Sequence record: OP114734.1
DNA from: Escherichia phage vB_ESM-pEJ01
Length of the DNA: 64,000 bases
Reading direction: 5' to 3' (one strand)
Shown: piece by piece, positions 1 to 64,000 of the stretch
Position numbering within the stretch: the stretch's first letter is position 1
How the letters are laid out: every line of letters starts with the position of its first letter
Made by a program: the position numbers and the translations under genes
Notes under the pieces: generated by a model
Told to the model about the DNA's origin: nothing
The model's input: only the letters and a program-made list of their open reading frames with translations
Database searches by the model: none

Positions 1-81
1 TTCTTAGTAAACTGCAAAGAGTGAGTACCGACCGAAAACATTTTCTTTAGTGCTTCACGAGGTGCGATATTATCAATTTGT

Positions 82-588
82 TCAGTCATTATCAATACCA
101 TTCAAATCTGTCAATAATGCTTTTGGAATACGCGTGATCGTAATATCTGCATTATTCAGAATATCAGCCCAATCACGCCCACCATTTCGATCATATGTGT
201 CGCAATAGTATAGATGTTTAATTCCACTGTTTGCAATTGCTTTAGCGCAATCTGGACACGGTGAAGCAGTACACCACATACTAGCGCCTTCAATCGATAC
301 ACCGCTACGGGCAGCAAACAAAATAGCATTTAATTCAGCATGGATTTCGTTTTTCTGTGACCATGCACTATGCTCTGGTCGTTTTTCTGGGATCATTTTG
401 CCGTCATCATCCAGCCAACCGCTTTTATGTGCATGACAGCTACAATTTACTTGCCCTGCTGGAGTTCCGTTAAATCCAGTAGAAATGATTCGCCCGTCTT
501 TTTCGATCAGTGCTCCTACCTTCCACGAAACACATTTAGAGTTCTTTGCGATCAGATAGGCGATCTGCATGTAAGTTTGTGACAACAT
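82..588 (-). CDS. cd: dCMP deaminase
   Basis: 168 aa; zinc-binding deaminase motifs (HAE..., PCxxC); aligns with remembered T4 Cd; sits downstream of pseT as in T4. Confidence 0.9.
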   Translation of the reverse strand: MLSQTYMQIAYLIAKNSKCVSWKVGALIEKDGRIISTGFNGTPAGQVNCSCHAHKSGWLDDDGKMIPEKRPEHSAWSQKNEIHAELNAILFAARSGVSIEGASMWCTASPCPDCAKAIANSGIKHLYYCDTYDRNGGRDWADILNNADITITRIPKALLTDLNGIDND

Positions 589-609
589 AATATAATCCTC
601 ACATATTAA

Positions 610-813
610 TTAACCGTATACGCGAAAGTATTCTACTGATCCGTCGCTATACTGTTTTACATTGAATGTATTCACACCATGATTATTTCTCATGATGACA
701 TATACACTGCGACGTTCATCGCTAAACGGCATAACTGGCGCTGGTTCAATATCAACACTAAAACCACGTTTAGCAAGTGCTTCGCCTAATTGCTTGATTT
801 TATCGGTAAACAT
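610..813 (-). CDS. hypothetical small protein
   Basis: 67 aa track ORF tightly packed between pseT and cd in the same orientation. Confidence 0.4.
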   Translation of the reverse strand: MFTDKIKQLGEALAKRGFSVDIEPAPVMPFSDERRSVYVIMRNNHGVNTFNVKQYSDGSVEYFRVYG

Positions 814-1712
814 TAAAAGTCTCCGTAGTTAACCTGAAAACATTCTACACCAATTGAGCGGTACATGTCAACCACTTGATCACGGTCATCTACCGCCAAA
901 ACAACATGATAACGCGGTGCAATTTCAGAGAAGAAAATCTCTTTCTTCACTTCATGATCAGGACGACGATCATTAGTTTCACGTTGAAAGTGATCACTCG
1001 GTTCAATACCCTGTTCACGCAACCATTGCAGAGTATCTTCTTCGCAAACATCCTCACGCCCTGAGCATGTAATGATACGATAACCATTATCACGATACAG
1101 TTTAAGCATTTCGATCACTTGCGGACGCGGTTTATCTTCTTTGACCTTTGTCCAGTCAAACGGATGACGACCGCCCTTATCCGCTAATGTTCCATCAATA
1201 TCAAAGATCACTGCCTTCGGCAGCATGGTATTCGGTTTGTATACTTCTTGACCCATATATTCCTGGGTCAGATAAAATTGGTTACGCAAATGAGAAAGTG
1301 GAATTGCTTTCTCGCCTCGATAGAAATTACGTTTCTTTAGTGTCTCAAATGATTCATTGAACACTTGTTCAGTATACACCGCGTTAAATTCTTTTGCAAG
1401 TTCTTTGTAGAATACACGATGTTTTTCTTTCAGGTTAGTATCAGAGATAATGATACTTAATCCGCGTGATAGAGTCTCACGAGCAATCATTCTCTGAATA
1501 GACTCTACCAGTTTTTCTTTTTCCTTAGTATACTTGTATTTCAAATGTGAGTCAACACCAAACAACATAAGACGAAGATCATCGCGATTCACATTACGAT
1601 AATTACTAAACCGTTTACACGTTTCCATAGCCCATGTAGTTTTACCGGACCCAGAACAACCAACGGTTAAAATCACTTCACATTTCGGCATTATTTCTCC
1701 TTCGGTTTGCAC
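813..1712 (-). CDS. pseT: polynucleotide 5'-kinase / 3'-phosphatase
   Basis: 299 aa; P-loop GCSGSGKTT at N-terminus, HAD motif DIDGTL, C-terminus VECFQVNYGDF matches remembered T4 Pnk end. Confidence 0.9.
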   Translation of the reverse strand: MQTEGEIMPKCEVILTVGCSGSGKTTWAMETCKRFSNYRNVNRDDLRLMLFGVDSHLKYKYTKEKEKLVESIQRMIARETLSRGLSIIISDTNLKEKHRVFYKELAKEFNAVYTEQVFNESFETLKKRNFYRGEKAIPLSHLRNQFYLTQEYMGQEVYKPNTMLPKAVIFDIDGTLADKGGRHPFDWTKVKEDKPRPQVIEMLKLYRDNGYRIITCSGREDVCEEDTLQWLREQGIEPSDHFQRETNDRRPDHEVKKEIFFSEIAPRYHVVLAVDDRDQVVDMYRSIGVECFQVNYGDF

Positions 1713-2143
1713 CGTTCCTCATTAAGTTCTTTTCGATAATAACACATGATCAACTTACTTTCAAGTGTATATCTCTTAATATCCGCAAGCCAGACTCTAA
1801 ATTTTTGGGAGTCCTCCCACGACATAGAAACTCTAGGTTTACCGTCTATTGTATCCACTTTCAGGTCAATGTCAACTTTTTCTATTGGTGCTGGTAGTGA
1901 AGGATGTAATTTCGGTTCCTGTGAATAATGGTCCAGTGTACACGAAGAAAGCGCAAATACAATAGGCACAGCGAATACATGGATTATGGCGGTCTGAAAA
2001 TTCTTATGTGCTTTCTTAAACATCCAGTGTATCGCAAAAATTGAAAACACCATCAGGATAATAATGCTTGCACCTATCCCCAGATAATCAACCAGATTAA
2101 AATTGCTTATCTGCTCTTGCGTAGGCAATATTTCTATGCTCAT
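1691..2143 (-). CDS. membrane protein with lipoprotein-like signal (candidate spanin partner)
   Basis: 150 aa; strong SD AAGGAGG 8 nt before the ATG; hydrophobic segment followed by KKAHK...AVPIVFALSSC lipobox-like motif; position equals T4 pseT.2/pseT.3 spanin locus. Confidence 0.35.
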   Translation of the reverse strand: MSIEILPTQEQISNFNLVDYLGIGASIIILMVFSIFAIHWMFKKAHKNFQTAIIHVFAVPIVFALSSCTLDHYSQEPKLHPSLPAPIEKVDIDLKVDTIDGKPRVSMSWEDSQKFRVWLADIKRYTLESKLIMCYYRKELNEERCKPKEK

Positions 2144-2463
2144 TTAGTAGCCTCCTTTAATTCTTCGGTAAACTCCTTAAATGAGTCATTAAGCTGTTTC
2201 TCTACCAACTTGGGTTTTTGTGCTACTACATAGCCTCGTGTAGCGTCTTTCATTGCTTTGTTTTGTTCTTCTGCAAACTTAGTTCTTATTCCGTACATCT
2301 CCTTTTGTAGTGAGTCTACGACCTTCATCTTCTCATCTGTCTTTTTCTTATACTCTGTAAATTCCTGATTCAGTCGATCTACCTCCTTTTTATTTTCCCA
2401 CCACATATTTCCACCTACCCCCAGCAACACAGAGATGATAACAATGTATACCAGCTTTGACAT
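2140..2463 (-). CDS. i-spanin-like protein (N-terminal TM plus coiled coil)
   Basis: 107 aa from MSKLVYIVIISVLLGVGG; single N-terminal TM then charged coiled-coil region; start re-set to ATG at 2463 to avoid overlap with rnlA. Confidence 0.4.
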   Translation of the reverse strand: MSKLVYIVIISVLLGVGGNMWWENKKEVDRLNQEFTEYKKKTDEKMKVVDSLQKEMYGIRTKFAEEQNKAMKDATRGYVVAQKPKLVEKQLNDSFKEFTEELKEATK

Positions 2464-2507
2464 ATTACCCCCAACGACAAAAGGCGGGGAACTAGCCCCG
2501 CTTATTA

Positions 2508-3677
2508 TTACCAATCAATCTTATCAGCCGGAATCAGTTTCTTATAATTCCGTAGATAGTAAGTTTTCATTGAATCCAGAATACGGTCATAATCAAGACC
2601 ATCAAATGCAATCATCAGACACATGAAAATATATGCTTGTGCATCACCATGTTTACGTGATTCGATAGTCGCATTTGATGCATATGTCTTTCTGTCTTCT
2701 CCCGCGTGTGCGTTATAAAATTCTGTTGCTGTCGTGAAGGCATTGCGAAGAATAGACCTGAATGCTTCCTCGAATAACTCGATTCGTTCCAGTGCTTCTG
2801 GTTCGCCTTCATATGCAGCACGCAAATCATCGGTTTCGCTTTCTACGACATAGTAGATCAGGTTATTAGGAAACATCGATGTGTTTTTAATGTTATGCAC
2901 ACCAATATACCATTCACTCTTCACCTTGAACAGTTGACCGTCTTTAGTGCGTGCAACAATTCCTTCGATACCTTCTGCGGTCCGAACTTCATCAAGAATA
3001 TTGCTAAAACGCGCTGAATCAACCTGTAGCGCATTTACCAGATGAGGACGTAGGATTGCGTCAGCAAATAGCATTTGATGCGGTACGTACTCTCCTGTGA
3101 CGTTATGGCGTACATTCAGAAGTGTTAGCGACGGTTCAGAATATTCTACAACAATTCGGTTGCTGGGTGCTGTATATTCAAAGTTGAAAGTATAATCAGA
3201 CCCAATATCAGCAATCTTAGCGCGTAGATCCGCATACTTCTCTGAATACAGAAGACCGTTTGCTCTCTCTGCCTGGCTTGAGTACAAGGCCGCTTTAGAC
3301 TTCAACTGAACATAGCCGGTATCAATGTATGTGCTTACTAGACTACCGTCCATTTTGTCCATGACCATTTCCACATCTTCCGGCTTAAAGCGAGCGCGAT
3401 CATTCTCACCCAAATTAAAAAACTTCTCCATAGGACGAGATGCAATGCGGACCGGACGACCTTTATCGTCAATTTCAAACATGATCCCGCGACACTCTAA
3501 CGCATCTGGTTTATTCCACATTTCAGGTTTGCTCAAGTACAGATAGCTAAAAATGCGCATACGGGTTTGCATCGCCGTAATTTCATCTTTGTAGTAGAAC
3601 GTATCAGATCCGTCACATAGTGCCATCAGATTTTTGAACAATACTAAAACTTTTTTGTTGTTTTCTTTTGTTGACAT
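2508..3677 (-). CDS. rnlA: RNA ligase 1
   Basis: 389 aa track ORF; strong colinear match to remembered T4 gp63 (LFKNLMALC, ECRGIMFE, RIASRPMEKFFNL); the track 5' end overlaps denA by 65 nt so the true start is probably downstream. Confidence 0.85.
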   Translation of the reverse strand: MSTKENNKKVLVLFKNLMALCDGSDTFYYKDEITAMQTRMRIFSYLYLSKPEMWNKPDALECRGIMFEIDDKGRPVRIASRPMEKFFNLGENDRARFKPEDVEMVMDKMDGSLVSTYIDTGYVQLKSKAALYSSQAERANGLLYSEKYADLRAKIADIGSDYTFNFEYTAPSNRIVVEYSEPSLTLLNVRHNVTGEYVPHQMLFADAILRPHLVNALQVDSARFSNILDEVRTAEGIEGIVARTKDGQLFKVKSEWYIGVHNIKNTSMFPNNLIYYVVESETDDLRAAYEGEPEALERIELFEEAFRSILRNAFTTATEFYNAHAGEDRKTYASNATIESRKHGDAQAYIFMCLMIAFDGLDYDRILDSMKTYYLRNYKKLIPADKIDW

Positions 3678-4074
3678 AATTTGTGTTCCATTCTGGTTTA
3701 AATTTGGTGATCAAAACAGGTTCTTCGATATCGGCAGTGCTTATAATATCCTTACCCGTTGGATTCTCAATATATAACTCAAAGCACTGACGGTAATAGA
3801 ATGTTACTGTCTTACCTTCCTCTAGCGCCTTATGAATATTCTTACTCTTGCGAGTATCCGCCGTTGGTGTTTGTCTGTTAATGCTAGTCCGGTAATAATT
3901 GATCCGCTTTCTGAGATTGACAGTCTGTCCAATATATACCAGTTCATCATCAACCACAATAGCATAAAGAACATTTAAACGGTTCTTCTGAGGCGGTAGA
4001 ATCACATCACCATCTTTACACTCTAAACATGAATATTTAACGAATCCATAGTTTTCTATTAGCTCATTAATCAT
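3613..4074 (-). CDS. denA: endonuclease II (GIY-YIG)
   Basis: 153 aa; NVLYAIVVDDELVYIGQTVNLRKRINYYRT matches remembered T4 EndoII almost residue for residue; SD GAGGAAAGG upstream. Confidence 0.85.
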   Translation of the reverse strand: MINELIENYGFVKYSCLECKDGDVILPPQKNRLNVLYAIVVDDELVYIGQTVNLRKRINYYRTSINRQTPTADTRKSKNIHKALEEGKTVTFYYRQCFELYIENPTGKDIISTADIEEPVLITKFKPEWNTNYVNKRKQQKSFSIVQKSDGTM

Positions 4075-4090
4075 TATCCTTTCCTCACGT

Positions 4091-4117
4091 CACAACAAAG
4101 GCGGGATTTCTCCCGCC
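4091..4117 (-). terminator. rho-independent terminator after ORF 4125..4523
   Basis: hairpin GGCGGGAGAAATCCCGCC followed by T-rich tract on the minus strand. Confidence 0.55.
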
Positions 4118-4124
4118 CACCTTA

Positions 4125-4523
4125 TTAACTTTCCAGAATATCGCGAGCTTCGTTACGCTCCTTGATGATTTTCAGGACAAATTCCAGTTTTTCTTTGTTC
4201 AGCGTTCCATTTTCCATTGCTTCTTTGACGGTAAACACTCCGCCACCTTGCCCGTATACAGTGACAGTGATTTCACCTAACATCGTGGTATGAAAACCTC
4301 CAATTTTCGGTGATTCGAAAGAAACAATTACCTCGCGGACAGTATTACCGTCGTTGATTTCTGAGAGGGTAATGTCGTTTTTGTAGGCGGTTGCTTTAAC
4401 CATACGGATCAGCATAGTCTGATCTGGGGAGATGGTCATTTTGTCCATTGCATGTTGCAATGCAGCGTAACCGAAAACTTTAACGAAGTCCAGAACGTCT
4501 TTGCGAGTTTGAAATTTAATCAT
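4125..4523 (-). CDS. hypothetical protein
   Basis: 132 aa; own promoter (4557..4585) and SD AAGGAG 7 nt upstream; terminator downstream. Confidence 0.55.
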   Translation of the reverse strand: MIKFQTRKDVLDFVKVFGYAALQHAMDKMTISPDQTMLIRMVKATAYKNDITLSEINDGNTVREVIVSFESPKIGGFHTTMLGEITVTVYGQGGGVFTVKEAMENGTLNKEKLEFVLKIIKERNEARDILES

Positions 4524-4556
4524 CTTGATACTCCTTAGTTGTTTTGGTATGGGAGT

Positions 4557-4585
4557 ATCTTACTACTCCCGTGATATGCTGTCAA
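4557..4585 (-). promoter_or_regulatory. sigma70-like early promoter (TTGACA-17-TAAGAT) with -10 in hairpin loop
   Basis: minus-strand TTGACA at 4580-4585, 17 nt spacer, TAAGAT at 4557-4562; hairpin GGGAGTA/TACTCCC encloses the -10. Confidence 0.55.
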
Positions 4586-4593
4586 CTGCTTTT

Positions 4594-4743
4594 TTATGCA
4601 ACCGCAAACATCAACATTTGAACATTCTTGGCTGTCTGGCTTTCAAAGTTCTGACATTCTTTGATAATGTCCTCTACTTTCTCGCCGGAGATCTCCGCGT
4701 AAGTTTCGATTGCCATTTTCAGTACCGAGTCAAAGTTGTTCAT
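4594..4743 (-). CDS. small protein (49 aa), not in ORF track
   Basis: ATG at 4743 preceded by AAGGAG; own upstream promoter; translates MNNFDSVLKMAIETYAEISGEKVEDIIKECQNFESQTAKNVQMLMFAVA. Confidence 0.4.
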   Translation of the reverse strand: MNNFDSVLKMAIETYAEISGEKVEDIIKECQNFESQTAKNVQMLMFAVA

Positions 4744-4783
4744 TTGATTCTCCTTAAAGTGTATTTCGTTTCGATGGGGGGGT

Positions 4784-4812
4784 ATATTACTACCCCCGTT
4801 TCATGCTGTCAA
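4784..4812 (-). promoter_or_regulatory. sigma70-like early promoter (TTGACA-17-TAATAT) with GGGGG/CCCCC hairpin
   Basis: same cassette architecture as 4557..4585. Confidence 0.5.
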
Positions 4813-5031
4813 CTACTTTTTAATGACAAGTTCGAATTTTGCTACCTTGCGTCCTCGTTTATTGAAAGCAACCCACGGACGGTTTTCAATGTAGAACAAT
4901 TCTTCGCCAATAATGAATACTGGCTGATTGTAAAGGCGACCCATCAGGTCACGCTGGCGAATGGTAGTAGATTCGTATACTTCGCCTACTACAAAGTGCT
5001 TGCTGATAGAGTCGGTGCAAGTAAATTTCAT
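4813..5031 (-). CDS. small protein, member of a paralog pair (see 32267..32473)
   Basis: 72 aa; SD AAGGAG; C-terminal ...VAKFELVIKK resembles ...VAKFEIIE of ORF 32267..32473. Confidence 0.5.
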   Translation of the reverse strand: MKFTCTDSISKHFVVGEVYESTTIRQRDLMGRLYNQPVFIIGEELFYIENRPWVAFNKRGRKVAKFELVIKK

Positions 5032-5064
5032 TTTGATTCTCCTTTGTTTCGTTTCGATGTGGGT

Positions 5065-5093
5065 ATATTACTACCACCGTTATTCAGTGTCAA
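5065..5093 (-). promoter_or_regulatory. sigma70-like early promoter (TTGACA-17-TAATAT)
   Basis: third copy of the promoter cassette. Confidence 0.5.
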
Positions 5094-5100
5094 CTACTTT

Positions 5101-5319
5101 TTACTTGTTGTATTCATTCCACCATTGGGTTAGCTTATCAATTATTTTTGTGTTTCTATCCAACTTCTCCCACCGTTTTCTAGGGTTTATCAACCGGAAT
5201 AGGTAAGGTGTACTTGTTAAGTGAACTCGGTCAATGTAGTGATTGATGTACTGCTTTTCGATTCTAAGTTTCATCTTTTTACGATGAAAATATGCAATGA
5301 CTTGTTCTTCTGTTTCCAT
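5101..5319 (-). CDS. hypothetical small basic protein
   Basis: 72 aa; SD GGAGG; promoter 5344..5372 upstream. Confidence 0.5.
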   Translation of the reverse strand: METEEQVIAYFHRKKMKLRIEKQYINHYIDRVHLTSTPYLFRLINPRKRWEKLDRNTKIIDKLTQWWNEYNK

Positions 5320-5343
5320 ATGTTCCTCCGTTTCGATGTGCGT

Positions 5344-5372
5344 ATTATGCTATGGCAAGATCAGATTGTCAA
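5344..5372 (-). promoter_or_regulatory. sigma70-like early promoter (TTGACA-17-CATAAT)
   Basis: fourth copy of the promoter cassette. Confidence 0.5.
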
Positions 5373-5383
5373 CACCCAATAAC

Positions 5384-5409
5384 AAAAAAAGTCGCCACTA
5401 TGGGCGACT
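5384..5409 (-). terminator. rho-independent terminator after HAD-family gene
   Basis: hairpin GTCGCC-CATAGT-GGCGAC followed by TTTTTTT on the minus strand. Confidence 0.6.
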
Positions 5410-5420
5410 TTGAACAAACA

Positions 5421-5897
5421 TTAATCATGACCGTGATTTGCAATATCCGCTCGCGTCTTATCTTTGTGATTTCCTACGTCAAAGACACGATAACCATTTT
5501 CACGCAAAACTTTAATCACTTCTGGGTTATCCTCAAAGACTCCGACAACTTCATCTTTATCAAAGGATTTAATTACCTCTAATTTGATGTGATAGTCTTT
5601 ACGGGAATCGGTACGGCCTCTCATAAAGATTTTATCAAAACACACCCCGTTAGAAATTAACCAATCAATTGTTTCCATGTAAGCATGTGAACTTCGTCCG
5701 GTGAGGATGTAAATCAAATGCCCGTTGTCGGAAAGAGCATTAATAACACGAATTACATCGTAAATGGGGGAATCTCCCCCACATGCCTTGTTATATTCGA
5801 TCCATGACTCGACTTTATCAAGATTTTCGGTTGGCATCTTTGCTAGTCGATGTGTTGGATCTGTGATCGTAAAATCTAAATCGACAAAATATATCAT
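5421..5897 (-). CDS. HAD-family phosphatase (putative nucleotidase)
   Basis: 158 aa; N-terminal DLDFTITD (DxDxT) HAD motif; sits just after nrdB. Confidence 0.55.
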   Translation of the reverse strand: MIYFVDLDFTITDPTHRLAKMPTENLDKVESWIEYNKACGGDSPIYDVIRVINALSDNGHLIYILTGRSSHAYMETIDWLISNGVCFDKIFMRGRTDSRKDYHIKLEVIKSFDKDEVVGVFEDNPEVIKVLRENGYRVFDVGNHKDKTRADIANHGHD

Positions 5898-7081
5898 AGA
5901 TATTTCCCGAATCGGTTGTAGTCATCGTCTGTTAAATCGGTATTAACCTGAGATACCAGATACATAATCTCTACTTCCTGCGCTGCATTCTGTACTTCGT
6001 CAGAGTTCAACCATTTACGCATCCACGGTAACGGATGACGACGAACACTAAACTGGCTTTTCAGTCCGGCAGCACGCATACGGGAATCTGCCAGGTATTC
6101 TACATAGGTTTTCAGAATTTCCGGCGACAGGTTAGGAATTGCCCCCATTGCGAATAAGTGATCTACCCATTCTTTTTCTTGCTCGACAACATCCAGAAAG
6201 ATTTTCGTTGCTTCGCCTTCAAGTTCTTCCGCAATCTGTTTCCACTCATCACCATCAGCCCCCGTTTGCCATTGACGAATAATGTATTGTGTGCCTTTTA
6301 AGTGAAGTTGTTCATCACGCGCAATAAATTTCATGATCTTCGCGTTACCTTCCAGTAAACCACGTTCGGCAAAGCTGAAAGTACATGCAAAGGACACATA
6401 AAAACGTATTGCTTCCAGTGCATTTACGCAGTGTGCACACAGATAAATCGAAGCCATCAGATCTCGTTTTGTATCTTCAAAAAATCTTCTTGCATCATCT
6501 AATTCTGTCTGATCGTCTCGTTCTTCCCAATAGTGGTGGAGAACTTCTTCTTCCCAATAGCGGAGATCTTCTTTTGCATTCTCATACTTACGAATCCAAT
6601 AGAGAACATCATCATAATATTTCCCGATAGATTCCGCTCGCTTCATGATAGCAGGGTTATCGATGATCTGGTCGAACTCACTAGCCGGATCAATGAAACA
6701 GTTACGCATAATGTGTGTATAGCTTCGGCTATGAATCGTTTCGCTGAATGTCCATGTTTGCAACCATGTATCGAGAGTTGGATCAGATACAATTGGACCA
6801 AATGCTGCGGACGGTGCGCGACCTTGAATAGAATCAAGTAATGTCTGATACTTCAAGTTTTCGGTAAAGAAACGCTTTTCAACGTCACCCATATTAAGAT
6901 ATTGAATGCGGTCGGTTGCAAGTGAAATCTCTTCTGGACGCCAGAAAAATGACAATTGCTTTTCGATCAGTTCTTCAAATACTTGATGACGCTGAATATC
7001 ATAGCGAGCGATACCCAACCCACTACCCAGAAACATTGGTTCGTTCATAATATCAACATGTTCGCGGTTAAATACGCTCAT
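5894..7081 (-). CDS. nrdB: ribonucleotide reductase beta subunit
   Basis: 395 aa; di-iron RNR small-subunit features; downstream of nrdA as in T4; SD GTGAGGTG. Confidence 0.9.
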   Translation of the reverse strand: MSVFNREHVDIMNEPMFLGSGLGIARYDIQRHQVFEELIEKQLSFFWRPEEISLATDRIQYLNMGDVEKRFFTENLKYQTLLDSIQGRAPSAAFGPIVSDPTLDTWLQTWTFSETIHSRSYTHIMRNCFIDPASEFDQIIDNPAIMKRAESIGKYYDDVLYWIRKYENAKEDLRYWEEEVLHHYWEERDDQTELDDARRFFEDTKRDLMASIYLCAHCVNALEAIRFYVSFACTFSFAERGLLEGNAKIMKFIARDEQLHLKGTQYIIRQWQTGADGDEWKQIAEELEGEATKIFLDVVEQEKEWVDHLFAMGAIPNLSPEILKTYVEYLADSRMRAAGLKSQFSVRRHPLPWMRKWLNSDEVQNAAQEVEIMYLVSQVNTDLTDDDYNRFGKYL

Positions 7082-7096
7082 TAATTCACCTCACTA

Positions 7097-7264
7097 TCAC
7101 TTTTTAACACAAAAGAACTTAGTATTTCTGTTTATTTCGCTATCCTGCTGCAATTCCTGCACAGCTTCAAAACAATTTTGATATGATGAAAACTCTACGC
7201 TGGTAACAGTTCCTTTATTATATACGCCTACGCTAACGGAAAGCAATAACCATAATGTAGCCAT
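7097..7264 (-). CDS. small protein with hydrophobic N-terminus (55 aa), not in ORF track
   Basis: ATG at 7264 overlaps stop of upstream paralog (TAATG); MATLWLLLSVSVGVY...; paralog of 7264..7437. Confidence 0.45.
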   Translation of the reverse strand: MATLWLLLSVSVGVYNKGTVTSVEFSSYQNCFEAVQELQQDSEINRNTKFFCVKK

Positions 7265-7437
7265 TAGTTCACCTTTTGTTTTTCAACACAGTACAGATTC
7301 ATAAAGCGTTTATTGTCTTCACGGATAATCTCGCGAGCTTTAACGCAATCCTGCTTTGTTGCAAACTCAATGCTTGACATATTTCCGTAATTATACATTG
7401 AATTGCTTATTGCAATCAATAACCATACAGTAGCCAT
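7264..7437 (-). CDS. small protein with hydrophobic N-terminus (57 aa), not in ORF track
   Basis: MATVWLLIAISNS...; shares SVEF...C...CV.K pattern with 7097..7264; TAATG coupling on both sides. Confidence 0.45.
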   Translation of the reverse strand: MATVWLLIAISNSMYNYGNMSSIEFATKQDCVKAREIIREDNKRFMNLYCVEKQKVN

Positions 7438-7634
7438 TATCCGACAACCTCAAAACATTTATCATCAGGAAGAATCGCCCATTCTACACCGTATTCATCC
7501 TCGACGTAGTAGCAAGTCCCATCATGTCGAGCATCATATTCATCACCAACAACAAAGCTATCAGCTAGTTCAAAATCTACAGCAACACATTTAATTTGGT
7601 CATAATAAAATCCTCACTTGTTTTTGATGGTTGT

Positions 7635-7663
7635 ATTATAGCGGGGATTTCTCCCCGCGTCAA
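7635..7663 (-). promoter_or_regulatory. sigma70-like promoter (TTGACG-17-TATAAT) with hairpin in spacer
   Basis: spacer is the hairpin GCGGGGAGAAATCCCCGC; immediately downstream of nrdA stop. Confidence 0.5.
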
Positions 7664-7671
7664 CACTTATT

Positions 7672-9915
7672 TTACAGCTTGCAAGATGAGCACTCGCTAG
7701 CGTCTTCCGTACCATCAGCACCATCACGCACGTTAGCGTAATACAGGGTTTTCAGACCGTAATATTGAGCAAACAACATATCATCTAACACATCAGCAAT
7801 ATCGACTTTACCAGTCTTATAAGTGCTTGGATCGTATGATGTATTGGAACTAATCGCCTGATCCACAAACTTCTGCATGATCGCTGCCAGTGTGAGATAA
7901 GGCTTGTTACCTTTCTTGATCAGTGTCCAAAGCAGGTCAATAACATCAGCATTATTCTCTACGTTCGGAATAACCTGATTAAATTGCCCTTCTTTCGATC
8001 CTTTAACCGATACAATCCCGCGAGGCGGTTCAATACCGTTTGTGCTGTTAGATACCTGAGAAGACGACTCACAAGGCATCAGCGCCGACAGTGTACTGTT
8101 ACGAATGCCATATTTTTTCAGGTCTTCGCGCAGTTCTTCCCAATCCATCTCATACACCGGATCAACCAGTTCATCTACTGTCTTTTTGTACCAGTCGATA
8201 GGAAGTTCACCGCGACCATAGCGTGTTTCGTGCATCAGTTCGCAAGCACCCTTCTCTTTAGCCAGTCGCACACTAGCCTTAATCAGAGCATATTGCAAGC
8301 GTTCAAACGTTTTATGCGTAAACTCGTTAGCGTCTTCATATGTGAAGAAATTATCTGCTAGATATGATGCAAAGTTAGTAACACCAATACCCAGAGAGCG
8401 ACGTTTTTTGGCTGTCAGAGCTTGTTCTACAGGATAATCCTGATAATCTAACAGGTTGTCAAGTGCACGCACCATAACCATAGCAATGCGTTCTACTTCT
8501 TCCATATTTTCGATATCGAAATTACCTAAAACATATGCTGCCAAAGTACATAGGCTGATCTCTGAATCATCACGCCCCATCGGTTTTGTTGGCAGCGCAA
8601 TTTCACAACACAGGTTAGATTGTTTAATCGGTGCTACATTACGAATAAACGCCCCGTGATTGTTCATGTTGTCTGTGAACGTTGGGTAGATTCGACCTGT
8701 GTTAAAACGTTCAATTGCCACCGCTAAAAACAGGTCTTCGGCTTTAACACGAGTTTTACGAACACTCGGATCTTTTTCCAGTTTTTCGTAAAGCTGGCGG
8801 AAACCTTCCTCATCTCGGAAGTATAGATCCCACAATAAGCCACCCGCAACATCTGGACTAAACAGAGTAATGTAATCCCGTTTAAGGAATCGCTCTACCA
8901 TCAGGTTATTAATCTGTACGCCGTAATCAAGATGACGAATGCGGTTATCTTCCACCCCCTTATTGTTCTTTAACACAATCAGACTTTCAAACTCTAAATG
9001 CCACATTGGGTAATAGAGAGTAGCTGCCCCGCCACGAATACCGCCTTGTGAGCATGACTTAACGGCAGTCTGAAAATGTTTCCAGAATGGGATAACGCCA
9101 GTATGACGAACTTCACCATGCCCGATCTTAGATCCTTCCGCGCGAATCATACCAGCATTGATACCGATACCAGCACGCTTGCTAATATACTTGATGATTG
9201 CATTTGCTGTTTCGTTGATGCCCTGCAATGAGTCATCACTTTCAATCACCACACACGAACTAAATTGGCGTGTTTGGGTACGCACACCTGCCATAATCGG
9301 AGTAGGCAGAGAGATTTGCTTATTCGCAACAGCATTATAAAAATCAATCACATGTTCAAGTCGATTTTCTGTCTCTTCTTGATGCAAGCACATACCGATC
9401 AGCATATACGCAAATTGCGGTGTTTCGATGATTTTCTTAGTGCTGCGATCCTGAACAAGATATTTCTCTTTTAACTGCATCGCACCAGCATAGGTCATTT
9501 TAAAATCAAGTTTATGGTCGATGAATTTCTCCAGATATTCCACTTCTTCACGGGAATATTTTTGCAGAATTTCGCGATCATATTTTCCGGTTGCAATATT
9601 ACGCTCAATATGGCTATAAAAATCAATAGGTTGGAATTGACCGTATACTGATTTACGAAGCGCGAACATTGCAAGGTTACTTGCTACATATTGATAATCA
9701 GGTGTTTCTACAGTAATGTTATCTGCGGCGACCTTAATCAATACTTTCTGGATATCATTGGTAGACATACCTTCTGTCAGAAGTGGTTCAACCATATCAA
9801 ACAATTCATATGGATCAACGTTATGACCTTCGGCTGCCGCTTCCAGAATTTTCATTACTTTTTCTTTTTCAAACGGAACAGTCAGACCGGAAGACTTAAC
9901 AACATTTTTAATCAT
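7672..9915 (-). CDS. nrdA: ribonucleotide reductase alpha subunit
   Basis: 747 aa; class I RNR large subunit with ATP-cone N-terminus; T4 NrdA-like length. Confidence 0.92.
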   Translation of the reverse strand: MIKNVVKSSGLTVPFEKEKVMKILEAAAEGHNVDPYELFDMVEPLLTEGMSTNDIQKVLIKVAADNITVETPDYQYVASNLAMFALRKSVYGQFQPIDFYSHIERNIATGKYDREILQKYSREEVEYLEKFIDHKLDFKMTYAGAMQLKEKYLVQDRSTKKIIETPQFAYMLIGMCLHQEETENRLEHVIDFYNAVANKQISLPTPIMAGVRTQTRQFSSCVVIESDDSLQGINETANAIIKYISKRAGIGINAGMIRAEGSKIGHGEVRHTGVIPFWKHFQTAVKSCSQGGIRGGAATLYYPMWHLEFESLIVLKNNKGVEDNRIRHLDYGVQINNLMVERFLKRDYITLFSPDVAGGLLWDLYFRDEEGFRQLYEKLEKDPSVRKTRVKAEDLFLAVAIERFNTGRIYPTFTDNMNNHGAFIRNVAPIKQSNLCCEIALPTKPMGRDDSEISLCTLAAYVLGNFDIENMEEVERIAMVMVRALDNLLDYQDYPVEQALTAKKRRSLGIGVTNFASYLADNFFTYEDANEFTHKTFERLQYALIKASVRLAKEKGACELMHETRYGRGELPIDWYKKTVDELVDPVYEMDWEELREDLKKYGIRNSTLSALMPCESSSQVSNSTNGIEPPRGIVSVKGSKEGQFNQVIPNVENNADVIDLLWTLIKKGNKPYLTLAAIMQKFVDQAISSNTSYDPSTYKTGKVDIADVLDDMLFAQYYGLKTLYYANVRDGADGTEDASECSSCKL

Positions 9916-9963
9916 ATTACCTCACTTCATATTTTAGTAGGAACAAGTTTTATCCTCCATATT

Positions 9964-9979
9964 GGGGGCTTTCGCCCCC
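9964..9979 (-). other. stable GNRA-loop hairpin GGGGGCGAAAGCCCCC (minus-strand sense) between td and nrdA
   Basis: perfect 6 bp G/C stem with GAAA loop; identical 16-mer occurs in plus-strand sense at 21997..22012. Confidence 0.5.
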
Positions 9980-9985
9980 CTTTGT

Positions 9986-11206
9986 TTATACTGCCATTTG
10001 AGCGGTGATCGCTGGATGGCTTTGATAGTTGTGAATTTTAAAATCTTTCGGAGTCTTTGTCAATACCTCATCTAAAGATTTAAATTCCGGCAACTCAATT
10101 GTTGGTTTATCAAACGGAACACGGCTTAACTGTTCCATAACTTGATCAAAATGGTTTTTGTAAATGTGAGTATCTCCACCAGAGAAAATCAGTTCTCCTA
10201 CCTCAAGATCACACATTTTCGCTATGATGTGAGTTAACAGCGCATAGCTGGCGACGTTAAAGGGCAAGCCCAAAAAGCTGTCTACGCTTCGCTGAAACCA
10301 CATACAAGACAGTTTACCTTCATTGACGTAGAATTGTACGAACGGATGACATACACCCAATACAGCATTATGTGTTCCTTGTACGTTCCATGAGTCAATG
10401 ATGATACGTCGATCCGTTGGATTGTTTTTAATTTGTTCAATCACGTTTTGTAACTGGTCTTCCCAAATCTTCGGGCGATAGACATATTCTTCATCGTCTT
10501 TAGTGCTTGATGTGTCTACGTCCATACTAACAAACATCGTGGTATCCGGTGCTATAATATCCCCACCCAGATAATCACTATCAAGCAGATAACCGAAATA
10601 ACCATCATCTACCCATTCCTGGAATCCCCACAAGCAATATGCATCATTAACAAAATTAGATTGAGTCTTCCAGTGGTCTGCTACCAGAATATAATCAAAC
10701 TCTTCATAACGCATACCACGCCAGATAGCACATAAACGGTCTTCTGTGTCATTGGTTGGCGTAAAGTCTTCTACCCACGGGTGCTTAAATGTATGTGTAT
10801 ATTTGCTCTTAACGCGCTTAATTTTGATTTCACCATGTGGATGAATCGGTTTGCGTCTCCACGCCATACCATACATATTGCCGACATTATAACCATTGAA
10901 TCGCAAGGGATTCTTTTCTTTCATATCAAGACAGTTGCCGCGCCAAATATCAAAGGCTTCCTCGTCAAACTTGCCGCGTGTAATTTCCTGTAAGCGACGG
11001 CGGTCAAGTGATCCCTCCATAAACCATAGCAATTCGCCAATTACAGAGGCTGTAGCCATCTTTTTAGTGGTCAGTAATGGGAAACCCTTGCTTAAATCAA
11101 TTCGCATCTCTGCGCCGAATTTAGAGAGCGTACCTACCCCCGTGCGGTCTTCACGAGGACAGCCATTATCAAGAACATCACGCAATAGTTTCAAATATTC
11201 TTTCAT
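9986..11206 (-). CDS. td: thymidylate synthase with ~115 aa in-frame insertion
   Basis: 406 aa; N- and C-terminal thirds match remembered T4 Td (C-terminus HPAITAQMAV vs T4 HPPIKGKMAV); extra segment between the WR motif and the ...DRRIIIDSWN block. Confidence 0.85.
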   Translation of the reverse strand: MKEYLKLLRDVLDNGCPREDRTGVGTLSKFGAEMRIDLSKGFPLLTTKKMATASVIGELLWFMEGSLDRRRLQEITRGKFDEEAFDIWRGNCLDMKEKNPLRFNGYNVGNMYGMAWRRKPIHPHGEIKIKRVKSKYTHTFKHPWVEDFTPTNDTEDRLCAIWRGMRYEEFDYILVADHWKTQSNFVNDAYCLWGFQEWVDDGYFGYLLDSDYLGGDIIAPDTTMFVSMDVDTSSTKDDEEYVYRPKIWEDQLQNVIEQIKNNPTDRRIIIDSWNVQGTHNAVLGVCHPFVQFYVNEGKLSCMWFQRSVDSFLGLPFNVASYALLTHIIAKMCDLEVGELIFSGGDTHIYKNHFDQVMEQLSRVPFDKPTIELPEFKSLDEVLTKTPKDFKIHNYQSHPAITAQMAV

Positions 11207-11447
11207 CCCACATCACCTTTTTCTTATTGATTGCTTTCTTACGCAGTTTTGCTACTGTCTCGTCAATGTCTATAAAGATAACACCACGGTCGAATATAGT
11301 AGCAGGTCTTGATATATCGCTATTTTCTTGCACAGGAAGCCATGATGCGCTCGCTTCATCATAGAGATATTGTAAACCGTAATAATCTACGGCTACTGCG
11401 TAGTTTTCACTGGTAGCTGACCATAATTGAATAATACCGACTTTCAT
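11178..11447 (-). CDS. hypothetical protein
   Basis: start re-set to MKVGIIQ ATG at 11447, which overlaps the stop of the upstream micro-ORF (TAATG). Confidence 0.45.
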   Translation of the reverse strand: MKVGIIQLWSATSENYAVAVDYYGLQYLYDEASASWLPVQENSDISRPATIFDRGVIFIDIDETVAKLRKKAINKKKVMWDERIFETIA

Positions 11448-11539
11448 TATTGTTCCCGTCCGCAATGTAAACACCGACTACCAGCAAACATCAAAGATTC
11501 ACCACAATGTTTGCACTCATAATCTGTCAGAATTTTCAT
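11447..11539 (-). CDS. zinc-ribbon micro-protein (30 aa, CxxC...CxxC), not in ORF track
   Basis: MKILTDYECKHCGESLMFAGSRCLHCGREQ; SD GAAGG inside the frd 3' end; stop overlaps next gene start. Confidence 0.45.
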   Translation of the reverse strand: MKILTDYECKHCGESLMFAGSRCLHCGREQ

Positions 11540-11540
11540 G

Positions 11541-12122
11541 TTACGCCTTCTTACGTTCTAAAATTTGTTCGCTGATCAGGTAATCATCAAGGAAGTAATT
11601 ATGTTCTTCTTTTGTTGCAAAGTCAAAATATAATTCCTGAATCATTTCCTTAGAGATGCCAACATCATATTCAAACAGATCATTAATTCCTGATCGTTGA
11701 ACATACGTTAACACAATACGGTCCGCAAAGTCAACTGCTTTTTCAATCAGGGAAGGTCCGCCAATAACGCTTACCAAACCTTGCAATTTCTCTATGACTT
11801 CTAATAATTCCTTCAATCCACCATCATTAGTAATCTCGGTATACACATCTGGTTGGTCGCCGTTTTTTGCTTTCGGTGCTGGCTTACTGGTATCGGTGCT
11901 AACAACCACATTCACACGACCTTCCAGTGCTTTAGGGAGACTTTCAAAGGTATTACGTCCCATTACAACCGCCGCAAGATCAACATCTCCCATAGTGCGC
12001 ATTTTAAAGTTTTCCATGTCCTTTTTGATTGGACGTCCCCACGGTAAACCGCCTTTAAAACCAAAAGCCCAATTTTCATCTGACATTTTAGTATCACCAA
12101 TCGCAAATACACATTGAATCAT
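11541..12122 (-). CDS. frd: dihydrofolate reductase
   Basis: 193 aa; DHFR fold motifs (...GLPWGRP...); upstream of td as in T4. Confidence 0.85.
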   Translation of the reverse strand: MIQCVFAIGDTKMSDENWAFGFKGGLPWGRPIKKDMENFKMRTMGDVDLAAVVMGRNTFESLPKALEGRVNVVVSTDTSKPAPKAKNGDQPDVYTEITNDGGLKELLEVIEKLQGLVSVIGGPSLIEKAVDFADRIVLTYVQRSGINDLFEYDVGISKEMIQELYFDFATKEEHNYFLDDYLISEQILERKKA

Positions 12123-12137
12123 AATATAAATCTCCCA

Positions 12138-12467
12138 TCAAATCAGTTTGAAATAGTTTTCGTTTACATTTTCTTCTGTGATTGCTGTCTTAAATTCTTG
12201 ACCGTTATCCGGTGTGATGAAATAACGGTCTGAATAATCACGAAAACGTTTTAAGTGAGATACCCCAACATTAACACCATGTTCCCAAAAACGAAAGGTA
12301 ATCATTTTTGGTTCATATCGATAGTCGCTGGTTAACACAGTACCATCACCGCGACGGGCTTCATAAACCGTAATACATTCACGATTAGCGGCTTTAAGGC
12401 ATTCTTCAATAGTGCCGCACGAGATAATACTTACTTTTTCATCTACGATTTGTTCTACAGTCCACAT
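12138..12467 (-). CDS. hypothetical protein
   Basis: 110 aa from MWTVEQ; promoter 12499..12527 and SD AGAGAGGA upstream; track ORF start at 12527 lies inside the promoter. Confidence 0.5.
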   Translation of the reverse strand: MWTVEQIVDEKVSIISCGTIEECLKAANRECITVYEARRGDGTVLTSDYRYEPKMITFRFWEHGVNVGVSHLKRFRDYSDRYFITPDNGQEFKTAITEENVNENYFKLI

Positions 12468-12498
12468 AATATAATCCTCTCTTTGTTTCGATATGTGC

Positions 12499-12527
12499 AT
12501 TATACTTTGATTCTTACAAACTTGCAA
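12499..12527 (-). promoter_or_regulatory. sigma70-like promoter (TTGCAA-17-TATAAT)
   Basis: canonical spacing; drives ORF 12138..12467. Confidence 0.5.
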
Positions 12528-12937
12528 CCTAATTCTTTTTCAATTTGTTTCTGGCGCTCTATGTCCTGAGTAATTTTGTATTTGTGTTCCGGTTCGTCGA
12601 TTTCATAAGCAACGTTATTAACCGGATCATAACCATCAATTCTATACCCCAATATAGGGTATTGTCGTTTTAATTTTATATTCAAAAGCTGTTCTATTGT
12701 GTCTAGTGCAATCTTTTCGGCAGCTGATAATCCAAAACGTATTCCAAAATATTGTTTCCTCACCGCTTCCGCAAGTTCTTCTGTTAAAATTATTTGCTTC
12801 TGTTTTCTACCATACACATCAAAATATTCACTATAATCATAACACAGACCTGTGTTTCTTGCAACCTTTTTTATGTCTCTAGTTACATGGGCATGACGTT
12901 TATTAAATTCTTTCGCAATATCCAGTGAGCTAATCAT
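12500..12937 (-). CDS. Rha-like regulatory protein with C-terminal nuclease-like segment
   Basis: 145 aa; N-terminus ISSLDIAKEFNKRHAHVTRDIKK resembles phage Rha family; C-terminus GYRIDGY...AYEIDEPEH acidic motif; occupies the T4 frd.1-frd.3 slot. Confidence 0.45.
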   Translation of the reverse strand: MISSLDIAKEFNKRHAHVTRDIKKVARNTGLCYDYSEYFDVYGRKQKQIILTEELAEAVRKQYFGIRFGLSAAEKIALDTIEQLLNIKLKRQYPILGYRIDGYDPVNNVAYEIDEPEHKYKITQDIERQKQIEKELGCKFVRIKV

Positions 12938-12964
12938 TTTATCCTCCGTTGCTTAGATGAGTGT

Positions 12965-12992
12965 ATTATACATTACCACATCATCATGTCAA
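12965..12992 (-). promoter_or_regulatory. sigma70-like promoter (TTGACA-16-TATAAT)
   Basis: upstream of ORF 12500..12937 with SD GGAGG. Confidence 0.45.
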
Positions 12993-13015
12993 CACCTTTT
13001 CATAAAATTTTAGGC

Positions 13016-13044
13016 AATAAAAAAGCCTCCCCTAAGGAAGGCTT
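13016..13044 (-). terminator. rho-independent terminator after gene 32
   Basis: GC-rich imperfect hairpin followed by T-run on the minus strand, just after the gp32 stop. Confidence 0.5.
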
Positions 13045-13053
13045 TAAAATTCA

Positions 13054-14028
13054 TTACATCCCTAACAGAGCGTCAAGATCATCCAGATCAGAAGCGGAGG
13101 AAGTACCGCCACCCAGGTCCAGAGATGCCATCAGGTCATCAGCGGAAGAACTCGACGCTGCGATAGCTGCGGTAGAAACAGACGCGGCGATAGCTGAGGT
13201 AGTGCCAGCATCGAATGCATTCATCTGTGCGTCAAAATCGTCAAGCTGGCTGTTAATCGCTGCCGCAGCACTGGAAGCCGCCGCACCAGCTACCATAGAA
13301 ACGCCCATAGTTTTCTTAAATTTGGTTTCCAGTTCATCGAACGGTTTAAACTGGCTAGGCGCTACAATCTCACCCAGATCAACCATGTTTTCCATCAGAT
13401 ATTTCTGATATGCTTCGTCTTCAATCTTCGGAAGCTGTGATTGCTGCATGAAACGAGAATCATCATAGTTCTGGTGTTTATCAACCTTCTTAGCTTTCAG
13501 GAGGAAGTTAGCACCGGAGAACACACAAGTTACATCTACAGGAACTTCGCCCATATCGGTATTCACGTTCACCATTGCAACGATCTTATCATAAATTTTC
13601 TGACCGAAGCGGAATTTGAATACATTACCTTCATTTTCTGGTGCTTGAGGATCTTTCAGTACCAGAATATTTGCGTAGTAAGAGGCTTTACGCTTAATCA
13701 GTTGCCATTCGGTTTTATCGGTATTGTACAGGTCTTTTTCGTTAATATATTTGCACACAGGGCAAGAATCAAAATCACCGTGGGTGCTTGAGCAGTTTTC
13801 CCAATACCATTTACCATTAACTTTGAAGGAATGGTTTACCAGTTTCACAATCGGCAGACCGTCTTCTGTCTTAGACGGCAGGAAGCGAATCAGGGCTTCA
13901 CCGTTACCTGCTGCATCAGTCTTAATCTTCCACTCTTTCGGATCTTCTTTGGAGAAACCGTTGCCACCTTTCAGTGCGGCCAGTTGAGCTTGCAGTTTGG
14001 AAGAATCTTGACGACGAAACATGTTCAT
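13054..14028 (-). CDS. 32: single-stranded DNA-binding protein gp32
   Basis: 324 aa; GNGEALIRFLPSK, WYWENCSSTHGDFDSCPVC zinc site and acidic Ala/Ser-rich C-tail match remembered T4 gp32. Confidence 0.93.
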   Translation of the reverse strand: MNMFRRQDSSKLQAQLAALKGGNGFSKEDPKEWKIKTDAAGNGEALIRFLPSKTEDGLPIVKLVNHSFKVNGKWYWENCSSTHGDFDSCPVCKYINEKDLYNTDKTEWQLIKRKASYYANILVLKDPQAPENEGNVFKFRFGQKIYDKIVAMVNVNTDMGEVPVDVTCVFSGANFLLKAKKVDKHQNYDDSRFMQQSQLPKIEDEAYQKYLMENMVDLGEIVAPSQFKPFDELETKFKKTMGVSMVAGAAASSAAAAINSQLDDFDAQMNAFDAGTTSAIAASVSTAAIAASSSSADDLMASLDLGGGTSSASDLDDLDALLGM

Positions 14029-14088
14029 AATTATACCTCTTTATACATTAACTATTGATTAATTTACGTTTTATACTATATCAGATAC

Positions 14089-14685
14089 TTAATTGCTTGT
14101 CAATACTTTATCAATTATATCTAACAGTTTTGGCTTTCTATTTTCAAATTCTAACATCTCTTCGGGAGAAATGTCAACTACTTCTGTTTTGTTGAAAAAG
14201 TTTGGGTCTATAGCATCAGCAACAAAGTTTCTCGCAAGTGCTGCCGCTTTCTCATGAACATATATTCCCAAATATATCAACTTCTTTCTTTCGACCTGAA
14301 TATTGGCAACATATTTACCATCTCGTTTATAAAGACTAACACCGATATATTCAGACGATCGACCTTTCTGTTTACCCATATTTCTTGAGTTTTGTTGCTC
14401 GTTCGCATCTCTCAAGTTTTCAATCCGATTATCTGTTATAATTCGGTTAACATGGTCAACGTATTTTGGCATGTATCCATGATGCATAAAGAAAATTATT
14501 CTATGCTCTTTATGATGTTTACCATCGATACACACCAATCTGTATCCATGACTAGGATTAACTCCACCCGCTCTAGATCCGACTTTATGCTTTCGGTTTG
14601 TCGATATCTTGCGAATCAGCTTACCGTTATCATATTTAAAGAGTTCATGACAACGAGCATACAATTCAGGATCATATGTTTTCAC
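14089..14685 (-). mobile_element. freestanding HNH homing endonuclease with AP2-like DNA-binding domain
   Basis: 198 aa; HNH core ...KEHRIIFFMHHGYMPKYVDHVNRIITDNRIENLRDANEQQNSRN followed by YIGVSLYKRDGKYVANIQV AP2-like module; inserted between genes 32 and 59. Confidence 0.8.
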
Positions 14686-15349
14686 CTTTTAACCTCGATA
14701 TTTCTTTACACTCTTTAACTACTTTAACAAATAATGCTCTTGCTTTTGCGGCGTCAATAACAAGTAGTTTCTTGTACGCCTTCATTTTAACACTATAAGT
14801 TTGCCAAATCAAGTCTTTGGCTACCTTGTCGTGTGCGTCGATTATATTTAGAAAGCTATCTAACAACATAAACGACTCAAACGATATAATCCGATTTTGC
14901 AGTAGTTTAAAGATACCGCTAGTTTCGGTTGCGGGATTGTATGTAATTAGCTCTTTAAGAGTAACCCCGCGTTTCTCTGAGAAGTATACCAGACTTTTAA
15001 TGTCATCGTCAAATCGTGTTGCTGCATCGGTTATCTTTCCTATGTATTCCATATAAAAGCCGTATGCGTCAACATCAGTGATTTCACCTACCCATGCATC
15101 GGTATTAGCTACCAGATTGCTTAGGAATAGGAAGTATAATTCTCTTAGATTGTACTTTTCCGCTAATTTTGCGAAATAATACTTATCTCTGCGTTTATTG
15201 AATGCGGCATCAGACAACCGCATCCTCCAATTGTATTTTACGCAATCATAACGCCCGTTCATGTGAGCTTTCATCATGCAATATAACATATACACAGATT
15301 TAGCATTAATTCGCATATCTGGATCTGGAGGAAGACGGTTTCTGATCAT
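14672..15349 (-). CDS. 59: helicase loader gp59
   Basis: 225 aa; KSVYMLYCMMKAHMNGRYDCVKYNW and LVANTDAWVGEI match remembered T4 gp59. Confidence 0.88.
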   Translation of the reverse strand: MIRNRLPPDPDMRINAKSVYMLYCMMKAHMNGRYDCVKYNWRMRLSDAAFNKRRDKYYFAKLAEKYNLRELYFLFLSNLVANTDAWVGEITDVDAYGFYMEYIGKITDAATRFDDDIKSLVYFSEKRGVTLKELITYNPATETSGIFKLLQNRIISFESFMLLDSFLNIIDAHDKVAKDLIWQTYSVKMKAYKKLLVIDAAKARALFVKVVKECKEISRLKGENI

Positions 15350-15358
15350 ACATACCCC

Positions 15359-15628
15359 TTAAATATCGAGAGTGTTTGTCGGTTCGTCGATCACTCCCTT
15401 CCTGAGCGTTCTATTTACTATACATTCTTGTGTGATCTTGTCAATAATGGACACCGGAATATATTTCTGATAGTGACCATATTCGATAGAGTTTTCCTCT
15501 ACAAACTGCGTTGTCGCTTCAAGATAAGTCAATCCATCTTCAACAACCAGTTTTTCGATTGCAAGACCGTTTGCTGTTTTGTTCGCGGCTTTTACCGCAT
15601 GTTCATTAAGCATTGAACACCCGATCAT
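15359..15628 (-). CDS. 33: late transcription co-activator gp33
   Basis: 89 aa; ...TYLEATTQFVEENSI... resembles remembered T4 gp33; position between 59 and dsbA. Confidence 0.55.
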   Translation of the reverse strand: MIGCSMLNEHAVKAANKTANGLAIEKLVVEDGLTYLEATTQFVEENSIEYGHYQKYIPVSIIDKITQECIVNRTLRKGVIDEPTNTLDI

Positions 15629-15881
15629 AGAGTTCTACCGCTTCATCGCGTTCTGCTTCGAAGGTTTCGCGCTGTTGCTGGTGATACAGTTTAAACAGAA
15701 TACCCCACATTTTACCGTCTACGCCCAATTCTTCTTTAGCACGCTGTTTGATCTCTTTGATCTTATCGCCGTATGCTTCTTGAATGGTTTTCTGATCGCT
15801 GGCTTCTTTAATCAGTTGTGCCAGGGTATTTCCGTGCACTGCTTCGTCAAATACTACTTTTTCTTTTTTCTGTTCAGTCAT
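15606..15881 (-). CDS. dsbA: dsDNA-binding protein DsbA
   Basis: 91 aa; FDEAVHG...LIKEASD...ELGVDGKM resembles remembered T4 DsbA; position upstream of rnh. Confidence 0.65.
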   Translation of the reverse strand: MTEQKKEKVVFDEAVHGNTLAQLIKEASDQKTIQEAYGDKIKEIKQRAKEELGVDGKMWGILFKLYHQQQRETFEAERDEAVELYDRVFNA

Positions 15882-15885
15882 AATA

Positions 15886-16482
15886 TTAACCCTCTTTCGT
15901 CATTAATTGAAAACCACGTTCAGCTTTTGAAATTTCGCTAGGACTTAAATCGTCACCCACATATTCTAGCATCATTTCTCGGATAATGTCAAGTGCTTTT
16001 TCATCACCTGATTTTAACTCGAACTTAAGTTCATAGTGAGCATCTCCCATGACTTCGCCGACTTTGCAATAATAGAAAGTGTCTTTGCACATTTCCACTA
16101 TAGCACCCTCAAGGTCAAGTGTCAATGACTTGCGGTATGTCATTACTTGCAATAAAGGAACGATAAGGTCGGAGTTTACGCCTAGACTATCAACATAGTG
16201 ATAGAAATCATCCATTGTTGAAAAAGTAATTTCTTCTCGGTTGAATAGTCCAGATTCACCATCACCTATTTTGACCATGATCAATGATCTATTAACGTCA
16301 AGTCGAGCATAAATTCCTTTTCGACGCAGTGCATGATCTTCGGTATCATAATAAAATTCGTGTTTTAGTGTGTTAGCATGATCTACGATATTGTACCCGT
16401 CATACATTGCTACCCACAAATCACAGATTGTTTCGACGCCAATTTGTGAGTGTGCATAGTATTTTAATTCAAGTTCTTTCAT
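15886..16482 (-). CDS. CYTH-like (triphosphate tunnel metalloenzyme) protein
   Basis: 198 aa; N-terminal ELELK (ExExK), YYDTEDHALRRKGIYARL, HYELKFELK acidic/basic motifs typical of the CYTH fold; no T4 counterpart at this junction. Confidence 0.45.
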   Translation of the reverse strand: MKELELKYYAHSQIGVETICDLWVAMYDGYNIVDHANTLKHEFYYDTEDHALRRKGIYARLDVNRSLIMVKIGDGESGLFNREEITFSTMDDFYHYVDSLGVNSDLIVPLLQVMTYRKSLTLDLEGAIVEMCKDTFYYCKVGEVMGDAHYELKFELKSGDEKALDIIREMMLEYVGDDLSPSEISKAERGFQLMTKEG

Positions 16483-16492
16483 ATGTCAACCC

Positions 16493-17440
16493 TTAGAACT
16501 CACCAATTTTCTGCAACATTTTAACTAACGCATTTGTTACAAAATAGTTATAAATTTTACCGCGTGGTGCTGGTTTAGATTTTTCCCATGACTCCAGAAT
16601 CTGATTCTGAATATCATCTGGGATGTAATCGAAATCAATAAGTTCGCGGTTTTCGTCAAAGCGTCGTGCTTCTTCCTCTGTCATCAAAGACTTTGGATCT
16701 TCGGCATCGAAAATTTGCTCTAACCATTTGGTCGCAATTGGTTTAGCTCGTTCCCCTTCCAGTCGTGAGATAATGAAATCACTACGGCACTTGACAGAAG
16801 CTACACCGTCTTTTGCGTCACCCTTAACACATTTTACCATAAGGTCTTTGTAAGGGCTACCATATTTGCATTTCTTCCATGCTTTCTGTACTGGCGCCCA
16901 CTGTTTCACGTTTTTGTATTTGTGCAACTGTGTGTAGTCACCATCGCCGGAGTTGATCAGCACCTGACGACCTTCTACAGAAAACTTTTTAGTTAACACA
17001 GCGATTATATCATCTGCCTCAACTTTGTCAACCTTAATAACGTGATAAGGCATGTTCTCTTTAAACTCTTCGGTGATCTTATTGATCGCGGCAAAGATCA
17101 TCTCCCAATCACGCGGATCTGCGTCTCGTTTTTCCTTACGGTTGCGTTTATAGTAAGGGGCGATATCACGTCGCCAGTAACCTTTACTTGAATCAAAAGC
17201 AAGTACCGTAATTGGGTATTGTTCTTTGAATTTTGTCATATTATAACGCATGGTGTCAAGGATAAGATGACGGATCATGCCTTCATTAATAGGATCTTCC
17301 GGTTTAAAGGTATGCGAGATAGTAGCAATCATAAGCTGCGACATATCAATCAAATGCACACCTTCCGGTAGTTTATCTTCTGGATCATCGAAGAAATCAT
17401 TAAGTGTAGCGGTAGTTTTTGTAAACGGGTTATACGTCAT
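16493..17440 (-). CDS. rnh: RNase H (FEN-like 5'-3' exonuclease)
   Basis: 315 aa; colinear with remembered T4 RNase H (GYWRRD, YKKNR, HLILD, KGDKKDNVASVK-like, RGKIYNYF...EF end). Confidence 0.9.
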   Translation of the reverse strand: MTYNPFTKTTATLNDFFDDPEDKLPEGVHLIDMSQLMIATISHTFKPEDPINEGMIRHLILDTMRYNMTKFKEQYPITVLAFDSSKGYWRRDIAPYYKRNRKEKRDADPRDWEMIFAAINKITEEFKENMPYHVIKVDKVEADDIIAVLTKKFSVEGRQVLINSGDGDYTQLHKYKNVKQWAPVQKAWKKCKYGSPYKDLMVKCVKGDAKDGVASVKCRSDFIISRLEGERAKPIATKWLEQIFDAEDPKSLMTEEEARRFDENRELIDFDYIPDDIQNQILESWEKSKPAPRGKIYNYFVTNALVKMLQKIGEF

Positions 17441-17442
17441 AA

Positions 17443-17628
17443 TTAAGTTCTCTCCACTCTCACAACAACATATTCGCCAAACGAGTTAGATACTTCACGA
17501 TCATACCCGTACTTCTCCATAACTCGCAGAATTGCATTGTTTAGTTCTGCGCGAAAATAATTATAATCCTTATCAGGGATTCTGTCAACTACCCATTTTG
17601 CACCATCAGACAAATCAAATTTAACCAT
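17443..17628 (-). CDS. hypothetical small protein
   Basis: 61 aa track ORF directly upstream of rnh in the same orientation. Confidence 0.35.
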   Translation of the reverse strand: MVKFDLSDGAKWVVDRIPDKDYNYFRAELNNAILRVMEKYGYDREVSNSFGEYVVVRVERT

Positions 17629-17634
17629 AATATA

Positions 17635-18216
17635 TCATCCTCTTTTTGGAAAATTTAAATAAGCATACTCGCCAACTATTTCATGTGCTGCACGGTCATA
17701 AGCCTTAGCCGCCTCAACTTCTGTCTCAAAGTATCCTAGATGTATATTCTTTCGATTGATAACAATATACGCCTTCCACGGCTTTTTCTTGCTTGGTGAT
17801 AATGATACACCTTTATATTTGCTATGGCAAGCCTTTTTCTTTGAGACGTTAAACTGATTTTGCTGTTCGGTTGCTTCTCTCATGTTTGACGGTCTATTGT
17901 TAGTTTTGTCTTGGTCTATGTGATCTATTCGTTCAACCTGAGTACCATACTCTAAAAACCAGACAACTCTATGTACAAACAGATTAAGTTTATGACCATT
18001 GTTGTAAAATGTAAAGTATAAATATCCTTCTTTATGGAGACATACCCTTACCACATCACCTTTTTTGTATATGGACCCTTCTTTTCGGAATCCAGCAGCT
18101 ACAGAATCCTTTAAATGGTATAATATTCCATCGACATGATAGAATCTACCTTTTATCGCTTTCTGTGTCTCGATATCCCAAAATTTTGTTTTTGCCACAA
18201 CAAACACCTCACACAA
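17635..18216 (-). mobile_element. freestanding HNH-AP2 homing endonuclease
   Basis: 193 aa; VVWFLEYGTQVERIDHIDQDKTNNRPSNMREATEQQN HNH core plus YKGVSLSP...WKAYI AP2-like domain; paralog of 39976..40539. Confidence 0.8.
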
Positions 18217-18222
18217 TAAATA
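18215..18222 (+). promoter_or_regulatory. T4 late-promoter-like element (AATAAATA)
   Basis: 7/8 match to TATAAATA, ~30 nt upstream of gene 34 start. Confidence 0.35.
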
Positions 18223-18250
18223 ATTTCATATTATAACAGGAGACCCAATA

Positions 18251-21200
18251 ATGGCAGATTTTTCTCAACATTTCAAGGCCACCTTTGGCTTTGACGCTGG
18301 TAATGAAAAGGTCGTCAATGTAGCATACGCAGATAAAAACACATCAACGGATGCGGTCAACGTTGAATTTTTCAATTACCATAATGGTATTACTCAGTAT
18401 GACACAACTCGCGGTTATGATCAATACGGAACTACAATCTATCAAAACCGTCCGTATTATGCAAAAGAAGATATCACAAAGCCAGCAGGTGATTTTGACC
18501 CGACTAAATGGCAAGCACTGCGCACGGACCCACGTTGGGATTATGTTGCAGCAACTTCCGGCGATACTCCTTTAAAGTCTGGTGATTATATCGCAGCGGA
18601 CTGTCAGTTTGCAAACTTGACATTCTCAATGCCTACTAATCCGGCAGAGGGAGACACTATAACAGTAAAAGATATCGGTGGCAAGTGTGGTGTTAACGAA
18701 TTATCGTTCTTGAGTACAGGACATGAGTTTTACCATAACGGTAATGTGTACAACCGAAAATGGTATTGCACTACCCCGTATGCAATGAACTATTTCATCT
18801 TTGTTCGTAATCGTTGGCATGTTTATCAGACAGGAACAGAGCCACGCGGTGTGTACGCACAGCCAGCGATTGATGCTATTCAAATGCAGAATGGTGATCA
18901 GGTATTTCGTCGTAGTTCGTTGGGTAATATTACCTTAGTGCTTCCTAAGTTTGCCAACAATGGCGACATGATCCAGACTACAGACCTTGACGGATTAACC
19001 GCAACCAACCACGTTACGGTTAAAGTTCATGAGCACGCAGAAGAACAATCAATTGGCACGTCCGGTCTAAAAGAGATTATCGGTAAGCGTAGCGGTCATG
19101 GTGTATTCATCTTTGACAAGACGGAAAACTTATGGCGTTTGTGGGATGGTGATCAGTCTGTTCGTCTTAAACCGATCATCGATGACACTCGCTTGCAACC
19201 TAATAGCTATGTTGCTGTATTTGGTGATCGTGATGTTACTCTGACGCTGCCGACCAATGTCGAGCCGGGTGATCGTATTCAAGTTTCTATGCAGTATATG
19301 AACGGAAACCAGAATTGCCGTATTATCACCGCCACAGAGGATACAAAAATCCTTATGCAGAAAAACATGGTTCAGTTTCCTAAGCGTAGCGAGTACCCAT
19401 TCAATGGGACCGATACATGGACGGGAGTATCTGAATTGTCTTTCAACGCTGCAAATGATTATGTACCTTATGTGGAGTTCTCTTATTCAGAAGGTGATGA
19501 TGGTAAGAAATACTGGTTGGTGGCACATGCTCACCCGATTGTAGAACGAGTAGATCCGACTCGTAAAGATCGTGTTGGTGTAATTGCACTGGCTACCCAA
19601 ACTGAAACGAATAAAAACCATGAAGAGAATCCTAGCGACGAAGTTGCAGTAACACCAAAAATGCTGGCTAATAAAACCGCCAACGAAACTCGACGCGGTA
19701 TTGCTCGCATTGCGACTCAAGCGGAAACGCATCAAGATACTGGTTCCAACTTCCTGGATGATGTTATCGTTACGCCTAAAAAGTTAAATGACTGTGTTGC
19801 TACCGAAGCCCGTCGTGGTGTGATGGAAATTGCAACCCAGCACGAAACCAATGAAGGTTTAGACGATACCCGCGCTATTACTCCTAAGAAATTAGAAGAA
19901 CGTCGCGCTTCCGAAGATCTCGCTGGTATTGCTGAAATTGTTCAGGCTGGCGGCAGTGCTGCCGCTCGACGTGGCGAAGCTGGTACAGGGATCTATAACA
20001 TCAATGACCATGCTAAAATTGTTACGCCAAAAAACATCAACGAAGTCAAGGCGACCGAAACTTCCCGTGGTGTTGGCTATCTGGCAACTGACGCGGAAGT
20101 GCAAGGGGCTACAGAATCAACCCCGCAAGATGCTTTACTCATCACGACTCGCACGCTAACGAAACGTACTGCTACCGAATCGCGCACTGGTATCGCTGAA
20201 ATTGCAACTCAGGAAGAAACAAACTTAGGTCAAAGTGATAACCATATCATCACGCCTAAAAAGCTGCATACTCGCCGAGCAACGGAAACTTTACACGGTT
20301 TAGCAGAAATTGCAACTCAACCGGAGTTTGACGCAGGTCGTGACGATTCTCGCATTTCTACCCCATTGAAGATTAAAACCTTCTTTGAGAATGCACAGCG
20401 TTTGAAAGTAGATCCGACTCAGGGGCTTAACCTTACTGGTGATTTGTGGCAAGGTATCATGATCAGCGGTCTGGATGCAACCGAAGACACAAAAGGTGTC
20501 GCTAAAGTTGCGACTACTCAGCTTACTGACGCTGGTCAAGATGATACTACAATCATCACGCCTAAAAAGCTGCAAGGCAAGAAGGCCACCGAAGGTAAAG
20601 AAGGCATTATCCGAGTTGGTACTCAAGCCGAAACCGTGGCTGGTATTATGGACAATGTAGCAATTTCTCCGAAGAACTTCAAATATGTTGTTCAGACAGA
20701 GGATACATGGAAAGCAACCGAAGCGCGTCGTGGCTTCTTGAAAGTTGCTACTCAGGAAAACTGTTTTGTTGGTGATAATCTGCAAGGTTCTACTCAAGAA
20801 CTAGGAAACTACCAGCATGACGGAATTGCTGTTACCCCTAAAGGATTAAACTACGCACTTGCTAATTTCTTACCTAAGATGGCAACCGCTCAGAATAGTT
20901 TGAAATTAGGTAACGTAGAGGCCGCTAAATGGGCGCGTAGAGACATTGACCAGACCATAGAGAGCAATTACACGTTTAATAAAAACGTTAACGTGAAGGG
21001 CGATTTAGAGTGCTTAAAATCAGGTTCCTTTGAAACTCTGTCTGTGACTAAGAACTCGACCGATGTTCCGAGTAATGGTCATCTGGTGTTGGGTGAGCGT
21101 GGAGTTGACGGTCACACCGGAATTACTCTGCATGGCACAACCGCATCGGAAGGCATGAAAAACTCTTGGTCTATTATCGTTGGTGGTACTGGAACAGCGC

Positions 21201-21991
21201 AAGTTGTTGATAGTGATGCTATCGCTTTCGGTAAAATCAATGATGGTGGAGTCGTTCAGCATTACGCCTTTGCTATGAAACACAATGGCGATGTGACAGC
21301 ATATAGAGACTTTATTGCAGGTCGTAACCTGTATGCGAAACAAGGCGGGTTATACATTGTTGACCAGTCTAATCCGGCAATGACTCGTTCCCCAGATGGT
21401 ATGCTGAATATCGGTCACGGTGGAAGTGTTAACATCAAGGCAGGTCATCAAACGTTAACTACAGAGATCGCCGGACAGAAATATCAGATCGTACACGCAG
21501 GAAACGCTGACGAAGTTCTTAACCGTCAGTTTGTTAAGAATGCTGGCGATACAATGGTCGGTAAGCTGACTATGGATAATGCGCCTATTGTTTCCGTTAA
21601 GCATGAAGCTAGCGCGGCAACCGCTCCGGCAATCGGTAACATCGGTTTCTGGAATATGCGAGTTACTACCCAGAACATCAAAGAAACTTATCCAGAGAAG
21701 AAAAACGGTACTCTGATGCAATGGGGTACTGACGCGGACGGGCTTACCCAGCTTTGGTCCCCTGATGGTACTCATAAACATTATATCCGTTCCGGTACTG
21801 GTGGTCAATGGACAGCATGGGGTGAAATTTACACCAAACAGAATAAGCCTACCGCTCAGGAAATCGGGGCAGTAGTTGCAGAAGGTGGTTTAATGAACTC
21901 TATGACGGTTCGTGATTGGATCAAAGTTGGTAATGTTAAAATCATCGCCAATAATCTGACTCGTACCGTAGACTTTATCTGGGAAGACTAA
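18251..21991 (+). CDS. 34: long tail fibre proximal subunit gp34
   Basis: 1246 aa; colinear with remembered T4 gp34 including repeated ...ITPKKL...ATE.RRG... motifs and C-terminal ...VDFIWED. Confidence 0.93.
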   Translation: MADFSQHFKATFGFDAGNEKVVNVAYADKNTSTDAVNVEFFNYHNGITQYDTTRGYDQYGTTIYQNRPYYAKEDITKPAGDFDPTKWQALRTDPRWDYVAATSGDTPLKSGDYIAADCQFANLTFSMPTNPAEGDTITVKDIGGKCGVNELSFLSTGHEFYHNGNVYNRKWYCTTPYAMNYFIFVRNRWHVYQTGTEPRGVYAQPAIDAIQMQNGDQVFRRSSLGNITLVLPKFANNGDMIQTTDLDGLTATNHVTVKVHEHAEEQSIGTSGLKEIIGKRSGHGVFIFDKTENLWRLWDGDQSVRLKPIIDDTRLQPNSYVAVFGDRDVTLTLPTNVEPGDRIQVSMQYMNGNQNCRIITATEDTKILMQKNMVQFPKRSEYPFNGTDTWTGVSELSFNAANDYVPYVEFSYSEGDDGKKYWLVAHAHPIVERVDPTRKDRVGVIALATQTETNKNHEENPSDEVAVTPKMLANKTANETRRGIARIATQAETHQDTGSNFLDDVIVTPKKLNDCVATEARRGVMEIATQHETNEGLDDTRAITPKKLEERRASEDLAGIAEIVQAGGSAAARRGEAGTGIYNINDHAKIVTPKNINEVKATETSRGVGYLATDAEVQGATESTPQDALLITTRTLTKRTATESRTGIAEIATQEETNLGQSDNHIITPKKLHTRRATETLHGLAEIATQPEFDAGRDDSRISTPLKIKTFFENAQRLKVDPTQGLNLTGDLWQGIMISGLDATEDTKGVAKVATTQLTDAGQDDTTIITPKKLQGKKATEGKEGIIRVGTQAETVAGIMDNVAISPKNFKYVVQTEDTWKATEARRGFLKVATQENCFVGDNLQGSTQELGNYQHDGIAVTPKGLNYALANFLPKMATAQNSLKLGNVEAAKWARRDIDQTIESNYTFNKNVNVKGDLECLKSGSFETLSVTKNSTDVPSNGHLVLGERGVDGHTGITLHGTTASEGMKNSWSIIVGGTGTAQVVDSDAIAFGKINDGGVVQHYAFAMKHNGDVTAYRDFIAGRNLYAKQGGLYIVDQSNPAMTRSPDGMLNIGHGGSVNIKAGHQTLTTEIAGQKYQIVHAGNADEVLNRQFVKNAGDTMVGKLTMDNAPIVSVKHEASAATAPAIGNIGFWNMRVTTQNIKETYPEKKNGTLMQWGTDADGLTQLWSPDGTHKHYIRSGTGGQWTAWGEIYTKQNKPTAQEIGAVVAEGGLMNSMTVRDWIKVGNVKIIANNLTRTVDFIWED

Positions 21992-21996
21992 TTAAA

Positions 21997-22012
21997 GGGG
22001 GCGAAAGCCCCC
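21997..22012 (+). other. stable GNRA-loop hairpin GGGGGCGAAAGCCCCC between genes 34 and 35
   Basis: same 16-mer as 9964..9979 but in the opposite genomic orientation; no following T-run. Confidence 0.5.
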
Positions 22013-22024
22013 TATGGGGTTATT

Positions 22025-23164
22025 ATGACACAAGATATAGAATTACGCAACACTGGAATTAGGTTTGCGCATTTCGACGAAGACTCTGCGACATTTACCA
22101 GCATTTCAGAAAATAACTCTGTGATGTATAAGCTGGAAGTGCGCGGATCTAATGCGGATTCTACCAAACCAGCAAGGATTAGATTTAATGGAGTGGAGAT
22201 CGTTGGCACTGGCTATGAAAATGGCCTAAATTTTAAAGTTCTTACTCCAACTGGACAACTACACGAAGAAAAGGTATTCTATGGTCGCGGTGCTGTTTTG
22301 GCAATGCGTGATTATCTTTCTTTGCTGAAAGGTGACTATATCATTGCGATGGCAACGCATGGAGAATTGTTTGCAGATCCGATCAGTGATGGTGTATTCT
22401 CTAAGCTGGGATCTGTATCATTCCCGAATCACATTTTGCTACAGCAAATGCCTCGTGTATCATATGCAGCAATTTATTCTACTAAAATGGGTAAAATTGT
22501 GTGCGAAGGGATGCAAGCAACTCACGGGGAAGGACAAGATTCATCTATACAAATTGAGAAAGTCTATGATACTATAGATGATCTTGCTATAACAGGAACA
22601 CCACAACGATTTTTAGATTATCCGGTTGAGTATGTTAGCGAAGATGCCGAACATTTCGAGCTAATACAATGGCCTCATGATGAGACCAGCGCCCCACTTG
22701 AGGATTTTAACATAAAGGCAGGTGACAAACTATCAATATCCTTTGAATTGTTCCGTGATAGTGCCGCAGCCGCAGCCAACGTAACAGCGCGTTTCTATCA
22801 CAACTACTTCACCGATGGACAATATCAAACTGGTGTTCGATACAATGCCAGCAAAAAAGACCAATGGGAAAAGTTTGAAGCCGTCTATACCGTACCGGAA
22901 GGAGTTGATAGTGTAGTAACTGGTTGTATCAGATATCCAACCAACTCCAATGAAGGTATTGTTAAAATTAGAAACATACTAATAACGCCGATCAGTGGAG
23001 TCGTCAAAACTACTGGTCCTACTTCATTTGGTGTTAATGGTGTTAGAACAACTCATATTCAGGATAACGGTGATTTTACTAACCCTGTAATGAGTCTTCT
23101 TAAACTACCCAGAGATAATAAACACATCACATCCAACAACTTTAAAGAGTTCGATGTTGATTAA
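22025..23164 (+). CDS. 35: long tail fibre hinge connector gp35
   Basis: 379 aa; position between 34 and 36; T4 gp35-like size. Confidence 0.8.
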   Translation: MTQDIELRNTGIRFAHFDEDSATFTSISENNSVMYKLEVRGSNADSTKPARIRFNGVEIVGTGYENGLNFKVLTPTGQLHEEKVFYGRGAVLAMRDYLSLLKGDYIIAMATHGELFADPISDGVFSKLGSVSFPNHILLQQMPRVSYAAIYSTKMGKIVCEGMQATHGEGQDSSIQIEKVYDTIDDLAITGTPQRFLDYPVEYVSEDAEHFELIQWPHDETSAPLEDFNIKAGDKLSISFELFRDSAAAAANVTARFYHNYFTDGQYQTGVRYNASKKDQWEKFEAVYTVPEGVDSVVTGCIRYPTNSNEGIVKIRNILITPISGVVKTTGPTSFGVNGVRTTHIQDNGDFTNPVMSLLKLPRDNKHITSNNFKEFDVD

Positions 23165-23174
23165 CATTTTTAAC

Positions 23175-23206
23175 AAGCCGATCCATGTGGTCGGCTTTAT
23201 TTTTAT
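23175..23206 (+). terminator. rho-independent terminator after gene 35
   Basis: hairpin AAGCCGA...TCGGCTT followed by TATTTTTAT. Confidence 0.6.
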
Positions 23207-23325
23207 ACAGTTGGTTAAATTGTAACCAAAACGAAGAAAGATCTTTAGAATAATAGAAAATTTGTTTCGGTTAAAAAATAGCCAGTGCCTACGGCACGTC
23301 GCGAAGCGATATTTTGTTAACATTC

Positions 23326-23333
23326 TATAAATA
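23326..23333 (+). promoter_or_regulatory. T4-type late promoter TATAAATA
   Basis: exact TATAAATA 34 nt upstream of gene 36 ATG. Confidence 0.6.
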
Positions 23334-23366
23334 CTCGGAACTATAACTAATTTTTGAGGTTACTTT

Positions 23367-24857
23367 ATGGCAGATTTGAAATATGGATCTACTGTAGGTG
23401 GATCTCCCATTTGGACGCAAGGAAACTTGACGATCCAGCCAGCAGGGGATCAGCTTTTCTACAAAGGTCATAAAATCTATACCGCTTTTGATAGACCTTC
23501 GGCTACCGATTTTGATGCTGTTAGTGCATCCGAAGGTGGCACATTTCAAAAGCAAGTTCATTTCGAGGAAGGTTTAAGCGTAGGTAGCGCATCGGCAGGT
23601 GAAACCAAAAAGAATGGTATCTTTAAAGGTCAGAGCGACGCTGCTAATTTTGACGGCGTAAGCTGGGGTTTGCATTCATGGAAGTCAATCGGCTTTGTTA
23701 ATGCCCGTGATGGCGTTATTATGGCGTATATTGACACCACAACGGGCGAATTTAAGTCTAAAGGGACTATCGAAGGGACAACCATTAAAGACACAGGTCA
23801 ACGCGTCTATAGCCCTGTTAATAAACCAACGAATAATGATTTGGATTTAGTTTCCCGTCGCGGTGATACTCTCTCAGGAACGTATAATTTAAACACTGTC
23901 ACTGTTAAACTATCGGTTGATTCGAAATTAATTGCAAGGGAACGTGATTTAATTAATTTTGATGCGACTAAGATCTATTATGGTAACGTTCTTGATACGT
24001 TGGTCTTCCGAAGTAAAGATGAGCCTACCATTTTTGTTAATGGCAAAGAAGGTCGTTTTTATCACACCAACAATAAACCAACTAAAGCCGATGTTGGGCT
24101 AGGCAATGTCACCAATGATGCACAGGTTAAACGTGCTGGTGATATTATGGAAGGTAACTTGCAAGCGCCTAGAATGTTGGCGACAAACGATCCTGCTGGT
24201 CCTAATGAATTGGTTCGTTTGAGCTACTTTGAGAGAAAATCAATGGTAGCAAATCCAACCATCATTGGAAACGTTGATTGGAACACTCTTATTAATCGCG
24301 GTATCTATCGTGTGGAAAATGCTGGGTCGGGTACTAATAAACCGTCTGATAGCTATTATAATGGCGTTTTGATGGTATATCGCCCAGAAGATGCGGTCGG
24401 TACTCGTCGAATTGTTCAGGTGTATTATCCTGAATCTATTGACCATCCGATGTGCTGGCGTTCGTGTTCTAATGAATCATGGACTGCATGGAACTATGTA
24501 GATCACCGTAAATTAGCCGATATTCGCTATGTTAACGTAACTGGCGATACCATGACAGGACCGTTAACTGTTCCGGCTGTAAACGGTGTTAGAACAGCTA
24601 AAACTAACTATAACGGGGATAACTGTTATGCGGCGTTAAGCGGTGCTGATGGTACTGCTATGATTCACCGCATTAGTGATATTAAAGGGACCGAAAAGCT
24701 GGGGATCACCCACGACTCAAAGGTCGTGTTTTTCCGTTCTCGAAACAATACTCAAACCGTGGACCGCTATCAGCTTTATCATGAAGGTAATAAACCTACT
24801 CCGGCTGATGTTGGAGCGGTTCCACTTAATGCGGTGATTGATTTTGGTACTTTCTAA
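23367..24857 (+). CDS. 36: long tail fibre distal-half subunit gp36
   Basis: 496 aa; N-terminus MADLKYGSTVGGSPIWTQGN matches remembered T4 gp36 start; longer than T4 gp36. Confidence 0.85.
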   Translation: MADLKYGSTVGGSPIWTQGNLTIQPAGDQLFYKGHKIYTAFDRPSATDFDAVSASEGGTFQKQVHFEEGLSVGSASAGETKKNGIFKGQSDAANFDGVSWGLHSWKSIGFVNARDGVIMAYIDTTTGEFKSKGTIEGTTIKDTGQRVYSPVNKPTNNDLDLVSRRGDTLSGTYNLNTVTVKLSVDSKLIARERDLINFDATKIYYGNVLDTLVFRSKDEPTIFVNGKEGRFYHTNNKPTKADVGLGNVTNDAQVKRAGDIMEGNLQAPRMLATNDPAGPNELVRLSYFERKSMVANPTIIGNVDWNTLINRGIYRVENAGSGTNKPSDSYYNGVLMVYRPEDAVGTRRIVQVYYPESIDHPMCWRSCSNESWTAWNYVDHRKLADIRYVNVTGDTMTGPLTVPAVNGVRTAKTNYNGDNCYAALSGADGTAMIHRISDIKGTEKLGITHDSKVVFFRSRNNTQTVDRYQLYHEGNKPTPADVGAVPLNAVIDFGTF

Positions 24858-24861
24858 TTTT

Positions 24862-24888
24862 AGCGGGGATTATCTCCCCGCTTTTCTA
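24862..24888 (+). terminator. rho-independent terminator after gene 36
   Basis: hairpin AGCGGGGA-TTATC-TCCCCGCT followed by TTTTCT. Confidence 0.55.
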
Positions 24889-24927
24889 AATAATATTATT
24901 CTAATAACCGTTTAAGGATTTTATAAA

Positions 24928-27834
24928 ATGGCAGATTTAAGCAGAATCCAATTTAAACGCACTAGCACTAAAGGTCGTAAACCGGATGCTAGTACGATGA
25001 ATCCGGGGGAATTGGCAATCAACCTTGCGGATCAATATCTTCTTACTAAAAATGATTCCGGTACTATTATCAATTTAAGTTGTCCTCCGGTTTATGACCG
25101 CGATGTTACAATGGCGGGTAAGGTTAAAGGTAATAATTATATCTTAAGTAAAACCGCTAACTATCTGGAAGATCAGACAGCGAGAGATCTTAACTACTTT
25201 GGCGCTTTCCGTACCAATGGTCTTGATGGTCTTCTCGAACTCACGCTAAACGTTCCTCACTCTTCCGGTGTCCAGCATGGTCGAGGATTTACTTTCCAGT
25301 ATGGACATACTGGATCACGAGTAGAAACCTATGGATACAATAAAGAAGGTCAAAAAGCATTTAGCTATAAAATGTATCACGAAGGTGATAAACCTACTCC
25401 CTCAGAATTGAACGTTTATAGCAAACAAGAAATTGACAGAATGTTTATTAAAAACGTTAAAATGTCTGTTCCTTCCGGTGACGCAACTCGTGGTTACTTT
25501 AAGATCGCGACCGCAATGATTCCGCAGAATGGTCGAATGGCATTTTTACGGATTTACGGCGGAAACGGATATAATGTTAACTCCTACGATCAGGTGGATT
25601 TCCTTGAAATTGTGATTCGTGGTGGTAATAATAACCCTAAAGGTGTTAGTATTGCTGCATATCGTCGTAATTCTTTGAACGTCCATGAAGTATTTGCAAT
25701 TAATACTTCCGGTGATAACTATGACATTTATGTTAACTATGGTCGTTACACCGATAACGTTATTGTAGAGTTTGGAAAAACTGTTGATGTTGCATTGACT
25801 GTTCACGATGTTCCTGAATTTTCGGCGACTAAACCCGCAACCGGAACTAAATTTGATGCTCGTGTTATTACGATGTTCAACACCGAAAACAAAGCCGGAA
25901 CGTTGATGTTTGATAATAACGGTCAAGGAACATATGATATTATCAGCTTGAATAACTCGACTGATAGCAATAAAAAATATCTTCGTAAGTTTCGTAGCAA
26001 ATCCGCAGAAACAATATGGCATGAGGTTGTCGAGGGTAGCGTATATCGTTTAGCTACTGGTTTTACTGATACAGCGGATCAATTAAAAATTGATTTTAAT
26101 GGTGTTACTGTAAACCGCCTTTTTGTTAAGGGTAATAACGCTATTAGAATGGAACGCCGCGACGGGCAAAGTAACTATATCGAATTCTTTGATTATCGTT
26201 CTGGTGCTAATCGTCGTCAGGGTTATCTAGGTTATGGTGATGGTACTACTAACACTGTACAGTTAGTAAATGAATTAACGGAAGGTAATAACTCTGTAAG
26301 ACTGGATGAGAACGGTCAAGTTTCATTATCCACAGGTAAAACAAAAATTGTATACACAAACGGCGAATATGTTGCTGCATACGCTAACGCATTCCGTATG
26401 ATCTACGGAAACTATGGTGCATTCTGGCGTAATGATGGTGGTAAAATTTATCTTCTGTCTACTGCCGAAAATGATAAATTTGGTAGCTGGAACGGCAACC
26501 GACCATTCATTTATTATTTGACTACCGGTAAAGTTACTTTAGGTGGTGATGGTAACGAAGGTGCATTAGTTCTCGAAAGAGATAGCCGTGCGGCTAGATT
26601 TGCAGGTGACATTTACGTCGGTAAAGGAATGCTAACCTTTGATGCTGGTCGATTAAATTCCCGCGATTACTTCCGGTTTAACCATTGGGGCGATAGCAAT
26701 AACGGTCGCGATAACATCCTACAGATTGAAGACAGTCAGGGCGCACATTTTATCACTGAACGTGCTATGGGTACTGGTAACATAACAGCACGTTTTAAAG
26801 GCTTTGTACGTGTAGAATCTGGTGAAATTGCATTTGATGCTAATCGGGGGTCGCAGTCTCAATTTACCTTACATACATGGGGTAACGAGCAACGCAAACA
26901 GGTTTTTGAATGTAAGGATGCTACAAGTTATCACTGGTATACTGAACGTACTCAGGGTGGCACTGGACCTATTCTGTTCTCTATGGCGGGTAGTCTAAAC
27001 GTTGGTAGCAATATCACAACAACTGGTGCTGATATTACGTTTAAACGCGCTGGCAATAAGCACATCTGGTTTAGAGATCCAGACGGTTTAGAGTTAGGCT
27101 TGATGTACTGCGATGATGCTGGTGTTATTCGCTTCCGTGGTCAGAAACAAGCCCAGGCGTGGAAACTTGCGGATAAGATGATTCATCTTGAATCTGGTAG
27201 CGTCGGCGGGTCTGATAAAGGTTTGATTCGTGGTAGTGTTGCTGGTGGTAGTTGGGCTGGCTGGCGTGACCGTGCTTCCGGTTTACAAGTTGATTGTCCT
27301 CAATCAACCAATTCCGCTCATAACATCTGGAAAGCTACTCATTGGGGTCAATATCATATTGCGGCAATGGGTGTACACGTTCCTGATGGTACTATCGGAA
27401 ATGCTATGGTGCGTATGCACGTACACGATGCAACTTTTGACTTTAGCGCAACTGGTGATTTCCAAGCAGGTCGTAACGGTAATTTTAACGATGTTTACAT
27501 TCGCTCTGATGCTCGCCTGAAAATCAATAAGGAAGAGTATAAGGAGAATGCCACCGATAAAGTTAATCGCTTGACGGTATACACCTATGACAAGGTTAAA
27601 TCTTTAACCGACCGTACTGTCATTGCCCATGAAGTTGGCATTATCGCACAGGATCTTGAGAAAGAATTGCCGGAAGCAGTAACAACTTCTAAGGTTGGCG
27701 ATCCAGATAAACCAGAAGAGATCTTAACAATTTCTAACTCTGCTGTCAACGCTCTTTTAATTAAGGCGTTTCAGGAAATGAGCGAAGAATTGAAAGCCGT
27801 TAAAGCTGAACTAGCGGAACTTAAAAAGAATTAA
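24928..27834 (+). CDS. 37: long tail fibre distal subunit gp37 with C-terminal intramolecular chaperone (S74-like) domain
   Basis: 968 aa; N-terminus IQFKRTSTKGRKPDASTMNPGELAINL matches remembered T4 gp37 start; C-terminal ~120 aa (ARLKINKEEY...coiled coil) resembles self-cleaving chaperone domains. Confidence 0.85.
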   Translation: MADLSRIQFKRTSTKGRKPDASTMNPGELAINLADQYLLTKNDSGTIINLSCPPVYDRDVTMAGKVKGNNYILSKTANYLEDQTARDLNYFGAFRTNGLDGLLELTLNVPHSSGVQHGRGFTFQYGHTGSRVETYGYNKEGQKAFSYKMYHEGDKPTPSELNVYSKQEIDRMFIKNVKMSVPSGDATRGYFKIATAMIPQNGRMAFLRIYGGNGYNVNSYDQVDFLEIVIRGGNNNPKGVSIAAYRRNSLNVHEVFAINTSGDNYDIYVNYGRYTDNVIVEFGKTVDVALTVHDVPEFSATKPATGTKFDARVITMFNTENKAGTLMFDNNGQGTYDIISLNNSTDSNKKYLRKFRSKSAETIWHEVVEGSVYRLATGFTDTADQLKIDFNGVTVNRLFVKGNNAIRMERRDGQSNYIEFFDYRSGANRRQGYLGYGDGTTNTVQLVNELTEGNNSVRLDENGQVSLSTGKTKIVYTNGEYVAAYANAFRMIYGNYGAFWRNDGGKIYLLSTAENDKFGSWNGNRPFIYYLTTGKVTLGGDGNEGALVLERDSRAARFAGDIYVGKGMLTFDAGRLNSRDYFRFNHWGDSNNGRDNILQIEDSQGAHFITERAMGTGNITARFKGFVRVESGEIAFDANRGSQSQFTLHTWGNEQRKQVFECKDATSYHWYTERTQGGTGPILFSMAGSLNVGSNITTTGADITFKRAGNKHIWFRDPDGLELGLMYCDDAGVIRFRGQKQAQAWKLADKMIHLESGSVGGSDKGLIRGSVAGGSWAGWRDRASGLQVDCPQSTNSAHNIWKATHWGQYHIAAMGVHVPDGTIGNAMVRMHVHDATFDFSATGDFQAGRNGNFNDVYIRSDARLKINKEEYKENATDKVNRLTVYTYDKVKSLTDRTVIAHEVGIIAQDLEKELPEAVTTSKVGDPDKPEEILTISNSAVNALLIKAFQEMSEELKAVKAELAELKKN

Positions 27835-27875
27835 GGAAAATTCCCAGGGAAGGGAACTACTAAGGAGAAACGGCT

Positions 27876-28115
27876 ATGGTCTATAATATCGTCATTGGTG
27901 CTTTGTCTAATTTCGGAATGAAATTATTGTCAAAGTTAATTAGTGAAAAGATGCTCACTAAAATTTTCTTCTATTGCGCTCGTCGTCTTGCGGCTTATAC
28001 CAATACGCCAATTGATGATCGTTTTGTGGAAGAACTTTATAAGGAGTTTAATAAAGATCAGTCAGAAGATAGTAACGAGCAAGATAAACCTAGTGATAGT
28101 CAACTACCTAAATAA
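27876..28115 (+). CDS. hypothetical small protein in the gene 38 position
   Basis: 79 aa; strong SD AAGGAG; hydrophobic N-terminus, acidic C-terminus; no resemblance to T4 gp38 noted. Confidence 0.45.
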   Translation: MVYNIVIGALSNFGMKLLSKLISEKMLTKIFFYCARRLAAYTNTPIDDRFVEELYKEFNKDQSEDSNEQDKPSDSQLPK

Positions 28116-28148
28116 GAGTACACTGTCATAGTTATCTTAGGGCATTAT

Positions 28149-28805
28149 ATGCAAGTTTCTGAAAAAGGGAAAGACTTTGCTATCTCAAATGTCCTGCGCG
28201 CTATTTTCACAACTAAAAGCACGGAGTTGCTCGTACTTCGTGTTTTTGCTGCCGTCGTGTTGTCCATATTAGCATTTGTCGTTTATAGTAAAAACGAGTT
28301 ATTTGCGCTTTATAAAGAGACTCGTTATGAGACTTATGCTCACATTCTCCAGGTAGAGAAAGACCGCAATTTTGATAATGCAGCACAGGAGCAGTTACAG
28401 ATAGTTCATGTGTCGGCTGATGCCGATTTTTCTGCTGTTTTTAGCTTTCGTCCGAAAAACCTAAACTATTTTGTTGATTTGGTGGCATATGAAGGAAAGC
28501 TACCGCATACGATCGATGAAAAGAATTTAGGCGGGTTCCCTATCAATAAAACGAGTGAAGAATATCGTAGGCATCTTTTAGGTAAATCATATTTTACCGA
28601 TAAAGATTTCCAGTATATTCCATCGAGGGAGAAAAAATTAGAGAATATCGATATAGGGTTTATGTATTCTTGTCCTATATTCAATCTCGATAATGTCTAT
28701 TCTGGTAGTATCGCCATTGCATGGAAGAATAAACCGGATATTGACATTGAGAATTTGGATACTCTTTGCAATCAATCTGCCAGAATCCTCGGAAGGATTA
28801 GATAA
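28149..28805 (+). CDS. t: holin
   Basis: 218 aa; LQIVHVSADADFSAVFSFRPKNLNYFVDLVAYEGKLP and C-terminal ARILGR match remembered T4 holin T. Confidence 0.9.
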   Translation: MQVSEKGKDFAISNVLRAIFTTKSTELLVLRVFAAVVLSILAFVVYSKNELFALYKETRYETYAHILQVEKDRNFDNAAQEQLQIVHVSADADFSAVFSFRPKNLNYFVDLVAYEGKLPHTIDEKNLGGFPINKTSEEYRRHLLGKSYFTDKDFQYIPSREKKLENIDIGFMYSCPIFNLDNVYSGSIAIAWKNKPDIDIENLDTLCNQSARILGRIR

Positions 28806-28810
28806 CTTAA

Positions 28811-28844
28811 AGGGGAAGCCTTTCGGCCTCCCCTTCTTTTTTAT
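28811..28844. terminator. bidirectional rho-independent terminator between convergent genes
   Basis: hairpin AGGGGAAGCC-TTTC-GGCCTCCCCT with T-run on plus side and A/T-rich tract on minus side. Confidence 0.6.
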
Positions 28845-29089
28845 TGGCGCATAGAAGCCCCTGAATCACATTTTGACGCTGTATGATGAAAACAGGTAGC
28901 GTACCAGTCATCGGCTTGTTTGTCTTCGTCAGAAAACGCGTAATTGCGTTGTATGCCGTTTTCTACTTTGACCAGTGCAATAGCTGTTTCTGGAAGATCA
29001 ATCAATCGGACAAAATCGCCATCTTCCCATTCTACACGAGCAATATCATAACCCATCTCAAAATAAACAATCGCTTGTTCTAATTTCAT
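28841..29089 (-). CDS. DUF2829-like small protein (candidate Tad2-like signal sponge)
   Basis: 82 aa; pattern ...FEMGYDIARVEW.DG.FV ... YAFSDEDKQADDWYA resembles the DUF2829 arrangement as remembered; last gene of the accessory island. Confidence 0.35.
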   Translation of the reverse strand: MKLEQAIVYFEMGYDIARVEWEDGDFVRLIDLPETAIALVKVENGIQRNYAFSDEDKQADDWYATCFHHTASKCDSGASMRQ

Positions 29090-29418
29090 TCTGGAAACTT
29101 CCCGTAAATGTTCTCTGCCAACATACGCGCATCGCTAATGATATCTTTCATGCTATGACCGTAGTGTTCAGCCATTGAGTTGACACAATCAACAAAGAAA
29201 TTATAACGGCGACGGTTTAAGATTTCTTCTCTGCTATAGTTTTCATATTTGACGGTCGAGTGTGCTTTCTCGATTGCCTTGATTGCTATATTGACTTCAT
29301 TGATAATGGTTTTAGCATTGTATGCGCCACGACGGATCAGGATATTTGTCAATTCTCTTGCAATATCTTGCAATTCTTCATATTCATGTTCAAACATAAT
29401 CAACCTCTCAAAATACAA
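29086..29418 (-). CDS. hypothetical protein
   Basis: 110 aa track ORF, tightly packed in island. Confidence 0.4.
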   Translation of the reverse strand: MYFERLIMFEHEYEELQDIARELTNILIRRGAYNAKTIINEVNIAIKAIEKAHSTVKYENYSREEILNRRRYNFFVDCVNSMAEHYGHSMKDIISDARMLAENIYGKFPE

Positions 29419-29421
29419 TCC

Positions 29422-29754
29422 TTACAGATGAAAACCTGTTACGATCACCGCATCGATCTTACCGCTAGGAATAAACGGTTCGCCCTCTTTTATTTCAACT
29501 TTGAATTGATGCCATTTCGCTAATACTTCTTCCGGTACACCCAGCGATTCGGCGTCTGCTTTAGTTTCATCCATAATCCAACTAGGCTGCATGAGAGCAT
29601 AGTTTACATAGTCCATTTCTGGGGTCATGTCATCAATGTTAATATATTTGCAGTTGACGCGTTTCAGAATTTCAAATTCTTTATTGTCAACCTGTACCAT
29701 GTATAATTCAGTAGTTTCTGGAATCAGTTCCCACACAATCAGTACATTTTTCAT
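29422..29754 (-). CDS. hypothetical protein
   Basis: 110 aa track ORF. Confidence 0.4.
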   Translation of the reverse strand: MKNVLIVWELIPETTELYMVQVDNKEFEILKRVNCKYINIDDMTPEMDYVNYALMQPSWIMDETKADAESLGVPEEVLAKWHQFKVEIKEGEPFIPSGKIDAVIVTGFHL

Positions 29755-29762
29755 AGTTCACC

Positions 29763-30131
29763 TCACTTAACAAAGATTTTCTTTAATGCTTTCAGGATCG
29801 TTGCTTCCGGCGCTTCTTCCGGTGGAGGAAGCAATTCTACCACTTCCTCTTCCAACTCGATATAGTCTACCAGATATTCTACATAGAATGCAAGTGCTTC
29901 CATGAAATTAGATGCTACATCCGATTCACCACAAGCGCCTACATGCATTGTATAAACATCACTGCGATCAAGTTTGTGGATGCTTCCCAGATAGTTTCGG
30001 TTATACCAGACTTCCCACACTTTCAGCTTTCCGGTTTTGGTTGCTGTTTTATAATCGGTTTCGTAATGATGCAATTGACGTTGCAAATCATTGATAATAA
30101 CACATTTTTCGTAATTGTTTTGAATTTCCAT
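29763..30131 (-). CDS. hypothetical protein
   Basis: 122 aa track ORF. Confidence 0.4.
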   Translation of the reverse strand: MEIQNNYEKCVIINDLQRQLHHYETDYKTATKTGKLKVWEVWYNRNYLGSIHKLDRSDVYTMHVGACGESDVASNFMEALAFYVEYLVDYIELEEEVVELLPPPEEAPEATILKALKKIFVK

Positions 30132-30141
30132 GATGTAATCC

Positions 30142-30333
30142 TCACTTATCGTTAAGAAGTTCTAAAACTTTCTGTCGTACTTTGTCAATATTAGTTGATT
30201 CAAAAACTGTACGGTATCCCCAGCTTTGACCGTATGATCGGTTGCAATCTCCATATCCCCATTGTTCAACCTGATAGTATTCAAGGAATGGATGCTGCCG
30301 AACTATGATACCATCTCTATTAAAAATTACCAT
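30142..30333 (-). CDS. hypothetical small protein
   Basis: 63 aa track ORF. Confidence 0.35.
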   Translation of the reverse strand: MVIFNRDGIIVRQHPFLEYYQVEQWGYGDCNRSYGQSWGYRTVFESTNIDKVRQKVLELLNDK

Positions 30334-30355
30334 AATATAATCCTCACGTCAAAAC

Positions 30356-30643
30356 TTATTTTCGGTTGTGGTCACGATATGTTTTAAAATATCCCTCGTA
30401 CCACGGTAAAACATCTGGATTTTTACCACTATACAGACCTTTAACCATCATGTCAATAAGGCCATCTGGTGTTTGATAGTTTCCAGCTTTTATAAGCTCT
30501 CTGATTAAAATCTCTCTGTATATGTCTTTCGGATCTTCGTAATCAACTTGTATTGTGGTTGTGGTCTCATTCAATTTGGTTTCTGGATTATCTCGCATTG
30601 CATCCCACCAATCTTTTGTGACCTTCATGTTATTGAATTGCAT
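30356..30643 (-). CDS. hypothetical protein
   Basis: 95 aa track ORF. Confidence 0.4.
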   Translation of the reverse strand: MQFNNMKVTKDWWDAMRDNPETKLNETTTTIQVDYEDPKDIYREILIRELIKAGNYQTPDGLIDMMVKGLYSGKNPDVLPWYEGYFKTYRDHNRK

Positions 30644-30654
30644 AATTTAACCTC

Positions 30655-31413
30655 TTACTTGCAAACGTATTGATCTACATCAATTGCTCCACCGAATGTA
30701 GGATGACGTTTTTCAAATCGAATAGTTCCGTCGTTTGGTTCGAAAACGGAGTATTCATATAGATCTTTCTTGCCAACATTCTTATAAAACCCGCCTTTAG
30801 TCATAACGGTTTCTTGTACGTTTGCTTTGTGTACGTTGTATTCGTCAATGTATACAAAATCAACCATCTTCCCATTTTTAATGGTTACTTTAAGATCTCC
30901 TGGTTGATTTCCATATTTGGCATACAGTGGCGCTTCTTTAATTTTTGTGGAAATTCCATCTTTCATACTCCACTCATAACGAACGGTGCATTGATAGGTA
31001 AAAGTTTCGACCTTCGGTTCTTCCACCACTTTTTCTTCCTGTTTCGGTTGTTCTTCTTCAACCTTCGCAGAAGTCTCTGAATCGCTTTCTGACGCGGTTT
31101 CTTCTTTAGGTAATACATTCATCAAGTTTTGGATTTGAGCGTTGTATACAGCCTCCAGTGGCTGAATCTGCCCGATATTGATCATTGTATCACGAACAGT
31201 TTTATTCCAGTTGCGTTGCTCTTGTTTAAGAGACGGATCAATCTTAACAGCCTTAACATACACCTCATGAAGTTTCGAATCCAGTGCTGAGATTGACTCA
31301 TTAGCACAAATAAACTTCTCTGATTTGGTAGTGGCTTTAGCGCAATCAAAGGACGCAGCATTAGCACCGAAAGCAGTAGCGGAAATAACGATAGCAGCGA
31401 TAATGTTTTTCAT
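30655..31413 (-). CDS. secreted protein with LprI-like (DUF1311, lysozyme-inhibitor-like) N-terminal domain
   Basis: 252 aa; signal peptide MKNIIAAIVISATAFGANA; FDCAKATTKSEKFICANESISALDSKL...QRNW motif; SD GAGGAA and promoter 31448..31476. Confidence 0.5.
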   Translation of the reverse strand: MKNIIAAIVISATAFGANAASFDCAKATTKSEKFICANESISALDSKLHEVYVKAVKIDPSLKQEQRNWNKTVRDTMINIGQIQPLEAVYNAQIQNLMNVLPKEETASESDSETSAKVEEEQPKQEEKVVEEPKVETFTYQCTVRYEWSMKDGISTKIKEAPLYAKYGNQPGDLKVTIKNGKMVDFVYIDEYNVHKANVQETVMTKGGFYKNVGKKDLYEYSVFEPNDGTIRFEKRHPTFGGAIDVDQYVCK

Positions 31414-31447
31414 AATATATTCCTCAATGTTTTGTCTTGATGGGAGT

Positions 31448-31476
31448 ATCTTACTACTCCCTTAATCCGGTGTCAA
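31448..31476 (-). promoter_or_regulatory. sigma70-like promoter (TTGACA-17-TAAGAT) with -10 in hairpin loop
   Basis: hairpin GGGAGTATCTTACTACTCCC identical to the one at 4551..4570. Confidence 0.55.
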
Positions 31477-31483
31477 CTACTTT

Positions 31484-31696
31484 TTAATTTTTACCCGCTC
31501 GTGCATTAATACGCATTTTCTGCATAGCCATAATCTGGTTTACTGCTTCTTCTTTGCGTTTTTGCGTGATAACGTGACCAGATTCCGCAAACTCTCCCGC
31601 AACTTCTTCTACGATCTCGCGAACTTGAGAACGTCCAAAGATGCGGTTTCCTTCGTAGCTCATAAATTCAGTCACTACTTGCTCAATAGATTTCAT
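31484..31696 (-). CDS. hypothetical small protein
   Basis: 70 aa; promoter 31731..31759 upstream. Confidence 0.4.
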   Translation of the reverse strand: MKSIEQVVTEFMSYEGNRIFGRSQVREIVEEVAGEFAESGHVITQKRKEEAVNQIMAMQKMRINARAGKN

Positions 31697-31730
31697 GTGA
31701 TTCTCCTTCTTTCGTTTCGGTGTGGGAGTA

Positions 31731-31759
31731 TGTTAATACTCCCATTTCTTTACGTCAAC
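31731..31759 (-). promoter_or_regulatory. sigma70-like promoter (TTGACG-17-TAACAT) with hairpin
   Basis: hairpin GGGAGTATGTTAATACTCCC around the -10. Confidence 0.5.
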
Positions 31760-31761
31760 AA

Positions 31762-31923
31762 CTATTTTAAATTATTTTCGACCTTCATCCATTCCGCGTA
31801 TTCTTGCGCGGCTACTTTCGGATTTAGTCCGTCTTCGTACATTGCTTCAAGTAATTCTTCGTCGGTGGGCTTATACCCTAGATAAGCCTCCACCTGATTT
31901 TTCCAAATTTTATACCAGTTCAT
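31762..31923 (-). CDS. hypothetical small protein
   Basis: 53 aa from MNWYKIW; ATG at 31923 follows the stop of the upstream gene; track ORF 5' extension overlaps that gene. Confidence 0.35.
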   Translation of the reverse strand: MNWYKIWKNQVEAYLGYKPTDEELLEAMYEDGLNPKVAAQEYAEWMKVENNLK

Positions 31924-31927
31924 ATTA

Positions 31928-32200
31928 TCACCAGTCAAGAGCGCGTGTCTCTGCGTCTTCCCATGCTTGATCCATAACAGCCTTGAAAACATATTCTAAA
32001 GTATCATCTTTAGAGAATCCGAAGACCTTAGACGGAATATCTTCAATTGCTACTCCCGCGACTTCTGCATTACGCGCTTGGCAATAATGCAACTCTAAGT
32101 TATCGAGATAGCGACCGCCTAATTTCTCCATATCATCCCAGCATTTCCAGTAACCTACTTTATTTGCAATCGCTAACACCTTGCTGTTTTCGTTGTTCAT
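31928..32200 (-). CDS. hypothetical protein
   Basis: 90 aa from MNNENSKV; SD AAGGAG; promoter 32232..32260 upstream. Confidence 0.45.
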   Translation of the reverse strand: MNNENSKVLAIANKVGYWKCWDDMEKLGGRYLDNLELHYCQARNAEVAGVAIEDIPSKVFGFSKDDTLEYVFKAVMDQAWEDAETRALDW

Positions 32201-32231
32201 CTTTGATTCTCCTTTTGTTTGGTATGGGAGT

Positions 32232-32260
32232 ATGTTACTACTCCCTTGTTCTGGTGTCAA
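32232..32260 (-). promoter_or_regulatory. sigma70-like promoter (TTGACA-17-TAACAT) with hairpin
   Basis: hairpin GGGAGTATGTTACTACTCCC around the -10. Confidence 0.5.
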
Positions 32261-32266
32261 TAGACT

Positions 32267-32473
32267 TTATTCGATTATTTCAAATTTTGCTACCGGATCA
32301 CCGTTTCGTTTGGTTGCAGTAAGTTGTTGTTTGTCAAAGTAAAACCAAATATAGTCACCATGAACTACATCAAATGTGTTTCCGCTATTGTCCGTGAATA
32401 AATCAACATCATAATCACACCCAACACTAAAGCTATAATTGATGTGATCGGTTTCAATGCAACGTACTTTCAT
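32267..32473 (-). CDS. small protein, paralog of 4813..5031
   Basis: 68 aa from MKVRCIETDH; C-terminal ...GDPVAKFEIIE similar to ...GRKVAKFELVIKK; promoter 32505..32533. Confidence 0.45.
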   Translation of the reverse strand: MKVRCIETDHINYSFSVGCDYDVDLFTDNSGNTFDVVHGDYIWFYFDKQQLTATKRNGDPVAKFEIIE

Positions 32474-32504
32474 TTTTGAATCTCCTTTTTGTTTCACTGT
32501 GTGT

Positions 32505-32533
32505 ATTATGCAATGCTGGATTATGGAAGTCAA
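32505..32533 (-). promoter_or_regulatory. sigma70-like promoter (TTGACT-17-CATAAT)
   Basis: canonical spacing upstream of ORF 32267..32473. Confidence 0.45.
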
Positions 32534-32586
32534 ACAACTTTTTAAAATAAAAAAAAGCCGACCACAAGGATCGGCTTAATAATCAG

Positions 32587-32982
32587 TTACTTACTAAATT
32601 TCTTTTTGGCTTCGTCTACTGCATGAGATGCTAGTACCGCTGCCGCATGTGCACTTTTATCTGTGTTGCAGAGAACACCCAGATAAACATCACGCCAAAG
32701 TTTAATCATCTCATAGATCATATCAATATCATTTTCTTGTTTGTTGGCGATGCTATTCGTTGTTATCTGGTAAGGTAACGGCTTTATCTGTACTGGTTCC
32801 GCCATCGGGCTAATCGGTTTCGGATCAGTCATAATAGGTGCTGTTGTGGGTGGTGTTTTCCATACGTCATTATTCCACGGTTTAATCGTTGTATCGTAAA
32901 GTTTATAAGGATTTTTGTCTGGATCAACCATCCATGCATGATGGATACCTAAACCATTTGAAGTGATGCGTCGTTCATTCAT
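32587..32982 (-). CDS. hypothetical protein
   Basis: 131 aa track ORF. Confidence 0.4.
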   Translation of the reverse strand: MNERRITSNGLGIHHAWMVDPDKNPYKLYDTTIKPWNNDVWKTPPTTAPIMTDPKPISPMAEPVQIKPLPYQITTNSIANKQENDIDMIYEMIKLWRDVYLGVLCNTDKSAHAAAVLASHAVDEAKKKFSK

Positions 32983-33187
32983 GTTTTACCCCCTCTGATA
33001 ATTCTTTCATCAAGCTGTCGATCTTTGCTCTGTGTTCTGGCGTGTTTGTCATCTCTGCTAATTTGCTCAGAGATTCACTGGTGATCCGGTTGGATTCTTC
33101 CAGTGTTTCAACGACAATTGGAACAATCTTTTTATTGTTGTACAGAAATGCAATATAACCGTCTTCTGGATATTCTTTCATAATCAA
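32975..33187 (-). CDS. hypothetical small protein
   Basis: 70 aa track ORF immediately downstream of gene 52. Confidence 0.4.
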   Translation of the reverse strand: MIMKEYPEDGYIAFLYNNKKIVPIVVETLEESNRITSESLSKLAEMTNTPEHRAKIDSLMKELSEGVKHE

Positions 33188-34545
33188 CCCTTCTTAAGTT
33201 CTTTAAGATCTTTCTTATATTCCTTCATTGCGGTCGTCTTTGTCCAATACTCATATTCACTATGATGTTTCTCGGCATCTTTGACCAGTCGATCATACTC
33301 TTCTTGAGTAACGCTATACAATGGCATAGAAACTAGCTTATCGGCGTATGGACGCAGTTTTTCATGTCCATTGATGGATTGCATTACCTCGTCCTTTTTC
33401 TTTCCCTGTAGCTCGATTTCGCCCTTAATTACGCGATCGATAAATTCGGCTTTAGCCATTGCATAATTGTATGCTTCCAGCGTTTCCGCTTGCATCAATT
33501 CAATGCGTTTATCGACATACCCTAATCGGATTTCGACGAATCGACGGATCAGATCGCTCGCTTTCTCGAATACTTCTACTAAACCACGTTCGTTAACTAC
33601 TACGATATTCTGGGCTACTAACTGCGTTAGTTTAAAATCCTTCATGATTTGCTCATGTCGAGCGGATTCATCTTCGCTTTTGAAATAATCGCGTTTCAGT
33701 GTTACTTCAAATCTGAATCCGTCCTTAGAGCAACGGTCATTATACGATACAATCAGATCTTTTTCTTCCAGTGCATCCAGTACCGCTACATATTCTTCAC
33801 GGTCGAACTTATAAGGAACTTCTGATATTGTCAGTTTAGTCTTGCCGTTTAGTTCATATGTACCCTCAAGAATCACACCATCGCGATCATCTCGCGGGAT
33901 AACTTTACCTGTGAATTTCGGGAATTGAACACTAGGTTCTTTATCCAGTTTTCCGGTAAGTGCTAGCTCTGTGCATTCAATAAGGCTTTCCAGTGAATGC
34001 GGTAAAATGTCAGTTTTATACCCTGTAGCAATACCACTAATACCATTAGCCAATACCATTGGCACAACTGGCAAGTAGAAAGCTGGCGGGATGTGTTCCA
34101 GATCTTCGTGCTTAGGTGCGCAATTCATATCTTTATAGATTTTAAAGAAGTTTTCATGCACACGAGCAAAGATATAACGTGCCGCACCTGCTTTCTGGAC
34201 TAAACGCGATCCGAAGTTACCTTGACCGTCAAGCAGTGGAGTATTATTGCTCCATGTATTCGCCATGAGTGATCCGGCTTCTACGGCATTAGTTTCGCCG
34301 TGGTGATAACCCAACTCGGCAACACCAGATCCAATATCTGCCATCTTACGGAATTTCTTACGGTCGCCTTTACTCTTTTGAAGTGCGCACTCCATAACAA
34401 AGCGTTGCACTGGTTTAAGCCCATCCACTAATTGAGGAATCCCGCGTTCCTCGGCAGAATAGATCGCATATTCCTTAGCTTCATTATGTACAATGCTTTC
34501 AAGGCTGCGGTAAGTAACTGATTTATTCATCTTCACCTCATACAC
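33184..34545 (-). CDS. 52: DNA topoisomerase II medium subunit gp52
   Basis: 453 aa; GyrA-like N-terminal domain (QLVDGLKPVQRFVM..., active-site Tyr region), T4 gp52-like size. Confidence 0.88.
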   Translation of the reverse strand: MYEVKMNKSVTYRSLESIVHNEAKEYAIYSAEERGIPQLVDGLKPVQRFVMECALQKSKGDRKKFRKMADIGSGVAELGYHHGETNAVEAGSLMANTWSNNTPLLDGQGNFGSRLVQKAGAARYIFARVHENFFKIYKDMNCAPKHEDLEHIPPAFYLPVVPMVLANGISGIATGYKTDILPHSLESLIECTELALTGKLDKEPSVQFPKFTGKVIPRDDRDGVILEGTYELNGKTKLTISEVPYKFDREEYVAVLDALEEKDLIVSYNDRCSKDGFRFEVTLKRDYFKSEDESARHEQIMKDFKLTQLVAQNIVVVNERGLVEVFEKASDLIRRFVEIRLGYVDKRIELMQAETLEAYNYAMAKAEFIDRVIKGEIELQGKKKDEVMQSINGHEKLRPYADKLVSMPLYSVTQEEYDRLVKDAEKHHSEYEYWTKTTAMKEYKKDLKELKKG

Positions 34546-34900
34546 GCTTACAAATCACATTCTTTACTTTATCAGATTTATCAGCCCAATCCAATAGCCA
34601 TTTTAACGGAAGGATTGAAACAATAAACGGGGCAGCAATCAAAGCAAACATGATACACCGGATAATCAGGAAAGTGCAAGTAACAAAGCTAGCGATACTG
34701 ATCCCGACAAAACAAAATACCATAGAAAACAGAGTAATGATATAGAAAGGCCAGAATACCCACTCCCGCATCTTAACGCCTTTGTATTCCCTGAATTGCT
34801 TAAAATCTACAAACAACTCTCGGATAGACGCGTACAGGACCGAAAAATCATCTTTCATTGCTCTGAATGAGCAATCTTCTATTTTAGAATGACCTAGCAT
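34538..34900 (-). CDS. membrane protein
   Basis: 120 aa; two to three predicted TM helices. Confidence 0.4.
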   Translation of the reverse strand: MLGHSKIEDCSFRAMKDDFSVLYASIRELFVDFKQFREYKGVKMREWVFWPFYIITLFSMVFCFVGISIASFVTCTFLIIRCIMFALIAAPFIVSILPLKWLLDWADKSDKVKNVICKRV

Positions 34901-34902
34901 TA

Positions 34903-35196
34903 TTAACCGCCTTTCATCATTGATACTGGAATTGTTTTCTGATTTGTGTATAATTGGCCTACTTCAATTTTTTCTTGAATCACCACGACGTTACAATATC
35001 CACTGTCTTTAAGTTTTCTGATAATGACTCGCTTTTGTTCGTCGGTGATAGGATTGACTGTTCTCACCAATTCACCGCAAATAATAGCACCATCTTTACA
35101 ATTACCAGTAACTTTCATGCTACGACCGTGAACAACAACCACGTCACCGTAAATCACATTTTCGTCGTCGTATTTGGTAATAACCGTGACCGTCAT
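34903..35196 (-). CDS. hypothetical protein
   Basis: 97 aa track ORF. Confidence 0.4.
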   Translation of the reverse strand: MTVTVITKYDDENVIYGDVVVVHGRSMKVTGNCKDGAIICGELVRTVNPITDEQKRVIIRKLKDSGYCNVVVIQEKIEVGQLYTNQKTIPVSMMKGG

Positions 35197-35241
35197 AATG
35201 TATTCCCTCTAAGAAAGGCCGCGCAAAGCGGCCTATGTTGA

Positions 35242-35574
35242 TTATTGTTCTACAGTATAACCGTTGTTTTCAAGCCATGCAATAACAATCTTTTCGCCAA
35301 TTTCATCGAGCATTTCATCAGCGCCATATTCTTTAATGAAAGTCGATGGATCATTATTGCTTACTACGTGCTGGATCACAACATGTTCAGGAATTGCGTC
35401 TAGTAGTTCGCTATGATCATACTCATTAACGATATCTTCAACACTAACATTATTAACCAAATCAACATCATCCATAGTCACAGTAACGCGACCGGACGGA
35501 CGCAATGAATATTGGCTACTTTCAACTTCAACATGTGCACTTTCGCAAGTAACTTTCATATCAACCATAATCAA
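35242..35574 (-). CDS. hypothetical acidic protein
   Basis: 110 aa track ORF just downstream of rIIB. Confidence 0.4.
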   Translation of the reverse strand: MIMVDMKVTCESAHVEVESSQYSLRPSGRVTVTMDDVDLVNNVSVEDIVNEYDHSELLDAIPEHVVIQHVVSNNDPSTFIKEYGADEMLDEIGEKIVIAWLENNGYTVEQ

Positions 35575-35582
35575 TTCCTCTG

Positions 35583-36575
35583 TTAGTAATGGCTAAAACC
35601 TTCGGTCACATCTTCAACCACATAGTAACGATGACAGCGCATTTTGGCATTTGCATAATCTTTCGGGATACTTACAACGTGACGCGGATCAACTTTGCAT
35701 TTAATGATTCGGCCTCGTCCACCGCCATAGTGCGGAATATAGTGTTTCGCTGCAACGTGGAGGCCATTAGAGCAAGTGCGATCATCATCTGGGTCCACGT
35801 CTTTACGCTTCATTTTAACCGTGCGACCTGGGCTATTATCAAACGTATGCGTAAAGAAATCTTTATAATCAACATCAACACGTTTCCATGCATAGAAACA
35901 ACCATCTTCCACGATCTCAATGTCGTTGTGCTCTAAGAAGTCAAATAGACGATCTACGGCCTTACGGCTAGGGTTTTTCTTGCACTTCTCAAAGAAGTTA
36001 AGATAGTGCGTATATGGCTTATTCTCTTTAATCGACTCCACAACTCGACGAGTCAGATTATTATCAAGAACAATATTATGATAATACACAATACCATTTT
36101 CGATACGGAAAGCGCCGTGATAATATACTTCAACCGCTTTCTTAATGTCAATCAGCGTAATAGCTTTGATGAAATCATTATGTTTAATCGCTTCCAGTGC
36201 TTCCTTAAAGTTAACATGTGATGGATCAGCAGTATAAACAATGTCACCACATGTAATAGTAATAAACTTAGTTGAGGCTATGGCTACGATTTTTGAGGAA
36301 GTAGTCACGGGCTTTTTTGCGCGTTCACCGCCTTTTCCTTTACTGGTTTTACGGCGTGCTTTACGTTTTTCTAGTGCCTTGCGGCCTTCCGCTACTGCGT
36401 CTTTCTGAATCAGTAATACACGGGAAGCAGTGCGACGAGATACACCAAATGCTGCCGCAAGTGCTTCGCGGGTAGTAAACTTACCTTCGCCCCACTGTTT
36501 AGCCAGTTTGATTTGTTTCGCAGAATCCAGACATTGAACGTTACGGTCAGAGACGGTGATTTTTGCTTTAGTCAT
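35583..36575 (-). CDS. rIIB: rIIB protein
   Basis: 330 aa from MTKAKI; strong match to remembered T4 rIIB (AVDRLFDFLEHNDIEIVEDGCFYAWK, TFDNSPG, CSNGLHVAAKHYIPHYGG, PRHVVSIP.DYANAKMR); start re-set to the ATG 9 nt after SD AGAGGA. Confidence 0.9.
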   Translation of the reverse strand: MTKAKITVSDRNVQCLDSAKQIKLAKQWGEGKFTTREALAAAFGVSRRTASRVLLIQKDAVAEGRKALEKRKARRKTSKGKGGERAKKPVTTSSKIVAIASTKFITITCGDIVYTADPSHVNFKEALEAIKHNDFIKAITLIDIKKAVEVYYHGAFRIENGIVYYHNIVLDNNLTRRVVESIKENKPYTHYLNFFEKCKKNPSRKAVDRLFDFLEHNDIEIVEDGCFYAWKRVDVDYKDFFTHTFDNSPGRTVKMKRKDVDPDDDRTCSNGLHVAAKHYIPHYGGGRGRIIKCKVDPRHVVSIPKDYANAKMRCHRYYVVEDVTEGFSHY

Positions 36576-36625
36576 AGTATTCATTCCTCTATTAGTTGGG
36601 CGACTATCGCCGCCCGATTCACATC

Positions 36626-36654
36626 ATTATACCAGAATTATTTTGCTTCGACAA
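36626..36654 (-). promoter_or_regulatory. promoter with extended -10 (TTGTCG-17-TGG-TATAAT)
   Basis: TGnTATAAT extended -10 with 17 nt spacing to TTGTCG; followed by a 5 bp G/C hairpin in the rIIB leader. Confidence 0.45.
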
Positions 36655-36769
36655 CCTTGCGGATTGTGCGGTCTGATACATTATAGATTCGTGCCAGTTC
36701 GCCTTTAGTCAAACCGCGAGCGTATTGTTTACGGATGGTTTCTTTCTGGATGGCGGTCAGTTTAGTCAT
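36638..36769 (-). CDS. small helix-turn-helix protein (43 aa, rIIA.1-like), not in ORF track
   Basis: ATG at 36769 with SD GAGGTGA 7 nt upstream; MTKLTAIQKETIRKQYARGLTKGELARIYNVSDRTIRKVVEAK has an HTH pattern. Confidence 0.55.
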   Translation of the reverse strand: MTKLTAIQKETIRKQYARGLTKGELARIYNVSDRTIRKVVEAK

Positions 36770-36780
36770 AATATCACCTC

Positions 36781-38889
36781 TTAAAATTTAACATTCTTAA
36801 CCAGTTTCATAAAGTCTTGTGCGCGTTTGTCATTATGCAGAATACGATACCAGTTATCGACAATATCATACAGTAACGGGCTATTCTCTTTAAACTTCGC
36901 ACAAACTGCTTTAATTCGTTCGTTTGCTACCGTGAATTTTTCATCACAAATCTTTTTAGTTTCTTCGTCCATAACCCAACGAGTACGAAGGAGTAACTTG
37001 GAAACCTCTTTATTATAATGACGACCGTACAGTCTGTCAATAAATTCTGGAACACAGCGTTCTAGTTCATCGTCATGAAACAACATAGTGATCACACCCA
37101 GATATTCGCCATACCCCAGATGATTGGTCTTAACCTTCTTAGCCAGACCAGCCAGCTTACCGCGAACAAATTCTAGCGCACATTCCAATTGTTCGTCAAC
37201 GAGATATTTTTGTGTCTCGTTTCGAGTAATAATATACTTTGTTACCCCGAAGTAGTCAAGCGCCGTGTGTAATGTATTTTCACTATGGATCGATTTACGA
37301 CTACGGCTTTCGAATGCATCACCTACGCGGAACATGTGCAAGCCTGATAACTCGCGAATCTCTGCCGCTTTCATGTGATGGCTGGTTTTATGCCAACTGT
37401 CACCAATCTTTTCCATGATATACACGTTAGGCAGCTTGGGAGTAGCTTCACGTTGTGTACGCTCGGTCTTCTCCGGTTTAACTGCTTTAGCACGCAGATC
37501 ATCGGCCTCAGACACTTTAATCACGGTCATTTCAGAATCATCATAATACTGTTTGATGTACTCGAAAGTCTCCATATGTTTTTCGTTGCGCTGACGGAAC
37601 ACAAGTACCTTTTTATTGATGCCGTATTCCTGGACCATACCGTTAAGAGTCAGTGCACGCAGTTTCGGTTTATCGGTATCATCAATAAGACACGTAATAT
37701 CTTCTTTATGCATCCATACAAAATGCGTAATGTTGTATTGACTGCTAACGAAAGCAGGGCGCAATTTACTGATTGTGTGACGAGTACGATACAGAGTATA
37801 CACCTGACCTTCTACGTCATTAGGCGAATCTTTACCCGCATTCACAAACTTATTATAGATTGCTACCGGATCATCCCACTGCCCGATCTTACCCATCTTG
37901 CTAATAATATTGCGTTGAGTCGATGAATACTCGCTCATAAATTGCGCAAGTTTACGCTCTGTTTTAATGTTGGCGATCTTCTCTTTAACCTTTTCCAACA
38001 TCATTTCATTGATTTCTGCAATGCGTTTTTCGATGTTCGCTTTAGTCTCAATTGACAAGTGAACTTCTTCACGCGATGGCATCAGGTCCAGATCACCCAA
38101 CTCAAAATTAATGTAAATGGTCTGGTGCTGGCGGTTTACAGCTTCTAACCATGTTCCGCGAACATATTCATACGGGATCGGGTACTGGATCTTACCCATG
38201 ATTGCATATACCACATAGGAATCGTTATCACGCCCATTACAAACATAATAATTATCAAAGCTAGGGAAATAATTAATTTCGATTGCATTGATATTAGGTT
38301 TGTGTTCCCCAAAATGACGCAGTACAAACTGTGCTTCTCGATGCCATGTCTGAATATCTTTCTCTTTCACCGGAATAGTGATTTTCAGACCATTGTCTTC
38401 ATAGGTCGGTTCGTCGAAAATCTGCACCATTTTAGGCATAGAGTTTTGCACAAATGCCGTAAAGCCATAAGCGCGACCATTGTAATAGTTTACGATTGTA
38501 AAGGTGTCAGTGTAGCTATAAGCAGATTTCGCACCTAAACCAAAAGATCCGATATAATCATTAGTCTGGTCTTTGGTTGATTCAAAGTAAACCGTAAACA
38601 GTTGTTCTAATTCTTTCTTAGACGGAATACCAGTACCATAATCACGCACAGAAAAATACGGTTCGATTGCAGTCGGTAAATGAATATCAAACGGACGATC
38701 TAAGGTTCCTGCTTCTTTGTGAGTGTCGGTAGCATTACATGAATACTCACGGACGCAAGCACGCTCACAATATTGATAAGTGTTCTTAGAAAGCACCATA
38801 AAAGCCTTGCTACTTGCTTTCAGAGAAAAATCAACCGCACCGCTCAAGTCACTGCCAAATACTTCCTCATTATCGATATGCATTTTCAT
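36781..38889 (-). CDS. rIIA: rIIA protein
   Basis: 702 aa; N-terminal GHKL-type ATPase-like region; T4 rIIA-like size; directly upstream of rIIB. Confidence 0.88.
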   Translation of the reverse strand: MKMHIDNEEVFGSDLSGAVDFSLKASSKAFMVLSKNTYQYCERACVREYSCNATDTHKEAGTLDRPFDIHLPTAIEPYFSVRDYGTGIPSKKELEQLFTVYFESTKDQTNDYIGSFGLGAKSAYSYTDTFTIVNYYNGRAYGFTAFVQNSMPKMVQIFDEPTYEDNGLKITIPVKEKDIQTWHREAQFVLRHFGEHKPNINAIEINYFPSFDNYYVCNGRDNDSYVVYAIMGKIQYPIPYEYVRGTWLEAVNRQHQTIYINFELGDLDLMPSREEVHLSIETKANIEKRIAEINEMMLEKVKEKIANIKTERKLAQFMSEYSSTQRNIISKMGKIGQWDDPVAIYNKFVNAGKDSPNDVEGQVYTLYRTRHTISKLRPAFVSSQYNITHFVWMHKEDITCLIDDTDKPKLRALTLNGMVQEYGINKKVLVFRQRNEKHMETFEYIKQYYDDSEMTVIKVSEADDLRAKAVKPEKTERTQREATPKLPNVYIMEKIGDSWHKTSHHMKAAEIRELSGLHMFRVGDAFESRSRKSIHSENTLHTALDYFGVTKYIITRNETQKYLVDEQLECALEFVRGKLAGLAKKVKTNHLGYGEYLGVITMLFHDDELERCVPEFIDRLYGRHYNKEVSKLLLRTRWVMDEETKKICDEKFTVANERIKAVCAKFKENSPLLYDIVDNWYRILHNDKRAQDFMKLVKNVKF

Positions 38890-38903
38890 AATATAATCCT
38901 CAC

Positions 38904-39161
38904 TTAATTAAAATCTTCTTCGTCCATCTCTGCGTAGATTACATCCCACGCCCATAAATCAATAAACGCATTATATGTCACGGTGCAATCGTTGTCAATC
39001 ACTTCTTTCGCATATTTCTTGATGTTTTCGTAGGAAACTTGCGGATCAATTTTGTGTTTACGAAGGTGTGCATATTCATACCTCAAACATTTCATAAACA
39101 GGTTCATCGATTTCTTTTCTCGATGACACTTGGCGATCAGAAAATCAAAACTTCGACTCAT
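38904..39161 (-). CDS. hypothetical protein
   Basis: 85 aa track ORF. Confidence 0.4.
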   Translation of the reverse strand: MSRSFDFLIAKCHREKKSMNLFMKCLRYEYAHLRKHKIDPQVSYENIKKYAKEVIDNDCTVTYNAFIDLWAWDVIYAEMDEEDFN

Positions 39162-39171
39162 TTTCTACTCC

Positions 39172-39366
39172 TTATACATTTTCAATCACCCATTGCAGAT
39201 GGGCTTCTGCGTCAACCAGTTCAGCGCGGCTTTTCTCTAAGCACTTGCTGTATTCTTTACGTTCCCAATCAGCAATTTCGTTTTTCAGGACTTCTTCATA
39301 GTAAGCAATTACGCCTTTCAGGTCTGAAACTTTACGGCTTGCCAGTTCGATGTAATGGTTACGCAT
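39172..39366 (-). CDS. hypothetical small protein
   Basis: 64 aa track ORF. Confidence 0.4.
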   Translation of the reverse strand: MRNHYIELASRKVSDLKGVIAYYEEVLKNEIADWERKEYSKCLEKSRAELVDAEAHLQWVIENV

Positions 39367-39535
39367 TTTGATTCTCCTTTGTTACTAGATAACGAATTTG
39401 GTCTTGCATTGCGATCAGTTCCCAGCGTGCTACTTTCATCATGGAAACCGACTCTTTGAACATAATATTAGCCTTTTCCTTATTCCCTGTCAAGTAGATT
39501 TCTGCAATTTTCACAAAATTTTTGAGTTTCTTCAT
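39359..39535 (-). CDS. possible small ORF (58 aa), not in ORF track
   Basis: ATG at 39535; stop overlaps start of 39172..39366; weak SD, so uncertain. Confidence 0.25.
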   Translation of the reverse strand: MKKLKNFVKIAEIYLTGNKEKANIMFKESVSMMKVARWELIAMQDQIRYLVTKENQNA

Positions 39536-39581
39536 TCTTAAACGGTTTCATATAAGTCAACCTTTTGTTTTCGATGGGGAC

Positions 39582-39610
39582 ATTATGATATATCCCCGAT
39601 CCAATGTCAA
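39582..39610 (-). promoter_or_regulatory. sigma70-like promoter (TTGACA-17-CATAAT) with hairpin
   Basis: hairpin GGGGATATATCATAATGTCCCC encloses the -10. Confidence 0.5.
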
Positions 39611-39617
39611 CAGATTT

Positions 39618-39953
39618 TTAATCTTTTTTCAGTGCATCCATTACTCGCTCTGCGATCAGTTCTCGTAAGCACTGATAACCATGATATTTGATGGCAATGT
39701 CACGCAGATCATTAACCAGTTCCCGTACTTCATGGTCTTTCAGATCGTCTCTGTATTTCGATTTAACCGTGTCTTTAGGTGGATTGTGGATAACCTGAAA
39801 ACCTTGTTCTGCAATCACTGCGGCTTCGCGCTGGCGTTCATGTTGTACTGTATTTTTGATCAGGTCTGCTTCCATGAACTTTGCCATACTCATCATCATG
39901 TTATTCTTTTTGCTCATTATTAAATCCTCATAAAAGAAAAGGGAGACTCCCAT
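39618..39953 (-). CDS. hypothetical protein
   Basis: 111 aa track ORF; likely starts at the internal MSKKNN. Confidence 0.4.
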   Translation of the reverse strand: MGVSLFFYEDLIMSKKNNMMMSMAKFMEADLIKNTVQHERQREAAVIAEQGFQVIHNPPKDTVKSKYRDDLKDHEVRELVNDLRDIAIKYHGYQCLRELIAERVMDALKKD

Positions 39954-39975
39954 TATAGAGAATCTCCCTTGTATG

Positions 39976-40539
39976 TCAACTAAAATTTAAAGATGCAAAC
40001 TCCCCGTGATGAATTTTTGCATATTCATCATATGCTCTAGCGGCTTCCTCCTGAGTAGCAAACGATCCTATGTATTTTCTGTATCCGTTTATCCTTATTT
40101 GTGCTTGCCACGGTCTTTTGCTAGATCCTTTGCGATGAGTAACACCATTATATATGCTCGTGCACCCGTCCATTTTCTTTTTATTGTACATGTTTTGTTG
40201 TTGTGTTGCCTCCCGTAAATTTGGTGGATTGTTGTTTTCTGGATTCCCGTCTATGTGGTCTATTACCTTAACCTGTGTTCCATATTCAAGAAACCAGACA
40301 ATTCTATGTACAAGATATGTAGATGTTCTCTTTTTAACCTTATTGTAAACATCTATTGCCAAATGACCGTAATTTAACTTTTTTGTTTTTACTTTATCAC
40401 CGACTCGGTAGAAATATCCCTCTGGTAGACCATTAAAAGACGGACTATTTGTTTTGTGATATAGAACACCTTCCGTGTGTTCAAATCTGCGTTTTAATTC
40501 CTCTTGAATTTCAGTATTCCAAAATTTCGCACTTTTCAT
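39976..40539 (-). mobile_element. freestanding HNH-AP2 homing endonuclease
   Basis: 187 aa; IVWFLEYGTQVKVIDHIDGNPENNNPPNLREATQQQN plus AP2-like YNGVTHR...WQAQIRINGY; ATG 1 nt after the gene 39 stop. Confidence 0.8.
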
Positions 40540-40540
40540 A

Positions 40541-42364
40541 TTATGACGCCATCCATGCCTTCCTCATGTCTGAATCTTCGCTATAGAGCAAATCGAATAG
40601 CTCTTTATAGTTTTCCGGTAACGTGATGATCTCCATGACAGGATCGTTGATCACGCGATGATAGTCTGATTCTGTGAGCGATGCTAAACCTTTGATATAT
40701 CGAATGTTGTAACCTTTGATATTATCTCGGTCGTTCTCGAAATCTTCTAGGTCATAATACCATCGAACATCATCACCTTTCTTTGGTTCAGCAATGATAA
40801 TAGGTGTTTTGATAAACCGGATTCGTCCATCTTCGAACAATTCAGGCCAACGTGCAAAGAAAGAGATCAGACTAGGTTTAATAGACCCGATCCCGTCGGT
40901 ATCAGCGTCTGTCATAATCGCAATATTTTTGTATTGCATAACTTCCAATGCATCAACACCAAATTGCAAGCCAGTGATCGCCATGATGTTAAAAATTTCG
41001 GCGTTATTAACGATCTTTGCCTCCGGTTGTTCCCACGTTGTAAGAGTTTTGCCTCGCAACGGGAAACCTCCATGTAAATCTTGATCGCGTACAGAGATCA
41101 GATAGTTGATCGCGGAATCACCTTCCGTCAAAAACAGGGTAGTTTCTGCGTCAGTTCCAATAAGGTTAGCTTTAACGTGTTTTGCCACCTTAGCCCGTTT
41201 CGCTGCCTTTGCTGCCTTAGTCGCTGCCGCTTTATCTGCTGCCTCTTTGCGTGCCAAGACTACAGCAATAATAGGCATGATAATGTTTTCTTTCTTCGCA
41301 ATGACTTTAGCCAGCTTTTTAAAATCAAGATCAATATGACGCTTGATATCACCAGTCGGGTTAGTCAAGCGTTCTTTTGTCTGTGAATCAAAACGAAGGT
41401 TAGGCAATTCACGAACAATAAGAATACAGGTCAATCCAGATTTAACCGCAGCTTTAGTAACATCAACCTTATATTCTTTCTTGATTCGTTTTACAATCTC
41501 TTCACAAAGATCATCTGTCACATAATCAACGTGTGTTCCCCCGTTTTTGGTAAACAGACCGTTAGCAAAGGATACTGATTTAAAACCTTCTCCCTCGACC
41601 GCCGGAACTAGGGCAAGTGAAAAGTTTTTATCTTCAATGACAAACGGATCATCATTGTATAGTTTAGCATAATCCTTGAACTTACTAACAATACGTTTAC
41701 CATTAAACTTAAACGTGATCTTAGGAAATATTACGCTCAATGATTGCAGACGATCATGAACAATATCTAAAACAGAGTTGTCCATCATATAACCTTCGAA
41801 GTGGTCGAAGTCTGGACAAAATGTAACCTTCGTTCCCTTCAATTTTGATGGTTTTGATGACCATGTGACATTTTCAGCACCGTTTGTGCATTGAACGGTC
41901 ATTTCTGTTTCGCCGTCACAGGTCACACCAGTAAACCAATCGCTAAAGAAATTTGATAACGACGACCCAACACCGTTCATCCCTTGCGTTAATCGATTGG
42001 TATCATCAAAGTTAGACCCTGCTTTTGTTCGTGTCCATGCGGCTACAGGTTGCGGAATCTGCGTACCCTCTGGGGTAGTAACCATATGTTGAGGAATACC
42101 GCGACCATTGTCTGTTACCGTAACAATATTGTTTTGGATATCGACGCTAATCACATTGGCAAATTCAAAGTTAGTGCGGATCGCCTCGTCTACAGAGTTG
42201 TCGATGATCTCATCAATGATTTTAACCAGTCCAGGAACGTATGAAATTTTTGTCCATTTACCGAACAGGAAACGTTGATGTTCTTCGTAAGTTGTTGATC
42301 CTATATACATTCCTGCACGCTTAAGGACATGTTCACGATCAGATAAAATGCGAAACTCACTCAT
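40541..42364 (-). CDS. 39: DNA topoisomerase II large (ATPase) subunit gp39, unsplit
   Basis: 607 aa; GyrB-like GHKL ATPase and TOPRIM motifs; one continuous ORF covering the region that T4 splits into genes 39 and 60. Confidence 0.88.
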   Translation of the reverse strand: MSEFRILSDREHVLKRAGMYIGSTTYEEHQRFLFGKWTKISYVPGLVKIIDEIIDNSVDEAIRTNFEFANVISVDIQNNIVTVTDNGRGIPQHMVTTPEGTQIPQPVAAWTRTKAGSNFDDTNRLTQGMNGVGSSLSNFFSDWFTGVTCDGETEMTVQCTNGAENVTWSSKPSKLKGTKVTFCPDFDHFEGYMMDNSVLDIVHDRLQSLSVIFPKITFKFNGKRIVSKFKDYAKLYNDDPFVIEDKNFSLALVPAVEGEGFKSVSFANGLFTKNGGTHVDYVTDDLCEEIVKRIKKEYKVDVTKAAVKSGLTCILIVRELPNLRFDSQTKERLTNPTGDIKRHIDLDFKKLAKVIAKKENIIMPIIAVVLARKEAADKAAATKAAKAAKRAKVAKHVKANLIGTDAETTLFLTEGDSAINYLISVRDQDLHGGFPLRGKTLTTWEQPEAKIVNNAEIFNIMAITGLQFGVDALEVMQYKNIAIMTDADTDGIGSIKPSLISFFARWPELFEDGRIRFIKTPIIIAEPKKGDDVRWYYDLEDFENDRDNIKGYNIRYIKGLASLTESDYHRVINDPVMEIITLPENYKELFDLLYSEDSDMRKAWMAS

Positions 42365-42467
42365 TATTAAACCTCTTCATAACATAACCATAACTTACTG
42401 CAACCGCCACAAAGACGGCTGCAACAATCATATTAAAAATTGAGTGATTGTCAAGTATATGACTCAT
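42357..42467 (-). CDS. possible hydrophobic micro-protein (36 aa), not in ORF track
   Basis: ATG overlaps stop of the Zn-ribbon gene (ATGA); MSHILDNHSIFNMIVAAVFVAVAVSYGYVMKRFNNE; stop overlaps gene 39 start. Confidence 0.3.
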   Translation of the reverse strand: MSHILDNHSIFNMIVAAVFVAVAVSYGYVMKRFNNE

Positions 42468-42637
42468 GACACGCGCACATTTTTATCATAGTACCCGCCA
42501 TTAATCCCGCGCGGGGCAGTTAATCCCTGTTTGCATTCTTTACCACATTCAGGGCATTCTGCCTTTTCACGCTCGGAAATTTTGCGGATTTTCTGAAATT
42601 GACCGTGTTCTTCACAAGAATAATCATATAATGGCAT
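42464..42637 (-). CDS. FmdB-like zinc-ribbon protein
   Basis: 57 aa from MPLYDYSCEEHG...ECPECG (CxxH...CxxC); start re-set to avoid overlap with dexA. Confidence 0.5.
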   Translation of the reverse strand: MPLYDYSCEEHGQFQKIRKISEREKAECPECGKECKQGLTAPRGINGGYYDKNVRVS

Positions 42638-42638
42638 A

Positions 42639-43307
42639 TTATCCCCTTTGTTTCTTAACTGAATTTGGATCTGGATTTTCTGGTAGGTCTTCCAGACCCA
42701 TAGCATAACGTTGTGCATAGATTAGCATAAGAATATCGCGAGCGCAATCATGAATTGCATCATGTGCGATAAAACCATCTAGCGTACCCATTGGTAACGG
42801 GCATTCACACATACCACGATGCATCAATGTACGCTCAATGGCGGTGCGAACATCTCGGATGTTCCAGAATCGCACAGGTTCAAGATTGAACGTCTCACGG
42901 GTATTGTGTGCACGGCGGATCATATCAACCAGTAACGGAATATCAAACGCATTACCGCGTGACCACATTACGGATTTAACCGGATCTACTCCTACAGATT
43001 CACAGAATGCGTTAAAACGCGCTAAACCTTCTTTAGTTGATACTTCCGTACCATTTGTGATTAATTGCTTTCTCATGCCTTCTGAGGCGGTATTCTTCCA
43101 CCATTCAACCACACCATGATCAAACACCCTTACACCTTTCTGGGAAGGAATATCAAATTTTACCAGAAAGGAATTGTCAACCAGTTCTTTAAATGTAGGT
43201 GGGTTGTGCGGATCTTCTTTAAATCCGATTGCCGCCATATTGATCACCGCCCCATCAGGCGGATAACCTAAACTTTCAAAGTCAATCATTAAATCCACTG
43301 GAAGCAT
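42639..43307 (-). CDS. dexA: exonuclease A (DnaQ-like 3'-5' exonuclease)
   Basis: 222 aa; colinear with remembered T4 DexA (LEPVRFWNIRDVRT, GTLDGFIAHDAIHDCARDILM, YAMGLED). Confidence 0.88.
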   Translation of the reverse strand: MLPVDLMIDFESLGYPPDGAVINMAAIGFKEDPHNPPTFKELVDNSFLVKFDIPSQKGVRVFDHGVVEWWKNTASEGMRKQLITNGTEVSTKEGLARFNAFCESVGVDPVKSVMWSRGNAFDIPLLVDMIRRAHNTRETFNLEPVRFWNIRDVRTAIERTLMHRGMCECPLPMGTLDGFIAHDAIHDCARDILMLIYAQRYAMGLEDLPENPDPNSVKKQRG

Positions 43308-43308
43308 T

Positions 43309-43554
43309 TTAAATATCCTCCGCTATATGCCGGAACAACTCCAGATCGTTTTTATCTAGAATGAAACCGCTACAATCAATAATCCCTTTACCGTAATTAT
43401 CAGTTAACAGTCGGTCCGTTGCCATGTATGCGCGTACTTTGTTGTTAAAATTAATTACATGTTGTGCATAATCACAATGAATCTTTTGACGGTTCCACGC
43501 GACAATTGATTGTAGATGTATTACATTAGCCACATTATTAATAACAACCATATC
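43309..43554 (-). CDS. hypothetical protein
   Basis: 82 aa from the internal ATG (DMVVINN...); the track start at 43614 is a GTG inside a duplicated segment. Confidence 0.4.
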   Translation of the reverse strand, partial: DMVVINNVANVIHLQSIVAWNRQKIHCDYAQHVINFNNKVRAYMATDRLLTDNYGKGIIDCSGFILDKNDLELFRHIAEDI

Positions 43555-43603
43555 AAAACCCTCGCTTAGTGGAATGTTCTGGCATTTTATTGATACATTC
43601 AGC
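43548..43603. repeat. direct repeat copy A (~56 bp) of gene-junction sequence
   Basis: near-identical to 43725..43790 (catatcaaaa[a]cctc[g/t]cttagtg[g/a]aatg...cattttattgatacat[t/g]cagc). Confidence 0.6.
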
Positions 43604-43724
43604 TTGGTAGTCACGAGATTTTTTTGACGAATTAAGAGCTACAGCCAAAAATCCTGTAACTGTTCGTTTGTCATTTTTGGCTTACACCGCGTATCTAAAC
43701 CCTTCGTTCTTCTAGCTTCATTAG

Positions 43725-43790
43725 CCATATCAAAAACCTCTCTTAGTGAAATGCTCGATCATTTTATTGATACATGCAGCCTCACTATCG
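43725..43790. repeat. direct repeat copy B
   Basis: second copy, covering the 3' end of small ORF 43730..43897. Confidence 0.6.
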
Positions 43791-43897
43791 CCGGACACGT
43801 TCCAGCCGTATAGACCCCATCTAAAGCACATGGTAACAGTTCCATTGTGACGGCTTACCGTCACATCATTAAATTCTGGGATACTTCGCATAATCAT
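43730..43897 (-). CDS. small protein (55 aa), not in ORF track
   Basis: ATG at 43897 with SD GAGGAAA; MIMRSIPEFNDVTVSRHNGTVTMCFRWGLYGWNVSGDSEAACINKMIEHFTKRGF; first gene after dda. Confidence 0.45.
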   Translation of the reverse strand: MIMRSIPEFNDVTVSRHNGTVTMCFRWGLYGWNVSGDSEAACINKMIEHFTKRGF

Positions 43898-43907
43898 AAT
43901 AATTTCC

Positions 43908-45299
43908 TCAAATATAGTCTACTCGATACCTCGCACGGGTAACACCCACATATAATAACTGCATTGCCAATTCAAAGTCAACATTGTCTGTACACATGCA
44001 AGGAGTATACAGGAACACGCGGTCTACGCTGATCCCTTGTGACTTATGAATGGTGCAAGCTGGTAATGCTTTTACATTCAAGAACATACGCTTCATCGTC
44101 CAGAATGAATCCCAATCTGGTTTAAATTTTGGATTCTCTTTCTTCATTTCGCGATATTGTCCGGCGACCGTATTCAGATAGATAGAGAAAATGTTCTTCT
44201 GACGTTGTTCTGTCAGAATGTTGATTTCTACTAAATCTGGTTTATCTGTAGTGATTCCGACTGCATCTAAACCTACTTTCTGATTTAGGATTTCTTTGTC
44301 TTCGTCATCATCGACGCTTTCCACTTTCAGAGTATATCCTAAAACTGGTTGCGGATCTACCCCCGTGCAACGTAATGTAAATTCACGCGGGATGACCTCT
44401 TTAACTCGGATCATCTCACCATTGTTAAAAATAACATTGGGAATCTTCTTCCCGCGTTCATCTCGCAGATATTCGATCAATGGTTCCTGAGTAACCAGAA
44501 TTTCATCTACAATCACTGGTTCATCGGTGTTATAAACGCGCTTACGTACAATTTCATTGAGTTTTTCGACGCTCTTGTTAGTGTAGGCCAGAATACGGTT
44601 TTCTAGAAGGTCTTCCGGCGTTTTAACGGTTTCGAAATAATGCTTCATAAACTCCGGCAGAGTTGAGCTATGGAATACACCCTCGTTGCCGCACTGCTTT
44701 TCGAATACCCATTTACCATTACGGACAGCGGTCGCCACATCAATTATTGGCGCATTAGATCGTTTAATCTCTGTAAGTTCTACATTCTGAAACCTTTCAT
44801 CGGTGAAGAAAGGAGAGATCGACGTTGCACCGCTCGGATCAACTGGTCGTAACTGGTACAGATCACCCACGGCAATAATAACAATTCGACCGTTGATACT
44901 CTTCATGAGAATATCAAATAGTTTCTTATCGACCATACTCGCTTCATCAACAATGATGATCTGAACATCATCTAGCTTAGGAGTATCTTTTTGCTCAAAT
45001 ACTTGAGTATCTTCATAGTTGGTCGGGTTTAGTCGCAGTAGTGCATGTAAAGTAAATGCTTGACGACCTACCGCTTTACTCAAAACTTTTTTAGCCTGGT
45101 GGGTAGGCGTTGCCAAAACCACACCAGTTACACCACGACGGACCATTTCCTGAACAATGAATTTCATCATTGCGGTTTTACCAGTACCCGCCGCACCACG
45201 GACAGTTGTATGCTTCTTTTGTTCAATGCGTTTCATTAGAACATCAAAAGCATGTTTTTGCCCGTCTGTTAACATATCGAAAGTTAATACTCTGCTCAT
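43908..45299 (-). CDS. dda: Dda DNA helicase (SF1)
   Basis: 463 aa; Walker A GAAGTGKT, colinear with remembered T4 Dda (FTEIKRSNAPIIDVATAVRNGKW, YVGVTRARY). Confidence 0.9.
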   Translation of the reverse strand: MSRVLTFDMLTDGQKHAFDVLMKRIEQKKHTTVRGAAGTGKTAMMKFIVQEMVRRGVTGVVLATPTHQAKKVLSKAVGRQAFTLHALLRLNPTNYEDTQVFEQKDTPKLDDVQIIIVDEASMVDKKLFDILMKSINGRIVIIAVGDLYQLRPVDPSGATSISPFFTDERFQNVELTEIKRSNAPIIDVATAVRNGKWVFEKQCGNEGVFHSSTLPEFMKHYFETVKTPEDLLENRILAYTNKSVEKLNEIVRKRVYNTDEPVIVDEILVTQEPLIEYLRDERGKKIPNVIFNNGEMIRVKEVIPREFTLRCTGVDPQPVLGYTLKVESVDDDEDKEILNQKVGLDAVGITTDKPDLVEINILTEQRQKNIFSIYLNTVAGQYREMKKENPKFKPDWDSFWTMKRMFLNVKALPACTIHKSQGISVDRVFLYTPCMCTDNVDFELAMQLLYVGVTRARYRVDYI

Positions 45300-45613
45300 T
45301 ATCCTAAAATCCTCACCTTGCGAACACAGATAGTATTGAGTTCTCGCCGTACCCGTTCTTTTTCATATTCAGGAATTTTATATTCGATACCATCCCGAAC
45401 AATTTCAGAAGACCGGATTATGCCAAATTTTCGTTTAGGTACAACCTTGTATTTCGGTTCACCCGCCAATAGACTCTCACAATAATCTATCTGATCACAC
45501 ATTGACGCTAACGCAGCATCATGTGTTTCGCAAGTTAGGACGCGACCTTTCGCGTCCACTGAGTATTGAAAGAATCCGTCTTTATCACGATAACATACAG
45601 CAAATACATGCAT
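45299..45613 (-). CDS. hypothetical protein
   Basis: 104 aa track ORF upstream of dda. Confidence 0.4.
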   Translation of the reverse strand: MHVFAVCYRDKDGFFQYSVDAKGRVLTCETHDAALASMCDQIDYCESLLAGEPKYKVVPKRKFGIIRSSEIVRDGIEYKIPEYEKERVRRELNTICVRKVRILG

Positions 45614-46368
45614 TATAAACCTACCTTCGCTTTCATCAATTCAATCCACGACGCATCAATCGGAAGCCCGTATTTCACGCGTTCTTTTTGTGCTGGCGTT
45701 AAGTTCTCATACTTAGAAAGAGATTCAATCAAAACGCTGGTATATTTTAGCACGACTTCGGTATTGTTTGCAATAGCCTTAAGTTTTTCTTCTTTCTTGT
45801 TGATTTCGCTAAGGGCTTGCTTGAGATCTGCAATTTTCTGATAACGTTCTTCCATACGGAAGAGAGTATTTTTAATCGCTCGCTCGGCTGCCTCTGCTTT
45901 CTCCGGTTCGTTGTGCTTTTTGTGGCGCTCGATTGCTAACTTCTTTTCTTCGATTGCCATTTCCTGATTTTTGATGCGATTCTCGTTAAGTTCGATCCAC
46001 TCGATGTACTTCGCACGTAGGGCAATTTCATCATCAGAAAGTTTACCGTTAGTTCCTAGTTCCTGGATCTCTTTAAGAGATTCGATAGTGTGATTGCCAC
46101 GGAAAGAATTGTATTTCAGTTTAACCGGAATTACACTGCCATCAACATATCCTAGATTGCAATCAATGCGCTCTAAGGAGAGTCCATCATCACCTTCACC
46201 GAACGCTTCACCGGAATAGGCGCAATGAGTCTGACGGTAAATGTTGCGCACAGTGACTAAGCTCATAGAGAAGTCTTTGTTGCGACGTGAAGCGCCAGCC
46301 ATGATAGAGTTCAGACGGAAAACAACCAGCGCCAATTCTTCGTTAGATTTAAAAGCAAACAGTTTCAT
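45613..46368 (-). CDS. hypothetical protein with C-terminal coiled coil
   Basis: 251 aa; promoter 46398..46426 and SD AAGGAG; position corresponds to the T4 srd/mod region but identity not established. Confidence 0.4.
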   Translation of the reverse strand: MKLFAFKSNEELALVVFRLNSIMAGASRRNKDFSMSLVTVRNIYRQTHCAYSGEAFGEGDDGLSLERIDCNLGYVDGSVIPVKLKYNSFRGNHTIESLKEIQELGTNGKLSDDEIALRAKYIEWIELNENRIKNQEMAIEEKKLAIERHKKHNEPEKAEAAERAIKNTLFRMEERYQKIADLKQALSEINKKEEKLKAIANNTEVVLKYTSVLIESLSKYENLTPAQKERVKYGLPIDASWIELMKAKVGL

Positions 46369-46397
46369 AATTGATTCTCCTTAGTTGGCATGTGTGT

Positions 46398-46426
46398 ATT
46401 ATTGTCTATCTGGTTTGTGCTGTCAA
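46398..46426 (-). promoter_or_regulatory. sigma70-like promoter (TTGACA-17-AATAAT)
   Basis: canonical spacing upstream of ORF 45613..46368. Confidence 0.4.
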
Positions 46427-46429
46427 CAC

Positions 46430-46933
46430 TTAAATTAAAGAAAATTTGTAAATCTCTATCAGATCGCCATTACACGCGTAAACTTCCTCGATCTCATCAA
46501 GGATCATGGTCGTCCCTGTCTTGTATATGCACTCGCGCTCATCTGCCAACATAGCATACAAAGACAGTCGAGTAGTCGGATTGTCATACTCTTTAGACAC
46601 CACTCGGTCAATAGCATGTTCGTAATAATTCATGCAAGGCTTGGTAGGTTTTATTGCAATAATCTTTCCTGTTGCATAAACATCGGTTGCAAAGTCCTCT
46701 GCTGTTGATTGCAGTGGCGTAAAGCTCATAGGACGCTCTACAACGAAAGAATCGCCTACAATTAAGGTATCCAGCTTACGGCCTTCTCTTTTGCTCACAC
46801 CGCGATACAAGGCTTCATGATGCACTAACCGCTCAGTCTTTTCAATCAATCCATTAAGGATCGACATATCGATATTTTCTTTAGAGTTCATCACCTCATC
46901 AATGATGTTAAGTTCTTCTGGTGTAAATTGCAT
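46430..46933 (-). CDS. hypothetical protein (weak ADP-ribosyltransferase-like R/S-T/E-x-E pattern)
   Basis: 167 aa; YRG..., ...QSTAEDF..., ...ADERE... in the order expected for an ART triad; located where T4 carries modA/modB; speculative. Confidence 0.3.
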   Translation of the reverse strand: MQFTPEELNIIDEVMNSKENIDMSILNGLIEKTERLVHHEALYRGVSKREGRKLDTLIVGDSFVVERPMSFTPLQSTAEDFATDVYATGKIIAIKPTKPCMNYYEHAIDRVVSKEYDNPTTRLSLYAMLADERECIYKTGTTMILDEIEEVYACNGDLIEIYKFSLI

Positions 46934-47002
46934 AATAAAAAAGCCTCCAATCTTTCGACGGGAGGCATAATAAAACCATGATAGAGTAGTGTCAACTAAT
47001 TT

Positions 47003-47527
47003 TTAGTAGCCTCGTTCTTGACGGGCGAAGTTTTCAGCATTTTTCAGATAGTACAGAATAAAGAGTTCTTGAGCGTCAATACCCAGCGGGATCATCTTTG
47101 ACAGAATGAAGTGGATCGCGTCCACAAATTCAAATTTCACTTCAAGCTGATCTTCCGGTGACAGTTCAGAGAATTTACGCGCTCGCGCTTCTCCGTGGTT
47201 CTTTTTCCACATTTTCCAGATTGCACTTGCATCTTTACCATTGGACATTCCACCCAGCGATGTGTAAAGCTCTCGTGTTTCGTCTGCGATAGCGTCATCC
47301 ATCCGCTGCATCCAATCCAGCATTTCACCGCAAGTCTCTAGCTTAGTTGGATTTGGGACCCAATCAAATTTTTCGGATAATGCAACCTGCAAACCAGTTT
47401 GCATTTCGAGCATCACCTGAAACGGATCTTTACCTTCTGCAATAGCGTGATGATATGCGGCGATAGCCGCGTTAATATCTTTTTCGTTAACCAGACCAGC
47501 ACAAGAATTAAATTCTGACATATTCAC
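47003..47527 (-). CDS. 56: MazG-like dCTP/dUTP pyrophosphatase
   Basis: 174 aa; KDPFQVMLEMQ, SPEDQLEVKFEFVDAIHF and C-terminal LYYLKNAENFARQERGY fit the T4 gp56-type enzyme; adjacent to gene 61 as in T4. Confidence 0.7.
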   Translation of the reverse strand: MNMSEFNSCAGLVNEKDINAAIAAYHHAIAEGKDPFQVMLEMQTGLQVALSEKFDWVPNPTKLETCGEMLDWMQRMDDAIADETRELYTSLGGMSNGKDASAIWKMWKKNHGEARARKFSELSPEDQLEVKFEFVDAIHFILSKMIPLGIDAQELFILYYLKNAENFARQERGY

Positions 47528-47535
47528 CTCATTAA

Positions 47536-48564
47536 TTAAAATTTACAATATTTCATAAACCGCATTTTAGCCATCAGACCTTGTACGGTGTTCTCTTTGA
47601 TATATTCCATGATCTGGTCGCGTGTAGCGCCCTCGTCCTGAATCATGGCGTTGACGTCTTTAGAATGCCACGGGCAACGATCCCACAATACAATCTTTTC
47701 CCCTGCATTGATAAACTTTTCCAGTCGGTGCATTGTATCGGCAGACCGTGGTTCCGCATCAAGTACAAACACTCGCTGATCAGGGAAAGGAATTTCATCT
47801 AATCCCAAAGTACCGCCAGTAATTGCACACCCGTTATCAATAAACAATGAATCGATCGGACCTTCTAAGAAATACACTGGCCTACTCGGATCGGCGCGTT
47901 CAAGACCATAGACCTTACTCGCTAACTCATGAGTTTTAATCGTCATATATTTGGTCTTTCCGTAATCCTTTCTCAATGCTCGCCCCTGAATGGATTCTAT
48001 CTTGTTCTCGCGGTTAAAGATAGGAATCACTAAACGCGGTTCAGGTTGTGGATTCTTGAAAGTATCAGCCTTAATGTGATTTGCTACCTTTTGCCATTCT
48101 CTCGTGAAATACAGAAGATCCCATTTATCGTGGGGAATGCAACGATCACTGACATACTTTATTATAGGATGATTAGCCGGAAGAGTATCTAACCTCTCGC
48201 AGAAAGGCAATGTTTGCACTTTCTTAATCTCCGGCTTTTCTACCTTTTTCAGTGGCTTGAACGTGGTGTTCTTGTGGTCGCCTTGTTCCTTCCGTCGTTC
48301 CATAAGCCATTCCCTGAATAGGTCCGGCTTATATTGTTTAAGAAATTCACCTAACGGCTGATTATAGTTACAGTTGAAGCAACCACAACGCAAACTATCT
48401 TTATAGGTATAGATACGGAATCGCGCTTGAGTATGATTTTTCTTTGAGTCACCGCAGATCGGACAACTACACACCAGCGTAAATGAGCTAGTATGCAACC
48501 GTTTAAAATTTCGTTCGCCGTATATGGCTTTTTCCGCTATTTCATAATCTGCGTAGTAAATCAT
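47536..48564 (-). CDS. 61: DNA primase gp61
   Basis: 342 aa; N-terminal zinc ribbon (CSCPICGD...CGCFNC), TOPRIM-like core, T4 gp61 size. Confidence 0.88.
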   Translation of the reverse strand: MIYYADYEIAEKAIYGERNFKRLHTSSFTLVCSCPICGDSKKNHTQARFRIYTYKDSLRCGCFNCNYNQPLGEFLKQYKPDLFREWLMERRKEQGDHKNTTFKPLKKVEKPEIKKVQTLPFCERLDTLPANHPIIKYVSDRCIPHDKWDLLYFTREWQKVANHIKADTFKNPQPEPRLVIPIFNRENKIESIQGRALRKDYGKTKYMTIKTHELASKVYGLERADPSRPVYFLEGPIDSLFIDNGCAITGGTLGLDEIPFPDQRVFVLDAEPRSADTMHRLEKFINAGEKIVLWDRCPWHSKDVNAMIQDEGATRDQIMEYIKENTVQGLMAKMRFMKYCKF

Positions 48565-48573
48565 AATAACCTC

Positions 48574-48777
48574 TTATAGCTCAAATTTCATGAAAGTTCC
48601 CACACTTTCATTTTCATTCTCTCCGTTTTCATCTAAGCCAAATTTGTAGACACTACCATCTGGCGATGTGTAAGAGAATACACGAAAACGGCCTACCGGA
48701 TCAAGTTCTGTAAATTCATATTCTTTTCCGGCTTCAAAAAGTGAATATGTGCTTTTAAGACATTTCATCGTGATCAT
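48574..48777 (-). CDS. hypothetical small protein
   Basis: 67 aa track ORF. Confidence 0.4.
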   Translation of the reverse strand: MITMKCLKSTYSLFEAGKEYEFTELDPVGRFRVFSYTSPDGSVYKFGLDENGENENESVGTFMKFEL

Positions 48778-49040
48778 TTAAGCGCCACCGACAACAGAAT
48801 GAGAACTACACCAACATACATTGTGATCTCGGATAACTTTTCTGTTTTTGTTTTGTGTCCAGATAATCCGAAAACAACAACACCGACAATAGCGGACAGC
48901 AAGCCAACGATAAACATGATGATACTAAGCACCGTCTTTCTCCTTTTTGCGTTTTTCTTTACCCGATATACTAGGTCCACGATTGGTAATAGATCCGCTC
49001 GTTTCACCTGCTGCGATCTTCTCAGGATTGCCGCCAGCAT
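48774..49040 (-). CDS. small membrane protein (two predicted TM helices)
   Basis: 88 aa; hydrophobic stretches IIMFIVGLLSAIVGVVVFGL and MYVGVVLILLSVAL. Confidence 0.4.
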   Translation of the reverse strand: MLAAILRRSQQVKRADLLPIVDLVYRVKKNAKRRKTVLSIIMFIVGLLSAIVGVVVFGLSGHKTKTEKLSEITMYVGVVLILLSVALK

Positions 49041-49097
49041 CGCCAGCGGTCATATCTTCTTTGAGTTTATTTTCTTCAACAAACTGTTTAAAGCCAA

Positions 49098-49472
49098 TCA
49101 TAGAATAATCTCTTTCAGTAAGTCAACAATCTGGTCTTTCGTCAGTTTATCCTGATTCTCTACAATCTTGATAACACAAGCGTTAACATCTTTTCGAGTA
49201 ACGCGGGAGATCGTTTTAATACGATGAAACGGTTCGTAGAAATATACTGCTTCATTATAGAGCGCAGCAATTTTTCGACGCATTTGATCTTTATCAGCCA
49301 GAAAAACAATTGCAGTTTTCGGATCTACACCAGCCACATCATAAAGTTCGGCGACTCCCCAGCGTCCTTCCGGTTCAACCATCCCAGCGTGTTTACCGTT
49401 AATAAAGATAAGAACGTCTCCGTTATTTGCGGTTTTAAATGCTACATCTTCCGGTGTAATCATATTTTTCAT
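49098..49472 (-). CDS. hypothetical protein
   Basis: 124 aa track ORF. Confidence 0.4.
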   Translation of the reverse strand: MKNMITPEDVAFKTANNGDVLIFINGKHAGMVEPEGRWGVAELYDVAGVDPKTAIVFLADKDQMRRKIAALYNEAVYFYEPFHRIKTISRVTRKDVNACVIKIVENQDKLTKDQIVDLLKEIIL

Positions 49473-49502
49473 AATATAGTCTCCTTAGAGTTTCATTATA
49501 GG

Positions 49503-50138
49503 TCAAGCGAACGTAGAAAGCAAATGTTTTGTTTCTTTCAGTTGTCTTTCAAGATCTTTGCGTTTCTCTTTAAGTTGCATTTTAGCATTATTTCGCTCTC
49601 TTGAAACCTCTCTATCAATGCTCTTAGTCCAATTATCAATATCAGAATAAGTTGGCATACCCAATTCTAAGCCTAATGCGGTTGGATACAGGGTAACAGT
49701 CCATAAACCGCTAATCTTCTTAAATAGGTCGGGGTGTAGTGTACTATCTACATCTTCCGGTGTCAACTCTTTTTCTTCTTTCAGTGGTGGGATCTCGTCA
49801 TATGGTTCCAGTGCATTTACTTTAATATCAGATACCTCATCAAAGAATCCGCGTACATCCGCAGGAAATACACAAGCAATTTCCCAACCGTGGTCACGCA
49901 GAGAAGTAATATTTTTCACTCCCCCACCATGTGTGATGATTGATGTGACATTGCCATCAAGGTCCACCGAATTTACGAGAAATGGCTTATCGTCTGTCAG
50001 ATCATTATAAAACTGTGCTTCGGCTGTAGTCATCTCCAGAAACAGATCTCGGATCGGACGACCATCAGGTGCGTTACCTTCCTTGAGAGTATAAAAACGA
50101 CTTACGATCCATTTTGGCGGTAAAGCATTAGCGATCAT
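49503..50138 (-). CDS. hypothetical protein
   Basis: 211 aa track ORF immediately downstream of gene 41 (T4 61.x slot). Confidence 0.4.
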   Translation of the reverse strand: MIANALPPKWIVSRFYTLKEGNAPDGRPIRDLFLEMTTAEAQFYNDLTDDKPFLVNSVDLDGNVTSIITHGGGVKNITSLRDHGWEIACVFPADVRGFFDEVSDIKVNALEPYDEIPPLKEEKELTPEDVDSTLHPDLFKKISGLWTVTLYPTALGLELGMPTYSDIDNWTKSIDREVSRERNNAKMQLKEKRKDLERQLKETKHLLSTFA

Positions 50139-50188
50139 GTTATATCTCCTATCAAATCATTCACCAGCGCCCCGCAGGGCGCATTTTA

Positions 50189-51601
50189 TTAGAAAGTCAT
50201 GTTATTTGCTAGCTCGTCGAGTTTTTCTCGTTTCTCGGCTTGCTGTGCGCTTTGTGGTTTAACTTGTGCATTCTCCTGATCTGCGATCTGGTTTGGTACT
50301 TCATACCAACGCTGATTGCCTTTTTTCACACCAACGTTAAACCGTGAATAATAGTTCTTATCACCGTAACGAGACTTGATCTGCTTCATGAGTTGGACGC
50401 CCATTTTAGCCAGGTCTTCGGTTTCGATAACACCCAACATAAAGTCGGCAGTAGCCGGAAGACCTGCCGATTCAGCGGTATCACTCATGTTAAGGTCGGA
50501 AGCATCCCAACCCGCGCGGGTAGTCTGTGCCGCAGTCCAACCAACAACATCCCACTTAACAAAAAATCCTCGCAGTTCTTCCGCAATCGCCTTAACTAGT
50601 GTGTAACTATTTTCAGAGTATACACGCAAGCGAGACGATGCGCAAATCCCAAGATAGTCAACAATCACAACATCAGGTTTAAACTGTTTCTTGAGTCGCA
50701 ATTCATTCATTAACGCCTCAAAGTGATTGGAGTTCGCGCCACCAGTCGGATACTGCTTGATCATCAATTTTCCAACCGGACGATCTCCGATCTTCTTATT
50801 CTTAACACGCTTCATACGTGCGGAATATTCCGCAAAAGAAACATTACCATTATCCAATTCATCTAATGTAATGTCAAGCAAGTTTGCGTCAATACGTTTG
50901 GCTACGACATGCTCTGCCATCTCCATTGAGATATACAATACATCATAACCACATTCCATATAATCCGCAGCAAGAGAACACAGTCCAAGCGATTTGCCAA
51001 CGTTTACACCAGCAAGCAACACGTTTAGCGTTTTTCTTTCCGCCCCTCCTTTCGTGATTTTATTCAACATCGGCAGCTTAAATGGGATCTTATTCGCCTT
51101 AGTCTGATATAACAGGAATCGTTTTTCAAAGTCATTAAACCAGTCATGACCTACATCAGAATCAAACGTAATGGATAGTGCTTCCTGCATAATTTCAGGA
51201 ATAGCGCCCTCACTAGGCAATTTCTTATTCTGTTTCTCTTTTGGTAGTTGTGCGTTCGCCTGAATCTCTAGCGCCCGTGACATTGCATTGTACATAGCAC
51301 GGTCACGAATAAATTTTTCGGTTTCCTTCATTAACCAATCAAGGTCTTCCGGTGTATTCTCCAGCGAATCGAGAAGAGTTTTAGCCCCTTCATATGTTGT
51401 CTGATTGCCTCTCTCCTTGTCTAAAGCAATCTGTAATGCAGTTGGCGTAGGAATATTGGAATATTCGTCTACGTGCTTTTTAATCAGCTTATAAATCAGT
51501 TTTTCTTCGTCTTCGGTGAAGTAGTCCGCTTTAAGGTGAGGCCATACATTCGTAAAGAATGCGCCATTGTAAATCAACTGTGAAAAGATAGTTTTAATCA
51601 T
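50189..51601 (-). CDS. 41: replicative DNA helicase gp41 (DnaB-like)
   Basis: 470 aa; N-terminus colinear with remembered T4 gp41; Walker A ...AGVNVGKS... Confidence 0.9.
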   Translation of the reverse strand: MIKTIFSQLIYNGAFFTNVWPHLKADYFTEDEEKLIYKLIKKHVDEYSNIPTPTALQIALDKERGNQTTYEGAKTLLDSLENTPEDLDWLMKETEKFIRDRAMYNAMSRALEIQANAQLPKEKQNKKLPSEGAIPEIMQEALSITFDSDVGHDWFNDFEKRFLLYQTKANKIPFKLPMLNKITKGGAERKTLNVLLAGVNVGKSLGLCSLAADYMECGYDVLYISMEMAEHVVAKRIDANLLDITLDELDNGNVSFAEYSARMKRVKNKKIGDRPVGKLMIKQYPTGGANSNHFEALMNELRLKKQFKPDVVIVDYLGICASSRLRVYSENSYTLVKAIAEELRGFFVKWDVVGWTAAQTTRAGWDASDLNMSDTAESAGLPATADFMLGVIETEDLAKMGVQLMKQIKSRYGDKNYYSRFNVGVKKGNQRWYEVPNQIADQENAQVKPQSAQQAEKREKLDELANNMTF

Positions 51602-51915
51602 ACGTAGCCCCCAACTACACGCATAACAAAGGTCTTGAGTTTATACCAGAAAGTTTCTTTTTTCAACTTTTCTTCTGCTTCTTTGATCTGCGCGGTTAAC
51701 GCCTTAATGACGTGTGGATATACCACATCACGATCTGACGGCGTGGAGTAGTCGACCACAATACCTTTAGTGTCTGGATCGTATTCAACATTATGAATAT
51801 AGACAATATGATGTTCTCCCTCTTCATCAACAATTATCAGTTCCTGAATAACTGTCTTCATTGCTTCTTGAATCAAGCTGTGTGCTTCTTCTAAACTTGT
51901 TGGTTTCTTATCCAT
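51598..51915 (-). CDS. hypothetical protein in the gene 40 position
   Basis: 105 aa; hydrophobic C-terminal tail; call is positional only. Confidence 0.3.
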   Translation of the reverse strand: MDKKPTSLEEAHSLIQEAMKTVIQELIIVDEEGEHHIVYIHNVEYDPDTKGIVVDYSTPSDRDVVYPHVIKALTAQIKEAEEKLKKETFWYKLKTFVMRVVGGYV

Positions 51916-51956
51916 AATATAATCCTCTCAGTCAAAATATCATTTTACTACTTTAA

Positions 51957-52733
51957 TTATTCTATGTCAACAAATTTCCAATTTGGAAAGTCTGGACTCA
52001 TACAACGACGCCGAACGGTTCCGCGCTCGTTTCCTAGTACCTTAGATACTTCCGATACAGATTTATAAATCACACCATCAACAAATACAGCCTTTCGGTC
52101 TTTCCTGTTTTGGTTTTTGCTCTTTTCTCTTCTGGCTTCTACGTTATCCGAATCATTCCATTGTCTCTTTGCTGTCTCTCTGGAAGATATTGCCTTTTGT
52201 TCTTTAACAATATCTTTAACGAGTTGTTCTTGTCCTGTTATCTTCGCCCACACATTAACAGACTGGATAGCATTAGCCTCACTCATTCCCCAGCGTTTGC
52301 CGGATATATTCTTACGACGCACGCGTAGAAATTCGTTAAAGACTTCTTCGCATTGGTGCATATAATCACGAAATCCATATTTCTTAGCCCATGCCTCTTT
52401 AATTGCATCAGACATATTTTCGGCAATACGTCTACGCATCCATGCATACTCCTTATTATTGCGACCGTGACTGGTCATGCACATCATACGCGAAGCCATA
52501 ATAAGACCCACATGTTTAGGATACATTTTAGCTAAAAGTAGATGTGCTGTAAAGTGTTCCTCTGGAGTCAATGGAACGAGATTTTCGTGGTCATCGGTTC
52601 CACCCATACAACGTGGTTTAACGTGATGGATCTCTACATATCCGGTCGGCTTCTCGCGGGTTCTTGCTCGTTCAATCAATTTTTTGTAATGTGCTTTGTA
52701 GTTCATGTGATCCTCCATATGAAAAAGGGGCAT
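51957..52733 (-). mobile_element. freestanding HNH homing endonuclease (basic C-terminal DNA-binding region)
   Basis: 258 aa; HNH core GYVEIHHVKPRCMGGTDDHENLVPLTPEEH; lysine/arginine-rich C-terminal half; inserted between uvsX and gene 40/41. Confidence 0.75.
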
Positions 52734-52757
52734 AACGCCCCTTAACTGTCACTGATA

Positions 52758-53828
52758 TTATGCTAACATATCTTCGATTTCTTTGTCAACTGCTTCGTCG
52801 CTGATAATCTGGCCTAACTGATAATGATCGTTGATTGCTTTCTGGAAGTGCTCATTGGTCAGTAGAGGTTTCCAGAACTCCACACTGTCAGTGTCTTTTG
52901 CACGCACCTTGCGGTCTTCAACTTCCATTTCTCCGGTCTCCTCGTTAAGAATAGCGCGAGAATACCAGCCATTTGATGGTTTAACTACCCAACCCAACTC
53001 CACCGCAAGATCCAGCAATCCAGAATAAGGATCGATGCCACCACTAAACGTTACGCTAATCGGGAACTTTGATCCCTCTCTAACCGTTCGTGATTTCTCG
53101 GCTTTCAGAATAAAGTCATAACCCGTAACCTCGGTTCCTTCTTTCTGCTGGCGACGCCCAATGATGAAAATTTCATTGGAAGAGTAAACGCCACCAGTAC
53201 CGCCACCCATGATATCTTTCGGGTAAAGATCCATTGAGCTATAAACGTGGTTAATCGCAATGCACGGAATATCATTCATGGTCAGATACGGCGTAATCAT
53301 ACGGAACAAGCCTTTAAGTGCTTTAGCTCTCGTCATATCCTGTGCCGATTTCTCATTAATCGCGTCTTCAACTTCTTTTTTACTTGCCAAGTTACCGATT
53401 GAGTCAATAAAGATGATCACTTTATCTTCACGGGTAATTTGCTCAAGCTGGTTCATGATCTCAAATTTAAGTTCTTCGATGTTCTTGATTGGAACGTGCA
53501 CCACTCGATCAGGATCTACACCCATAGATGACAGATACGCGGAAGTAATGCCAAATTCTGAATCAAAGAACAAACAAGCCGCATCTGGATTCTGTTTCAT
53601 GTATGCACTAACACAAGTTAATCCCATGTTTGATTTAAAGTGCTTAGACGGACCAGCAAAGAAAATCAGACCAGATTGAAAGCCTTTTTTAAGATCACCA
53701 GAAAACGCAATATTCAGCATCGGGATCTTAGTGCGAGTATTTGTTTTTTCGTTAAAGAAGCTGGATTTAGACAGTACCGCAGTAGTTTTCAGGGTAGAGT
53801 TCTTTTTCAGTTTTTCCAGTACAGACAT
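52758..53828 (-). CDS. uvsX: UvsX recombinase (RecA-like)
   Basis: 356 aa; colinear with remembered T4 UvsX (GPSKHFKSNMGLT, FFDSEFGIT, IDSIGNLASKKE, CIAINH). Confidence 0.9.
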   Translation of the reverse strand: MSVLEKLKKNSTLKTTAVLSKSSFFNEKTNTRTKIPMLNIAFSGDLKKGFQSGLIFFAGPSKHFKSNMGLTCVSAYMKQNPDAACLFFDSEFGITSAYLSSMGVDPDRVVHVPIKNIEELKFEIMNQLEQITREDKVIIFIDSIGNLASKKEVEDAINEKSAQDMTRAKALKGLFRMITPYLTMNDIPCIAINHVYSSMDLYPKDIMGGGTGGVYSSNEIFIIGRRQQKEGTEVTGYDFILKAEKSRTVREGSKFPISVTFSGGIDPYSGLLDLAVELGWVVKPSNGWYSRAILNEETGEMEVEDRKVRAKDTDSVEFWKPLLTNEHFQKAINDHYQLGQIISDEAVDKEIEDMLA

Positions 53829-53839
53829 TATTAATACCT

Positions 53840-54067
53840 CTATTCAGTTAATCCGTAATACTTTAATTGCTTCATTGTTATTCGATCTTTGTAGTGCTCT
53901 TGAATTAACTTTTTCATCACATCAACATCGATCGTCACAAATACTTCGTTGCTGTGATTTCCGTGAACTTTCTTGAAATGCTCTATGCCTTCCTCACGTT
54001 CACGTTTAATCTTTTCAATGTCTCTCATAATATATTTCTCACATTGGCGGGTATCGTAACCCAACAC
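53840..54067 (-). CDS. hypothetical small protein
   Basis: 75 aa; the only ORF between gene 43 and uvsX. Confidence 0.4.
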   Translation of the reverse strand: MLGYDTRQCEKYIMRDIEKIKREREEGIEHFKKVHGNHSNEVFVTIDVDVMKKLIQEHYKDRITMKQLKYYGLTE

Positions 54068-54089
54068 CCGCCATTATACACACTTTATC

Positions 54090-56768
54090 TTAAATGTCAA
54101 ACAGGTCCGTAAGCGATGCCACCTTTTCATATTGCAGCTTTGCAGCCGTGGTAATGTTCTCCAGTGGTTTGACGAAAGTCTTATTAAACAACAAAGGCCA
54201 GTCCAACCACTTCAACACCTCTGATTCAATTTCTGGAGGAATACGAGTACCAGACAACCAACCAAAACAGATTTCTCCAAACGGATTTCGATCTTTAAGC
54301 GGTACAATCATAACCTTCTCGCCTTCACGAATCGGATCTAGTCCGAATTTTCGAGCATTACGATTATAACACAATACACTCTTAACCGCATACGGACAAC
54401 CCTTAATCGGATACCCGTTTGAATCGCTGTATTTCTGTAGGTTGTTTGCAGATGATACCGCAGCAACATCAAGATAGTCAAGTTTTCTAAATTCTTGCTC
54501 AAAAATACCGTAGTATTCCTGCAATGACTCTTCACCTTCCTGCAACATACGGCGAATACATTCTTTCAGTGATTTCTGACATGCTTTAGGGGTGGAGCTA
54601 CGTTGCGTTTCCAAGCCCATGATTTTTAGCTTAGGTTCAGCAAAGCGCGTTCCTTCCATATCCCAAACATTAAGAGCATAACGCTTTTTGCCAGTCCAGA
54701 ATCCACCGATACCCGCAGATTTCAACGGAGGACCAGCAATTGCCTCACGGTCCATAAACATCAAGTGCTCATAGTTGTTCATGTACTCGCATAACTCGCG
54801 ATATCCCTTGTCGATAATAGGTTCCATTCGATGTTTACCGAAATTATCAAGGAAGTCAACAAGTTTTTCGGTATCGTCGAAACGATCTTCCCCGCCAACC
54901 TTATCAACAACATTGTTAACCAGCACATAAACGGAGTCAGTATCACAATAACGAACATATGCAAAATCGGTTGTTCCGCAAAGCTCGTTTAAGTATTCGT
55001 TAATCTTACGCTCAATCCACTGAATTGCAAGCTGACCGAACAGTGTGATCGCACTAGCGTTACGGAGATCATAAAAACGGAATTTAGGATTCCCCAACGC
55101 ACCATAAAGTGAGTTGATCAAAACTTTTCGAGAAAGCTGGTTTGTATTGCACAAGATCGACTCGTCTTTACATTCTTCCAGCAATTTCTCTAAGGTATCT
55201 TTGCTTAATTCAGAAAGCATCGATTTAAACGCTTCATCGAAGTCGTGACGCACTTCAACGCTATAGCTAATGGTTCCCCCATAAACATGATTTTCATCGT
55301 GTAGAATCGCTTTACATAGTTCAGCATTGCGATCACATGCCAACATCATGTTTTTGTACTGCTTACGCTGATCGAATACCTTTTTAATCTCAATCGGTAC
55401 GATACCATGAATATCTTTTCTATACATCCATCCGTTAGGCGAGCAAGAATACTCATCACTCGGACGTGGTGCAGTTTTATTGATATACTCGTGCATCGGT
55501 GCAGCATCAAAAGATCCAGCGATTGTTTCAGGAGAAATATTAACCTGTCGAATAATAGATGGGTACAGACTTGTTAAGTCAAAGCTCATCATCCAACGGT
55601 AAGCATTTGGCACAGGTTCTTTTACAAATGCGCCTGGATACGTCTGCTTAGGCTGTATCTTATTTTCCGGTACTACTTTACCCTCAGCTTTCAGAGATCC
55701 GAAGATAATAGCATCCCATACTTTCATCGGGTTATAAACATGGTTAAATTTAATCTTTGCATAGAAACATAGACTATACACAAGATCGATAAATCCACGC
55801 TTTTTATCAATCGCCAGCACACGATCAACGTCGCCGATGTTATAATCGATGTAAAGTTGATGGTTGTCATCACGCAATTTCTTTAACGGACCATCATAAT
55901 CAACCTTACCGATTCCTGTCTCATATTCAGCAACATAATCTAACGCATATGTTGGTTGAGTCGTAAAGCTAAATTTCTTGTACAGGTCAATATAATCAAG
56001 GCTTTCGATCCCCATGATCGTAAATGCTTCACGCTCGTTGCCAAAATCATCCTGTGAGATTCTGGATTTAATCTTACCGCACGGGCTTAGACGGTTAGCG
56101 GTTCTACTTCCGAACTTATTACTGATACGTTTAATGATATATGGAATATCGAATGTTTCTGTGTTCCAGCCAGTGAAACCAACGGGTCGGTTTTCCTCAA
56201 AGAATCGGATGTATTCTAACAGCAATTCATCTTCTGTGTCATAGACGTTATAAACAACGCGCTCTACAATATCAGGTCGAAGAATAGACTTGCTTGCTTC
56301 CCAGATTTCACCGTTTTTTCCTTTCAAATCAAATACAAAGAAACGATCATGTACGGAATCATAATGCGTAATTGCATCGATAGGATATTTCGCTTCTTCT
56401 GGTTTAGGAAATTCTGGGGCAGTGACCTCAATATCAACCCATGCTACACGGATTTTATTTCGGTCATATCGAATCTCGCCTTTATACGTATCAGACAGAT
56501 AGGAGATGATAAAATCATCCATCCCTAGTGCCTCCTGCCCCATTTCTCCCATCTTTTTACGCCATTTGTTGGCCTCGTTCATAGATGGGAATTTTTTAGC
56601 AATGCAAGGCTTGCCATAGATATCTTTATAATTCGTAACCATACCAGGCGCGGCATGATGAAATAATGTTGGCGTATATTCAACGTAACGCTCTTGTTCT
56701 TGTCCAGCATCATCAATATAACGCTCGTAGATCTTATCACCTACTCGCTCACATGACAGAAAATACAT
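54090..56768 (-). CDS. 43: DNA polymerase gp43 (family B)
   Basis: 892 aa from ATG at 56768 (SD GAAGGAG; the track ORF starts at an upstream GTG); colinear with remembered T4 gp43 including exo and pol motifs (FDIE, YGDTDS, KILINSLYGALG). Confidence 0.93.
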   Translation of the reverse strand: MYFLSCERVGDKIYERYIDDAGQEQERYVEYTPTLFHHAAPGMVTNYKDIYGKPCIAKKFPSMNEANKWRKKMGEMGQEALGMDDFIISYLSDTYKGEIRYDRNKIRVAWVDIEVTAPEFPKPEEAKYPIDAITHYDSVHDRFFVFDLKGKNGEIWEASKSILRPDIVERVVYNVYDTEDELLLEYIRFFEENRPVGFTGWNTETFDIPYIIKRISNKFGSRTANRLSPCGKIKSRISQDDFGNEREAFTIMGIESLDYIDLYKKFSFTTQPTYALDYVAEYETGIGKVDYDGPLKKLRDDNHQLYIDYNIGDVDRVLAIDKKRGFIDLVYSLCFYAKIKFNHVYNPMKVWDAIIFGSLKAEGKVVPENKIQPKQTYPGAFVKEPVPNAYRWMMSFDLTSLYPSIIRQVNISPETIAGSFDAAPMHEYINKTAPRPSDEYSCSPNGWMYRKDIHGIVPIEIKKVFDQRKQYKNMMLACDRNAELCKAILHDENHVYGGTISYSVEVRHDFDEAFKSMLSELSKDTLEKLLEECKDESILCNTNQLSRKVLINSLYGALGNPKFRFYDLRNASAITLFGQLAIQWIERKINEYLNELCGTTDFAYVRYCDTDSVYVLVNNVVDKVGGEDRFDDTEKLVDFLDNFGKHRMEPIIDKGYRELCEYMNNYEHLMFMDREAIAGPPLKSAGIGGFWTGKKRYALNVWDMEGTRFAEPKLKIMGLETQRSSTPKACQKSLKECIRRMLQEGEESLQEYYGIFEQEFRKLDYLDVAAVSSANNLQKYSDSNGYPIKGCPYAVKSVLCYNRNARKFGLDPIREGEKVMIVPLKDRNPFGEICFGWLSGTRIPPEIESEVLKWLDWPLLFNKTFVKPLENITTAAKLQYEKVASLTDLFDI

Positions 56769-56800
56769 AATATAAACTCCTTCATTTACGAAAGACACTC

Positions 56801-56829
56801 ATTATAGGGGAATCGACCTAGTTTGTCAA
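56801..56829 (-). promoter_or_regulatory. sigma70-like promoter (TTGACA-17-TATAAT) upstream of gene 43
   Basis: GGGG...CCCC inverted repeat flanks the -35. Confidence 0.5.
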
Positions 56830-56850
56830 TACCCCTATCCCATCAGTATC

Positions 56851-57213
56851 TTAGCGTCCGATCTGATATTTCTCGATCAGCGTCCACTCTTCTTTCTGTT
56901 TGAAAGACAGTACACGGAAATTATTAACTTCGGTAGTTTCAAAATCACTATCAATCAGGGTACACAGATTCCACTGCGCCAGAAGTTTTGCAATGTTATT
57001 ACGGCGTAATTCATCTTCCCACGTCATTTTAACACTACGACCATCTAATTTCAACAACTCCTTGAAATGAACGATGTAATAGCGCCCCTTCTTCTGGAGA
57101 ATATGACAAGACTGATACAGTGTCTTGTCTCGATTGTTGGCAATGCCGCAGCGGGTTAAAGTCTCCTTAATTTTAAGGAAGTTTTCAGGACTAATCAAAT
57201 TAATTTCAATCAT
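56851..57213 (-). CDS. regA: translational repressor RegA
   Basis: 120 aa; MIEINLISPENFLKIKETLTRCGIANNRDKTLYQSCHILQKKGRYYIVHFKE almost identical to remembered T4 RegA. Confidence 0.92.
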   Translation of the reverse strand: MIEINLISPENFLKIKETLTRCGIANNRDKTLYQSCHILQKKGRYYIVHFKELLKLDGRSVKMTWEDELRRNNIAKLLAQWNLCTLIDSDFETTEVNNFRVLSFKQKEEWTLIEKYQIGR

Positions 57214-57214
57214 T

Positions 57215-57793
57215 TTACCACCTTTCTATAATCTTTTTAAGTCGTTTCCTTTCTGTCTGATTCTTAGTAACACCCGCCAAAAGTTCATCGGTCGCATACG
57301 GTTTAATGTGCTTCAATAACTTGTCCATATATCCCTTTTCATTAGCCAAATCGAGATAAAACCGGGCGTCATCCATATTTACACAATATGCTTTCGCCAC
57401 TGCCATTAAAACCAATTTTTGGTCCAATTCTTCTGTTAGTTTAGCCCATTTACCGTATCGTTTCCCCTTAGAAATACTCTGTAAGAGATAATCAAAATGC
57501 ATTTGATCTGGGAGGCCATGACCGATTAAATTCATCACATACGCGCTATATAGGCAATCTGCGTGCTGGGAAAGAGCGGTGTTAATCCATCTCTGGTTAT
57601 ATGCAGAATTGTTTCCCACATTAACGCGCTGTTTATCTAAGGTGATATGATCCATCAGAGCAAATAATGCATTGTCGGTTTTCTCGGTGAATGTATCCGC
57701 TAATTCAGACACCTTTTCCCAATCACGAGAACGCCATGCAATTTCATGCTCGTTTAATTGTGTATCATCTTCACCGAAAAATTGACCTAACAT
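57215..57793 (-). CDS. 62: clamp loader small subunit gp62
   Basis: 192 aa; colinear with remembered T4 gp62 (QLNEHEIAWRSRDW, YVMNLIGHGL, GKRYGKWAKL). Confidence 0.85.
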   Translation of the reverse strand: MLGQFFGEDDTQLNEHEIAWRSRDWEKVSELADTFTEKTDNALFALMDHITLDKQRVNVGNNSAYNQRWINTALSQHADCLYSAYVMNLIGHGLPDQMHFDYLLQSISKGKRYGKWAKLTEELDQKLVLMAVAKAYCVNMDDARFYLDLANEKGYMDKLLKHIKPYATDELLAGVTKNQTERKRLKKIIERW

Positions 57794-58767
57794 TATACGA
57801 ACTCCAATTCAACCATTAATTGCATTAACAAAAAGACAATGTGAATCTCTTTATCAGCCGCGTGCGCAAACATCTGATTATTTTCACCGATAATCTCGGT
57901 CAGACGAATAATAGAAGCTGGCTTAACTTGAGTATACAACTCATTATAAAGTTTCTTGACAAATTGAGCGTATGTATTGGTATAGCGTGGTGCGAGTTTA
58001 CGCACATTAGCAAACTGTTTAGTTTTAAGTGCTTCCACCACATCGGTTACTTCGGTATTGCTACTTTCGATAACCATGCTCAATACGCCAGCATCAATTT
58101 TACCATGTTTAGCGTAGCGGTCCAAAAGTTTCATTACGCGTCGGAAGTCTGGGAAGTTCTGCTTAACCAATTCCGCTAATACGCGCATTTCTTCTACTGG
58201 CACACCTTCTTTATCAAGAATTGCTTTACACCGGACGATCATTTCTTTCATCATGCGAAGCTGATCATCTTTAGTCGGAGATCCAAACGTGATGGGGTCA
58301 AATCGAGATCGTAACGCTGGGATAATACCTTCTAGATCGTTTGCTGTGATAATGAATGTCACGTTGTTTGAGTATGCCTCAGAGAAACTACGCAAGTGTC
58401 TTTGAGCATCAGCTAGCCCCGCTCGGTCATACTCATCGATAATAACAACTTTGCCTTTTTCTCGTTTTTCTTCATCGAGTGATACACTCTGCGCAAAGCG
58501 TGTAATCTCATCGCGGATAAAATCAATCTTACAATCTGCGCCGTTAACAAACAGATAATCAACACCCACATCTTCGCAAAGCGCCTTAGCAACGGTTGTT
58601 TTACCAGTACCCGGCGATGGGCTATGCAGTATCATAGAAGGGATTCGGCCTTGCTTAACAATCTGCGCGAAGATCTTTTTATCTGCTTCCGGCAGAATAC
58701 ATTCAGAAATTGATTTCGGACGGTATTTCTGTTCCCACTGAAACTCATTTTCATTAACACTCAGCAT
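57793..58767 (-). CDS. 44: clamp loader large subunit gp44 (AAA+)
   Basis: 324 aa from ATG at 58767 (SD GAGGTGA; the track ORF starts at an upstream GTG); Walker A SPSPGTGKTT; EQKYRP motif as in T4 gp44. Confidence 0.88.
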   Translation of the reverse strand: MLSVNENEFQWEQKYRPKSISECILPEADKKIFAQIVKQGRIPSMILHSPSPGTGKTTVAKALCEDVGVDYLFVNGADCKIDFIRDEITRFAQSVSLDEEKREKGKVVIIDEYDRAGLADAQRHLRSFSEAYSNNVTFIITANDLEGIIPALRSRFDPITFGSPTKDDQLRMMKEMIVRCKAILDKEGVPVEEMRVLAELVKQNFPDFRRVMKLLDRYAKHGKIDAGVLSMVIESSNTEVTDVVEALKTKQFANVRKLAPRYTNTYAQFVKKLYNELYTQVKPASIIRLTEIIGENNQMFAHAADKEIHIVFLLMQLMVELEFV

Positions 58768-58832
58768 ATAATCACCTCTCACAAATTACATCATTAAAAC
58801 GGGGAGTATTTACACTCCCCACAAACATTATA

Positions 58833-59522
58833 TTAGTCGGTGTAGCTGGAGTCAAGGTCACACGCGATCATATAAGATACGGTTTCACTTGCCAGCCATA
58901 CAGCCTTACGGCGAGTGAAGCTCAGTTTGTAATCGCCGAAGTCAGTAGCAACCAGTTTCATGTTATCTTTACGAATAAAGAAATGGAAGTCTGCGGTTCC
59001 GGTATATTCGCCCATATCAAGACAAAACATCTCATTCGGATTATTTTTGTCAATCTCTTCCCAGCCTTTGATCATCAGACGACCATCAATCGGAAGAAAT
59101 TCAAGGCGATCCACTTTAAGCTGATTGCTCATTTTCATAAGCTGTTTCAGATCGTCGTTGCTCAGTTCGTAATCTACATCGCTTGCAGGTGGAGTAACTC
59201 GGCCTTTCGGTGATACGATAGCAGCAGCACTAGCACCAGGATAATTAATTTTCAGACGATCATTAGACACACGAATGTTTCCGGTGCGGTCATCAACCGT
59301 AATATCTGCTTCATCGCCTACCAGATTCAGAATACCCAGGAAAGAGTTAAGATCATAGATCCCAATTTCGTGTTCCAGTTCTTGATTCAGAGTCGCTTCA
59401 CCATATACAACGTTTGTCATGTTTTTGGTGATCAGGACGTTTCCTTTTTTCAGGATGATACCTGGGTTAATAGCGGAAAAGTTTTTCAGGGTAGCAATGG
59501 TTTCTTTAGTCAGTTTCATCAA
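58833..59522 (-). CDS. 45: sliding clamp gp45
   Basis: 229 aa; N-terminus LTKETIATLKNFSAINPGI matches remembered T4 gp45; T4-like size. Confidence 0.85.
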   Translation of the reverse strand: MMKLTKETIATLKNFSAINPGIILKKGNVLITKNMTNVVYGEATLNQELEHEIGIYDLNSFLGILNLVGDEADITVDDRTGNIRVSNDRLKINYPGASAAAIVSPKGRVTPPASDVDYELSNDDLKQLMKMSNQLKVDRLEFLPIDGRLMIKGWEEIDKNNPNEMFCLDMGEYTGTADFHFFIRKDNMKLVATDFGDYKLSFTRRKAVWLASETVSYMIACDLDSSYTD

Positions 59523-59549
59523 ATCACCTTTATCATGTTAATCAATTAA

Positions 59550-59948
59550 TTACGGGTTTACTGCGTGTTCGTTACGAATCTTGAGCATTTTGTTTTGAAA
59601 GTTTTCCGCAGCTTGCTCATCAATAGCATGAGTATACTTAAATCCAATGTATGCTGTCAAGTATTGTTGCAGAGCATAGACAGTAACAGGATTCTTTGCG
59701 GTCTTCTTGCCTTCGAGATATATCAGATCACCACGAACATCAAACGCAAGTTTACGACGAATCACATTATCAACAAACTCATCAACAACAAAATGCCAAA
59801 TGTTGCTATCGGTTCCAATATCAAAATTAATCACAAATCCTTGTTTGACATAATCAAACGGTATCGGGAATAGTTTATAGTCAAGTTCGATAAACATTAA
59901 TTGTTCTTTTAGGCTCATACGTTTCATTCTATCACTTCCCATCAGCAA
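59550..59948 (-). CDS. rpbA: RNA polymerase-binding protein RpbA (positional)
   Basis: 132 aa; located between genes 45 and 46 as T4 rpbA; sequence identity not verified. Confidence 0.45.
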   Translation of the reverse strand: MLMGSDRMKRMSLKEQLMFIELDYKLFPIPFDYVKQGFVINFDIGTDSNIWHFVVDEFVDNVIRRKLAFDVRGDLIYLEGKKTAKNPVTVYALQQYLTAYIGFKYTHAIDEQAAENFQNKMLKIRNEHAVNP

Positions 59949-60324
59949 TTGCGATCAGACGAGTTACTACTACGCTAGCGGCTTCAATCAGCAGTTCATC
60001 AGTGTCAATCTGATAACCTTTTTCGAGAATATCTTTACCTCGAATAGTTTTAGCGCCTTTAGCAATTGAATCATCGTAATACTTGCGCATTGCAGCGATC
60101 CATTCTTTTTGCACCATATCATCAATATGCGCGTACAGTTCAAAGCGTGCTTGCTGCGGGATAACCTTCATTTTAGCTTTCTCGCTTTCTGGCATTTGTA
60201 GTACCCACGCTTTACGGATCTTGTTCATTGCTCGGTCAAATTCGAGGCTGGTTTTCTTGTTCTGAATGTCTGCTACAGTAATTTTAGCCAGGTTTGCGGA
60301 AGTAGTCATAATATTAATCTCCAA
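59932..60324 (-). CDS. hypothetical protein
   Basis: 130 aa track ORF. Confidence 0.4.
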   Translation of the reverse strand: MEINIMTTSANLAKITVADIQNKKTSLEFDRAMNKIRKAWVLQMPESEKAKMKVIPQQARFELYAHIDDMVQKEWIAAMRKYYDDSIAKGAKTIRGKDILEKGYQIDTDELLIEAASVVVTRLIAIADGK

Positions 60325-60339
60325 AATAAAATCAGTATA

Positions 60340-60570
60340 TCACGTTCTAAAGTTTGTTGCAACCCCAGCATCAGGGTAATCAAGTTTATCAAAGTTGGGG
60401 ACCAGCATAAACTCATGATGACGACAAGACAACATTTTTGTTATGTCTGCATCGCTGTATATGCTGTTTTTCATATCCCCCATACTAACTACATATTCTT
60501 CACCGGAATATAGATTGATTAAGGTATACAATTCTAACTCCGGCTGCGTTACTCTGTCAAATGTTAACAT
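60340..60570 (-). CDS. hypothetical small protein
   Basis: 76 aa track ORF immediately downstream of gene 46. Confidence 0.4.
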   Translation of the reverse strand: MLTFDRVTQPELELYTLINLYSGEEYVVSMGDMKNSIYSDADITKMLSCRHHEFMLVPNFDKLDYPDAGVATNFRT

Positions 60571-62239
60571 TCATTTCAGTGAATCGCCCACGTTTAACCA
60601 TCTTGAGATGACGGCTAAAATCATCAGGGTTATGGTCACGATGGCTGATAATATACACGTTATCATCTAACTTGTCAATGATGGAATCAAGTGCTTTTAC
60701 GCCTTGAACGTCCGTAGCCCCATCATAAATTTCGTCGAGTACCAACAAAGAAATATTAGTACCAGATACTTTACCAGCAACATCACGCCATGTAAAGAGC
60801 ATCGCAAGGTCAATACGTGCCTTTTCGCCTTGACTGAACGATGTATACGAAAACGATTCACGCCCCCGTGATTTGATTGTTTCGTTAAACTCTTCATCTA
60901 GCGTAAAGATATAATCCGCTTCCATGATATCAAGATAATACGCAATCCGATCATTGAAATATGGAATATATTTCTTGACGATAGACGCCTTAACACCGGA
61001 ATCCTTCAACATTTCTGTTACAAATCCACGGTGATATTTTTCAAGAACTAGCTTTGATTTTTCATTAGTAATCTCTACCAGTTCGTGTTCCAGTTTAGCA
61101 AGTTCTTCGGAATTGTCAACCCTTTCTTTTTGTAATTCCTGAATTGCTTTCTGGATCTGTTTAGCCCGACCTACAGATGCCGTTAAATTCGCTCTCTGTG
61201 ACTCTATAGCGCGTTTAATTTCCAAGACCTTAGTTTGTGCTGTCTGGAAAGAATTGGCTTTCTCTGCGTATTCTACGCGTTTCTCGTCAATCAGAGACAG
61301 TTTATGTTCCGCTTGTGCTTTTTGTTCGCGTACAGCCTGATCATTACCCTGAATGATCGGTTGTGTGCACGTAGGACAGATCCCGCCTTTCTCATGCATA
61401 TGAATAACACGGTCAAAGTTCTGGATCTGCGCACCAATCTGTGCGATAGCCGTATTAATTTTAGCCAATGCCGCGCTAGGATCTTCCGGCATAACAACAG
61501 CCAATAGCTCATCGGTCAAGCGCGTTTCTTCGGCTTTAAACGCTTTAGCTGATTCTACTTCTTTCTCGTACATATTCTGCAAACGCTGTAGATTCTCGGC
61601 ACTCGCCTTGCTAGCGTCTTCTATGTACTTTTTATGAGTGTTGATTTGTTGCTGAACGTGATTAGCTTTCATTTCCTGCATTTGGATATTCTGGGTAATC
61701 TCGCGCACATACGCTTTATTCAGTTTATCCATTTCGCCTAGCGTAGCAATATCAAGCAAATCCTCAACCAGTTTACGGCGACCCGCTGCCGGAAGACTCA
61801 TAAACGGAACATAACCAGCAGTACCTAAAACAACGATCTGTTTAAAGCTGGCTAGGTTCATGCCTATGATACCTTCAAAATATTCCTGAAAGTCTTTGGT
61901 GCTTGCGCTCTCGTCGATCTTTTGACCGTCGCGATGCACTTCGAATACTTCCGGTTTTTGACCACGTTTGATATAAAACTCTTTCCCGTCCAGTTCAAAC
62001 CAGACTTCGACTAACAGTTTCTTTTTGTTGACGCTGTTAATCAATTGGCCTTTCTTGATACTACGAAACGGTTTACCGAACAACACAAAGCAAAGCGCCT
62101 CGATCATTGTTGATTTACCAGCACCGTTAACACCAGTGATTAGTGTCTTTTTGAATCCGTCTAGCTGAATCTCAACAGGTTCAGCACCCACGCTCATTAT
62201 ATTTTGATAGCGCAAGGTTTTAAAATTTAACTTTGCCAT
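60557..62239 (-). CDS. 46: recombination endonuclease ATPase subunit gp46 (Rad50/SbcC-like)
   Basis: 560 aa from ATG at 62239 (the track ORF starts at an upstream TTG); Walker A GVNGAGKST, zinc hook CPTC, C-terminal EEFNETIKSRGRESFSYTSFSQGEKARIDLA and LVLDE match remembered T4 gp46. Confidence 0.9.
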   Translation of the reverse strand: MAKLNFKTLRYQNIMSVGAEPVEIQLDGFKKTLITGVNGAGKSTMIEALCFVLFGKPFRSIKKGQLINSVNKKKLLVEVWFELDGKEFYIKRGQKPEVFEVHRDGQKIDESASTKDFQEYFEGIIGMNLASFKQIVVLGTAGYVPFMSLPAAGRRKLVEDLLDIATLGEMDKLNKAYVREITQNIQMQEMKANHVQQQINTHKKYIEDASKASAENLQRLQNMYEKEVESAKAFKAEETRLTDELLAVVMPEDPSAALAKINTAIAQIGAQIQNFDRVIHMHEKGGICPTCTQPIIQGNDQAVREQKAQAEHKLSLIDEKRVEYAEKANSFQTAQTKVLEIKRAIESQRANLTASVGRAKQIQKAIQELQKERVDNSEELAKLEHELVEITNEKSKLVLEKYHRGFVTEMLKDSGVKASIVKKYIPYFNDRIAYYLDIMEADYIFTLDEEFNETIKSRGRESFSYTSFSQGEKARIDLAMLFTWRDVAGKVSGTNISLLVLDEIYDGATDVQGVKALDSIIDKLDDNVYIISHRDHNPDDFSRHLKMVKRGRFTEMNVNI

Positions 62240-62483
62240 TAATCCACTCCGCAATCACACATTCCATAATATTAAATGCTAACACATCTTCATCAATATT
62301 GTAAACACTTGCCGCCTTCACTTTAACTAATGTGTCTCTGCGATCTGGCAACATGATCACATAATCCAGTGTCGCAGGATCATATGTCATAAAGGGATCA
62401 ACATAAATCCCTTTATTCAATGCCAGATATTCGCGAAGACCTTCTATAACCCTGTGTCTAAGGTAGGTCATCGATAGAATCAT
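62220..62483 (-). CDS. hypothetical protein
   Basis: 87 aa track ORF; 20 nt overlap with gene 46 start. Confidence 0.4.
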   Translation of the reverse strand: MILSMTYLRHRVIEGLREYLALNKGIYVDPFMTYDPATLDYVIMLPDRRDTLVKVKAASVYNIDEDVLAFNIMECVIAEWINGKVKF

Positions 62484-63076
62484 TTTAGTTTATGTTCCTC
62501 TAAAAATTCTTCAATTTCACCTTGCAGGTCTTCCGCTTGTTGTTCCAGAATATCGCGAAATTCACCTACAGTCAAGCGATAATCACACTTCACCAGTCGA
62601 TGTGGGAGAATATACCCTTTATACATCGTCTCTGACGCTTCCAGGAATACCCCACTATGCATGACAGAGATCCAACCTGTTAGCGTCAATGGAGTATTCG
62701 GAAAATAATACTTGCTGGATTGTTTCCACTGGACGAAAGCACCATATACAATCGGATTATATTCACCAACCACACTCTTAATAATGGATTCTACTTTGTC
62801 TTTTACAAAGTCGCCAATGCCCATAGTCACCATCAACTCTTGTGGGTGAATCACTTTAAGGTAACGACGGTAGCCGTCATCATACCACAGCTTAACCACT
62901 GGATGGCCCCACATTTTAGCAATACGCGCTTTCAGATAACCATAGATCGGATTCTTGTAATATGATTGTTTTATTGTGTATGCGTGCACCAATTCAATAA
63001 AATATTCCATTGCTATCGAATCAGGATCAGCCGCGACCATAGTCGTATTCATAATATGTTCCTCGTTCAATTTCAT
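62480..63076 (-). CDS. hypothetical protein
   Basis: 198 aa track ORF; the 5' end overlaps the upstream ORF so the true start is probably an internal Met. Confidence 0.4.
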   Translation of the reverse strand: MKLNEEHIMNTTMVAADPDSIAMEYFIELVHAYTIKQSYYKNPIYGYLKARIAKMWGHPVVKLWYDDGYRRYLKVIHPQELMVTMGIGDFVKDKVESIIKSVVGEYNPIVYGAFVQWKQSSKYYFPNTPLTLTGWISVMHSGVFLEASETMYKGYILPHRLVKCDYRLTVGEFRDILEQQAEDLQGEIEEFLEEHKLK

Positions 63077-63347
63077 ATTGTTTCAGGTCTTCTAAAAGTT
63101 CATCCACTGCTTGTTTCAGCACATGACGCAGCGTAAAGTAATAGCTTTCATCAAATTCTATTTCCGCGCGAGGAATAGAGCGAAACTTACACTTAACAGT
63201 AGTATCGGTGAGTCGCTTTTCGACCATCATCCGAACTTCTTCATGCTCTTTGGAATACCATACATCAACGGAGATTCCCTTACGGCGAGCGAACATAGGC
63301 AACGCTGCATTAAATTCCATTACTTTTTGTGTAAGTGTTTTCATCAT
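63027..63347 (-). CDS. hypothetical protein
   Basis: 106 aa track ORF. Confidence 0.4.
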   Translation of the reverse strand: MMKTLTQKVMEFNAALPMFARRKGISVDVWYSKEHEEVRMMVEKRLTDTTVKCKFRSIPRAEIEFDESYYFTLRHVLKQAVDELLEDLKQYEIERGTYYEYDYGRG

Positions 63348-63604
63348 ACAGACCCCATAGATCCACGCGCAATAACATTCTGGGTAATATCAGCAACCTT
63401 ACGGGATACGATGTTTGTTAGCCCCTCTTTGGTGATATTTTCACGATCAAATGGGATTTCGTCATGAGTCCACAAACCATAGTTAGACCGAAATGATAGC
63501 ATATACTGACCATCTCGCACAACCTCAAATACATGGATCTTAGTGAATTTCGATAAACCTTCGTTGATTTCTTTCAGTGCATTAGTAATCATAACAACCT
63601 CCAA
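63344..63604 (-). CDS. hypothetical protein
   Basis: 86 aa track ORF; promoter 63618..63646 upstream. Confidence 0.4.
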   Translation of the reverse strand: MEVVMITNALKEINEGLSKFTKIHVFEVVRDGQYMLSFRSNYGLWTHDEIPFDRENITKEGLTNIVSRKVADITQNVIARGSMGSV

Positions 63605-63617
63605 TCAATTTTTAGAG

Positions 63618-63646
63618 AGTATAACGGGGATTTCTCCCCGCGTCAA
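63618..63646 (-). promoter_or_regulatory. sigma70-like promoter (TTGACG-17-TATACT) with hairpin in spacer
   Basis: spacer hairpin CGGGGAGAAATCCCCG, same family as 7641..7658. Confidence 0.45.
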
Positions 63647-64000
63647 CTAACTTTTTGCGTTATTTACTTCGGCTAAAAGTTCATCAGAAATACGCTTGAC
63701 CGCCGCAAGTTCTTCCGGTTCTAGGTTTTGTTCTTCCAGATATTCATAGACCATCTGAATAGTGCTTTTAACTTCAATAACACCTGTTTCCTGTGATGCG
63801 CTACTCTCCAGTTTATGGACCACCTTTAGCTTGTGTACAACGGCCTCTAACGCGCTTTCTAACTTAGTTAACCCATTATCAGCGACCGTTGCGATAAGAC
63901 GCACACTAAGCCCTTTAAAGCGTTCGACATCGATTTTATCGTCTGACGGGTAAGTGATACGCACATGATAAGTTTTGTCATTCTGAATAAACTCTTTTTT
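63647..64000 (-). CDS. 47: recombination endonuclease nuclease subunit gp47 (Mre11/SbcD-like), 3' part only
   Basis: reading frame is open to the window edge; ...YHVRITYPSDDKIDVERFKGLSVRLIATVADNGLTKLESALEAVVHKLKVV matches the remembered C-terminal region of T4 gp47; 5' end lies beyond position 64000. Confidence 0.75.
   Translation of the reverse strand, partial: KKEFIQNDKTYHVRITYPSDDKIDVERFKGLSVRLIATVADNGLTKLESALEAVVHKLKVVHKLESSASQETGVIEVKSTIQMVYEYLEEQNLEPEELAAVKRISDELLAEVNNAKS

Follow-up and report, generated by a model that had tools for sequence, protein, structure and literature searches.

A class of HNH-AP2 endonuclease genes in T4-related phages was reportedly defined by Magnani et al. 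2004 and Wuitschick et al. 2004. Its members, which include ORF040c of RB49, two genes in JSE and genes in RB43 and RB16, are freestanding and encode an I-HmuI-like HNH_3 nuclease domain together with an AP2 domain. Nolan 2006 reported AP2-HNH genes for RB49 and RB43, and a review with a table of HNH genes of these and other kinds for each T4-related genome lists one HNH-AP2 gene and one mob-like gene for RB49, and two HNH-AP2 and two mob-like genes for JSE (Petrov 2010). In the literature, we found neither a mapped target nor a demonstrated cleavage for the HNH-AP2 class. In T4, segG is annotated in the slot between gene 59 and gene 32, segA beside uvsX, and a mobA relic after gene 39; the targets given for segG, segA and mobA are gene 32, uvsX and gene 39, respectively (PMC2988022). 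The same review, by Edgell, Gibb and Belfort, describes overlapping or coupled start and stop codons, embedded promoters of downstream genes and upstream terminators as traits of the T4 seg and mob genes (PMC2988022). Its example is segG with the gene 32 promoters, and embedded promoters are held to favour retention of the endonuclease gene.

Here, we describe four intact endonuclease ORFs, all on the minus strand, in a window of 64,000 nucleotides, i.e., the whole stretch of DNA analysed, from Escherichia phage vB_ESM-pEJ01 (OP114734.1). The window is a segment of a Krischvirus genome (RB49-like, T4-type). Three of the ORFs encode HNH_3+AP2 proteins (HEG1, HEG2 and HEG3), which belong to the same group as the RB49 and JSE genes, and one encodes a T4 Mob-like HNH protein (HEG4). 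We consider it highly likely, judging from the comparisons below, that HEG1 to HEG4 are freestanding genes for homing endonucleases, drawn from two HNH lineages already known, and that they spread by intronless homing.

Relatives were collected by megablast of window positions 12000-19000 and 30000-36000 against 50,697 phage records, which returned 58 to 63 records each. The 58 records common to both segments are all from RB49-like coliphages and Shigella phages of the genus Krischvirus, with 93 to 98% identity, and no identical copy of the window is among them. Boundaries were compared over ∼46 kb from ten relatives using blastn and MAFFT junction alignments. The gene order is that of T4-type replication and recombination regions, with td, frd, 32, 59, 33, dsbA, rnh and 34-37, and, further on, rIIB, rIIA, 39, dexA, dda, 61, 41, 40, uvsX and 43. 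A first-pass annotation had claimed that four HNH ORFs interrupt this T4-like order, and all four were found, on the minus strand, at the places that it gave; in RB49 and other relatives that lack the inserts, the 59-32, rnh/orf247-34, 39-downstream and uvsX-40 junctions are contiguous. Genes 59, 32, 34, 39, uvsX and 40 (the last being the gene between HEG4 and gene 41) are all intact, and HEG1 to HEG4 are intergenic ORFs of their own. Because an Rfam search of the window yielded no family above threshold, and thus no group I intron, we reject an intron-encoded status, and the earlier description of the genes as freestanding is upheld. Neither an HMM of 49 HNH-AP2 homologues nor a phmmer search with HEG4 detected further HNH-AP2 or Mob-like copies among the 412 six-frame ORFs of the window. 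A role as terminase-associated HNH proteins was also rejected: the four genes lie far from the packaging genes, and T4-type phages package their DNA by a headful mechanism. The features are listed in Table 1.

Table 1. Positions of the four endonuclease genes, their insert blocks and associated elements in the window
Feature	Position	Strand	Details
HEG1 gene, predicted HNH_3 + AP2	14089..14685	-	198 aa, GTG start; between gene 59 and gene 32
HEG1 insert block	14028..14696	-	stands for ∼83 bp of HEG-less genomes (blastn/MAFFT junction alignments)
Sigma-70-type promoter TTGACA-17-TATAGT	14075..14103	-	within last HEG1 codons, facing gene 32
HEG2 gene, predicted HNH_3 + AP2	17635..18198	-	187 aa; between gene 34 and an RB49p247-like 61-aa ORF
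HEG2 insert block	17647..18226	-	580 bp in place of 32 bp (junction alignments)
T4-type late promoter motif TATAAATA, perfect match, putative function	18017..18024	+	antisense inside HEG2, 234 nt upstream of gene 34
HEG3 gene, predicted HNH_3 + AP2	39976..40539	-	187 aa; paralog of HEG2
HEG3 insert block	39980..40568	-	includes recoded gene 39 3' end (junction alignments)
PeSL-like cassette at HEG3 3' boundary	39939..39979	-	TTGACA-16-TATAAT (12/12) within 13-bp stem-loop
HEG4 gene, predicted T4 Mob-like HNH	51957..52706	-	249 aa; between uvsX and gene 40
HEG4 insert block	51930..52716	-	787 bp in place of 3 bp, nearly clean insertion (junction alignments)
Sigma-70-type promoter TTGACA-17-TAAAAT	51942..51970	-	in last HEG4 codons, facing genes 40/41
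Terminator-like hairpin	52725..52743	-	8-bp stem and T run, after uvsX, directly upstream of HEG4 Shine-Dalgarno
Co-conversion-like tract, 3' part of uvsX	52758..53260	-	76-82% to HEG4-less relatives; both outer flanks ∼99%
Recoded UvsX L2 loop, aa 195-208	53205..53246	-	NHVYSSMDLYPKDIM in window vs canonical NHTYETQEMFSKTVM in RB49-type phages and T4

The coordinates first proposed for HEG1 and HEG3 are retained, while two start codons are corrected. HEG2, previously begun at 18216, where there is an in-frame TTG, most likely starts at the GTG at 18198, which is preceded by a GAGG Shine-Dalgarno sequence and is the start annotated in ELT4 and FL15. Similarly, HEG4, previously begun at 52733, to which the ORF is open, most likely starts at the ATG at 52706 with a GGAGGA Shine-Dalgarno sequence, as annotated in KFS-EC, JEP8 and Sf20.

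The description of three ORFs as HNH+AP2 genes stands for the nuclease domain in all of them, and for the AP2 domain at Pfam thresholds in HEG2 alone. HNH_3 (PF13392) is matched by HEG1, HEG2 and HEG3 with 43.6, 47.3 and 51.8 bits, respectively, against a gathering score of 24.8; for AP2 (PF00847; gathering score 33.3), HEG2 reaches 34.0, and HEG1 (23.4; E = 7e-5) and HEG3 (25.7; E = 1e-5) fall below but are still significant. All three match PHROG 99, "HNH endonuclease" (E = 1e-46 to 1e-50). A profile of the three proteins matches I-HmuI, a solved HNH homing endonuclease (E = 2e-7), with the Asp-His, Asn and Asn of the HNH core aligned and conserved, and HEG2 by itself matches plant AP2 structures (E = 3e-8) and I-HmuI (E = 4e-4). 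The predicted model of HEG1 also resembles AP2 domains and I-HmuI, and the AP2 fold, a three-stranded sheet plus a helix, is like that of solved AP2/ERF domains. In an alignment of 49 sequences (the three proteins and 46 database homologues), no substitution occurs at D77, H78, N86 or N90 (HEG1 numbering) and almost none at N99, and these core residues align with the DH..N..N motif of I-HmuI. For HEG1 to HEG3, we predict an I-HmuI-like HNH_3 nuclease joined to an AP2 domain for DNA binding. They differ in this respect from I-HmuI itself (PDB 1U3E), the nicking HNH enzyme of Bacillus phage SPO1, which is intron-encoded and carries a C-terminal helix-turn-helix. HEG2 and HEG3 were rightly called paralogs, being 46% identical over their full length (E = 6e-48); HEG1 is 29 to 32% identical to either.

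The fourth ORF had been described as an HNH gene with a basic C-terminal region; it has an HH..N..H motif, a basic linker and, after the linker, a predicted I-TevI-type DNA-binding domain. HEG4 matches PHROG 655, "homing endonuclease" (E = 3e-49), and over its N-terminal 106 aa it shares 52% identity with T4 MobB (E = 3e-26). The Pfam HNH score (PF01844) is 18.8 bits, under the gathering score of 21.4, and the sequence EIHHV..GG..D..NL..L..EEH aligns residue by residue with the HNH motif of McrA. The match to the C-terminal I-TevI-type domain is marginal (27.6 bits at residues 206-254 of the 258-aa ORF; cutoff 27.0). HEG4 is predicted to combine a T4 Mob-like HNH nuclease with an I-TevI-type DNA-binding domain at its C-terminus. 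Like MobB and MobE of T4, it is a freestanding HNH gene, and an intrinsic terminator lies upstream as for mobE; it differs from them in its insertion site (uvsX/40), in its C-terminus (an I-TevI-type helix-turn-helix) and in its presumed target, uvsX and not nrdB. Mutated catalytic residues had been named as an observation that would speak against mobile elements, and we find these residues conserved in comparison with I-HmuI for HEG1 to HEG3 and with McrA for HEG4.

The junction alignments define the empty sites of all four genes to the base. In the compared RB49 sequence (OZ035808), these sites are 4682-4764 for HEG1, 7716-7747 for HEG2, 30447-30477 for HEG3 and, at the uvsX-40 junction, 41662-41664 for HEG4. 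In the HEG1 block, the last codons of gene 59 are recoded from TCAA to GAGG at 14693-14696, and therefore a Shine-Dalgarno sequence for HEG1 was created; the GTG start and gene 59 overlap by 14 nt. At its 3' end, the block contains a diverged gene 32 leader and first codons. The HEG3 ATG lies 1 nt past the gene 39 stop (TAA-T-ATG), and all HEG3 carriers have a different allele of the last ∼ten gene 39 codons, ending in EDSDMRKAWMAS before the stop as compared to EDADSTQNWMQS in non-carriers. HEG3 follows an unsplit gene 39 (the 39+60 form, 607 aa), for which reason we reject the possibility that it occupies the T4 mobA site that splits gene 39/60. At gene 59, gene 32 and gene 39, the junction allele changes with the presence of the respective endonuclease gene. 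The HEG4 block is bounded by an imperfect 8-9-bp repeat (TGGAGGAT / TGAGAGGAT). At the remaining junction, the HEG2 stop codon overlaps the Shine-Dalgarno sequence of the following RB49p247-like ORF, and in HEG2 carriers the ancestral TATAAATA at -36 of gene 34 has become AATAAATA (18215-18222). We infer that HEG2 displaces the late promoter of gene 34 and that a candidate replacement is located within HEG2. On the coding strand, no T4 late promoter (TATAAATA, as in I-TevI-type regulation) was found upstream of any of the four genes; the sole nearby match is the antisense one inside HEG2.

HEG1, HEG3 and HEG4 each end in a sigma-70-type promoter, the -35 hexamer of which overlaps the last codons or the stop. 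The promoter in HEG1 is the counterpart of the annotated early promoter of gene 32 in RB49. The one in HEG4 is missing from HEG4-less genomes and, because it is inside the insert, arrived with it. In HEG3, the TGA stop falls within the -35 hexamer, and since this consensus promoter sits in a stem-loop, the element counts as a PeSL (Arbiol et al., PMC2839356). The arrangement predicted for HEG1 to HEG4 matches that of the T4 seg and mob genes. By supplying or keeping the promoter of a downstream essential gene, such a cassette would limit polarity, and its deletion would be disfavoured. The likeness is closest for segG, which shares with HEG1 the 59/32 slot (T4 annotation), the embedded gene 32 promoters and the expression from an upstream transcript; the two nucleases are nevertheless unrelated, SegG being a GIY-YIG enzyme, and SegG cuts at a distance, within gene 32 of T2, whereas our alignments suggest that the HEG1 target is at the 59/32 junction itself.

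These signals also bear on whether the four genes still move. They might be relics or domesticated nucleases, kept for their downstream signals or for marker exclusion of competitors without spread of their own. The promoters of gene 32 and genes 40/41 in HEG1 and HEG4 and the candidate late promoter of gene 34 in HEG2 are what such retention would lead one to expect, embedded promoters are proposed to favour it (PMC2988022), and T4 mobA is a defective relic of this kind. All four ORFs are, however, intact with conserved catalytic residues, and near-identical copies are spread over diverged genomes in combinations that are not nested, a pattern that cannot arise without recent horizontal movement. 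In addition, damage to competitors and homing are one biochemical act, so that this explanation, which we regard as improbable, differs from homing in emphasis more than in mechanism.

Several lines of evidence from the 58 Krischvirus records support the view, already expressed in the first-pass annotation, that the four genes were recently mobile. First, each is polymorphic at a fixed site. HEG1, HEG2, HEG3 and HEG4 are present in 11, 8, 8 and 4 records, respectively, in combinations that are sporadic and non-nested, and all four occur together in none of the 58. HEG1 and HEG2 occupy sites that are empty in RB49, phi1 and JSE. Second, the copies are far more similar than the DNA around them. 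With PHB13 and LF73P4 excluded, HEG1 to HEG3 copies differ from those of the window at 0 to 2 of ∼570-600 positions (0-0.35%), and the flanks (±2.5 kb) of the same carriers are 2.1 to 5.4% diverged (one-sided Fisher p from 2e-4 to 3e-11, for carriers that are phylogenetically non-independent). The contrast is weaker for HEG3 of LF73P4 (5/564 differences; p = 0.03), marginal for HEG4 of KFS-EC (1/750 differences versus 0.67% in the flanks; p = 0.049) and not significant for HEG2 of PHB13 (10/564 differences). Since the same sequences sit in otherwise diverged genomes in a non-nested pattern, recent horizontal movement is required; the near-identity of the copies would speak for recent spread and not for present activity. 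Third, dN/dS is 0.10 to 0.135 for the diverged alleles, i.e., HEG4 in JEP8 and Sf20 and HEG1 in 011D4, and we conclude from these values that the proteins have been under purifying selection.

The individual records fit into this picture as follows. Nine of the 11 HEG1 copies are 98.7 to 100% identical to that of the window and two (E26 and 011D4) are 84% identical; the 011D4 allele is mosaic, its first ∼115 nt being identical to the window and the remainder ∼80%, with a shared junction. HEG2 is 99.7 to 100% identical in G37-3, FL15, PTE-Eco09, KFS-EC and ELT4, and the PHB13 copy is frameshifted with 17 internal stops, which fits the decay stage of the invasion-decay (homing) cycle. HEG3 is 99.1 to 100% identical in W115, FL15, G37-3, G5211, kvi, JSE and LF73P4, and is the JSE HNH-AP2 gene itself (99.3% nucleotide identity). 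The four HEG4 records represent three phages, and only KFS-EC (99.9%), Sf20 (95.5%) and JEP8 (93.8%) carry the gene.

Transfer between genomes does not by itself call for a nuclease. Alternatively, a PeSL cassette or ordinary homologous recombination between co-infecting Krischviruses could have moved the ORFs with the nuclease uninvolved. PeSL-mediated excision and insertion of ORFs has been described in RB49 and phi1 (PMC2839356), the 3' boundary of HEG3 is exactly at the PeSL-like promoter and stem-loop, and sigma-70-type promoters end HEG1 and HEG4. Moreover, the genus is highly mosaic in the rest of the window, too, and because HEG1 to HEG3 lack long co-conversion tracts, ordinary recombination could also explain their transfer. 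PeSL shuffling, however, needs two flanking PeSLs, and each of the four genes has at most one; the 5' boundaries fall outside any PeSL, namely within the final codons of gene 59 or gene 39 or beside a late promoter. Neither process explains why, of the approximately nine indels that separate the window from RB49 in the compared stretch, four encode intact, selected nucleases, nor does it account for a one-sided tract in uvsX that ends at a conserved motif (see below). We therefore hold this explanation to be unlikely and favour homing.

The uvsX tract is the most distinctive of the comparative signatures. On the gene 40/41 side of HEG4, every relative is ∼98-99% identical to the window. On the uvsX side, identity to relatives without HEG4 is only 76-82% between the junction and ∼53260 and is again 99% beyond. 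This ∼550-bp tract is linked to HEG4: KFS-EC is 99.9% identical to the window throughout, and JEP8 and Sf20, whose HEG4 is 94-95% identical, have a third uvsX allele in which the tract ends at the same position. Divergence within the tract peaks at 53200-53250 (28/50 mismatches), in the block encoding the L2 loop of UvsX. The window and KFS-EC encode NHVYSSMDLYPKDIM there, JEP8 and Sf20 encode NHTYSEMSLYPKEIM, and RB49-type phages have NHTYETQEMFSKTVM, which is identical to T4; the DNA of this canonical stretch is largely conserved from RB49 to T4. Among 1434 phage records matching an L2-region query in tblastn, a non-canonical L2 was found only in HEG4 carriers, and all other Krischvirus records are canonical; the carriers and their L2 alleles perhaps amount to about two lineages. 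KFS-EC apart, the nearest relative of the tract in the 50,697 phage records has 86% nucleotide identity, and for this reason the donor lineage appears to be unsampled. In PHB13 and phiS, which lack HEG4 and keep the canonical L2, the 3' end of uvsX is diverged as well, so that uvsX mosaicism can also arise without HEG4.

The tract may be read as obligate co-conversion between a distant cleavage site and HEG4. [quoted passage not shown] 2003, cited in PMC2988022, and T4 Mob resembles HEG4 in that co-conversion appears to run from a distant site in a conserved neighbour gene. SegA of T4, a GIY-YIG enzyme of an unrelated nuclease family encoded on the opposite side of uvsX, has uvsX as an apparent target in common with HEG4. 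Because everything between the L2 block and the insertion point is replaced in carriers, the HEG4 target is probably ∼500 bp away in uvsX, near or in the L2-coding block, and this block would be the best candidate for the target or immunity determinant. It is possible, if rather doubtful, that HEG4 recognises the L2-coding DNA and spreads only together with a radically recoded L2 (NHVYSSMDLYPKDIM or NHTYSEMSLYPKEIM for NHTYETQEMFSKTVM). For HEG1 to HEG3, only the codons directly adjoining the inserts differ between carriers and non-carriers, which is why we place their targets probably at or beside the insertion points.

Altogether, we favour a model in which the four genes would be expressed as passengers on existing early transcripts, as the sequence arrangement suggests. 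HEG1 would be translated by means of the gene 59 overlap and the Shine-Dalgarno sequence made within gene 59, HEG2 from its own GAGG Shine-Dalgarno sequence, and HEG3 by restart 1 nt past the gene 39 stop; for HEG4, transcription would have to read through the uvsX terminator. When a relative lacking the gene infects the same cell, the DNA-binding module would recognise the conserved empty allele and the HNH domain would nick or cut it. I-HmuI-type enzymes are nickases, and a double-strand break by HEG1 to HEG3 is consequently not guaranteed. Recombination repair by the phage would subsequently copy the endonuclease gene and adjoining markers from the carrier genome, as the comparative signatures suggest. 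Carrier genomes, in which the site is split or recoded, would thereby be immune.

These genes are already known, both as a type and as sequences, and belong to a well-described class. Homologues of HEG1 and HEG4 are present in ∼2,500 and ∼1,050 phage records, respectively, and all four genes already bear the annotation "homing endonuclease" or "HNH endonuclease" in GenBank, in several records. Because the HNH-AP2 and mob-like genes of RB49 and JSE were tabulated in 2006-2010 and identical genes are annotated in GenBank, novelty is low. Three points that we did not find described in the literature are the base-level empty sites, the perfect linkage of HEG4 to a recoded L2 and the late promoter of gene 34 that HEG2 is proposed to displace; they are modest additions and not a new system.

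In the window, the life cycle of homing endonucleases in a T4-type genus can be seen cleanly in a natural setting, with what appear to be four independent invasions at junctions by 59/32, 34, 39 and uvsX; in T4, these slots or genes host unrelated nucleases. Empty sites are now given to the base for all four enzymes, the AP2-HNH class included, and the L2-coding DNA of uvsX is a predicted target of a Mob-like enzyme. If the proposed relation between HEG4 and L2 is true, a selfish gene would drive allele replacement of a functional loop in the recombinase needed for its own homing, and the carriers would hold natural UvsX L2 variants with possibly altered recombination behaviour. More generally, the alleles of uvsX, gene 39 and gene 59 in this genus appear to be shaped in part by linked selfish elements, which matters for the use of these genes as phylogenetic markers.

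Insertion of HEG2, the HNH_3+AP2 endonuclease gene between gene 34 and a 61-aa open reading frame (ORF), appears to have altered the late transcription signals of gene 34. In genomes without HEG2, a perfect late promoter motif, TATAAATA, lies 36 nt upstream of gene 34. The replacement of this motif by AATAAATA in HEG2 carriers, together with the presence of TATAAATA inside HEG2 itself, suggests that the late promoter ahead of gene 34 was displaced when the HEG2 cassette came in. Perfect copies of TATAAATA are found only twice in the 64-kb window, one inside HEG2 and the other at 23326, amid late tail-fibre genes and on the same strand as the HEG2-internal copy. Perhaps, judging from the motif and its placement, the copy inside HEG2 serves as a replacement for the displaced promoter.

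Features in the window and in loci from relatives (L012, PHB13; L016, 011D4)
Feature	Coordinates	Strand	Remarks
AATAAATA in place of TATAAATA	window 18215-18222	+	HEG2 carriers
Perfect TATAAATA, antisense within HEG2	window 18017-18024	+	HEG2 carriers; 234 nt upstream of gene 34
Gene 43 (DNA polymerase), uninterrupted	window 54090-56798	-	split site in relatives ~55570
HEG2 copy in PHB13	L012 about 7175-7760		97.8% identity to window copy
Second HEG1 allele	L016 1201-1794		011D4 and E26; site unchanged
Presence/absence block, ~500 bp	window 43359-43860		between dexA and dda
101-aa ORF	window 43309-43614	-	mostly within the dexA-dda block
145-aa ORF	window 12500-12937	-	Rha-type and DUF559/Vsr-like (Pfam)

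The endonuclease genes themselves vary among relatives. The HEG2 copy of PHB13 is a decaying one, because a 1-nt insertion gives rise to 17 internal stops; the copy of FL20 is likewise 97.8% identical to that of the window. HEG1, the HNH_3+AP2 gene between genes 59 and 32, has a second allele in 011D4 and E26. The junction with gene 59 and the opening ~115 nt of this allele match the window exactly, the rest is about 80% identical, and gene 32 has the leader type of HEG-less genomes. This patchwork, together with the leader, indicates that recombination occurred within HEG1. PHB13 and phiS lack HEG4, the Mob-like HNH gene next to uvsX, yet carry a fourth uvsX 3' allele, which is 89% identical to the RB49 type and keeps the canonical L2 loop. 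This allele could stem from loss of the endonuclease gene or from recombination independent of HEG4.

Other insertions are found at sites where the window has none. In JEP8, MIZ4 and PHB13, an ORF of 729-834 nt, in one case annotated "endonuclease VII," lies between genes 39 and 39.2 (junction near window 42365). In these phages, identity to the window falls to 70-84% in the adjacent 5' part of gene 39 (window 41600-42310), against 97-100% in the remainder. The 5' part of gene 39 is a second co-conversion-like tract, tied to a different inserted gene, one that the window is without. Similarly, gene 43 is split in ELT4, kvi, MIZ4 and JEP8 by a ~1.1-kb insertion containing an 825-nt HNH ORF; gene 43 of the window is uninterrupted and, therefore, offers an empty site for this element. 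A putative intron with a truncated homing endonuclease gene has been mentioned for gene 43 of JSE (Petrov 2010).

The block between dexA and dda is another small presence/absence cassette in the window; it is missing in RB49 and KFS-EC and found in ELT4, LF73P4 and FL15, and the kvi alignment is unbroken across it.

Finally, the hypervariable slot immediately downstream of gene 32 houses the 145-aa ORF, which combines an N-terminal Rha-type DNA-binding region (E = 3e-8) with a C-terminal DUF559/Vsr-like nuclease (E = 5e-5). Its DNA had no match in a search of 50,697 phage records, and no T4-like homologue of the protein was found; the closest protein is from lambdoid phage mEp044 (50% identity), followed by Vibrio phages. 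Other Krischviruses have unrelated ORFs of 330-1626 nt in this slot, several annotated as endonucleases. The 145-aa ORF may be a fifth nuclease-type mobile gene, missing from the four listed in the first-pass annotation.

Follow-up and report, generated by a model that had tools for sequence, protein, structure and literature searches.

Escherichia phage vB_ESM-pEJ01 carries, at the junction of rnh and dsbA, a gene for a 198-aa protein which, judging from profile searches and a predicted structure, is a genuine single-domain member of the CYTH/triphosphate tunnel metalloenzyme (TTM) family, of the YgiF lineage. By analogy with characterised relatives, the protein would be a hydrolase that depends on Mg2+/Mn2+ and cleaves off the terminal phosphate of inorganic triphosphate (PPPi) or of an organic triphosphate, and its expression probably accompanies that of the replication genes; we put the probability of this reading at roughly 0.6. 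That it is a TTM hydrolase and not a cyclase is, taken separately, very likely.

Gene context and family placement

The encoded protein is identical to UYE95265.1 of pEJ01 (OP114734), a viable lytic phage with a broad host range whose genome was assembled from Illumina reads with SPAdes, and this exact sequence was found on a single contig, that of pEJ01. The region containing the gene in the window (the whole stretch of 64,000 nucleotides that was analysed) is 95–98% identical to RB49-like phages (genus Krischvirus, family Straboviridae). RB49-like Krischvirus is a therapeutically used phage genus.

A preliminary description of this DNA had placed a 198-aa ORF between dsbA and rnh as an extra gene compared with T4. 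The ORF was confirmed, from ATG to TAA, on the minus strand, which that description had left unstated, and the three peptides quoted for it, MKELELKY, YYDTEDHALRRKGIYARL and HYELKFELK, are all found in the translation; in T4 (NC_000866), dsbA and rnh are separated by 8 nt and the slot is empty. The gene is tightly packed between its neighbours (Table 1): its start lies 10 nt beyond the rnh stop, the dsbA Shine-Dalgarno-like GAGGG is embedded in its final codons, and the dsbA ATG follows 4 nt past its stop. Its GC3 (32%) is like that of nearby accessory and mobile genes (30–32%), and rnh, dsbA and gp33 have values of 40–41%. In Krischvirus this accessory gene is fixed, and it occupies the boundary between rnh and dsbA within the block of replication and late-transcription genes.

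Regarding expression, a candidate early promoter is the promoter-like site inside rnh, ~520 nt ahead of the start of the CYTH gene. Near that gene no match to the T4 late-promoter motif TATAAATA was found, and the window as a whole has 2, below chance expectation. The 4–10 nt gene spacing and the promoter-like motifs suggest that the gene is probably co-transcribed with the replication block.

Table 1. Coordinates of the CYTH/TTM gene, its neighbours and the elements discussed in the text (positions in the window)
Feature	Position	Strand	Basis or remark
gp32	13054-14028		Pfam
HNH-AP2 endonuclease	14089-14685		Pfam
gp59	14672-15349		Pfam
gp33	15359-15628		Pfam
dsbA	15606-15881		Pfam Phage_DsbA, 5e-22
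CYTH-dsbA junction	15882..15897	minus	last CYTH codons AAA GAG GGT TAA; direct read
198-aa stand-alone CYTH/TTM gene	15886..16482	minus	ATG-to-TAA ORF; ortholog of RB49p245 / RB49ORF244c / phi1 ORF245
C-terminal plug helix, codons 185-190 (S-K-A-E-R-G)	15913..15930	minus	
Promoter-like site in the conserved CYTH 3' end, upstream of dsbA	15963..15992	minus	TTGACA, 18-nt spacer, TG-n-TAGAAT
Divergence hot-spot, CYTH gene interior	16000..16440	minus	sliding-window nucleotide identity
β8, codons 151-157 (E-L-K-F-E-L-K)	16012..16032	minus	family consensus E-L-E-F-E-L-K
Codon 153, AAG (Lys)	16024..16026	minus	aligns with YgiF Glu160, metal-1 ligand
β3, codons 58-62 (Y-A-R-L-D)	16297..16311	minus	R60 = catalytic YgiF Arg56
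ExExK motif, codons 3-7 (E-L-E-L-K)	16462..16476	minus	E3/E5/K7 = YgiF E4/E6/K8
rnh-CYTH junction, 10 nt (TAAGGGTTGACATATG)	16483..16492	minus	rnh stop, then AAGGG Shine-Dalgarno-like sequence; direct read
rnh (T4-type RNase H)	16493-17440		Pfam RNaseH_C, 3e-39
Perfect σ70-type promoter-like site, inside rnh	17004..17031	minus	TTGACA, 16-nt spacer, TG-TATAAT; consensus match only
Second HNH-AP2 endonuclease	17635-18216		Pfam
gp34	from 18251		Pfam

Family placement was evaluated by sequence profiles and by structure prediction. The Pfam CYTH profile (PF01928) matched the protein over positions 2–178 of 179 with 23.2 bits (E = 6.7e-5), a score that equals the gathering cutoff of 23.2 bits exactly and is marginal taken alone. 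A single-sequence phmmer search of 5.8 billion proteins reached a Pfam-CYTH-annotated protein (P0044) at 3e-5; the same kind of search against the PDB returned noise only, and the match there emerged with a profile. A profile built from the phage sequences only had E. coli YgiF (5A60, 2.6e-5) as its sole PDB match at E ≤ 1, spanning the entire CYTH domain, and a mixed profile matched YgiF at 2e-50. With the family profile, hundreds of bacterial CYTH and CYTH-CHAD proteins were matched, many of them at 1e-27 to 1e-13. An NCBIfam scan of the 198-aa protein gave no match, nor was the CHAD domain (PF05235) matched; the protein stops at residue 198, directly past the plug helix. P0044 itself comes from a 1-kb metagenomic contig and aligns without gaps with the Caulobacter CYTH protein P0047.

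The AlphaFold2 model, computed from a 68-sequence alignment, had a mean pLDDT of 94.5 and consisted of eight long β-strands and a C-terminal helix. Foldseek comparison of the model with the PDB ranked YgiF first (E = 5e-13, TMq 0.78), followed by plant TTM3, Bacillus CYTH proteins, SaTTM and thiamine triphosphatase (ThTPase); all strong matches were TTMs. The CYTH domain named in the preliminary description is therefore upheld by the PF01928 match at its cutoff, the YgiF-specific match of the phage-only profile and the predicted eight-strand tunnel fold.

The CYTH call is not new but about 20 years old, a point that the preliminary description had missed. The RefSeq note for RB49 reads 'similar to ... 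ygiF', RB49ORF244c was listed as 'CYTH domain' (Nolan et al. 2006), and several orthologs appear in UniProt/NCBI as 'CYTH domain-containing protein', with a few GenBank records giving 'inorganic triphosphatase' or 'adenylate cyclase'. PHROG 14893, which covers the gene, is labelled 'unknown function', and the comparison of phi1 with RB49 (Arbiol et al. 2010) does not mention the ORF.

Tunnel residues and putative chemistry

Residues were mapped onto YgiF by MAFFT, and the register of β3 was fixed with the ungapped anchor YYDTxDxxLRRxG. The HMMER alignment places β3 two residues off; the ungapped anchor favours R60 as the counterpart of YgiF R56, and the assignment of side chains to the tunnel interior is presumptive. 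The catalytic residues of YgiF and AtTTM3 have been established by mutagenesis and structure, E4/E6 of YgiF being metal-2 ligands (Martinez 2015).

The N-terminal ExExK signature, which the preliminary description had read correctly in MKELELKY, corresponds to E3-L-E5-L-K7 and is invariant in 68/68 aligned sequences, and R60, R82, E84, R117, D134, E151, E155, K186 and R189 are likewise invariant in the 68. K71 corresponds to the substrate-binding K69 of YgiF (MAFFT sets the two one column apart), R82/E84 to the conserved pair R81/E83, E151 to the conserved β8 Glu E158, and E155 to the metal-2 ligand E162, while K157 aligns with L164. Apart from K71/K69 and from position 153 in pEJ01, the residues matched to YgiF E4, E6, K8, R56, R81, E83, E158, E160 and E162 do not vary among the phage and bacterial sequences. 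Three plug-helix residues (K186, R189 and G190) are likewise the same in all phage and bacterial YgiF-like sequences.

On β3, bacterial relatives have small-L-R-V-R in 53/53 sequences, whereas the phage clade has YxRxD. Y58 stands where bacterial TTMs have a small residue (Gly54 in YgiF), and an Asp that is invariant in the phage clade, D62, takes the place of the second tunnel Arg (YgiF R58). On β7, F136 and Y138 replace bacterial G/A and V/I. The YxRxD signature, as it appears in the alignment against the small-xRxR of bacterial relatives, is a new point, and the changes at 58, 62, 136 and 138 together suggest that the pocket may accommodate an organic moiety. Y58 resembles the Trp/Tyr that defines ThTPases, which stands two positions before the catalytic Arg and stacks on the thiazole ring (Vogt 2021, PMC8233210): of the ThTPase motif W/Y-x-R-x-R, Y58-x-R60 is present and the last Arg is replaced by Asp. 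Since Y58 is not invariant in the clade (Val in P0121, Ser in P0029), it is not essential.

Because all determinants of class IV adenylate cyclases fail (see below) and the YgiF/AtTTM3 residues are kept, we infer a two-metal hydrolytic mechanism, which YgiF and the phage enzyme presumably have in common. On the homology to YgiF/AtTTM3, the triphosphate group would bind in the centre of the eight-stranded β-tunnel, where it would be held by K7, R60, K71, R82, R117 and K157 together with Mg2+/Mn2+ (metal 1) on Glu153; a second metal on E3, E5 and E155 would activate a water, leading to cleavage of the terminal phosphate. As for the substrate, PPPi may be taken as the default because the nearest characterised relative, YgiF, cleaves PPPi. 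On the other hand, an NTP, dNTP or comparable organic triphosphate appears about equally likely in view of the aromatic residues Y58, F136 and Y138 and the Arg-to-Asp change at 62. Given these departures in the tunnel (Y58, D62, F136, Y138) and the missing CHAD domain, the substrate, and even the activity, could differ from those of YgiF.

Among known proteins, the best match in both sequence and structure is E. coli YgiF (PDB 5A60/5A61), an inorganic triphosphatase consisting of CYTH and CHAD domains, whose type forms CYTH cluster 1 of Vogt 2021. It has in common with the phage protein ExExK, R56 (R60), Lys69 (K71), R81/E83 (R82/E84) and the SKAxRG plug helix, and its E158/E160/E162 correspond to phage positions 151/153/155, with Lys in pEJ01 at the Glu160 equivalent. 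However, the two are only about 23–28% identical, and the phage protein has 198 aa without CHAD against 433 aa, a β3-β4 hairpin two residues shorter, and the replacements R58 to Asp, Gly54 to Tyr, β7 G/A and V/I to Phe136 and Tyr138, and L164 to Lys157. The closest non-phage sequences are stand-alone bacterial CYTH proteins of the same single-domain size (~190–205 aa, e.g. P0047 of Caulobacter segnis), with 29–32% identity and a profile E of 1e-27; the segment YxDTxDxALRRxG aligns gaplessly between the two groups, but the bacterial proteins are chromosomal and keep small-xRxR and the small β7 residues. Databases list these uncharacterised bacterial proteins as 'CYTH domain-containing protein' or as 'triphosphatase'.

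The mammalian 25-kDa ThTPase (3BHD, 5A64) shares the TTM fold, the plug helix and aromatic-x-R with the phage protein, but the two are only 14–16% identical, the ThTPase structures occupy Foldseek ranks 19–25, the phage protein has Asp where W/YxRxR has its second Arg, and the phage Tyr is not invariant. Other phage-encoded proteins with a TTM fold are known (ORF004c of Aeromonas phage Aeh1, Aeromonas phages 65.2 and D3, uncultured Caudovirales); they are 12–15% identical to the Krischvirus protein (a figure that excludes Aeh1 ORF004c), were not retrieved in sequence searches with the Krischvirus family, and look like independent acquisitions.

Allelic divergence and the E153K substitution

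In a collection of 50,697 phage records, each of the 58 Krischvirus records carried the gene, without exception between rnh and dsbA, and no phage outside Krischvirus did, even with the most divergent clade member as query. An IMG/VR scan and tblastn with that member (P0121) returned Krischvirus loci only and no new contexts. The clade is narrow, since a HMMER scan of 1.84 billion representatives gave just three 50%-identity clusters below 1e-30; metagenomic relatives with 44–58% identity occupy the same rnh-CYTH-dsbA slot. Recent capture from ygiF of the E. coli host was rejected, identity being just about 23–28% and the closest relatives being alphaproteobacterial stand-alone CYTH proteins. 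The genes surrounding the nearest bacterial relative (Caulobacter) gave no further clue.

Sliding-window nucleotide comparison with seven Krischviruses placed a divergence hot-spot in the gene interior, a new point, where identity falls to 43–57% to Skers and 75–90% to Phi1, JK32 and Brandy, against 95–100% in the flanking rnh, dsbA, gp33 and gp59 across the comparison. The ends of the gene are conserved (93–100% identity over the first ~30 nt and the last ~140 nt). The dS of the gene was 0.31–1.26, against 0.08–0.16 for flanking genes, and its dN/dS was 0.13–0.31, against 0–0.1 (gp59 up to 0.22), indicating that, by these rates, the gene is under purifying selection despite the interior divergence. 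A spurious ORF was ruled out by the dN/dS values and the retained catalytic residues. Strand positions predicted to face inward, a side assigned from their parity with known catalytic residues, varied less (0.47 bits, against about 0.9; p = 1e-5). The high dS, low dN/dS, conserved ends and avoidance of catalytic-parity positions indicate that the alleles are not decaying but are old and functional, and that they have been exchanged through recombination whose breakpoints fall in the conserved ends. The dsbA ribosome-binding site and the promoter-like element in the CYTH 3' end may help explain the homogenisation of that end.

At position 153, Glu is found in 65/66 distinct family sequences (GAG or GAA) and in 53/53 bacterial relatives, and pEJ01 alone has Lys, by one G-to-A change (GAG to AAG); this singleton is likewise a new point. 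The protein of phage Whisky differs from that of pEJ01 only by G74S and K153E. The first Glu of the ExE motif is the central metal-1 ligand across the whole family (Vogt 2021, PMC8233210; Martinez 2015), and E160A impairs YgiF (Martinez 2015). The ExE-type acidic motif that had been read in HYELKFELK is therefore only partly there: the peptide is present, but the motif is not intact, with K153-F-E155 in place of the E153-F-E155 of the family (ELEFELK in 65/66), so that the motif cited in the preliminary description is the one place where pEJ01 departs from the family.

The pEJ01 copy is thus probably catalytically impaired, as judged from conservation and the YgiF mutant. Since pEJ01 is a viable lytic phage despite E153K, the phage can apparently grow on laboratory hosts without the activity of this enzyme. 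It is improbable that E153K is no functional lesion, being either a sequencing or assembly error or a tolerated change, with the pEJ01 copy functioning like the others. It is a lone transition in one deposited genome, but consensus substitution errors are rare in Illumina-based assemblies; E151 is close by, two positions off and on the same β8 face, but the Glu at 153 occurs in every one of the 53 bacterial and the 65 remaining phage sequences, and the E160A change impairs YgiF. The suggested routes to tolerance are that Lys supplies the metal-1 positive charge or that E151 takes over.

Alternative roles and biological meaning

Regarding the role of a triphosphate hydrolase in infection, an eraser that hydrolyses a triphosphate-bearing host signal in counter-defence or stress signalling, with allelic diversity reflecting an arms race, seems unlikely. 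Y58 at the thiazole-stacking position and the further aromatics F136 and Y138 would suit such a substrate, but Y58 is variable and the ThTPase motif lacks its second Arg. The interior dS (0.3–1.3 vs about 0.1–0.16 in the flanks) is high, yet the gene is kept in every Krischvirus genome, and its GC3 resembles that of accessory genes nearby; however, the overall dN/dS (0.2–0.3) indicates purifying, not positive, selection, and the raised dS points to imported old alleles and not to rapid adaptive change. A probable loss-of-function allele in a viable phage also argues against it. The preliminary description had linked the gene to immunity, a link that found no backing: the PADLOC defence scan gave no match for the CYTH gene, and a literature search on CYTH/TTM with phage, anti-defence, RB49, thiamine triphosphate and defence systems gave no functional or anti-defence study, the 2006 domain listing being its one relevant find. 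Candidates for an erased signal are thiamine triphosphate, pppGpp, a modified dNTP and a 5'-triphosphorylated linear oligonucleotide. The more specific proposal that the remodelled tunnel, with Tyr at the stacking position, added Phe and Tyr on β7 and Arg-to-Asp close to the gamma-phosphate, has been retuned from PPPi to an organic host signal, with exchanged alleles kept by host-specific selection in counter-defence or host reprogramming, we regard as doubtful.

Very unlikely is an RNA 5'-triphosphatase acting on pppRNA ends (Okazaki primers, host or phage transcripts) and linked to the adjacent rnh. The CYTH gene lies directly downstream of rnh in the replication block, but T4 performs the same replication chemistry with the slot empty, and the adjacency of T4-like accessory ORFs would be a weak sign of shared function. 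Cet1-type and viral capping RNA triphosphatases belong to the TTM superfamily and do appear as structural matches, but at rank 45 or lower with TM about 0.43–0.46, and the phage protein conserves the plug helix, which in YgiF- and ThTPase-type enzymes seals the tunnel at one end. Membership of the Cet1 type was ruled out by this weak structural match and by the lack of a Pfam match to mRNA_triPase (PF02940) at E ≤ 1.

A CyaB-type class IV adenylate or nucleotidyl cyclase making a cyclic nucleotide, the messenger-synthesis option of the preliminary description, was rejected because all 3/3 determinants defined for that class, namely HFxxxxExExK, a small residue for the central Arg and Ala for the second ExE Glu (Vogt 2021, PMC8233210), fail: the HF motif is impossible with M1-K2 alone preceding an ExExK that begins at residue 3, the central β3 Arg is kept as R60, and the second Glu is kept as E155. 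CyaB-type enzymes (2FJT, 3N0Y, 3N10) belong to the same superfamily and Pfam family and are of similar size, but their structures rank 26–28 in Foldseek (TMq about 0.5, vs 0.78 for YgiF), and the phage-only profile matched no CyaB-type chain in the PDB at E ≤ 1. Weak cyclase side activity is reported for a few plant TTMs, but this reading has hardly any likelihood. The label 'adenylate cyclase' in some GenBank records (MK573636 and OR525698) is therefore unsupported and should not be propagated.

To our knowledge, neither substrate nor role has been established for any CYTH/TTM enzyme encoded by a phage. The gene is universally kept in Krischvirus inside the core replication module, the YxRxD signature provides a concrete handle for structure-function work, and pEJ01 provides a natural active-site variant (E153K) that can be compared with otherwise near-identical phages. 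If the substrate proved to be a plain tripolyphosphate or NTP, the hydrolase would be a minor metabolic accessory; if it were a host signal, the hydrolase would represent a new enzyme class in phage counter-defence.

Homing-endonuclease genes and a small ORF around the module

The replication/late-transcription gene module that holds the CYTH gene is flanked by two HNH + AP2-domain homing-endonuclease genes, whose presence or absence differs from phage to phage among the seven Krischviruses compared. The first was found in Skers and ELT4 and was missing in RB49, OZ035808, Phi1, JK32 and Brandy, while the second was found in ELT4 only (1/7). The first gene occupies the gp32-gp59 slot, overlapping the gp59 start by 14 nt, whereas in T4 the same slot holds SegG, an unrelated GIY-YIG endonuclease. 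On the other side of the module, rnh of T4 adjoins the gp34 intergenic region directly, but in the window a conserved 61-aa ORF with no T4 counterpart intervenes.

Features around the CYTH gene
Feature	Coordinates	Strand	Remarks
HNH + AP2 gene, first	14089-14685	-	one flank of module
HNH + AP2 gene, second	17635-18216	-	other flank of module
61-aa ORF	17443-17628	-	between rnh and gp34; PHROG 3594 ('unknown function'); RB49p247
Promoter-like site	17588..17560	-	perfect TTGACA
Promoter-like site	17031..17004	-	perfect TTGACA
Promoter-like site	16489..16461	-	perfect TTGACA
Promoter-like site	16125..16097	-	perfect TTGACA
Promoter-like site	15992..15963	-	perfect TTGACA
Promoter-like site	15444..15417	-	perfect TTGACA
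Mosaic patch	13400-13900		within gp32; sliding-window identity
Mosaic patch	18540-18690		within gp34; sliding-window identity
Second small mosaic patch	16540-16690		3' end of rnh; sliding-window identity

Promoter-like sites

The coding (minus) strand of 15300-18300 contained an excess of σ70-type promoter-like sites (19 observed versus 8.9 ± 3.2 expected), six of which bear a perfect TTGACA. The majority of the sites were kept across Krischviruses, though the surrounding regions are conserved regardless.

Database labels of the CYTH protein

Orthologs of the CYTH gene were labelled differently among GenBank phage records, in most as 'hypothetical protein'; MK573636 and OR525698 give 'adenylate cyclase', against 'inorganic triphosphatase' in MN709127 and MN894885. 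The 'adenylate cyclase' label is contradicted by our motif tests for class IV determinants. Several NCBI entries in the protein cluster are named 'CYTH domain-containing protein [Escherichia coli]', and those under this label (for instance, EHU9813697.1) lie on contigs of ~165 kb. Such entries seem not to be genes of the bacterium but to belong to complete Krischvirus genomes that were deposited as part of E. coli assemblies.

Mosaic patches

The gp32 portion showed just 71-90% identity to JK32 and Brandy, versus 97-100% to the other compared phages, and the gp34 segment showed ~90% to most of them, versus 98-99% to Skers. Identity of the rnh patch was ~79-83% to ELT4, OZ035808, JK32 and Brandy, 83-89% to Skers, and 96-100% to RB49 and Phi1, indicating that recombination tracts end also just upstream of the CYTH gene.

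Follow-up and report, generated by a model that had tools for sequence, protein, structure and literature searches.

Golomidova et al. (2022) described a self-cleaving chaperone domain on gp37 of phage RB49, with gp38 capping the RB49 fibre, and RB49 host-range mutants that carry the gp38 substitutions E230K and Y231S (PMC9569957). Trojet et al. (2011), citing Desplats 2002, note that g38 is displaced in RB49 and that a small ORF occupies its slot (PMC3157838). In pb1 of T5, the scissile bond lies between Thr1263 and Ser1264, and the serine is activated by Lys1269 (PMC4690869). RB49 and Felix O1 are among the phages in which homologues of the PM2 protein P18 have been recognized (Krupovic & Bamford 2007; PMC1950889). 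According to two papers that draw on Krupovic et al. 2007, PM2 needs P18 to disrupt the outer membrane during lysis, and P17 permeabilises the cytoplasmic membrane (PMC6356626, PMC9502842). The S74 domain, the displaced g38, and the P18 homologue of RB49 have all been published previously, and none of them is new here.

The DNA considered here (the window) is a 64,000-nt stretch of Escherichia phage vB_ESM-pEJ01 (OP114734.1). It has 93-97% nucleotide identity with RB49, AV108, and FL37, which places it in Krischvirus, the RB49-like T4-type coliphages. It is quite probable that the window contains a standard RB49-like junction, in which gp37 ends in an S74 chaperone, the gene for gp38 has been translocated, and a P18-family ORF of 79 residues (ORF79), located before gene t, serves lysis.

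The C-terminus of gp37 and the probably distant adhesin gene

The features at the distal end of the fibre locus are:

24928..27834, plus strand: gene 37, long-tail-fibre distal subunit, 968 aa (ORF list; phrog_1699, E 1e-188)
27505..27831, plus strand: C-terminal intramolecular chaperone domain assigned to gp37, residues 860-968, 109 aa (Pfam, phmmer, tblastn)
27502..27507, plus strand: predicted autoproteolytic site Arg859/Ser860, codons cgc tct (alignment with T2 gp37 and T5-like pb1)

Gene 37 is 93-97% identical in nucleotide sequence to the annotated gene 37 of RB49, AV108, and FL37, and the product is annotated as gp37 in all relatives. A reading made from the sequence only had proposed that the last ~120 residues of gp37 resemble a self-cleaving chaperone, and an HMM search bore this out. 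Peptidase_S74 (PF13884) matches residues 860-919 (nt 27505-27684) over profile positions 1-58 of 58, with an E value of 1.5e-11 and 44.8 bits (gathering score 22), and the match, which includes a conserved Ser/Lys dyad, is followed by a heptad-like terminal helix. By sequence comparison, the assignment of an S74-type intramolecular chaperone to the end of gp37 is thus confirmed. The domain constitutes the last 109 residues of gp37, at the extreme C-terminus of the distal subunit. Since the motif S860-D-A-R-L-K865 starts at nt 27505, the putative released fragment would be 109 residues; the domain had been called correctly and its length overestimated. The catalytic-type Ser860 opens the domain and Lys865 lies five residues on, and the S-D-x-R-L-K columns are invariant in an alignment of this gp37 with RB49 gp37, T2 gp37, and T5-like pb1. 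From this we infer that gp37 cleaves itself at Arg859/Ser860.

Structural comparisons depend on the query. When the C-terminal 268 residues are used in phmmer, the S16 gp37 chain 6F45_A matches gp37 at ~852-965 (E 2e-4). With full-length gp37 against PDB sequences, the sole match is a Gp34_trimer-type domain, located at residues 452-529, and S16 gp37 is not retrieved. Single-sequence AF2 prediction of residues 781-968 gives a strand and then a long helix, compatible with the S74 fold (a mixed alpha/beta unit, a beta-hairpin tentacle, and a trimeric coiled coil), although with a mean pLDDT of 42.6 the model is a poor one. By tblastn, gp37-like C-termini are present in 883 phage records, among them T2, Ox2, and T5-like pb1. 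Over the 100 residues that precede the predicted cleavage site, identity to Tequatrovirus phages is 60-66%.

By homology with K1F endosialidase, T5 pb1, and T2/S16 gp37, the S74 domain would nucleate trimerisation and folding of the distal fibre, and would then be removed by its own Ser860/Lys865-dependent autoproteolysis at Arg859/Ser860. Folding of the gp37 trimer would probably not need a T4-type gp38 chaperone; this is the normal situation in T2, T6, and S16 and represents no new architecture.

The same sequence-only reading had concluded that gene 38 is replaced and that the adhesin architecture is independent of gp38, and here the relatives indicate otherwise. RB49 encodes a T2-type gp38 adhesin (RB49p079, 45367-46143) ~54 kb downstream of gene 37, and this gp38 shares 75-90% identity with its counterparts in T2-like phages of Tequatrovirus size. 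A tblastn search finds gp38 at no less than 80% identity in 70 phage records, and the gene is apart from gene 37 in every Krischvirus record among the matches listed. One of these is AV108, which has 97% identity with the window across the fibre locus and in which gp38 is at 123772 and gene 37 at about 70000. No gp38 homologue is detected by tblastn within the 64-kb window (best E 4.7), because by synteny gene 38 would lie ~18 kb beyond the window end. Judging from the relatives, the gp38 gene of this phage has very probably been merely relocated in the genome rather than lost.

It could be argued instead that the processed gp37 tip is itself the adhesin and that gp38 has been dispensed with, as the S74-processed fibre of T5 pb1 binds its receptor directly (PMC4690869) and the window contains no gp38 homologue. 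However, RB49 and its Krischvirus relatives do retain a T2-type gp38 far from gene 37, synteny predicts a position for the gene outside the window, host-range mutants of RB49 have substitutions in gp38 (PMC9569957), and the displacement of g38 in RB49 is documented explicitly (PMC3157838). An adhesin formed by the gp37 tip is consequently considered extremely improbable. The favored explanation is that a T2-type gp38, encoded by a gene translocated ~54 kb away in this lineage, would cap the processed gp37 tip, so that receptor recognition would depend on gp38, as in T2, T6, and S16. The resemblance to Tequatrovirus, both in the gp37 tip here and in gp38 of RB49, would fit a tip-adhesin interface of the same kind.

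The ORF between genes 37 and t

Downstream of gene 37, the following features are present:

27862..27867, plus strand: Shine-Dalgarno sequence AAGGAG, 8 nt ahead of the ORF79 ATG (sequence reading)
27876..28115, plus strand: ORF79, 79 aa, assigned to the PM2 P18/gp l family (ORF list; phrog_402; PF26925 on relatives)
28149..28805, plus strand: gene t, T4-type holin, 218 aa (Phage_holin_T, E 2e-61; phrog_860, E 3e-88)

The gene order is 37-38-t in T2 and 37-ORF79-t in the window. Since the holin gene t comes directly after ORF79, ORF79 takes the place of gene 38 in the T2 arrangement. That this slot contains an ORF unrelated to gp38, and that the ORF has a good ribosome binding site, had been recognized from the sequence, and both observations stand: a blastp comparison of ORF79 with RB49 gp38 gives no match. 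The identification of ORF79 as a gp38, or as a member of any Pfam family of tail-fibre chaperones or adhesins, was rejected, given this lack of similarity and the lack of a glycine-rich motif (2 glycines in 79 residues and no Gly-Gly runs). ORF79 is labelled "hypothetical protein" in all records examined. Nevertheless, it is 61-100% identical across Krischvirus and related contigs, and the family is found in at least 391 phage records; this conservation confirms that it is a genuine ORF and not a chance one. The window contains no second copy of the family.

An N-terminus described earlier as hydrophobic proves to be only moderately so, the best 19-residue Kyte-Doolittle mean being 1.31, under the usual transmembrane threshold of 1.6. 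Several homologues reach 1.6-2.1. The N-terminal two-thirds of ORF79 is cationic (net +5 over the first 45 residues) and the tail is acidic. AF2 predicts helices at 2-21, 24-41, and 45-68 (pLDDT 66), with a low-confidence C-terminal tail.

Profile comparisons assign ORF79 to the family of PM2 P18, also called gp l. Both proteins match phrog_402 (E 5.2e-20 for ORF79 and 8.2e-14 for PM2 gp l), and an HMM built from the ORF79 family matches PM2 gp l over the full length of gp l with 35.3 bits. PF26925 (Phage_PM2_Gpl) is a precomputed annotation on relatives with 61-92% identity to ORF79. When ORF79 is scanned against a copy of Pfam that lacks PF26925, no family matches with E<0.01 and the matches with E<10 are noise; a scan against NCBIfam is likewise empty. 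An all-against-all HMMER search gave 20 representatives of the family; searches for homologous proteins, even those based on profiles, return few distant relatives, and tblastn with a distant member (P0025) recovers Krischvirus alone. Across 22 aligned members D47 never varies, and conservation reaches at least 90% at E24, T42, and D48. The family, whose members are small (about 50-90 aa) and all-helical, is characterised by Glu24 after helix 1 and by a T-x-T-x-x-D-D motif before helix 3, and the alignment has no conserved stretch of 7-10 columns. On these profile matches, ORF79 is assigned to the PM2 P18/gp l family.

Lysis, fibre assembly, and the neighbours of ORF79

Three further features bear on the expression of ORF79 and on its possible function:

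1691-2514, minus strand: spanin pair, Rz/Rz1-like, T4-type (phrog_739, E 9e-27; phrog_812, E 5e-32)
23326..23333, plus strand: T4-type late promoter consensus TATAAATA, exact match, 34 nt before gene 36 begins
28809..28846, no strand assigned: GC-rich hairpin AAGGGGAAGCC-TTTC-GGCCTCCCCTT with one mismatch, followed by a T-run (sequence reading)

The late promoter consensus occurs twice in the window, with no enrichment over shuffled sequences; thus, we infer its function from position, and TATAAATA likely starts a late transcript of 36-37-ORF79-t. The hairpin lies between gene t and the minus-strand genes that converge on it and is missing from the output of the terminator scan; from its sequence, the late transcript likely ends there. 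Late transcription would then probably cover ORF79 together with genes 36, 37, and t.

By analogy with PM2, ORF79 is probably a late lysis accessory protein; in the best explanation it is not a fibre component. It would be an accessory factor in envelope disruption, acting in addition to holin T, the phage endolysin, and the spanins. The functional data on the family come from PM2 alone, a marine phage that has neither a tail nor spanins. The phage considered here encodes a complete spanin pair of the T4 type, and an outer-membrane disruptor might therefore be redundant in it. ORF79 itself was rejected as a spanin: it matches no spanin PHROG and lacks both a lipobox and a periplasmic coiled coil.

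The gene neighbourhoods of ORF79 homologues were surveyed at ~11 sampled loci, to which the statements on context refer. Members of the family adjoin holins, namely T in this phage and P17 (gp k) in PM2. A GH108 endolysin gene directly precedes the homologue of Vibrio phage 1.090.B and that of a metagenome contig (L010). In Felix-O1-like phages the homologue adjoins the gene for a transmembrane and coiled-coil protein (phrog_4038), for which "holin" is an unverified annotation. A 137-aa protein encoded upstream of the homologue in another contig (L011) has a motif that, by eye, suggested an endolysin of the M15 type; this assignment finds no support in Pfam or PHROGs, and the candidate was dropped. 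In Krischvirus, Suspvirus, and Kolesnikvirus, the gene that immediately precedes the homologue codes for a distal tail or fibre protein; in Felix-O1-like phages, as in Krischvirus, it is the distal fibre gene. In Lahexavirus, the homologue comes after the gene for a tail needle knob. In podophages of Grimontviridae and Lahexavirus, it lies among the structural genes, ahead of the tail tubular gene and away from the lysis genes. The proteins encoded upstream include a T4-type gp37_C needle domain (in mistaenkt), Ig-like domains, and a needle knob. At the sampled loci outside Krischvirus, none of these upstream proteins has an S74 domain, and the idea of ORF79 as a partner of S74 was discarded on this basis.

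The positions after distal tail, fibre, and needle-knob genes, and within the structural module of Grimontviridae, favour a different function, in which ORF79 would be a tail-fibre accessory that helps the distal fibre to fold or attach, or gp38 to dock, and would have no part in lysis. Trojet et al. speculated, in the same vein, that adhesins or chaperones could be encoded by the small ORFs that follow g37 in some other T4-like phages (PMC3157838). However, the founding member, PM2 P18, belongs to a tailless phage and has a lysis phenotype (PMC6356626, PMC9502842). Other homologues come straight after GH108 endolysin genes with no fibre gene adjacent, and the proteins upstream are of unrelated folds, with S74 only in Krischvirus among the loci sampled, so a common fibre client is unlikely. 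The ends of late operons are also the usual location of lysis genes. A fibre accessory is thus judged very unlikely.

A second alternative keeps ORF79 in lysis and places it at the inner membrane, as a holin- or antiholin-like regulator of holin T that sets lysis timing rather than as a disruptor of the outer membrane. The family adjoins holins both here and in PM2, its N-terminal helix could anchor in a membrane (Kyte-Doolittle 1.6-2.1 in homologues), and both size and charged C-terminus recall small holins. Yet ORF79 itself has no confident transmembrane segment (maximum 1.31) and no holin profile match in Pfam or PHROG, and on inspection PM2 gp l has no strongly hydrophobic stretch. In addition, T is regulated through RI and RIII in T4-type phages, which already provides this control, and rI is annotated in RB49. 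In PM2 the roles are assigned separately, to P17 at the cytoplasmic membrane and to P18 at the outer membrane (PMC6356626, PMC9502842). Regulation of holin T by ORF79 is therefore very unlikely, and an accessory function in envelope disruption is preferred.

A bolder form of the preferred function, rated as rather unlikely, is that P18-like proteins represent a third, spanin-independent factor for envelope disruption, non-redundant with spanins and widespread in tailed phages. Such a protein might insert cationic amphipathic helices into the outer membrane; alternatively, the T-x-T-x-x-D-D motif might strip the divalent cations that bridge LPS. If this were true, the factor would become essential for lysis at high Mg2+/Ca2+. 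In a more exotic variant, the recurrence of the gene directly behind those for distal fibres or needles, in four tailed-phage lineages that are not related, might reflect a second role linked to the virion tip.

For annotation, gp37 of RB49-like phages should carry the S74 chaperone domain label, and the label recommended for the ORF that follows gene 37 and precedes t is a putative lysis protein of the PM2 P18/gp l family, not a substitute for gp38. The therapeutically popular RB49-like phages bind their receptor through gp38, whose gene is far from the fibre locus, and host-range engineering or prediction from the 34-37 locus alone would overlook it. The role of the P18 family in tailed phages that encode spanins would interest lysis specialists and promises no major surprise.

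Comparison with known systems

The fibre tip of T2, T6, and S16 (PDB 6F45) contains a homologous gp37 S74 domain with the same SD-R-LK motif as is present here. In the RB49 lineage, in contrast, gene 38 is ~54 kb from gene 37 and a lysis-family ORF occupies its slot, and this gp37 has an additional Gp34_trimer-type domain (residues 452-529). K1F endosialidase and T5 pb1 likewise have a C-terminal S74 domain of ~110-135 residues on a trimeric fibre, with a catalytic Ser and a Lys five residues later, as in this gp37. The C-termini of T5-like pb1 proteins are 36-37% identical to that of gp37; the S74 domain is 133 aa in T5 and 109 aa here. Furthermore, the processed tip of T5 is the receptor-binding domain, whereas a separate adhesin would be expected on the tip here.

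In T4, λ, and phage phiKT, the last step of lysis, the breach of the outer membrane, is carried out by PseT.3/PseT.2, Rz/Rz1, and the gp28 "disruptin", respectively. Unlike two-component spanins, ORF79 lacks a lipobox, a periplasmic coiled coil, and a spanin profile match. Its N-terminal 45 residues, which are cationic (+5) and predicted to be helical, bear a likeness to the phiKT disruptin. With PM2 gp l, ORF79 has in common the profile families, the conserved Glu24, and a T-x-T-x-x-D-D-like motif. Both are encoded next to the holin gene of the phage, gp l after gp k and ORF79 before t. The two differ in length, as ORF79 (79 aa) has ~10 extra N-terminal residues and an acidic C-terminal tail relative to gp l (51 aa). 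Finally, PM2 is listed as spanin-less (PMC6139136), whereas this phage encodes an Rz/Rz1-like pair.

Genes at the fibre-lysis junction

Megablast searches of the phage collection with 27300-28200 and 18251-30000 find 93-97% identity over nearly full length to Krischvirus genomes (RB49, JSE, Phi1, AV108, FL37 and some 55 others); by this similarity, the window is part of an RB49-like, "pseudo-T-even" coliphage. A match to TATAAATA, the T4-type late-promoter consensus, is present 34 nt 5' of gene 36, and a GC-rich hairpin with a T-run lies downstream of t. Because a scan of the window found no promoter or terminator consensus between 37, the 79-aa ORF (ORF79) and t, these three genes are probably expressed from one late transcript, as judged solely by consensus matches.

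Fibre and lysis genes, in window coordinates
18251-21991, gp34
22025-23164, gp35
23367-24857, gp36
24928-27834, gp37
27876-28115 (+), ORF79 (79 aa)
28149-28805, holin t

The gp36 encoded here (496 aa) is about twice the size of T4-type gp36 (~220 aa; Trojet et al. 2011, PMC3157838), and the long form is also present in RB49; residues 57-140 give a weak match to Pfam Phage_T4_gp36, whose 23 bits fall short of the gathering score (26). Four minus-strand genes (14089-14685, 17635-18216, 39976-40539 and 51957-52733) comprise three HNH_3 plus AP2 paralogues, which resemble homing endonucleases, and a fourth with an I-TevI-type DNA-binding domain. Gene 41 and uvsX flank the latter, which has no counterpart at that position in RB49; of the HNH/AP2 genes, one immediately precedes gene 34, and the TATAAATA match at 18017 falls within it.

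The gp37 tip and its adhesin

The sequence-only reading had proposed that gp37 ends in an intramolecular-chaperone-like domain, and the HMM search bears this out. Pfam Peptidase_S74 ("chaperone of endosialidase") matches residues 860-919 over the whole profile (E 1.5e-11; 44.8 bits vs. a gathering score of 22). The match opens with the motif SDARLK, in which S860 is followed five residues on by K865; from S860 to the end of gp37 is 109 residues. When this gp37 is aligned with RB49 gp37, T2 gp37 and T5-type pb1, the S-D-x-R-L-K columns are invariant. In T5 pb1 the scissile bond is Thr1263-Ser1264, so that the equivalent serine, Ser1264, sits at the cleavage site, where it is activated by Lys1269; an S1264A mutant remains uncleaved (PMC4690869). 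With the C-terminal 268 residues of gp37 as query, phmmer also matches the S74 region to S16 gp37 in PDB 6F45 (E 2e-4), and homologous C-termini are found by tblastn in 883 phage records, including T2, Ox2 and T5-like fibres. A single-sequence AlphaFold model of this C-terminus is poor (pLDDT 43).

Elsewhere in gp37, residues 452-529 (26281-26514) match the trimerisation domain found at the C-terminus of gp34, the proximal fibre protein (Pfam Gp34_trimer, E 2e-26). Solved structures of gp34 (4UXE, 5NXF) and of tail-fibre protein S from phage Mu (5YVQ) are matched too, a case of mosaicism among fibre modules.

The same reading took gene 38 to have been replaced by ORF79, making both fibre assembly and adhesin independent of gp38. 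Replacement is not supported, since RB49 and its Krischvirus relatives carry a T2-type gp38 away from gene 37. RB49 gp38 (RB49p079, 45367-46143) is a T2-type protein of 258 aa with the typical glycine-rich runs, and is annotated "g38; similar to T2 and RB69 gp38 adhesin". As a tblastn query of the phage collection, it matches Krischvirus relatives. Among these is AV108, which shares 97% identity with the window at the fibre locus and has about 54 kb between gene 37 and gp38. The same query against the 64-kb window returns only noise (E 4.7). The rIIA gene at 36781-38889 is the counterpart of RB49 1-2109, which puts the end of the window near RB49 position 27,200, roughly 18 kb short of the gp38 gene; by this synteny gp38 would lie outside the window, hence the lack of a match.

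For T2/T6-type phages, Trojet et al. (2011, PMC3157838) describe cleavage at the C-terminus of gp37, after which gp38 caps it. The 100 residues before the predicted gp37 cleavage site are 60-66% identical to those of Tequatrovirus phages, and RB49 gp38 shares 75-90% identity with its counterparts in such phages (both by tblastn); with this similarity on both sides, the same tip-adhesin junction would be expected here. Independence from gp38 survives for folding, as gp37 probably needs no T4-type gp38 chaperone, but not for the adhesin: gp38 is present in RB49 and its relatives, and RB49 host-range mutants carry the gp38 substitutions E230K and Y231S (Golomidova et al. 2022, PMC9569957). The same authors describe RB49 gp37 as bearing a self-cleaving chaperone domain and the fibre as capped by gp38. 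Folding without the T4-type chaperone is the majority T2/T6/S16 arrangement and hence trivial.

ORF79 and the PM2 P18 family

As had been proposed, ORF79 is a real gene unrelated to gp38: a strong Shine-Dalgarno sequence, AAGGAG, is found 8 nt 5' of its ATG, relatives keep it at 61-100% identity, and blastp found no similarity to RB49 gp38. Its N-terminus, previously called hydrophobic, is no more than moderately so (best 19-residue Kyte-Doolittle mean 1.31). The net charge is +5 in the first 45 residues and -6 in the last 34, and AlphaFold (19-sequence alignment, pLDDT 66) predicts helices at 2-21, 24-41 and 45-68 followed by a disordered acidic tail. A second RB49 annotation, "Dc5" (9620-9817 of the sampled RB49 locus), begins at the internal Met15; in the family alignment the hydrophobic residues upstream of Met15 are conserved in all lineages, which favours the longer, Shine-Dalgarno-preceded start.

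ORF79 matches phrog_402 (E 5e-20), which is listed as of unknown function, and PF26925, labelled "Phage_PM2_Gpl" in gene-context tables, is precomputed on its close relatives. The 51-aa lysis protein gp l (P18) of corticovirus PM2, extracted from the PM2 genome, also falls in phrog_402 (E 8e-14). A family HMM built from 22 diverse members aligns gp l over its whole length at 35.3 bits (an E-value against this two-sequence database is not meaningful). Family members are 50-90 aa, with D47 invariant and E24, T42 and D48 nearly so. On these profile matches ORF79, the only member in the window, very probably belongs to the P18/gp l family.

A 196-aa protein recovered in the representative search with this family contains six tandem copies of YKYTDTPADKRSVDDLHKR, a repeat that matches the ORF79 profile at its TDTPxD..V..L segment (E 1e-9, six stretches). 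The protein has the look of a secreted repeat protein with no relation to the family, and the match is most likely a motif-level coincidence. The 86-kb record of Hafnia phage vB_HpaM_SarahDanielle (MW749010) encodes at 85550-86113 a fibre C-terminus 57% identical to that of gp37, chaperone domain included, and at 1363-1524 a P18-family ORF, which under circular permutation of the record would lie ~1.4 kb past the fibre end. A fibre-tip-plus-P18 module is possibly common to these unrelated myophages.

About 11 loci were sampled to compare the neighbourhoods of ORF79 homologues. An accessory to the fibre is one less likely alternative for ORF79: it follows gene 37, and in Grimontviridae podophages and Lahexavirus the homologue is found among the structural genes, ahead of the tail tubular gene. 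At the sampled loci outside Krischvirus, the upstream tail/fibre proteins have unrelated folds and none has an S74 domain, which argues that the small protein is not a partner of S74 fibres. Lysis genes are also neighbours: holin T here, holin gp k in PM2, a GH108 endolysin in Vibrio phage 1.090.B and a metagenomic contig, and, in Suspvirus and Kolesnikvirus, a transmembrane-segment plus coiled-coil protein annotated as holin (phrog_4038). The balance in this small sample favours a late lysis-accessory role.

Spanins and outer-membrane lysis

PM2 uses P17 (gp k) to permeabilise the cytoplasmic membrane and needs P18 to disrupt the outer one (Krupovic et al. 2007, as related in PMC6356626 and PMC9502842). 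By analogy, ORF79 may well act in outer-membrane lysis in this phage, a reading we hold slightly ahead of even; a second, less likely alternative is an inner-membrane holin regulator, which the adjoining holin would suit. The outer-membrane mechanism is complicated by a complete T4-type two-component spanin pair in the window (1691-2514, minus strand), upstream of pseT.

Spanin genes, in window coordinates
2140-2463 (-), i-spanin: phrog_739 (E 9e-27), N-terminal transmembrane segment and coiled coil
1691-2023 (-), o-spanin: phrog_812 (E 5e-32), lipobox ALSSC

The mechanical ORF calls for the spanins (124 and 150 aa) begin upstream of the likely true starts. The 252-aa protein encoded at 30655-31413 (-) begins with a stretch resembling a signal peptide and contains an LprI domain, that of a lysozyme inhibitor (Pfam E 1.3e-5, scoring over the gathering cut-off); the syntenic RB49 gene is of identical length (759 nt) and bears the label hypothetical protein.

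Every element is already described: an S74 chaperone on gp37 of T2-type phages and of RB49, a displaced g38 whose former place is taken by a small ORF (Trojet et al. 2011, citing Desplats 2002), and homology between an RB49 ORF and PM2 P18 (Krupovic & Bamford 2007, PMC1950889, who count RB49 and Felix O1 among the phages with P18 homologues). What the widespread P18 family does in spanin-bearing tailed phages is a question older than the present finding and little sharpened by it. The spanin pair agrees with Kongari et al. (2018, PMC6139136), who place RB49 in the T4 spanin family. They list PM2, PaP3, P-SSM2, P-SSM4 and S-PM2 as spanin-less, and P18 homologues are otherwise credited to these phages. 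Thus, in some phages a P18-like protein may act alone on the outer membrane, and in RB49, Felix O1 and phiEco32-like phages it may be auxiliary.
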